Shown here in pieces: positions 1 through 32,000 of a DNA stretch of 32,000 nucleotides. The stretch spans positions 60,001 through 92,000 of the forward strand of contig CP008937.1 in the NCBI GenBank assembly GCA_000743035.1, in the 5' to 3' direction. Below the pieces are notes generated by a model. The model saw only the letters and a list, made by a program, of their open reading frames with translations, did no database searches and had not been told where the DNA came from. Position numbers and translations under genes: made by a program. The stretch's first letter is position 1, and each line of letters opens with the position of its first letter. This DNA is from Candidatus Paracaedimonas acanthamoebae (lineage in GTDB: Bacteria; Pseudomonadota; Alphaproteobacteria; Caedimonadales; Caedimonadaceae).

Positions 1-1
1 A

Positions 2-403
2 ACAGCTTTATATGTTAACCTACCTGCCATTAAAAGAGCAGAAATATTATCTGACGGCAATAAGAAGATCACGGCACAAATAATAGTTTATATTAGAATT
101 ATAACGACTTCCTACGAAGCTAAAAATATAAGAGGAGCAGATATTGCTGCAGATCTTCTTGGTTATATTTCTACTAAAAGATGGGCAGTGCCCTATGCTT
201 TTTCTGCTCAGAATGTTCAAGCTGATGATTGCTATGGTTTTAACAAAGATAATATCCAAATTATCTTAGGAGACAACAGTCATTGGACTCCAAGTATTTT
301 AGCACAGGTACAACGTCTGTATGATGTAAGTCATGGGGAAGGTGATGTATCTGTATGGATGGTAAGTTGGGAACAACCATTACAATTTAATCAAGTTGAG
401 TAA
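2..403 (+). CDS. 3' part of an unidentified protein directly upstream of the baseplate genes (5' end outside the window). It occupies the position of the tail-completion genes in P2-like clusters, but I do not recognise the family.
   Basis: Frame 2 is open from nt 2 to TAA 401-403. The ORF track shows only the part after an internal GTG at 188. Same strand as the tail genes, and the stop lies 7 nt before the gpV-like ATG. Confidence 0.45.
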   Translation, partial: TALYVNLPAIKRAEILSDGNKKITAQIIVYIRIITTSYEAKNIRGADIAADLLGYISTKRWAVPYAFSAQNVQADDCYGFNKDNIQIILGDNSHWTPSILAQVQRLYDVSHGEGDVSVWMVSWEQPLQFNQVE

Positions 404-410
404 TTAACTA

Positions 411-1019
411 ATGGATAACAATTTTTTACTTATTGAACATGATCGTATGCTTAGTAATATGGTGCGCATTGGATTAGTCGAAGAGGTAAATTATAAAAAA
501 GCTCGAGCTAAGATAAAGCTAGAGGATGATTTTGCAACATATTGGTTGCCATGGTTGACACGCAAAGCCGGTGCTTCTTATGAGTATTGGGCTTTAGAAA
601 AGGAGGAACAAGTTGTTGTTGTTTTTCCTTCAGGAGACTTAAATCAAGGAATCATCATAGGGTCTATTTGTAAAGGGGATCCTGATAATAAATTAATTCC
701 CAATTCAACTAGCTCTAAAGAAGATCAAGCTTCAAAACTACAGACTTTGCATAAGGTAGTTTATAAAGATGAGTCATCTTTTTCTTACGACTGTAATAAA
801 GACGCGCATAATTTTTTTCTTGAAATAAGAGATAATAGTAATAAAGCGGCCATAGAAATCAATGCAGATCCGCAAAAAGGAATTTCTATCAATATAAAGG
901 GTAGCGGGGAACTTAATTTTATAAGTGAGGGCGAGATAAATATTAAAAGCTCTCAAGCTATAAAAATTAAAGGTAAATCCCTGGATATTGAAGTAGATGA
1001 AGTAGTTCAAGTGAGATGA
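411..1019 (+). CDS. gpV: Baseplate central spike / baseplate assembly protein V (P2 gpV-like, Phage_base_V family)
   Basis: The N-terminal half (NMVRIGLVEEVNYKKARAKIKL..YWLPWLTRKAG..YWALEKEEQVVVVFPSGDLNQGIIIGS) follows the gpV OB-fold pattern as I remember it from P2. The C-terminus is beta-helix-like (ISINIKGSGELNFISEGEINIKSS). It is the first gene of a V-W-J-I-H series. Confidence 0.85.
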   Translation: MDNNFLLIEHDRMLSNMVRIGLVEEVNYKKARAKIKLEDDFATYWLPWLTRKAGASYEYWALEKEEQVVVVFPSGDLNQGIIIGSICKGDPDNKLIPNSTSSKEDQASKLQTLHKVVYKDESSFSYDCNKDAHNFFLEIRDNSNKAAIEINADPQKGISINIKGSGELNFISEGEINIKSSQAIKIKGKSLDIEVDEVVQVR

Positions 1020-1032
1020 GGAAAATAATATA

Positions 1033-1377
1033 ATGGCAGGGATGGATGCAGAAACAGGGAAGCTTATTGAAGGACTTGATCATTTAAAGCAATCAATTTT
1101 GGATATTCTTAAAACACCTTTAGGTTCACGTGTTATGCGTCGTGATTATGGGTCTAGAATTTTCTCAATGTTAGATCAGCCAATTAATCAGGAGCTTATT
1201 TTACAATTGCAAGCATCTGTTGCAGAAGCCTTGACTACTTATGAACCACGTTTACGTCTTTCCAGGGTTAAAGTAGACAGCCGAGGACCTGGGGAAATTT
1301 TAATAAAAATAGAAGGCTATCATGCCGTTGATGGCCAGCCCATAAATTTAAGTGAACGAATTGAAATGATGAATTAA
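1033..1377 (+). CDS. gpW: Baseplate wedge protein W (P2 gpW / T4 gp25-like)
   Basis: 114 aa. The motif ILKTPLGSRVMRRDYGS..LDQP matches the GPW_gp25 signature (GxRvmrxdyGs). Size and position match P2 gpW. Confidence 0.9.
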   Translation: MAGMDAETGKLIEGLDHLKQSILDILKTPLGSRVMRRDYGSRIFSMLDQPINQELILQLQASVAEALTTYEPRLRLSRVKVDSRGPGEILIKIEGYHAVDGQPINLSERIEMMN

Positions 1378-1414
1378 TAACTGCTGTAATCGGGCGTACA
1401 AGGGGGAGGAAGTT

Positions 1415-2278
1415 TTGGGGTTTAAAACTGATTTTGAGACACTAGACTTTGAGACTATTGTCCAAGAAATGAAGCAATCATTAATTAAAAAATGGAAAAG
1501 CATCAATGTTCATGTTGATGAACTTCTCGAAAGTGATCCTGCGGTTAAAATTATTGAGATTGCAGCATATCAAGAATTGTATGCACGTCAAAGTATTAAA
1601 GAATCAATAAAAAAAGTTTTTGTGCAAAGTGCTCAAGATAAAGATTTAGAAAATCTTGCAACTCTATTTAATCTCAAACGACTTAAGAATGAAGATGACA
1701 ATAAGTTTCGAGAAAGGATTATGTCTTCGCGCTATTTAGAGCAATCTGCAGGAACTAAAGCAGCTTATGAGCAATGTGTTCTTAGTCATTCCTATGTTCA
1801 AGATGCAAAAGCACTGTGTAATGAAGATTCAAAAATAGAAATAATTGTTTTGTTGCAAGTACATGAAGAACAATTATTCTCCACACTTGAAAAGGAGATA
1901 GGAAGGCATATTGAAGAAAGGCGTGTCATTACTGATTATGTAGTTCTAAAACCTGCGTATATCCATTCTTATCAACTTTCTGCAGAATTATACCTTCGAC
2001 CTGGCCCAGGCATTTTTGAAGTAGGACAACAAGCGAAGAGGCGTCTAATAGACTATATTAAAATAAATTATAAGCTTGGACATACAATAAGTTTAGCAGG
2101 AATTTATAATTCTCTTACCTTGCCAGGAGTATACAAAATTGAACTCAAATCACCTCTGGAAGATATTTATGCAAAAGACCATGAAGCGTCTAGATGCGAG
2201 CAAATTGATTTAAAGCTTATAACCCCTACAGGATCTATTTCATTACCTCTTTTAGGTAAGGAGGAGATCTATGCCTAA
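1415..2278 (+). CDS. gpJ: Baseplate wedge protein J (P2 gpJ / T4 gp6-like, Baseplate_J family)
   Basis: 287 aa, TTG start 5 nt after GGGGGAGGA. The segments LDFETIV.., LESDPAVKIIEIAAYQELYARQ, LENLATLFNLKRLKNEDDNKFRERI and SAELYLRPGPG..LGHTISLAGIYNSL..GVYKIEL parallel P2 gpJ along its whole length. Confidence 0.85.
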   Translation: MGFKTDFETLDFETIVQEMKQSLIKKWKSINVHVDELLESDPAVKIIEIAAYQELYARQSIKESIKKVFVQSAQDKDLENLATLFNLKRLKNEDDNKFRERIMSSRYLEQSAGTKAAYEQCVLSHSYVQDAKALCNEDSKIEIIVLLQVHEEQLFSTLEKEIGRHIEERRVITDYVVLKPAYIHSYQLSAELYLRPGPGIFEVGQQAKRRLIDYIKINYKLGHTISLAGIYNSLTLPGVYKIELKSPLEDIYAKDHEASRCEQIDLKLITPTGSISLPLLGKEEIYA

Positions 2279-3248
2279 TAATAAGATGCCTACTAGCTTT
2301 GGGTATAAGTCAATTATGTCTCCTTTGCTGATTGACTTAGCAAGCCTAGAGGTTCCTTTTTTCGTACCTTTAAGGCCTCGGAAAGATCTACTAAAAGAGT
2401 TGTCTGAGAAGATTTCCAATGAACCGATGGTTTTAAAACTGTTAGAAGTTATTGTTGAGCGTGAAGAAAGTCTTCGACAGTGGATTAATGAGATGTCTCG
2501 AGATGTTCTGTTAGCTACAGCTAAAGGAGATTATCTAGATCAAATTGTTTCTCTATATGGAGTTAAGCGTTTAACAAAAGAAGATGATGAAATTTTGCGA
2601 CAACGTACGCTTTTATCTCTTTATGGTTATGGTGCTTCAGGATCAAAAGAAAATTACTTATTCCATATTTATTCCTTAAACCAAGATAACGCTATTCAAG
2701 ATGTGAACATTCATTCTCTAGATCCTGGTAAGGTTTTAGTCACCTTATTACCGACTATAATTTCTCCAGACAAACCTGTATTTACACCTGAAAAATTAAC
2801 TGAAAAAGTGTCTTCTTACCTTAAGGTTCATGCACCCCTTACTGATAAAATTGAAGTAAAATTTGCTGAAATTTTTTCTTATGTTATTCAAGTTAATTTA
2901 GTGCTTTATAATGATGAAAATTTAGAACAAATAAGACAAGAAGTTGAAACACGATTACAAAGTTTTGCTAAGATTAATTACATATTAGGGCAATCTATTG
3001 AAACCAGTGCTTTACAGGCTGCAATCTACCATCCAGACATCAAGGCTAATAAGGTCAGAATAGAAGGATGCTTTCTCAAAGAGGGAACTAAAAAAACATA
3101 TGATATGAAAATTCAAAACCTAATTGGACTCAGTTTTAATCAAGCTCCTTATTGCAATTATCAAAAGCAACAAGAAGAAACTCCACTAGATCCTTCTCAT
3201 CCTGAACTTTATGGAATTCAAGTTTCAATTACTAAACATTTAGATTAA
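2271..3248 (+). CDS. Second Baseplate_J-like protein (paralogue of the preceding gene)
   Basis: 325 aa. ATG follows AAGGAGG and overlaps the upstream stop by 8 nt. It shares J-family blocks with the neighbour: YLDQIVSLYGVKRLTKEDDEILRQRT vs LENLATLFNLKRLKNEDDNKFRERI, and INYILGQSIETSALQAAI vs INYKLGHTISLAGIYNSL. Confidence 0.7.
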   Translation: MPNNKMPTSFGYKSIMSPLLIDLASLEVPFFVPLRPRKDLLKELSEKISNEPMVLKLLEVIVEREESLRQWINEMSRDVLLATAKGDYLDQIVSLYGVKRLTKEDDEILRQRTLLSLYGYGASGSKENYLFHIYSLNQDNAIQDVNIHSLDPGKVLVTLLPTIISPDKPVFTPEKLTEKVSSYLKVHAPLTDKIEVKFAEIFSYVIQVNLVLYNDENLEQIRQEVETRLQSFAKINYILGQSIETSALQAAIYHPDIKANKVRIEGCFLKEGTKKTYDMKIQNLIGLSFNQAPYCNYQKQQEETPLDPSHPELYGIQVSITKHLD

Positions 3249-3251
3249 AAA

Positions 3252-3887
3252 ATGACGACATTAACTCCTTTACTTCCTCCTCATGCGACACAACTTGAAA
3301 AAACCTTATGCCAAGCCACAGAACGTTTGAATGAAATTCTGTTAATACACACAACTGAAGGTAATGATTTAAAACCTTCTGTAAGAATTAATATTAATCA
3401 GTTATGGGATGTGGATCATTGTCCAGAAAAATTTCTTCCTTGGCTTGCTTGGGCTTTGGCCGTCAACGTTTGGGATGAAGGATGGTCAGAGGAAAAAAAA
3501 CGAGCGGTCATTAAAAACAGTGCTTTAGTACATAGCAAAAAAGGAACAATTTCGGCGATTAAAGAAGCCGTAAAACCCTTTGGAGTTTCAGCCCATGTGA
3601 CAGAATGGTGGGAAAAGAAAGTTCCTATAGAAAGGCGTAAACCTTACCATTTTTACATAGATATATTCGTTGATACAAATCTTTCTCAAAAAGATTTCCC
3701 TGAGATAAATGAGACCTTTATCGCAAACCTGCGACAAGTCATTGATACTGTCAAACCTTTAAGGAGTACTTACAAAATAGCAATAGGAATTACTCTTCGT
3801 CTTGAGAGTAAACTAAATATGGTTTGTCGTATGAGTGCTTTACCCCTTTTACGTTCAACATTTTTATTAGAAAAAAGAGAGCAATAA
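3252..3887 (+). CDS. gpI: Baseplate/tail protein I (P2 gpI-like, Tail_P2_I family)
   Basis: LWDVDHCPEKFLPWLAWALAVNVWDEGWSEEKKRAVIKNSALVHSKKGTISAIKEAVKPFG..VTEWWE matches the conserved core of P2 gpI. Position is after J. Confidence 0.9.
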   Translation: MTTLTPLLPPHATQLEKTLCQATERLNEILLIHTTEGNDLKPSVRININQLWDVDHCPEKFLPWLAWALAVNVWDEGWSEEKKRAVIKNSALVHSKKGTISAIKEAVKPFGVSAHVTEWWEKKVPIERRKPYHFYIDIFVDTNLSQKDFPEINETFIANLRQVIDTVKPLRSTYKIAIGITLRLESKLNMVCRMSALPLLRSTFLLEKREQ

Positions 3888-3889
3888 AT

Positions 3890-5077
3890 ATGAGTAATAT
3901 ATTTAAACCTGTCATTACAAATAAAGGCCTAGAAGTTATAAGTAAATTACAAGCAGTAAATAAACCTTGCCAGATCACGCATGTTGCTCTTGGGTCAGGT
4001 GCATCCTATATAGCAACAGGGCAAGAAAGCAGCCTAAAAGAAGAAAAACAACGCGTTCCTATATCCGATTGTCAATGGATTGAAAATGGTCAAAATGGGC
4101 AGATTCATCTAAAAGCTGTGGCAGATGATCAGCATGCTGAGCCTTATGATATTTTTGAAGTCGGATTTATTATAAAAGGGGTGAATGGAGAGCAAGTTTT
4201 ATTTGCCCTTTACACGACAGGAAATGCAACTAAGCTTGTCTATAAAAGCAAAGAAGCCGATGTTTTATTAGCGTTTGATCTCGTTTTGGGGTTATCTGAC
4301 CAAGAAATAAGATTATTGATTCCATCCACCAAATCTGGAGAGGGATTTTCCTATCCTGTTGCAACAGTCGAAAAACCAGGAATTGTTTCTCTTGCAACTG
4401 CTGAGCAAGTCAAAGATGGTAAAGACAGTAGCTCGGTTATTACCTCTGCAACACTAGCCCCCCTCTTGGAAGAAATTAAAAATCTCCAAGCAAAATTTAA
4501 TACAAGATTAGATTCATTTGGGCAAATTCCAGTTGGAACTATTATCGATTGGTGGAGACCTGAAGAGAATGAACGGTATCTTTTTCCTGTAGGGTTTGTG
4601 ATCTGCGATGGACGTATCATTGATGATTCTCAAAGCGTCTACCATGGTAAGGCAGTCCCAAATCTAATTGATAAATTTATTAGAGCTGTTCCTATAAATA
4701 GATTAGGTGAAGTGGGCGGGAAAAGCGAGTGGAATGCGCAACAAGACCCAACTCTTTTAACTGATGCGATAGGAAGCCATAGTCATAATTATAAAGATCT
4801 AAAATCTTTAACGGGTTGGGTAGTACCAATTGCTAACTATCCTAAAAAAGAAGATAAACCTTGGGCTTGTGGCGTATATAACTCGGATGGGAAGCTTGAA
4901 GATGCCATGTTTAGAACTAGAGGGAAGAATGATTCTACTGACCATAATGAAGGGCAGCATCGACATTCCCTTCCAGACCTTAATTCTGATGGAAACCATA
5001 CACATAAAATTGTTGAAGGAAAGATTGCAACGATTCCCCCTTATTTTGGTCTCTTAAAACTGATTAGAATTAAGTAA
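3890..5077 (+). CDS. gpH: Tail fibre (P2 gpH-like N-terminus; collar-like domain and HxH-rich C-terminus)
   Basis: I prefer ATG 3890 (MSNIFKPVITNKGLEVISKL..ITHVALGSG), 3 nt after the gpI stop. This resembles the conserved N-terminus of P2-type fibres. The track start at 3824 would overlap gpI by 64 nt. The C-terminal part has a collar-like segment (PVGFVICDGRII..GKAVPNLIDKFIR) and three HxH motifs. Confidence 0.8.
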   Translation: MSNIFKPVITNKGLEVISKLQAVNKPCQITHVALGSGASYIATGQESSLKEEKQRVPISDCQWIENGQNGQIHLKAVADDQHAEPYDIFEVGFIIKGVNGEQVLFALYTTGNATKLVYKSKEADVLLAFDLVLGLSDQEIRLLIPSTKSGEGFSYPVATVEKPGIVSLATAEQVKDGKDSSSVITSATLAPLLEEIKNLQAKFNTRLDSFGQIPVGTIIDWWRPEENERYLFPVGFVICDGRIIDDSQSVYHGKAVPNLIDKFIRAVPINRLGEVGGKSEWNAQQDPTLLTDAIGSHSHNYKDLKSLTGWVVPIANYPKKEDKPWACGVYNSDGKLEDAMFRTRGKNDSTDHNEGQHRHSLPDLNSDGNHTHKIVEGKIATIPPYFGLLKLIRIK

Positions 5078-5187
5078 AAAATTTAAAAATTCTATAAATA
5101 AAGAGGCAAGATATTAAAGTAAAATTAATCTTTTTATATTTAAATTAACCTATCAATATTTAACATCCTTAGGGAAGAAAGGTGATT

Positions 5188-6330
5188 ATGTCAGAAGATT
5201 TTTTACATGGAATTGAAATTCAAGAACAAGATATAGGGCCTCGTTCAATAGGACTAATAGATTCATCTGTTATTGGACTTGTGGGAACAGCAACAGGGAT
5301 TGAAAAAAATAGACCCATATTAATTAAAGGATCAAAAGATCCTCTTTTAGAAAAATTAGGAAAAGCAGGAACAATTCCAACCGCACTCGCTGGTATTTTT
5401 GATCAAACAGAAGCCCAAGTTGTTGTTGTTAATATAGGTGAAGGAACTGCAGATGATGAAGCTGGAGAAGACACGGCAGGAAATGGTGGTAAGCCAAAAC
5501 TAAAAGGGACTTCTAATTTAAAAACTGCGGCTGAGAGCCTTTTAAATGCTGAAAGTGTTGTTCACAAAACCCCCCGTATTCTTATTGCTCCAGGTTTTTC
5601 CAATAAAAAAGAAGCCATAGAAAGCTTATTATCTGTTGCTCAACGTCTTAGAAGTGTCGTGATTGCTGAGTGCCCAGAAGATGAAAATATTGATAGTTTA
5701 GGAATTGCGCATAATGATCGTCTTTATTTTATTCATCCAAGTTTCATTGTGGGAGAAAATAAACCTGAACCAGCTTCAGCACGTATAGCAGGGGTGATTG
5801 TAAGGTCAGATAATGAGCGTGGTTTTTGGTTTAGCCCTTCAAATCAACCGATCATGGGTATTAGAGGAACTAAAACACCGATTCCTTTTGCTCTTGGAGA
5901 TAAAAATGCCAAAGCAAACGAATTGAATGCGAAAGGTATTGCAACGGTTATTCATCAAAATGGGTATCGCCTATGGGGAAATCGTAGCTATTCTGACAAC
6001 TCAAAATGGCAATTTCTGAGTGTAAGACGAACAGCAGATGCAATTAACGATTCACTTCTTCAAGCACACTTTTGGGCGATTGATCGGAATATCACAAAAA
6101 CTTACGTCACAGATGTTATTGAAGGCGTAAATGTTTTCTTAAGAAGCTTAAAAGCAAAAGGAGCGATCCTCGGCGGTAAGTGCTGGGCCAATCCCGAAGA
6201 TAATACTCCTGATAAAATCCAATCAGGTCAAATTGCTTTTAATTTTGACTTTACACCCCCTTATCCGGCTGAGCGCATTACATTTAAAAGCGCAATTGTT
6301 GATAACTACCTTAAGGAACTCTTCTCATGA
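5188..6330 (+). CDS. FI: Contractile tail sheath protein (P2 gpFI-like)
   Basis: MSEDFLHGIEIQE..IGLVGTA, PRILIAPGF, GFWFSPSNQ, YRLWGNRSYSD..WQFLSVRRTAD and FNFDFTPPYPAERITF track P2 FI along its length. ATG 5188 follows GGGAAGAAAGG; GTG 5182 is an alternative start. Confidence 0.93.
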   Translation: MSEDFLHGIEIQEQDIGPRSIGLIDSSVIGLVGTATGIEKNRPILIKGSKDPLLEKLGKAGTIPTALAGIFDQTEAQVVVVNIGEGTADDEAGEDTAGNGGKPKLKGTSNLKTAAESLLNAESVVHKTPRILIAPGFSNKKEAIESLLSVAQRLRSVVIAECPEDENIDSLGIAHNDRLYFIHPSFIVGENKPEPASARIAGVIVRSDNERGFWFSPSNQPIMGIRGTKTPIPFALGDKNAKANELNAKGIATVIHQNGYRLWGNRSYSDNSKWQFLSVRRTADAINDSLLQAHFWAIDRNITKTYVTDVIEGVNVFLRSLKAKGAILGGKCWANPEDNTPDKIQSGQIAFNFDFTPPYPAERITFKSAIVDNYLKELFS

Positions 6331-6827
6331 TACCCAAGACACTCAAAAACTTTAATCTTTACATTGACGGCCGCGGTTATGCAGGTCGTGTTGAAGAAAT
6401 CAATTTACCAAAGTTATCTATTAAAACTGAAGAGTATCGTGCTGGCGGGATGGACATGCCTGTGGAAATTGATATGGGAATGCAAAAACTCGAAAGCAGT
6501 ATCACGTTGAGTGAATATGACGATGAAGTTCTAAAGCTTTTTGGAACGCATGATAATAAGCCTAATGTTAATTTTAGAGGCGCTATGGAGGATGGCTCTG
6601 GCAAAGTAACACCAGTTCTCATCGCTCTTAATGGCAAATGGCGCGACCTTGATTTTGGGAATTGGAGAAGCGGTGATAAAGCCACTTTAAAGATTGAAGT
6701 CATAGCTCATTATTATCGTCTTGAGATTGATGGCAAGGAATTAATTGAAATTGATATTGAGAACATGGTCCGAAAAATTAATGGGGAAGACCAATTAAAA
6801 CCTATTCGGGATGCCCTTGGGATCTAA
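6327..6827 (+). CDS. FII: Tail tube protein (P2 gpFII-like)
   Basis: LKNFNLYIDGRGYAGRVEEINLPKLSIKTEEYRAGGM and YYRLEIDGKELIEIDIENMVRKINGEDQL closely follow P2 FII. An ATGA start/stop overlap with the sheath gene suggests translational coupling. Confidence 0.93.
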   Translation: MIPKTLKNFNLYIDGRGYAGRVEEINLPKLSIKTEEYRAGGMDMPVEIDMGMQKLESSITLSEYDDEVLKLFGTHDNKPNVNFRGAMEDGSGKVTPVLIALNGKWRDLDFGNWRSGDKATLKIEVIAHYYRLEIDGKELIEIDIENMVRKINGEDQLKPIRDALGI

Positions 6828-6899
6828 TAAATTAAGTAAATAATGAACCTAAAAGGAGTAGGGCTTAACCCTATACCTTTCTTTTGAAAAGGAAAGATA

Positions 6900-7142
6900 A
6901 TGAGTACACAAATTGATCTTAAATACCCTATCATGGCAGAAGGCCGGGAAATAACAAGCTTGACGTTACGCCGTCCTACGGTTCGGGATCGACTAATAGC
7001 AGAAAGAACGAATGGGACAAACTTTGAAAAAGAAATTCGACTTGTTGCAGCTCTATGTGATCTTGCTCCAAATATTATTGAATCCTTAGATATGGCGGAT
7101 TATAGCGAGCTTCAAGATGCCTTATCTGATTTTTTATCCTAA
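6900..7142 (+). CDS. gpE: Tail assembly chaperone E (P2 gpE-like)
   Basis: 80 aa. L.YP....G.EI.SLTLRRPTVRD resembles the gpE family (tail assembly chaperone E/41/14). It sits between the tube gene and the tape-measure slot and ends in a slippery T-run. Confidence 0.85.
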   Translation: MSTQIDLKYPIMAEGREITSLTLRRPTVRDRLIAERTNGTNFEKEIRLVAALCDLAPNIIESLDMADYSELQDALSDFLS

Positions 7143-7282
7143 GTCCTGATGATCTTTATAAAGCGGTTATAGAGCTTAATTCTTATACTCAATGGGGATT
7201 AAATGAATTGTTGGGACTTGAGGAACAAGAAATTCTTAAGTGGAATCAGGTTGCTAAAAAGGCCTATGGGAAGAGCTATTAA
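6900..7282 (+). CDS. Tail assembly chaperone E+E' (predicted programmed -1 frameshift product)
   Basis: After a -1 slip on T_TTT_TTA (7130-7136), the -1 frame stays open for 48 codons (ILSPDDLYKAVIELNSYTQWGLNELLGLEEQEILKWNQVAKKAYGKSY) to TAA 7280-7282. The extension length and the W-containing helical motif resemble the P2 E' extension. The region is otherwise an unexplained 160-nt gap. Confidence 0.7.
7130..7136 (+). other. Slippery heptamer T_TTT_TTA for -1 ribosomal frameshifting (gpE to gpE+E')
   Basis: X_XXY_YYZ heptamer in the gpE zero frame (gaT TTT TTA tcc taa), 4 nt before the gpE stop. P2-like phages use a T-run at the equivalent place. Confidence 0.7.
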
Positions 7283-7303
7283 AAATAGTTGAGGGAAGAA
7301 TAA

Positions 7304-9739
7304 GTGCCTAGAAGTAAAGGGAAAAATCAGAAAAAATCTTCAACTAATAAGACACGTAATGGTGGTATTAAAAAAAACAGGATACAAGAAAATAAAATAT
7401 TAAATCCATTAACAAAAAAACAAAAAAACAACTATGTTTTTTATTTAGAGAGATTTAAAGAAGCGCTTAAAAATGATGCTTTTAGAGAAAGTTACGAAGA
7501 GAATTTAAAGGGTAAATTTTATAAAGAAATGGGATGTCCTGAATTTCAGGAGTTAAAAAAATGTTCAGAAAATCATTCAAAATGGGATTTGGGGTGGCCA
7601 CTTGAGCCTCTTGCTAATCTATTTAATAATATAGCTAAAGATATAAATAATGCTGCGACCAACGTGCAGAAGAAAAAAGAGAAAGAAGAATTAAATAAAA
7701 AAATTCAAGAAGCCGAAGCGGAAGAGCGTAAAAAAGTTCGTGAAGAGGCCCAAGCAAGGGGAACATTTGGCTCGCTTCAAAATAAATATGAAAAGAGAGC
7801 TGATATTACAGAAAGTCAATATTTAGATCTAACAGCTGCTAAATTAAACTTAAACGAAACACAGATGACCTTATCTTTTAAACGAAATGATAGGGTTGAG
7901 AAAACTTGGCATTATAAACATTTTCATAAAAATTTACAGAATGTAAAGCGCCTAAGGACAGAAGTAGGAAAACCAGCATTAGGTAAACAAGAAAGTTTTG
8001 AATTTGTAAGAGGAGAAGGGGCTAAAACTACTTCTTTAGGGCATGTAAATATTTTGAGCATTGAAGATGTTTACAAGACAAGAGAGGCTTTGAAGGCGAT
8101 ATATCTGCAAAAAAACAAAAATTATATTACAACTTCTATTACTCTCCCTCAGGATATACTAAAGAAGGGTAAATTTCGGTATGAATTTGCGGAAGGAACA
8201 GATATAGGCCTTTATCCTACTCATATTGTAAGTGAAGAAAAAGATCTTCAGCTTAAAATTCAGCGTACTAGTCAAGCGCCCGCGTATAAAGAGCTAGCTA
8301 AGATGCTTGATTCAGGGTTAGGTGAGTTGATAAAGAAAGTACTGAGTGAAGATGGAGAAAAAGTTTGGGGAGACACTAAGACAGATCTCACTGAATCTGT
8401 ATCAGCATTAAAGAATGATGACCAAAAAGAAACAGAACTAAAAAAACTTTTAACCAGAGGCATATTAAGAGAAGCAAAACGGCTTACGCGCTTCAAAAAA
8501 CCTAAAAATGAATGGTTAATTTCCAACAATGATACTCTTGATGCTCTTGTCGAATTAGCGATGCTTGCAGAACTAGCGGAATACCATCGTTCAGGGGGGC
8601 ATATTTTAGCCAGGCTGGCCTTGAAAATAGGAGGAGATTCTTTTCAAGAAGTTTACACAGGAAGCCATCCCTTATTTATTGGAGCTAAAGCTGAAAAGGC
8701 TGGAGCTGATGAAGGAGGCGCACAGGCCATGAAAAGAATCTTTGAAAATACTGCCAATGAGCCCGATCAAAAAAATTTATTTAAACTTGTAAGCAGCCTT
8801 CTAATAAATCGATATAACAAAATGACAACTACGGAAGGTCGTGGCATTTATGCTAGAAATTTAGAGGAGTTTGAAGACTGGATGCAACAAGCTCTAAGAA
8901 AAAGCTTAGGGGACGTTCCTGTAAAAAATTCACTCTTAGAAACTCCCTTAATTGAAAATTTGTGGTTAAGTTCTCGGGCAGCATTTCTTTTCCTGAATGA
9001 GAACTATAATGAAACTTTTTTTTGGAAAGATATTTTTTTTAAGAAATGGTTGCCAGAAAATAGTAGAATTCTAGATGAACCACAACAAATTAAACATAAA
9101 AAAGTTATTGATTTTGAAGAAAAAAGTATGGCCTTAGAAGGGAGCCAAGCAAGACTTTTAGAGGCAATTAAAATTGTAGGAAAGCTTAGAGCTGTTAGTA
9201 AAATTTTTAGCAGTAACAATTATTTAACGGTTGATAGCGAACTTCCTTCGGACTATTTTCAGGATCATTTTTTTCCGTGGCTTGATGGCACCATAAACTT
9301 CAACTCTAGATTTGTAACCCAGGAATATCTAAATTTAAGAAGGAAAGGTATGGACAAAGATGCAGCGGTTAAAACTATAGTTTATTATGAGAAAGGAAGA
9401 AAACTTGATTTTCAAGAGGAAGCTTTGGAGAAATATGTAGATACTATCGAAAATGAAAGTGAATCAGGAAAAACAACAAATACATCGAAAAGACCTCTAG
9501 ACCCTGACAGCGAACATGAACCACCAAATAAAAGATTCAAACAAGATAAAATGTTTGAGGATGAACGTGCTACAATACAAGCTAACACCGAATTTGAAAA
9601 GGAAGGAAAAATTTCTGGGGTGGAGGCTGATGATTTAAGTAGTTATGTAGAGTTAAGAGCAAATGGAGTAGATAAAGAAGTGGCTATTCTGTTCATACAG
9701 CAAAATAAATCTTCTTCTTCTTTTAGTGATCAATTTTAG
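7304..9739 (+). CDS. Protein in the tape-measure (gpT) slot. A tape-measure role is inferred from position and length only; the sequence is atypical (Lys/Glu-rich, NLS-like motifs).
   Basis: 811-codon ORF with GTG start 6 nt after GAGGGAAG, lying between E/E' and gpU. Its length is close to P2 gpT as I recall it. I recognise no tape-measure sequence signature. Confidence 0.6.
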   Translation: MPRSKGKNQKKSSTNKTRNGGIKKNRIQENKILNPLTKKQKNNYVFYLERFKEALKNDAFRESYEENLKGKFYKEMGCPEFQELKKCSENHSKWDLGWPLEPLANLFNNIAKDINNAATNVQKKKEKEELNKKIQEAEAEERKKVREEAQARGTFGSLQNKYEKRADITESQYLDLTAAKLNLNETQMTLSFKRNDRVEKTWHYKHFHKNLQNVKRLRTEVGKPALGKQESFEFVRGEGAKTTSLGHVNILSIEDVYKTREALKAIYLQKNKNYITTSITLPQDILKKGKFRYEFAEGTDIGLYPTHIVSEEKDLQLKIQRTSQAPAYKELAKMLDSGLGELIKKVLSEDGEKVWGDTKTDLTESVSALKNDDQKETELKKLLTRGILREAKRLTRFKKPKNEWLISNNDTLDALVELAMLAELAEYHRSGGHILARLALKIGGDSFQEVYTGSHPLFIGAKAEKAGADEGGAQAMKRIFENTANEPDQKNLFKLVSSLLINRYNKMTTTEGRGIYARNLEEFEDWMQQALRKSLGDVPVKNSLLETPLIENLWLSSRAAFLFLNENYNETFFWKDIFFKKWLPENSRILDEPQQIKHKKVIDFEEKSMALEGSQARLLEAIKIVGKLRAVSKIFSSNNYLTVDSELPSDYFQDHFFPWLDGTINFNSRFVTQEYLNLRRKGMDKDAAVKTIVYYEKGRKLDFQEEALEKYVDTIENESESGKTTNTSKRPLDPDSEHEPPNKRFKQDKMFEDERATIQANTEFEKEGKISGVEADDLSSYVELRANGVDKEVAILFIQQNKSSSSFSDQF

Positions 9740-9758
9740 AAGAGAAAGGGAATAACAC

Positions 9759-10160
9759 ATGAGTGTAATGTTAATGTTAGGACCTTATATGTTTTCGGTG
9801 TCAACGGCGGCTTATCAAGATTTAAAGCGGTCAACGGAATACAATTGGACAGAGAAAAAAACCATTAAGCCCGCAAAGGTTAATGCCTCAAAATCATTAC
9901 TTAGGTATAGCGGACTTGGAAGAGAAACAGTTTCCTTAAACGGGATCATTTATCCTGCTTATAAAGGGGGGATTTACCAACTTCCATTAATGCGGGAAAC
10001 CGCAGGTTTAGGACTTCCTCTTCCTTTAATTGGGTTGAGTGGATTTATTTTGGGAAGATGGATTATTGAAAGTATAGATGAAAATCAATCCACATTTCAT
10101 CAATATGGTATTCCTCGAAAAATAGATTTCCATTTAAGTCTTCGACGATATTATGAATAA
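9759..10160 (+). CDS. gpU: Tail protein U (P2 gpU-like)
   Basis: MLMLGPYMFSV..AYQDLKRS, ETVSLNGIIYPAY.GG and GIPRKIDFHLSLRRY match the gpU family pattern (..GTPRKIDF.LSL.. in P2). Confidence 0.9.
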   Translation: MSVMLMLGPYMFSVSTAAYQDLKRSTEYNWTEKKTIKPAKVNASKSLLRYSGLGRETVSLNGIIYPAYKGGIYQLPLMRETAGLGLPLPLIGLSGFILGRWIIESIDENQSTFHQYGIPRKIDFHLSLRRYYE

Positions 10161-10171
10161 GGCAAAATATC

Positions 10172-10501
10172 ATGGCAAGAATTTATATAACCAAGCAAGG
10201 GGATATGCTGGATTGGATCTGCTGGCGGTACTATAGTTACCTCCATCGTATACAAAACCTGGCTGTGGGAGATTATGCGCATATTCCTCATCATGATCTT
10301 ATGGATCAAGAGCCTCTTTTCCCCGTTTCTGGAGGAGCAAAACAGTTCCAAGAAGGTTTTTTAAGAGGCGCAGTGGAGGCTGTTTTGGAAGCTAACCCTG
10401 GACTTGTAGACCAAGGCGTTATTCTCCCTGCAGGTATTAAGGTTACCTTACCTAATTTTGATCCCACTATTATTAAAAATGTTCCGCGTTTGTGGGATTG
10501 A
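10172..10501 (+). CDS. gpX: Tail protein X (P2 gpX-like, LysM-like Phage_tail_X) with an internal insertion
   Basis: QGDMLDWICWRYY ... VEAVLEANPGL....VILPAGIKVTLP are the two halves of the gpX signature. They are separated by about 40 extra residues. Confidence 0.85.
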   Translation: MARIYITKQGDMLDWICWRYYSYLHRIQNLAVGDYAHIPHHDLMDQEPLFPVSGGAKQFQEGFLRGAVEAVLEANPGLVDQGVILPAGIKVTLPNFDPTIIKNVPRLWD

Positions 10502-10503
10502 TT

Positions 10504-11508
10504 ATGGCACTAGCAATTAATTATAAAATCCAGATTGAAAATAAAGAACTTACGTCTTATTTTCATGAACGTTTTTTGTCTCTTACAATTAAAGATTGGG
10601 GGGGAAAACAAAGTGATGAAGCCATTCTTATCTTTGATGATCGACCTTATCCCACTCCTGATACATCGCTCAGTGTTCCTGGATGCGGTGCTTCCTTAGA
10701 TGTTTTTTTAGGACACAGAAATGAGCTCATCGGCATGGGTCAATATATTATCGATGATCGTGTTTTAATTGGACAACCAGACGGCCAATTTTTGAAAATT
10801 TATGCAAAAGGCCTTAATGTTGTCTCTTCTTTCTTAAGCCTTAAAACTCGGTCTTGGGTGAGCCAAGAAGGGGGGCCACCCATGACCTTAGGAACAATCA
10901 TTTCACAAATTGCACAAGAACATTCAATGATTCCCAAGGTGAGCGAAAAACTTAGCCAAATTTCTATTATTCAAGAAAATCAGACACGAGAATCAGATAG
11001 TAACTTCCTTATGCGGTTGGCTAAAAAATATGGAGCATTATTTAAACCTCGTGGAAAGAATCTTGTTTTTGCATCTTTTACAGAAAGCATGAGTATTGAA
11101 GGAAAAAAATTTCCCACATCACTGTTAGGTCCTGCCAATGTTTATAATTGGCGTGTTACTTTTGCTGAACGGAACAAATTTACTCAAGTTCAAGCCTTTT
11201 GGTATGATTATCAAGAAAATAAATTAAAAATGATTAAGGTGGGAACGGAAGGAAAAGTTTTCCAACTTCGTCATCAATATTCTTGCGAAAATGAGACTTT
11301 ATATGCTGCAGAATCCTACTTAAAAAAATTAAGTATGCAGACTGAACATCTTGAATGTCGTATCCCAGGTAATCCTGAACTCCTTGCAGAACACCAAGTA
11401 TCTTTGGCCGGGTTTAAAGAAATAGTGAATGGAAGGTGGACTTTAAGCTCAGTGACTCACAAGGTTAATAGTAAAGATTATGTAACAACTTTTCAAGCTT
11501 ATAGATAA
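10504..11508 (+). CDS. gpD: Late control protein D / baseplate hub (P2 gpD-like, Phage_GPD)
   Basis: LSLTIKDWGGKQSDEAILIFDD, TLGTIISQIAQEH, QTRESDSNFLMRLAKKYGALF and WTLSSVTHKVN parallel P2 gpD. ATG 10504 lies 3 nt after the gpX stop. GTG 10492 (the track start) is an alternative. Confidence 0.9.
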   Translation: MALAINYKIQIENKELTSYFHERFLSLTIKDWGGKQSDEAILIFDDRPYPTPDTSLSVPGCGASLDVFLGHRNELIGMGQYIIDDRVLIGQPDGQFLKIYAKGLNVVSSFLSLKTRSWVSQEGGPPMTLGTIISQIAQEHSMIPKVSEKLSQISIIQENQTRESDSNFLMRLAKKYGALFKPRGKNLVFASFTESMSIEGKKFPTSLLGPANVYNWRVTFAERNKFTQVQAFWYDYQENKLKMIKVGTEGKVFQLRHQYSCENETLYAAESYLKKLSMQTEHLECRIPGNPELLAEHQVSLAGFKEIVNGRWTLSSVTHKVNSKDYVTTFQAYR

Positions 11509-11526
11509 TAGTTAAAGGAGAAAGAG

Positions 11527-11910
11527 ATGAATCAAGGAGAGTCCGTTGCAACTCAACAAGATGTTAAGATGACACTGGCAACAGCTGCCCAAGTGCCATC
11601 AGGAGCTATGCCTAGTTCAGGAGGTCAATGGCAAGCCGGTACAGTGAGCTGTAAATTCCATCAAAAAATTAAAGTAGATGGACAGCCAGTTATTTATGAA
11701 GCTCAATGTATATTCACATATAGCGGAGGAAAGACAGCCGATGGAATCGCAGATTTTCCAACTCCATTTCTGGATACCGTCGTATTAAAGCCAAAGATAG
11801 GAAAATTAAAAGAAAAAAATATTGATGTCTTATTAAATGGCGATGCTTACACAAGTCCATATGGAAATACGTTAGAAATAAAGTCTCACAGGAAGCTTAA
11901 ATTAAACTAG
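11527..11910 (+). CDS. Small hypothetical protein, last gene of the tail operon (function unknown; weak PAAR-like flavour only)
   Basis: 127-aa ORF with ATG 6 nt after AAGGAGAAAGAG, 18 nt after the gpD stop, same strand. Predicted beta-rich. The segments KIKVDGQPVIYEAQC and IDVLLNGDAY are faintly reminiscent of PAAR repeats. Confidence 0.5.
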   Translation: MNQGESVATQQDVKMTLATAAQVPSGAMPSSGGQWQAGTVSCKFHQKIKVDGQPVIYEAQCIFTYSGGKTADGIADFPTPFLDTVVLKPKIGKLKEKNIDVLLNGDAYTSPYGNTLEIKSHRKLKLN

Positions 11911-11971
11911 ATAAAATTCATTTTCGCCTCGCAAAAATAAGCCTGTTCCTTAGAAATTTGATATATATATG

Positions 11972-13129
11972 TTATTCATCTAGAAATCTAGCAAGTTCTT
12001 CTAACTGTGTATCGTACTGTTCAATAACTGCCAATGCGTATGCTTCGAGAGCAGCTATATTTTCAGGGCTTCCATTGTCCATGTCTGCATGATGTTGCTG
12101 AAGAGTTGGCTGAAATCGATAATATTTTCTTCTAAATTTTGTTTTATGAACATCGTAAAAAAATAAATCTTTCATTTGCTGATGAACCGTGTCACTCCCT
12201 GCATTGAAAACAACATCTACAATATCAGCTGCCCAATCAAGCTTCCCTCCTTTGCCAAATTGTGAGCTATCAAAAGAATCAATAGTTGCTTCATCATAAA
12301 GAGATCCTGTACCTAAAGACAAAATTAAGAAATCATTATCATGGCCATAAATTTCAAATGCATGAAGACATGCTGAAAGGGTAGGATTATTAGCAGCAAC
12401 GCCTCCATCAATTAGGGTACGAATTTCTGTTTCATTAAGATTCTTGATTATTGCTGGTGTAAAATATGTAGGAGCTGCAGAAGTTGCGCGAGCAACGTCT
12501 TTCATATAATAATTTTTATATGGATCATTTTGAGAATCATACTTTTTAAAAAAGACTGTTTGATGAGTATTAACATCATAAGCAGGAATGATGACATTTG
12601 TGAGCGAGTCTTTAATTTGTGTATCACCTAGATAAAGATAAAGAAATTTTTCTAAATTTTCTTGTAAGTATTTCTCATCTAGCCATCCATTAAGGCTAAA
12701 TATGAAATGAAAGATTGATTGATCAAAAATATTTTCGCCTAAAGTTTTATAAAGCTGTGCAATAAAATTTGCACGATATCGGGGATAGCCAGAAGCGTTA
12801 GGCTTACTGAGCATTAAAGCAATAATTCCGCCTGTTGAAGTTCCTGCCATGATATCAAAACATTCACTTAAGTGTTTTTTTTTCTTAAGGCGTGCTTCTA
12901 AATTTTCCAGAATTTTGGCTGGAATTATTCCCCGAACACCACCACCATCAATAGCCAGTATCTTAATTACCTTTTTATTAGGTTTTGAAGGAGAGCTATT
13001 AAATAAAGCTGCTGAAGAATTGAAAGAAATACAAACAGACAATAGAATATTTGAGATGTAACTATTTATTTTTGAAAAATTAAACATTTTTATTATTATA
13101 GTCCTAATAGAAATTTTTATATGGAACAT
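11972..13129 (-). CDS. Patatin-like phospholipase with a signal-peptide-like N-terminus
   Basis: Oxyanion-hole motif DGGGVRG, nucleophile elbow GTSTGG (GxSxG) and catalytic Asp motif DGGVAANNP appear in the correct order. Internal ATG 13087 (MFNFSKINSYISNILLSVCISFNSSAA) is a likely true start. Confidence 0.9.
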   Translation of the reverse strand: MFHIKISIRTIIIKMFNFSKINSYISNILLSVCISFNSSAALFNSSPSKPNKKVIKILAIDGGGVRGIIPAKILENLEARLKKKKHLSECFDIMAGTSTGGIIALMLSKPNASGYPRYRANFIAQLYKTLGENIFDQSIFHFIFSLNGWLDEKYLQENLEKFLYLYLGDTQIKDSLTNVIIPAYDVNTHQTVFFKKYDSQNDPYKNYYMKDVARATSAAPTYFTPAIIKNLNETEIRTLIDGGVAANNPTLSACLHAFEIYGHDNDFLILSLGTGSLYDEATIDSFDSSQFGKGGKLDWAADIVDVVFNAGSDTVHQQMKDLFFYDVHKTKFRRKYYRFQPTLQQHHADMDNGSPENIAALEAYALAVIEQYDTQLEELARFLDE

Positions 13130-13189
13130 GTTTTATCATAATAAAATTTATCTGCCACCAACAATTTAAGTAATTCAGCTTAAGAAAAG

Positions 13190-13474
13190 TCATTTTACGG
13201 AGATTTTCATGGAAAAGAGGTGGACCAAAGACAGAATATTTTTTGCAAATAATTGCTTTAATATTTTGTTTAGAAATTTAGTTATTTCTGGGTTTACCAG
13301 GCTGGCTCCTTGGGGACCATTCACCCAATAGCTTGCTAGTAATCTCTCAATTTGTCGTGTACTAATATGAAGAATTTCTGCAGCTTGAACTTGACTTAGA
13401 CGTTTTTCACTTACTTTCTTAATAATTTCAAGGCGATGAAGTTCTTTCTCACTCATAATGACCAGTTTCTCCAT
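13190..13474 (-). pseudogene. Degenerate N-terminal fragment of a transposase (HTH domain, ISNCY/IS1202-like)
   Basis: MSEKELHRLEIIKKVSEKRLSQVQAAEILHISTRQIERLL is the typical N-terminal HTH of such transposases. After about 55 aa the homology continues only in another frame (KAIICKKYSVFGPPLFHENL), so it is frameshifted. No catalytic domain follows. Confidence 0.6.
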
Positions 13475-13659
13475 CTTAAAGCTCCTTGATAAATAGCAGA
13501 TGAGCTACCAACCATACCTTAAGCGGACATTTCTATTTTGCTTAAACTGGACATTATAACTTTGCTGCTACAGTTGTTAAACGCATAATGTTAATTATGG
13601 AAAATGGTATTAATCAAGTGATTGATTTAAAAACAATTCTTATGAAATTAATTTTTATT

Positions 13660-14769
13660 TTATTCTTTCAGGCTATGCTGTTTGAAATCTTTAATTTCTC
13701 TCTTAAGTTCAGCTTCTAATTCAGCTTCTGTCGGTAGATGAAATTGATATGAACTTGCAAATATCTGTTTAGTTTTCTCTCCAAGGGTATATCTAACCAT
13801 AGCATCGCTCTTGTCTGTACATAACACAAGACCAATAGTTGGATTGTCATTTTCTGTTTTGATCTCTTGATCGAAATAATTTACGTAGAATTGTATTTGA
13901 CCCAAATCAGCATGTGTAAGCCGTTTTGTCTTGATATCTATAATGACGTAACATTTTAAAATAACATGATAAAAAACAAGATCCGCATAAAAATGCTCGT
14001 TATCTAGTGTCAAGCGCTTCTGCCTTGCAATAAAGGCAAATCCTTTGCCTAATTCTAATAGAAATCGTTGCAGATTAGTGATAATTGCTTCTTCAAGTTT
14101 AGATTCAACATATTGATGCTCTTCAGGTAAACCTAAAAACTCTAATATTAAAGGTTCTTTAATAGCATCTTCAGGTTTAATTATTTCTTGACCCTTATAT
14201 GAAAGAGCCAAAAGCCCTTCTTTATCTTTGCTTTTAGCCAAACGATCATAAAGCAAACTTCCTATTTGCCTTTGTAATTCACGAGCTGACCAATTGTTCC
14301 TTGAAGCTTCAATCTCATAAAAGGCTCGCGCGTTAAGTCTTTTAACCCTCATCAATTCTCGATAATGGCTCCATCCTAAATTCGAAGTAAATTCAGGAGC
14401 CTGAGATTCGCTACACACTGTGTAGTGAATTGGATATTCGCTTTTAAGTAAGTCATATTCTAAATAAAATTGCCTCATATTGCGCACATTAGATATTGAA
14501 AAACCTCGACCATAATTTTCACAAAGCTTACGAGAAATGTTAGCAATTAGTTCTTGACCATATTTAGCTCTATTAGAGCCTTGTTGCTCAGCATCAATGA
14601 TGTCTTTGCCTATCTTCCAATAGGTTTTAAGCATTTCTCTATCAATAGTTGTAACGACATTAAAGCGTGCTTTATCTATGTAAGTCGATATACGCTGATA
14701 CAAATCATCTAAGTGAGATTTATCTTCACTTAAAACTGATTCACGAGATGGGATTAATTTATTATTCAT
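13660..14769 (-). CDS. PD-(D/E)xK nuclease-domain protein, DUF1016 / YhcG family
   Basis: YWKIGKDII..EQQGSNRAKYGQELIANISRKL...GRGFSISNVRNMRQFYLEY and LEFLGL.....ESKLE.AII.NLQRFLLELGKGFAFIARQKRL....HFYADLVFYH..L.CYVIIDIK are hallmark DUF1016 blocks. Confidence 0.85.
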   Translation of the reverse strand: MNNKLIPSRESVLSEDKSHLDDLYQRISTYIDKARFNVVTTIDREMLKTYWKIGKDIIDAEQQGSNRAKYGQELIANISRKLCENYGRGFSISNVRNMRQFYLEYDLLKSEYPIHYTVCSESQAPEFTSNLGWSHYRELMRVKRLNARAFYEIEASRNNWSARELQRQIGSLLYDRLAKSKDKEGLLALSYKGQEIIKPEDAIKEPLILEFLGLPEEHQYVESKLEEAIITNLQRFLLELGKGFAFIARQKRLTLDNEHFYADLVFYHVILKCYVIIDIKTKRLTHADLGQIQFYVNYFDQEIKTENDNPTIGLVLCTDKSDAMVRYTLGEKTKQIFASSYQFHLPTEAELEAELKREIKDFKQHSLKE

Positions 14770-14994
14770 AAAATAACTGACACTTTAGTCTTATTGATAA
14801 ATATAAAGTCTTCCTTAAGAATTAACATAAAAATGAAGCATTTTAGATTTTTTTTAATTTTCTCAGTTATAACAGTTTTTCATTTAAGAAATGCCTTATC
14901 TTCTGTTTATTAAAAGCCTTTCAAAATAGGAAAAATCCACCTTGCTTCACAACATTTTCTCTTGATATGGTAGCCCAAATCTTACAAAGGAGAG

Positions 14995-15699
14995 GTGGTC
15001 GTGTTTAATTTTCTAATTGGGGCTTTTGTAACCTTTATTGTGATTATTAATCCCTCTGGCATTATTCCAATTTTTATCTCTCTTACCCGTGTTAATTCAG
15101 CAGCACAACGAGCTAAAATTGCACGGAAGGCCACAATTATTTCCCTTATTCTGTTGCCTATTTTTACTTTTGTTGGTGATTATCTGCTTGATTCCTTAGG
15201 GATATCAATCTCGTCCTTTCGTATTGCAGGCGGTATTCTGCTCTTGCTAGCAGCCATTGATATGGTGGTTGCTCGCCATTCAGGGATAAGTTCAACTACC
15301 CCAGATGAGCAACAGGAGGCCCTTCAACGCGATGATATTTCAGTTTTTCCTTTGGCTATTCCTTTAATTGCTGGCCCTGGTGCTCTTGTTTCTGCGGTCA
15401 TCTTGATGCGTGAAGTTGAAGGGGATATTATAATGCAATTGGGGCTTATTGCTGTCTTGGTAATTGTTGTCATGATTATGTATATCTGTTTATTATTGGC
15501 AGAACCCATTAGTAAGTTCTTAGGGGTAACAGGCAGTAATGTTTTAGGGCGTGTGTTTGGAATCATTTTGGTGGCTCTTGCCGTTCAATTCATCATTGAT
15601 GGACTTGGCCAGAGTGTTGGCCATATTTTCAAACCGTCGCCTTCTATACAAGCGCCTGGAAAGACTCCCCTATTTGGCTCTGATACCAGCAATCTTTAA
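14995..15699 (+). CDS. MarC-family (UPF0056) integral membrane protein
   Basis: Multi-pass hydrophobic protein with IINPSGIIPIFISLT, FRIAGGILLLLAAIDMV and ISVFPLAIPLIAGPGALVSAVIL, the conserved MarC-family motifs. GTG start follows AAAGGAGAGG. Confidence 0.9.
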   Translation: MVVFNFLIGAFVTFIVIINPSGIIPIFISLTRVNSAAQRAKIARKATIISLILLPIFTFVGDYLLDSLGISISSFRIAGGILLLLAAIDMVVARHSGISSTTPDEQQEALQRDDISVFPLAIPLIAGPGALVSAVILMREVEGDIIMQLGLIAVLVIVVMIMYICLLLAEPISKFLGVTGSNVLGRVFGIILVALAVQFIIDGLGQSVGHIFKPSPSIQAPGKTPLFGSDTSNL

Positions 15700-15716
15700 T
15701 AGGTTAGACCTTAAAA

Positions 15717-15751
15717 GGTTCTGACACTGTATTAAAGATCAAGGATTATTT
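15717..15751 (-). repeat. Solo copy of the 35-bp 3'-end motif of the IS110-family element seen at 21903-21937
   Basis: The reverse complement (aaataatccttgatctttaatacagtgtcagaacc) differs at 3 of 35 positions from 21903-21937. It lies just downstream of the MarC-family gene. Confidence 0.6.
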
Positions 15752-15872
15752 GCTCAAAAACTAGTGTCCTGTATTAAATTCGCTCAAAATTGATTAAAAA
15801 TTATATTAAATTGCCATATGCCTTTTTGGCAGTTATAAGTAGAAATTATTTCATTCAAAATAGGTAATAGCA

Positions 15873-32000: not shown

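Follow-up and report, generated by a model that had tools for sequence, protein, structure and literature searches.

The 148-kb plasmid of Candidatus Paracaedimonas acanthamoebae, an Acanthamoeba endosymbiont, carries a contractile phage-tail gene set that, judged from its family matches and gene order, is a phage-derived operon of the P2/R-type pyocin structural class. We analysed a window of 32,000 nucleotides of this plasmid (CP008937.1:60001-92000; positions are counted from its first letter), in which the module occupies 2-11508 and runs collar, V, W, J, J', I, H, FI, FII, E/E', T, U, X, D. The reading that we prefer, with a probability of about 0.5, is that of a tail-only, tailocin-like element. 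The window opens inside the collar gene, and head genes could lie upstream of it or elsewhere on the plasmid.

Searches against Pfam, PHROG and NCBIfam gave family matches for the tail genes with the exception of T (Table 1). These matches and the coordinates agree with the gene series, order and junctions described in an initial annotation of the same DNA, including its description of an intact contractile tail set of P2/R-pyocin class, the ATGA overlap of FI and FII, and the 8-nt overlap of J and J'. Fifteen genes and a programmed frameshift are intact within the window, the start of which cuts the collar gene. The G+C content is 0.32-0.40 over the entire window, and the module boundary is not marked by any compositional step.

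Table 1. Features of the contractile-tail locus and its downstream neighbours.
Feature	Position	Strand	Basis or remark
Tail terminator/collar, C-terminal 133 aa of 171-aa IM40_09535	1..403 (ORF 2-403)	+	P0121 100%
gpV baseplate spike	411-1019	+	Phage_base_V PF04717 E 6e-12; TIGR01644 phage_P2_V; phrog_9992
gpW / gp25-like sheath initiator	1033-1377	+	GPW_gp25 PF04965 E 1e-18
gpJ baseplate wedge, paralogue 1	1415-2278	+	Baseplate_J PF04865; phrog_6
gpJ' baseplate wedge, paralogue 2	2271-3248	+	Baseplate_J PF04865; 8-nt overlap with J
gpI baseplate wedge	3252-3887	+	Tail_P2_I PF09684 E 3e-39
gpH tail fibre, 395 aa from ATG 3890	3890-5077	+	PF12571 N-terminal tail-collar fibre domain; many tail-fibre PHROGs
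H-FI intergenic region, AT-rich, conserved	5078-5187	+	Candidate internal promoter/regulatory site
gpFI tail sheath, IM40_09570	5188-6330	+	Pfam sheath domains; P0001 100%
gpFII tail tube	6327-6827	+	Phage_tube PF04985 E 4e-57; ATGA overlap with FI
gpE + gpE' tail assembly chaperones	6900-7282 (E 6900-7142)	+	Phage_TAC_7 PF10109; -1 frameshift
Putative tape measure T, 811 aa	7304-9739	+	Position and size only
gpU	9759-10160	+	Phage_P2_GpU PF06995 E 2e-27
gpX, LysM-like tail protein X, 109 aa	10172-10501	+	Phage_tail_X PF05489 E 4e-16
gpD baseplate hub	10492-11508	+	Phage_GPD PF05954; phrog_52 E 8e-76
orf127, conserved, last of operon	11527-11910	+	No family match; 68% identical, same position, in L019
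Patatin-like phospholipase IM40_09610	11972-13129	-	PF01734 E 1e-27; phrog_25573 E 4e-61

The partial ORF at the left edge of the window also belongs to the tail module; IM40_09535 starts ~114 nt upstream of the window. The best PDB match of its family profile is the R2 pyocin "Collar PA0615" (E 1.3e-3), and its AF2 model (pLDDT 86) resembles phage tail terminators and 6u5f_A (TM 0.62). The first gene product is thus predicted to fold like the pyocin collar PA0615. By hhalign, the same protein is related to the Mu-Gp37-like gene of L002 (96% probability) and to the WOVitA1 gene that precedes V (95.7% probability), both of them phages of this tail lineage.

Several other genes required closer inspection. 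The two J paralogues share 26% identity (BLASTP, E 6e-18), and both align to the single J gene of L002, WOVitA1, L023, L026, and L030. Alignment with a metagenomic JGI relative (L001/L019, ~80% identical) settles the start of H, which is most likely ATG 3890 instead of TTG 3824; a gpG-like fibre chaperone gene is not present after H. For FI the most likely start is ATG 5188, giving the 380 aa of the 100%-matching database protein, and the 104-bp gap between H and FI that had been reported before holds when FI is read from GTG 5182. This intergenic region shows 81% mean column identity to L001, while flanking synonymous sites differ by ~50%. A sigma-70 scan of the sequence returned sites no more numerous than chance. 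A slippery T TTT TTA at 7130-7136, identical in L001, precedes a 48-codon -1 extension to 7282 (E'); the dN/dS of this extension is 0.066, and on these grounds we regard the E' frameshift as real. T found no match in Pfam, PHROG, NCBIfam, or PDB, and no homology to known tape measures could be detected; a syntenic homologue exists in L001, with 37-43% identity. The 109-aa length of X recurs in L019, as opposed to 69 aa in phage WO and L002. Finally, orf127 has no family match in Pfam, PHROG, or NCBIfam, contains no transmembrane segment, and does not resemble a holin; since it has just two cysteines, it also lacks an Ogr-type four-cysteine zinc finger.

Comparison with L001/L019 (dS about 0.5-1.3) indicates that the tail genes are maintained by purifying selection, as had been proposed in the initial annotation. 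The dN/dS values are 0.045 for the tube (92% identical to that of L001), 0.067 for U, 0.074 for X, 0.084 for E, 0.096 for D, 0.11 for the sheath, 0.19 for I, 0.21 for H, and 0.39 for T, with 0.22 for orf127 and 0.12 for the patatin. Most module genes lie at 0.05-0.2 at dS ~1 between the two lineages. The synteny comparison that the initial annotation had suggested shows the module kept in L001/L019, and the layout around the patatin also in L020.

The structural proteins of the R2 pyocin particle each have a counterpart gene in the module (by family matches; T by position and size only): collar, V, W, J/J'/I, H, sheath, tube, E/E', a tape-measure-sized protein, U, X, and the hub D. Set and order correspond one for one from collar to D, including X between U and D, to the R2 pyocin locus of Pseudomonas aeruginosa, PA0615-PA0628. 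The best PDB match of the sheath is the R2 pyocin sheath PA0622 (E 3.6e-72, full length), and the collar is related by profile and fold. Unlike the pyocin locus, the module contains two J paralogues instead of one and no PA0621/gpG-equivalent fibre chaperone, the window contains no holin, endolysin, spanin, or PrtN/PrtR-type regulator, and a patatin stands in place of the downstream lysin. The module is also plasmid-borne in an obligate intracellular alphaproteobacterium.

The tail is of the same lineage as that of Wolbachia phage WO (proposed Symbioviridae), with 57% identity in the tube, 50% in W, and 48% in the sheath; among the closest phage records, the sheath is just 48-49% identical. 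Both systems have a terminator directly before V, the series U-X-D with a patatin of one shared PHROG family 0.5-2 kb or less behind it, an intracellular symbiont as host, and eukaryote-like genes nearby. A patatin adjoining the tail module is a Wovirus trait (PMC9203015) and is present here; Paracaedimonas is absent from the hosts listed for WO-like elements in the same study. WOVitA1 differs by a PAAR gene between V and W. In the module only 13 nt separate V (end 1019) from W (start 1033), so that no such gene fits between them, and a Pfam/PHROG family search matched no PAAR family in the window. Ankyrin genes, a contiguous eukaryotic association module, and a large serine recombinase are likewise absent from the window. 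At the nucleotide level, megablast against a plasmid collection gave no match. From Peduoviridae phage P2 we recognize the V-W-J-I-H and FI-FII-E-E'-T-U-D families, the -1 frameshift that yields E', and the size of T, the P2 tape measure having ~815 aa. In P2, gene X is not known to lie between U and D, and V is preceded by the tail-completion genes R and S. In contrast, X sits between U and D here, a Mu-Gp37/PA0615-type terminator precedes V, J is duplicated, and neither G nor ogr occurs in the window.

Two arguments made earlier for a tailocin proved not to be discriminating. The position of X between U and D is shared by L002 and WOVitA1, which possess head-tail connector or head genes, and the lack of phage functions after D is found likewise in L002-L004, where D is located close to the phage-like region's end and is followed by one methyltransferase and then a purine-biosynthesis gene. 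In L002 and WOVitA1 the upstream gene overlaps the terminator gene, and Gp36/S/Gp37 connector genes (L002) or a full head set (WOVitA1) lie upstream. In L005 the collar is preceded by an intact IS110 and another IS fragment, and in L020 by 400 bp without any ORF of at least 50 aa. Since a leader of ~100-150 bp before the collar start is common to L005 and L020, a transcription unit appears to begin with the collar. With no connector genes abutting the collar in either, these relatives lean towards a tail-only arrangement, although IS insertion (L005) or decay (L020) could have separated or removed head genes secondarily.

These observations bear on the possibility that the module forms the tail half of a temperate phage that is integrated in the plasmid and is, or was until recently, intact, either a P2/Mu hybrid or a WO-like myovirus, with connector, head, and recombinase genes upstream of the window and the patatin marking the end of the late region. 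We consider this less likely than the tail-only reading, given the two relatives without a connector gene next to the terminator gene. Moreover, the 20 kb downstream of the module yielded no integrase, no recombinase, and no repeat resembling an attachment site, and neither V nor the collar had a match among IMG/VR proviruses. Yet the window opens at the terminator gene, which marks the head-proximal end of the tail in phages, and the nearest characterised relatives are all phages or prophages. An active phage would equally be expected to show purifying selection and to preserve the frameshift. A related patatin also occurs at a true prophage end, in L022, where a tail protein, a holin-like ORF with two transmembrane segments, and a signal-peptide patatin are followed by xis/int.

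Downstream, family searches of 11.5-32 kb returned no capsid, portal, terminase, integrase, holin, or endolysin, in agreement with the initial annotation. The window also yielded no canonical lysis cassette (holin, endolysin, spanins) and neither a regulator nor a promoter, and the signal-peptide patatin is the sole candidate for a release function. It sits 464 bp past D in convergent orientation to the tail operon and retains intact GGGxRG, GTSTG, and DGG motifs behind an N-terminal signal-peptide-like segment; its start is likely M15 (~13087). The layout of D, orf127, and the convergent patatin in the window recurs in L019 and also, surrounding a deletion, in L020/L021, where the C-terminal part of orf127 survives (L020). 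In IMG/VR, eight of eight loci of the patatin family place the gene 0.9-2 kb downstream of gpD, and a search of the phage collection matched only Wolbachia WO patatins and two uncultured phage records. In phage WO a patatin "lytic cassette" adjoins the tail (PMC9203015). Because the layout beside D is conserved in two relatives and parallels this cassette, the patatin is probably part of the element and not a mere neighbouring effector. Unlike in WO, the gene is convergent, encodes a signal-peptide-like N-terminus, and has no small transmembrane or holin-like ORF beside it in the window; its protein is also not specially close to the WO patatins (38% identity, with each of the 120 best database matches reaching 42% or more).

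It seems improbable that the module is a non-functional prophage remnant that has so far escaped decay, with the patatin and other effector genes nearby being unrelated to it. Consistent with such a remnant, a close relative (L020) has lost the whole V-D block in a single deletion, so that at least one lineage can do without the tail. On long contigs, the patatin's closest homologue (79%) resides in a relaxase/integrase island that has no tail genes, regulator and lysis genes went undetected as described, and IS remnants crowd the region. The last of these are not quite as uniform as first thought. The initial annotation held every IS to be truncated or frameshifted, which is true for IstA (a 175-aa remnant) and IS110 (a 191-aa C-terminal fragment, compared to 325 aa in L005, where the copy is intact), whereas IstB (20254-21036), the partner of IstA, is full length. 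Against decay stand the fifteen intact genes with their frameshift, the low dN/dS values, and an H-FI intergenic region that is more conserved than synonymous sites.

The initial annotation also envisaged a eukaryote-directed device, that is, an extra- or intracellular contractile injection system acting on amoeba membranes and delivering the patatin or F-box/Sel1 proteins in the manner of eCIS or T6SS-iv. The genome is indeed rich in eukaryote-like genes: beyond the tail, MarC, a YhcG nuclease, and IS remnants are followed by an F-box/Sel1 gene (22076-24088) and an NB-ARC/TPR gene (29123 to beyond 32000). The host lives as an obligate symbiont of amoebae, and a different amoeba symbiont, Amoebophilus asiaticus, reportedly uses a contractile device against host membranes (Bock et al. 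2017). Afp, PVC, and T6SS-iv share with the module the contractile sheath-tube-baseplate architecture; they are further marked by Afp-type sheath paralogues, an AAA+ ATPase, a large gp7-like baseplate protein, and linked cargo. Nevertheless, we regard this function as very improbable, because the single sheath is of pyocin type, with distant and partial similarity to Afp2/3 and Pvc2-4 (E 1e-7 to 1e-12, ~1e-10 over one domain), family searches of the module detected no AAA+ ATPase, duplicated sheath gene, or other eCIS-specific component, nothing points to cargo loading, the terminator is of pyocin/phage type and the fibre of phage tail-collar type, the patatin has its own signal-peptide-like N-terminus and is encoded by the opposite strand, and the F-box/Sel1 gene is 10 kb away.

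With the tail-only element as the preferred reading, the locus adds another case to an already known type of contractile-tail gene set. Islands in Wolbachia and Orientia that consist only of tail and lysis genes have been proposed to be phage-derived bacteriocins (PMC9203015). The product of the present operon would be a tailocin-like particle of R type, close to the P2 tail in length given the 811 aa of the putative tape measure, in which the collar would cap the particle instead of joining it to a head. The patatin may help the particle out through membranes, as has been proposed for the exit of phage WO (PMC9203015), or may alternatively be a conversion gene carried by the element. The phage-type fibre would aim the particle at other bacteria in the same amoeba.

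From the genes alone, we could establish that this DNA codes for a complete and conserved set of tail proteins of the P2/R-pyocin class, including an E/E' frameshift pair, and for a conserved appendage of orf127 and a patatin. The ORF listing in combination with HMM scans of the window (Pfam, PHROG, NCBIfam) confirmed the co-directional series of tail genes in the order proposed by the initial annotation (see the table), together with the sheath-tube ATGA overlap, the overlap of 8 nt between J and J', and the gap of approximately 104 bp between H and FI. The protein assigned to T has no match in Pfam, PHROG, NCBIfam or PDB. E' is read by way of a -1 frameshift at a slippery heptamer followed by a 48-codon extension in the -1 frame. 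Judged by this arrangement, E' is genuine and E/E' is a frameshift chaperone pair. J and J' are tandem baseplate-J paralogues with 26% identity; both map onto the single J gene of the metagenomic phage contig L002, the Wolbachia phage genome WOVitA1 and the contigs L023, L026 and L030, and two J genes were seen in none of these five comparators. One might speculate that J and J' occupy the two non-equivalent J positions of the baseplate wedge as a natural split. The Phage_tail_X profile matches the 109-residue gpX in two stretches. The protein measures 69 residues in WO and L002, and the longer form is kept in a metagenomic relative (L019).

Features of the window, with dN/dS values from the comparison with the metagenomic relative
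Feature	Position	Strand	dN/dS	Basis or description
Collar (predicted), partial	2-403			last 133 residues of P0121
V	411-1019	+		HMM
W	1033-1377	+		HMM
J	1415-2278	+		HMM
J'	2271-3248	+		HMM
I	3252-3887	+	0.19	HMM
H	start ATG 3890	+	0.21	HMM
FI (sheath)	start ATG 5188	+	0.11	HMM and 100% match to IM40_09570
FII (tube)	6327-6827	+	0.045	HMM
E	6900-7142	+	0.084	HMM
E' slippery site	7130-7136			T TTT TTA
E' extension			0.066	48 codons, -1 frame
T	7304-9739	+	0.39	position and size only; tape-measure-sized, 811 aa
U	9759-10160	+	0.067	HMM
X	10172-10501	+	0.074	HMM
D	10492-11508	+	0.096	HMM
orf127	11527-11910	+	0.22	
Patatin-like phospholipase	11972-13129	- (convergent)		intact GGGxRG, GTSTG and DGG motifs
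35-nt inverted repeat	15717-15751 and 21903-21937			91%
38-nt inverted repeat	19669-19706 and 19831-19868			perfect; 124 nt between arms
IS21 istA remnant	19730-20257			
F-box and Sel1-repeat protein	22076-24088	-		670 aa
Kinase-like protein	27248-28723	-		491 aa
NB-ARC/TPR ORF	29123 to beyond 32000	+		continues past window end
126-nt direct repeats	31521-31980			TPR units of the NB-ARC/TPR ORF

The sheath protein of the window is identical to IM40_09570, a protein annotated on a plasmid (148,131 bp) of Candidatus Paracaedimonas acanthamoebae, formerly placed in Caedibacter; the collar and the patatin carry the locus tags IM40_09535 and IM40_09610. This organism is a cytoplasmic symbiont of Acanthamoeba from the Holosporales with five plasmids, and the Paramecium "killer" symbiont Caedimonas is its sister (PMC11909080). 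The literature we found on P. acanthamoebae makes no mention of the tail locus. The G+C content stays between 0.32 and 0.40 over the whole window, and the module boundary shows no compositional step. Within the window we found no tRNA or Rfam family, and scans for promoters and terminators returned no more sites than shuffled sequence.

Beyond the tail genes, the 35-nt inverted repeat brackets 6.1 kb containing orf517, a 637-residue MBL-fold (ComEC-like) protein, the IS21 remnant and an IS110 fragment. The repeat resembles the sequence that follows an intact IS110 in the relative contig L005, and the bracketed stretch may be a composite or inverted segment. The 38-nt repeat marks the 5' edge of the istA remnant, with the first arm just upstream of it and the second inside. 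The initial annotation had described every insertion sequence here as truncated or frameshifted, which holds for the IstA remnant and for the IS110 copy, a C-terminal fragment, but not for IstB, which is full length. Two proteins encoded downstream of the tail are eukaryote-like or effector-like: the F-box and Sel1-repeat protein, and the kinase-like protein with weak EcKL/APH matches and a hydrophobic N-terminus. The long ORF at the window end combines a LuxR/GerE helix-turn-helix, an NB-ARC STAND NTPase and TPR_10/TPR_12 repeats.

The ORF that the window start interrupts codes for all but the 38 N-terminal residues of a 171-residue protein (P0121). We searched 1.8 billion representative proteins by profile and found its family to be small. 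The best PDB match of the family profile is the R2-pyocin "Collar PA0615" (E 1.3e-3), and the two proteins are co-linear over the conserved W..L and W.V.W.Q.LR.G motifs. The profile also matches the Mu-Gp37-like gene of L002 (96% probability) and the gene directly upstream of V in WOVitA1 (95.7%). An AlphaFold model built with 17 sequences (pLDDT 86, pTM 0.84) resembles the pyocin collar (TM 0.62/0.63), a siphophage terminator and the terminators of T5, lambda and Mu. By profile and predicted fold, this ORF belongs to the tail module as its tail terminator, or collar. Since the first gene is the collar, the locus from collar to D codes for the full protein inventory of the R2 pyocin particle. 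In four proteins of about 600 residues (P0125, P0133, P0135 and P0139), the terminator domain of this family forms the N-terminal 170 residues or so, and the C-termini consist of Kelch repeats or a Laminin_G_3 lectin domain; these may be terminators that bear a binding or decoration domain.

To quantify selection we used the Nei-Gojobori method on the relative in JGI sample 3300050314 (L001, L019), at dS values of about 0.5-1.3. The same genes occur there with 69-93% protein identity, with the exception of T (about 40%). The relative has exactly the same slippery heptamer. The low dN/dS values and the conserved frameshift site bear out the earlier proposal that the tail genes are kept by selection. 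This pattern fits an active phage or a domesticated tail equally, and speaks only against a dead remnant. The H-FI spacer has a mean column identity of 81% to the relative, compared to synonymous sites that differ at about 50% of positions, which suggests a candidate regulatory element; a sigma-70 scan was uninformative.

The best solved relative of the sheath is the pyocin protein PA0622, matched over its full length (E 3.6e-72). Among cultured phages, the best sheath matches are only 48-49% identical. The metagenomic phage contigs L002-L004 (53% sheath identity) carry the connector genes Gp36, S and Gp37 upstream of V and close with U-X-D, after which come a single methyltransferase gene and then the gene for SAICAR synthase, a purine-biosynthesis enzyme. 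In WOVitA1, the sequenced genome of a Wolbachia virion in which terminase, portal and capsid genes are present, the tail module likewise ends with U-X-D. Because these phages share them, the position of X between U and D and the lack of phage functions after D are normal in this tail lineage; both had been taken as signs of a tailocin, and neither serves as one. The tail proteins of the window are about as far from WO as from L002 (30-57%). The module has two lineage-specific traits: the tandem J paralogues and a patatin with signal peptide in the position of a lysis gene. The module agrees with R-type tailocins in structure and, within the window, departs from them in lysis and regulator functions, and it lacks two marks of the Symbioviridae, a PAAR gene and a contiguous ankyrin-rich eukaryotic association module.

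On the DNA upstream of the collar, relatives give indirect evidence. L005 (collar 56% identical, V N-terminus 81%) has an intact IS110 and another IS fragment ahead of its collar gene. The 400 bp before the collar of L020/L021 (collar 52%, patatin 82%) contain no ORF of at least 50 residues. L020 ends approximately 370 bp upstream of the collar start with a 27-nt sequence that resembles a tRNA 3' end (GGAGTTCGAATCTTCTCGGGCGCGCCA), with a T-loop (GTTCGAATC) followed by acceptor strand and CCA; a tRNA there was confirmed by neither ARAGORN nor Rfam. Ahead of the collar start, L005 and L020 have a leader of about 100-150 bp in common, whereas in L002 and WOVitA1 the upstream gene overlaps the terminator gene. 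By this comparison, the collar more likely stands first in the operon, with no connector or head genes adjoining. IS insertion or secondary loss is a possible alternative explanation for L005 and L020.

We estimate a probability of about one half that the element is tail-only and tailocin-like. Its assembly would follow P2 and R2, in that hub and spike (D, V, U, X) and wedges (W, J, J', I, H) would nucleate polymerisation of tube and sheath along the 811-residue tape measure. As a rule of thumb, a tape measure of this length corresponds to a tail of about 120 nm. The tail would be capped by the terminator, acting as a collar or providing the surface on which a head docks. The latter role would apply if the locus were the tail half of a prophage, which we judge somewhat unlikely: an active phage would be expected to show the same selection pattern, and L002-L004 and WOVitA1, from the same tail lineage, possess connector or head genes, but no such gene adjoins the collar in L005 or L020.

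In L020 (3167-4435) and L021 (Logan SRR19577258 / SRR21942387), an in-frame fusion joins codons 1-44 of V to codons 43-127 of orf127. The block from V to D (about 11 kb) is deleted in its entirety, and the collar and the convergent patatin are retained. This deletion identifies collar and orf127 as boundary genes of the module, and shows that at least one lineage can do without the tail. Such a loss would suit an inert remnant, a reading made improbable by the low dN/dS values and the conserved frameshift. Finally, a eukaryote-directed injector, as the initial annotation had envisaged beside effector-like genes, is very improbable, since the module does not share the features examined of contractile injection systems of the Afp/PVC type (eCIS) and the Afp and Pvc sheaths match the window sheath over one domain only (about 1e-10).

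orf127 begins 18 nt after D, is 68% identical in L019, and has no match in Pfam, PHROG, NCBIfam or PDB. We could eliminate a holin (no TM segment) and an Ogr-like protein (two cysteines only). The N-terminus of the patatin is hydrophobic and signal-peptide-like, conserved in the closest homologues and missing from the WO patatin. The NCBI protein P0146 (331 residues) starts downstream of this N-terminus, which is kept in P0147-P0149 (371-379 residues), and the public annotation probably truncates the gene. The order of D, orf127 and convergent patatin recurs unchanged in L019, and L020 retains it around the deletion. A search of 50,697 phage records with the patatin gave matches only to the patatins of Wolbachia WO (38-39%, E about 1e-55) and to two records of uncultured phages. 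The eight IMG/VR loci found with it all have the patatin 0.9-2 kb downstream of gpD. A prophage-end contig (L022, ENA ERZ27280210, 2463-3729) codes for a 52%-identical patatin with signal peptide, whose start is overlapped by a 58-residue, two-TM holin-like ORF; a tail protein precedes it, and xis/int and RecT/YqaJ follow. By gene order, this is the classic position of a lysis cassette at the end of a non-Wolbachia prophage. No holin-like ORF flanks the window patatin. From these arrangements, the patatin is probably part of the tail element; as an exported protein, it could equally be a host-directed effector.

A patatin cassette has been proposed for WO, and islands with only tail and lysis genes in Wolbachia and Orientia were suggested to be phage-derived bacteriocins; the patatin is missing from all non-Wolbachia WO-like variants but Candidatus Mesenet longicola, and Paracaedimonas is not mentioned (PMC9203015). 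We reject the window patatin as a specific WO orthologue, as more than 100 other patatins are closer: the best 120 database homologues are all at least 42% identical, and WO patatins are not among them. Nor is this patatin always linked to a tail. In a 176-kb contig (L017, GCA_006365035.1, VFQO010000038.1), a 79%-identical copy lies in a relaxase/integrase island (4645-20187) with no tail genes. Its flanks are a MobA/MobL relaxase and integrase and, on the opposite side, proteins of 667, 778 and 999 residues and a second integrase. By this context, the patatin also travels in a non-phage mobile island.

It is unlikely, though conceivable, that tail operon, orf127 and exported patatin act together as a single conserved functional unit among Caedimonas-related endosymbionts of amoebae and protists, namely a headless contractile particle that is released or armed by a phospholipase instead of a peptidoglycan endolysin. 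If true, the exit route by way of a patatin that was proposed for WO would gain independent evidence from outside Wolbachia, and this would also suggest a part for phage-tail particles in the killing or competition that symbionts mediate within protists.

The locus is a tail module of the P2/WO lineage in a Holosporales amoeba symbiont, for which we found no earlier description in the literature searched. Headless contractile tails are well known in free-living bacteria and have only been proposed for obligate intracellular symbionts (the Wolbachia and Orientia islands); an intact set maintained by selection on the plasmid of a Holosporales amoeba symbiont adds a third lineage to that picture. 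If the element is a prophage, it would join a short list of candidate active phages in the Holosporales and might serve as a genetic tool for them. It is valuable chiefly because it shows the tail-patatin association independently, and because it offers a candidate tailocin or phage for a group without genetic tools. With the tail-then-patatin arrangement seen outside Wolbachia, the proposal of patatin-mediated lysis and exit becomes comparatively testable.

Follow-up and report, generated by a model that had tools for sequence, protein, structure and literature searches.

An orphan 811-residue protein in the tape-measure slot of a P2/phage WO-like tail cluster on a plasmid of Candidatus Paracaedimonas acanthamoebae

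The window analysed herein is a stretch of 32,000 nucleotides on the 148-kb plasmid of Candidatus Paracaedimonas acanthamoebae, and it contains a contractile-tail gene cluster whose features are collected in Table 1. Reading of the open reading frames of the window gave an ORF of 811 codons with a GTG start at positions 7304-9739 of the forward strand, and the NCBI annotation of this ORF has the identical 811-aa product. The ORF is a genuine gene, with the coordinates and the length assigned to it in the original prediction, which had been made from the letters of the DNA. As had also been predicted, the ORF map bears it out as the sole ORF between the E/E' chaperone pair (6900-7282) and gpU. 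It lies on the same strand as its neighbors, with the E' stop 22 nt before it and the gpU start 19 nt after it. The GC content, GC3, and codon usage of the ORF are typical of the window, and neither flanking repeats nor insertion sequences (IS) were found at the borders of the slot. Recent horizontal insertion of the ORF was therefore rejected.

Table 1. Features of the tail cluster and of the 811-aa protein in the window.
Feature	Positions (nt)	Strand	Remarks
Genes of the baseplate (V, W, two J-like genes, I) and of the tail fibre (3824-5077)	411-5077	+	
Tail sheath (5182-6330) and tail tube (6327-6827)	5182-6827	+	48% and 57% identity to phage WO
gpE-type tail assembly chaperone, 80 aa	6900-7142	+	Pfam Phage_TAC_7, E=1.9e-19; 47% identity to phage WO gpG
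-1 slippery heptamer T_TTT_TTA, leading to E'	7130-7136	+	read directly from the sequence
Shine-Dalgarno GAGG	7291-7294	+	9 nt 5' of the GTG start; read from the sequence
811-aa orphan protein, tape-measure (T) slot	7304-9739	+	IM40_09585 / AIL13675.1; no family match
Basic N-terminal 45 residues	7304-7438	+	14 K/R, 1 D/E, net +13; partly A7-A8 runs
K/E-rich stretch KKKEKEELNKKIQEAEAEERKKVREEAQAR, residues 122-152	7667-7759	+	inside a predicted 50-residue helix
Only segment with a detectable homologue, residues 188-308	7865-8227	+	predicted non-helical; P0002 match
Motif copy 1, YLNLRRKGMDKDAAVKTIVYY	9326-9388	+	predicted helix-turn-helix hairpin; AF2 H668-680, H685-697, pLDDT 62-70
NLS-consensus tract KRPLDPDSEHEPPNKRFKQD	9488-9547	+	holds KR-x11-KRFK and PPNKRFKQD; predicted low-confidence acidic linker
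Motif copy 2, YVELRANGVDKEVAILFIQQ	9644-9706	+	AF2 helices H778-786, H791-800
gpU homologue, P2 GpU family	9759-10160	+	Pfam Phage_P2_GpU, E=1.6e-27
gpX (10172-10501) and gpD hub (10492-11508)	10172-11508	+	family and phage WO comparisons

The conserved E/E' frameshift on which the original prediction relied was confirmed. From the slippery heptamer onwards the -1 frame is open to a TAA stop at 7280-7282, and E' consists of E fused to approximately 49 further residues, which is the geometry of P2 E/E'. The other tail ORFs are all intact and of normal length (12 of 12), and the tail proteins flanking the 811-aa protein share 27-57% identity with their homologues from phage WO or Haematospirillum. 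All structural genes in the window, which include the E/E' chaperone pair, were classed into P2-type phage families; the tail module is intact, P2/phage WO-like, and equipped with a phage-like fibre. The window, whose left end is gpV, shows no head genes. IS21 and IS110 debris lies near the tail cluster. On the 3' side of the tail module there is a patatin gene and then a set of eukaryote-like genes (F-box+Sel1, NB-ARC+TPR, and kinase-like). No paralogy of the 811-aa protein with the neighboring island proteins was found.

The gene order is that of phage WO (Symbioviridae), in which the sheath, tube, chaperone, T, U, X, and D genes are likewise followed by patatin, HTH, and eukaryote-like genes. 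The baseplate genes of the window, however, are contiguous with the sheath gene, as in P2 and unlike phage WO. In the phage collection, the patatin matched phage WO, at 38% identity, and two records of uncultured metagenomic phages; among its homologues assigned to a named host, those of phage WO are the only ones. The T-slot protein of phage WO is a canonical TP901/PhageMin_Tail tape measure, unlike the 811-aa protein, and the element in the window is plasmid-borne in a Holosporales symbiont of amoebae, of which the Symbioviridae survey makes no mention.

The 811-aa protein was compared with the proteins that occupy the E-to-U slot of related clusters. A canonical PhageMin_Tail tape measure fills this slot in 59-60 of the 68 clusters surveyed (about 90%). 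With P2 gpT and the PhageMin_Tail family the 811-aa protein shares the position after E/E' and before U-X-D and the operon context, and its size is, as predicted, about that of P2 gpT (811 versus 815 aa; WOVitA1, 732 aa). The slot measures 2617 nt here, and its length in 66 related clusters has a median of 2520 nt and a range of 994-5529 nt. However, the 811-aa protein has no PF10145 domain, no Gly/Ala-rich hydrophobic segment, and no C-terminal ...AL[YF]D module. It scored 1.2 bits against a 59-member tape-measure profile, with an hhalign probability of 0.5%, and showed no pairwise similarity to the 59 canonical slot proteins. PF10145 was recovered at E values of 1e-28 to 1e-45 in the positive controls, namely P2, WO, Haematospirillum, and a Rickettsiales MAG, and the tape measures of WO, P2, and Haematospirillum find each other by BLASTP (E 1e-7 to 1e-26). 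The A+G content of the 811-aa protein is 11.6%, compared with 15.5-32% in the 59 canonical proteins, and its best 19-aa hydropathy is 0.95, compared with 1.5-2.6 in canonical proteins, including those from genomes of 35-40% GC. Since canonical tape measures with an A+G content of 15-24% and a hydrophobic segment persist in AT-rich relatives of this kind (Wolbachia and Rickettsiales MAGs, 35-40% GC), composition alone does not explain the loss. The original remark that the protein has no tape-measure character is thus upheld, and profile searches assigned it to no standard tape-measure family.

The C-terminal module (short beta-strand, amphipathic basic helix, and ...[GA]L[YFH]D) is absent from the 811-aa protein. 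The C-terminal profile of the 59 proteins, which finds the tape-measure C-termini of Haematospirillum, Roseomonas, Mica, P0005, Tistrella, and P2, scored -2.7 bits on it, and the best position was elsewhere than at its C-terminus. A hub-docking module formed by motif copy 2 and the terminal FSDQF, which by eye are similar to the conserved ...ALADAIIRRM...MFD end of P2-type tape measures, was considered and rejected, as two C-terminal profiles that do detect genuine members were negative. A hidden PhageMin_Tail core at approximately 390-600, which weak BLASTP matches to WO and Haematospirillum had raised, was also rejected, as HMMs of 12 and 59 sequences and hhalign gave nothing.

Four other clusters have E-to-U slot proteins that miss both the tape-measure profile and PF10145, namely L023 (gammaproteobacterial MAG OZ255836), L031 (a Gynuella MAG), L080 (Candidatus Endobugula sertula), and L070 (Pseudoalteromonas ardens). 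These non-canonical proteins are unrelated in sequence to the 811-aa protein. The L023 protein opens, like the 811-aa protein, with a strongly basic tract (KRKKTRKTRKNARGN); the L023 and L031 proteins are, unlike it, Gln-rich and end in PPS[FY]YG, and the L031 and L080 proteins are much shorter (342-404 aa). The 811-aa protein is a true outlier among tape-measure slot proteins. Its description as an atypical occupant of the slot therefore holds, given that synteny, spacing, size, and the E/E' pair all fit and that kinship to the canonical family is lacking.

Relatives of the 811-aa protein were sought by several routes. Pfam, PHROG, NCBIfam, and PDB gave no match; in the Pfam scan, nothing was found for the full-length protein at E<=0.01, and PF10145 was absent even on fragments at E<=10. 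A HMMER search of 1.84 billion representative proteins returned, besides the protein itself, only P0002, a 140-aa fragment from soil. P0002 aligns to residues 188-308 (E=3.9e-12, 35-39% identity), begins with Met at the position aligned to this domain, and does not cover the C-terminus of the 811-aa protein. A word-indexed protein search gave no orthologue beyond the protein itself and P0002, tblastn against phages and megablast against PLSDB plasmids gave none, and scans of viral and metagenome contigs and exact-sequence contig look-ups yielded no further one. Domain and family searches detected no enzymatic or toxin domain. A POTRA-like domain at residues 251-291 is a lead only, since the match to Pfam POTRA_2 (E=0.03) was below the cut-off and was not reproduced by P0002.

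The composition and predicted structure of the protein were then considered. The protein contains 11.8% K and 10.4% E, with K+R amounting to 17%, and its A+G content equals that of the neighboring proteins (7.7-17.5%). The K/E-rich body described in the original prediction is therefore real; its probably helical nature is borne out only in part, because the full-length AF2 single-sequence model, which is of low confidence (pLDDT 39), has 52% helix and a non-helical region at residues 151-325. In this low-confidence model the helix share is 63-68% outside residues 151-325 and 7% inside them, and helix H100-149 has a pLDDT of 54-61. The region of residues 151-325 resembles a folded domain of non-helical type that is conserved with P0002 and is not ruler-like. 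AF2 on the two-sequence alignment of residues 188-308 with P0002 reached a pLDDT of 34, and the AF2 models of the protein are too poor for a fold search. The predicted count of basic residues at the N-terminus was correct, with a single acidic residue among the first 45. This N-terminus (+13) is the most basic among 69 slot proteins; canonical tape measures have a median net charge of +3 and a maximum of +9 there, and the non-canonical L023 protein has +11. A 45-residue window with 14 K/R arises somewhere in the sequence in 1270 of 2000 shuffles of the 811-aa protein.

All motifs quoted for the protein in the original prediction were found at the positions given for them. YLNLRRKGMDKDAAV begins at nt 9326 and YVELRANGVDKEVAI at nt 9644, so both copies of the proposed 20-aa duplication are in place; the duplication itself is less secure, as the Smith-Waterman score of the pair (43-46) was reached in 25 of 200 composition-preserving shuffles (12.5%) and there is no DNA-level repeat behind it. 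The likeness of the copies to SAP or HeH motifs was not sustained: the C-terminal 163 aa had no match to SAP, HeH, LEM, or Rho_N in Pfam at E<=10, and the sole hits were Hydrolase_3 (E=0.009) and DUF7218 (E=0.09), both below the cut-off.

Between the two copies, PPNKRFKQD at nt 9521-9547 fits the pattern P-x-x-K-R-x-K-x-D, which it has in common with the c-Myc NLS PAAKRVKLD, and KR-x11-KRFK (at residue 729, with KRFK at residue 743) fits the nucleoplasmin-type bipartite NLS consensus; both likenesses are pattern matches only. The AF2 pLDDT is <50 at residues 720-735 and 739-756, around this tract. The exact pattern P..KR.K.D occurred in 8 of 5000 shuffles, although it had been picked post hoc. 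K[KR]x[KR] was counted 8 times (2.6 +/- 1.6 in shuffles), and there were 4 bipartite matches (1.4 +/- 1.3 in shuffles), a number equalled by 7% of shuffles. A bipartite match was also found in 14 of the 59 canonical tape measures, which come from unrelated, mostly free-living bacteria. Because the protein has 17% K+R, NLS-consensus matches are to be expected, and those observed appear to be near chance for its composition. The c-Myc-like motif is present as predicted, but its meaning as an NLS is not supported.

Given this position and operon context, it seems reasonably probable that the 811-aa protein sets the length of a P2/phage WO-like contractile tail, as a non-canonical tape measure specific to its lineage. 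This reading is favored by a co-oriented ORF placed between a frameshifting chaperone pair and U-X-D (9759-11508), by a slot length close to the median, by codon usage that marks a resident gene, by the helix share predicted at low confidence outside residues 151-325, by an A+G content like that of the neighboring proteins, and by the four precedents of non-canonical slot proteins; against it count the failure of profiles and hhalign to give sequence or structural evidence of tape-measure homology, the canonical tape measures kept by AT-rich relatives, and the non-helical region at residues 151-325. A tape measure is required for tail assembly, and the intact tail ORFs and the retained frameshift site suggest that this process is still under selection. 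By analogy to the tails of P2 and lambda, the tube would polymerize from the U/X/D hub around the long and probably mostly helical protein, which the E/E' chaperones would hold in the meantime; the length of the protein would set that of the tail, and contraction would expel it. It is on this analogy that we infer a ruler function, presence in particles, and ejection for the 811-aa protein. Its Lys/Glu/Asn-rich, Ala/Gly-poor make-up may track the AT-rich host genome, and with a composition driven in this way and the canonical core lost or replaced, basic tracts that fit an NLS consensus would arise by chance.

It could also be that the slot no longer holds a tape measure, because an unrelated gene of this lineage, such as one for a symbiont protein with its own role, took the place of the original T gene or arose by its decay; the tail cluster would then be a relic that does not assemble, or would build tails of unregulated length. 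We consider this unlikely. The lack of any detectable homology, even though the WO, P2, and Haematospirillum tape measures match by BLASTP, is consistent with such a displacement, as are the conserved non-helical domain at residues 188-308, whose sole homologue starts with Met at the aligned position, the IS21 and IS110 debris nearby, and the location on a plasmid of a genome-reduced symbiont. However, a cluster that had lost its ruler fits poorly with 12 of 12 other tail ORFs of normal length, a preserved programmed frameshift site, and a slot length near the family median, and the tight operon spacing, native codon usage, and slot borders free of repeats and IS also argue against it.

A further reading retains the tape measure and proposes that its strongly basic N-terminus, which is probably disordered, and its C-terminal hairpins bind nucleic acid, holding or piloting the genome end in the head-proximal lumen of the tube. 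In that case the basic tracts would have a role in the handling of DNA during infection of bacteria rather than in import into a eukaryotic nucleus. The N-terminal charge, which is the most extreme among the slot proteins and occurs in milder form in canonical tape measures (median +3), points in this direction, as do the hairpins, which have the helix-Gly-hydrophobic-Asp-helix pattern typical of HTH-type motifs (sequence and AF2 helices), and the likeness of the cluster, greatest to the tail of the temperate phage WO. Nevertheless, Pfam gave no match to a DNA-binding family, the window shows no head genes, and the N-terminal lysines stem largely from A7-A8 runs, which would arise in any case under AT-biased mutation; the chance of such a nucleic acid-binding ruler appears small.

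The original prediction saw in the protein a tape measure that is delivered into a eukaryote and directed to the nucleus. In full, the tape measure would double as an ejected effector that, once the tail has contracted against an amoeba membrane, reaches the host cytosol, travels to the nucleus by means of the c-Myc-like/bipartite NLS at residues 729-748, the basic N-terminus, or both, and binds chromatin with its two helix-turn-helix-like hairpins, which we regard as very improbable. Consistent with this idea, the bacterium lives as an obligate symbiont in the cytoplasm of Acanthamoeba, patatin and eukaryote-like genes lie 3' of the tail module, KR-x11-KRFK and PPNKRFKQD fall in a predicted disordered acidic linker, and K[KR]x[KR] is more frequent than in shuffles. 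Tape-measure-related cargo effectors are moreover known in actinobacterial CIS, namely Tme of Streptomyces davawensis and Sle1 of S. lividans (PMC11126660, PMC13277306). The concept there is that a protein resembling a tape measure is loaded into a contractile tail and can have a C-terminal functional domain that is active after ejection (PMC11126660, PMC13277306). However, Tme and Sle1 are remotely homologous to tape measures, have functional domains that can be identified (an endonuclease in Tme), and belong to cytoplasmic actinobacterial CIS acting on bacteria, whereas the 811-aa protein has no tape-measure homology and no recognizable effector domain and sits in a tail of P2/WO type.

The remaining evidence also goes against an effector. 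The bipartite matches are shared with canonical tape measures, the motif pair score is within reach of shuffling, the hairpins match none of SAP, HeH, LEM, and Rho_N, and the orthologue search gave no relative covering the C-terminus. The hallmarks of eCIS of the Afp/PVC/MAC type are an Afp15-type AAA+ ATPase, an Afp16-type cap, Afp-type sheath/tube paralogues, and effector cargo with loading signals; neither an AAA+ loader nor a cap gene, i.e., no Afp15/16-type eCIS gene, is present within positions 1-32000 of the window, and the fibre is phage-like. In addition, where particles are built within a symbiont that itself lies in the host cytoplasm, it is not obvious how they would come to inject the host cell from its exterior. 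With NLS matches near chance, no effector domain, and no eCIS hallmark, delivery into a eukaryote and nuclear targeting found no positive support. On the same evidence, it is scarcely credible that the phage WO-like tail has an unrelated ruler in exchange for its tape measure and that this ruler is both released into the amoeba and taken up by the nucleus through the KR-x11-KRFK tract. No tape measure before it would have had the role of a nuclear effector directed at eukaryotes. The idea would be important if true, but the motif matches on which it rests have no demonstrated specificity.

If the 811-aa protein, as a non-canonical tape measure, does measure the tail, then the ruler role in P2/WO-type tails would be open to a sequence-unrelated protein. 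Such a ruler would do without the hydrophobic core and the hub-docking C-terminus that are thought to be typical of the family, while the chaperones and the hub are conserved, and it may help to define the minimal needs of a tape measure and be of use in tailocin engineering. The element around the ORF is also of interest to researchers of endosymbiont phages, since the combination of a WO-like tail, patatin, and eukaryote-like genes on a Holosporales plasmid extends features that have been regarded as nearly Wolbachia-specific.

A complete P2-type contractile-tail gene set occupies nt 411-11508 of the window on the + strand, and for every gene listed below the Pfam or PHROG match is significant. 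The 3' end of the E gene reads ...GAT TTT TTA TCC TAA, and its T_TTT_TTA heptamer (7130-7136) forms a classical slippery site for -1 frameshifting; in that frame no stop occurs before the TAA at 7280-7282, the same arrangement as the annotated E/E' of P2. Identity with phage WO (WOVitA1) is 48% for the sheath, 57% for the tube, 47% for E, 33% for U, 27% for X and 31% for D, and the sheath is 51% identical to its homologue on a Haematospirillum jordaniae plasmid. The two J-like baseplate genes are tandem and overlapping, encode 287 and 325 aa and share 26% identity, whereas P2 and the relatives examined have one J gene each. The gpX homologue has 109 aa versus 69-71 aa in WO and Haematospirillum; the extra length, about 40 residues, lies at the N-terminus, as the Tail_X domain takes up residues 63-98 only. 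An ORF of at least 133 aa (2-400, +) crosses the left window edge; its only matches, a faint one in PHROGs (phrog_1072) and a weak one by tblastn in the region upstream of the L008 sheath, are uninformative as to head or neck genes further upstream.

Features of the window and slot proteins of four related clusters (L numbers, loci of the sheath-based survey)
Feature	Coordinates	Strand	Length	Remarks
gpV	411-1019	+		Pfam/PHROG
gpW	1033-1377	+		Pfam/PHROG
J-like baseplate genes, two	1415-2278 and 2271-3248	+		both match Baseplate_J / phrog_6
gpI	3252-3887	+		Pfam/PHROG
tail fibre	3824-5077	+		Pfam/PHROG
sheath	5182-6330	+		Pfam/PHROG
tube	6327-6827	+		Pfam/PHROG
chaperone gpE	6900-7142	+		Pfam/PHROG
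gpU	9759-10160	+		Pfam/PHROG
gpX	10172-10501	+		Pfam/PHROG
gpD	10492-11508	+		Pfam/PHROG
patatin	11972-13129	-
IS21 istA-like ORF, truncated	19730-20257
IstB ATPase, intact	20254-21036
IS110-family transposase fragment	21340-21915
L023 slot protein	L023:11458-13422		654 aa	4.3-Mb gammaproteobacterial MAG
L031 slot protein	L031:9877-10905		342 aa
L080 slot protein	L080:10034-11248		404 aa	Ca. Endobugula sertula
L070 slot protein	L070:9227-12991		1254 aa

The sole ORF between E' and U lies at 7304-9739 and comprises 811 codons, with a GTG start and its own Shine-Dalgarno sequence (GAGG, 9 nt upstream). It is co-oriented with the tail genes across intergenic gaps of 22 nt and 19 nt, and its GC, GC3 and codon usage are typical for the window. 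No repeats or IS ends were found at the slot borders, and no internal promoter or terminator stands out in the region. The product is identical to IM40_09585 (AIL13675.1), whose gene resides on a plasmid (148,131 bp) of Candidatus Paracaedimonas acanthamoebae. This member of the Holosporales lives as a symbiont in the cytoplasm of Acanthamoeba and has a 1.7-Mb genome of 38% GC and five plasmids (PMC11909080). Among the ORF's first 130 nt are an A8 run and two A7 runs (7369-7430), which code for some of the basic N-terminus; runs of this kind are slippage-prone, and thus the expression or frame of the ORF could vary.

Every motif quoted in the original prediction is present where it had been placed, and its view of this ORF as an atypical occupant of the tape-measure slot is strongly supported. 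The protein had no match in Pfam (E<=0.01 for the whole protein, E<=10 for four fragments), in PHROGs, NCBIfam or PDB sequences, by tblastn in 50,697 phage records, or in scans of IMG/VR and JGI metagenome contigs. When 1.84 billion representative proteins were scanned exhaustively with HMMER, only the protein itself and P0002 (SRR3546814_556347) were returned. P0002, a fragment of 140 aa from soil data, is 35-39% identical to residues 188-308, and a profile built from the two sequences found no further homologues. Residues 188-308 (window 7865-8227) are the sole conserved segment, and the first Met of P0002 aligns with Met188. PF10145 (PhageMin_Tail) is present in the P2, WO and Haematospirillum tape measures, and plain BLASTP links these three to each other at E 1e-7 to 1e-26; the window protein found none of them in this way.

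The slot was then compared across 80 genomic loci with a sheath 45-58% identical to that of the window (nearly all 46-51%). Slot ORFs were taken from those 68 loci whose downstream sequence was long enough, and E and U homologues were located in the 80 loci to delimit the slot. Fifty-nine of these ORFs matched a tape-measure HMM (E<=1e-3), or 60 if a ...AL[YF]D signature at the C-terminus is counted as well. Against a profile rebuilt from the 59 tape measures the window protein scored 1.2 bits, and its hhalign probability was 0.5%. A profile of the last 55 residues of the 59 canonical proteins picked out P2 gpT and the Mica, Roseomonas, Tistrella and Haematospirillum proteins at their C-termini; the window protein scored -2.7 bits. 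Its Ala+Gly content is 11.6% versus 15.5-32% in canonical members, and its 19-residue hydropathy maximum is 0.95 versus 1.5-2.6. An AT-rich host was rejected as the cause of this composition, since Wolbachia and Rickettsiales MAG clusters of 35-40% GC retain canonical tape measures; the Ala+Gly content nevertheless equals that of the protein's own neighbours. Because profiles, hhalign, the C-terminal module and composition all fail to match the P2 gpT family, the window protein is a true outlier, outside that family by every feature tested.

Its setting points to a ruler. The E-to-U slot measures 2617 nt (family median, 2520 nt), and the protein is almost the same length as P2 gpT (811 versus 815 aa). 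From operon fit, size and intact neighbours, we infer that it would serve as the tail ruler. That a non-ruler gene has replaced the tape measure in a decaying cluster appears unlikely: the frameshift site of the chaperone gene persists, and each of the other twelve tail ORFs is intact, with a normal length.

AlphaFold2 modelling of the full-length single sequence gave a pLDDT of 39. Predicted helix content was 68% in residues 1-150 and 63% in 326-811, with almost none in 151-325, which contain the segment conserved with P0002; a second run on that segment gave a pLDDT of 34. A 50-residue helix spans the K/E-rich tract 122-152 in this low-confidence model. The conserved segment also has a weak POTRA_2-like match (E=0.03), which P0002 does not reproduce.

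The net charge of the basic N-terminus, +13, is the highest of 69 slot proteins. A density of 14 Lys/Arg in 45 residues nevertheless arises somewhere in 64% of shuffles, and much of the N-terminal charge is encoded by the A7-A8 runs. That the ruler's basic termini serve to handle phage DNA is, in our view, rather improbable. The monopartite consensus K[KR]x[KR] occurs 8 times in the protein versus 2.6 +/- 1.6 in shuffles. The classical bipartite consensus has 4 matches versus 1.4 +/- 1.3, a number reached by 7% of shuffles; these include KR-x11-KRFK at residues 729-746, absent from the original prediction, and 14 of the 59 canonical tape measures of unrelated bacteria have at least one.

The proposed c-Myc-like nuclear localization signal, P..KR.K.D, appeared in its exact pattern in 8 of 5000 composition-preserving shuffles, yet the pattern was picked post hoc, and the nuclear-localization-type matches are probably not beyond chance. 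It lies in a low-confidence acidic Ser/Thr-rich linker of the model, a setting that would be compatible with an exposed linear motif; no orthologue covering it was found for a conservation check. The duplicated motif Y[LV]xLRxxG[MV]DK[DE]xA[VI] fared no better: the best internal match (score 43-46) was equalled in 25 of 200 shuffles, and there is no repeat at the DNA level. Both copies are modelled as helix-turn-helix hairpins, the best-predicted part of the protein (pLDDT 55-70), and their suggested SAP/HeH likeness found no SAP, HeH, LEM or Rho_N profile match even at E<=10. No enzymatic or toxin domain was found in the protein and no eCIS loader or cap genes inside the window; the tail belongs to the phage P2/WO type, and its fibre is phage-like. 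The Streptomyces CIS proteins Tme and Sle1 are tape-measure-related cargo effectors (PMC11126660, PMC13277306). Both act in bacteria; in contrast to the window protein, they show homology to tape measures and carry defined functional domains. Motif statistics, domain searches, tail type and this comparison give no positive support for nuclear-effector delivery into a eukaryote, and a ruler doubling as a eukaryotic nuclear effector is very improbable.

Downstream of gpD follow orf127, patatin, a small HTH protein, a YhcG nuclease, and orphans with IS debris, then an F-box+Sel1 protein, a 1018-aa orphan, a kinase-like protein and a GerE+NB-ARC+TPR protein that extends past the window edge. The order of tail module, patatin, HTH gene and eukaryote-like genes in the window (5182-13474 and 22076-31999) is that of WOVitA1, in which patatin, HTH genes and the eukaryotic association module come after sheath, tube, chaperones, tape measure, U, X and D. 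Among the 50,697 phage records, patatin homologues with a named host came from phage WO only (38% identity); the other matches were two records of uncultured metagenomic phages. A survey of Symbioviridae describes non-Wolbachia WO-like prophages, that of Ca. Mesenet excepted, as devoid of patatin and eukaryotic association module, and does not mention Ca. Paracaedimonas acanthamoebae (PMC9203015). The orphans at 24202-27258 (-, 1018 aa) and 15873-17426 (+, 517 aa) have no Pfam, PHROGs or NCBIfam family match. The former has four monopartite and five bipartite-like basic tracts, in agreement with the earlier remark on neighbouring island proteins. The 637-aa orphan at 17521-19434 (-) has three K[KR]x[KR] and three bipartite-like tracts and a weak MBL-fold/ComEC-like region at residues 311-456; its NCBIfam anti-phage 6A-MBL match (E=2.9e-9) is far below the cut-off.

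Slot proteins missing both the tape-measure profile and PF10145 occur in four other clusters (L023, L031, L080 and L070), and none is related to the window protein. The L023 protein opens with the strongly basic KRKKTRKTRKNARGN (net +11 in 45 residues); given its gammaproteobacterial MAG, a strongly basic N-terminus is therefore not restricted to symbionts of eukaryotes. The L023 and L031 proteins are Gln-rich and terminate in PPS[FY]YG. The L031 and L080 proteins, at just 342-404 aa, imply short tails or another ruler. The most probable reading of the window protein is a non-canonical tape measure, specific to its lineage, in a WO/P2-like tail, and, with non-canonical proteins unrelated to it in four other clusters, the tape-measure slot is evolutionarily plastic.
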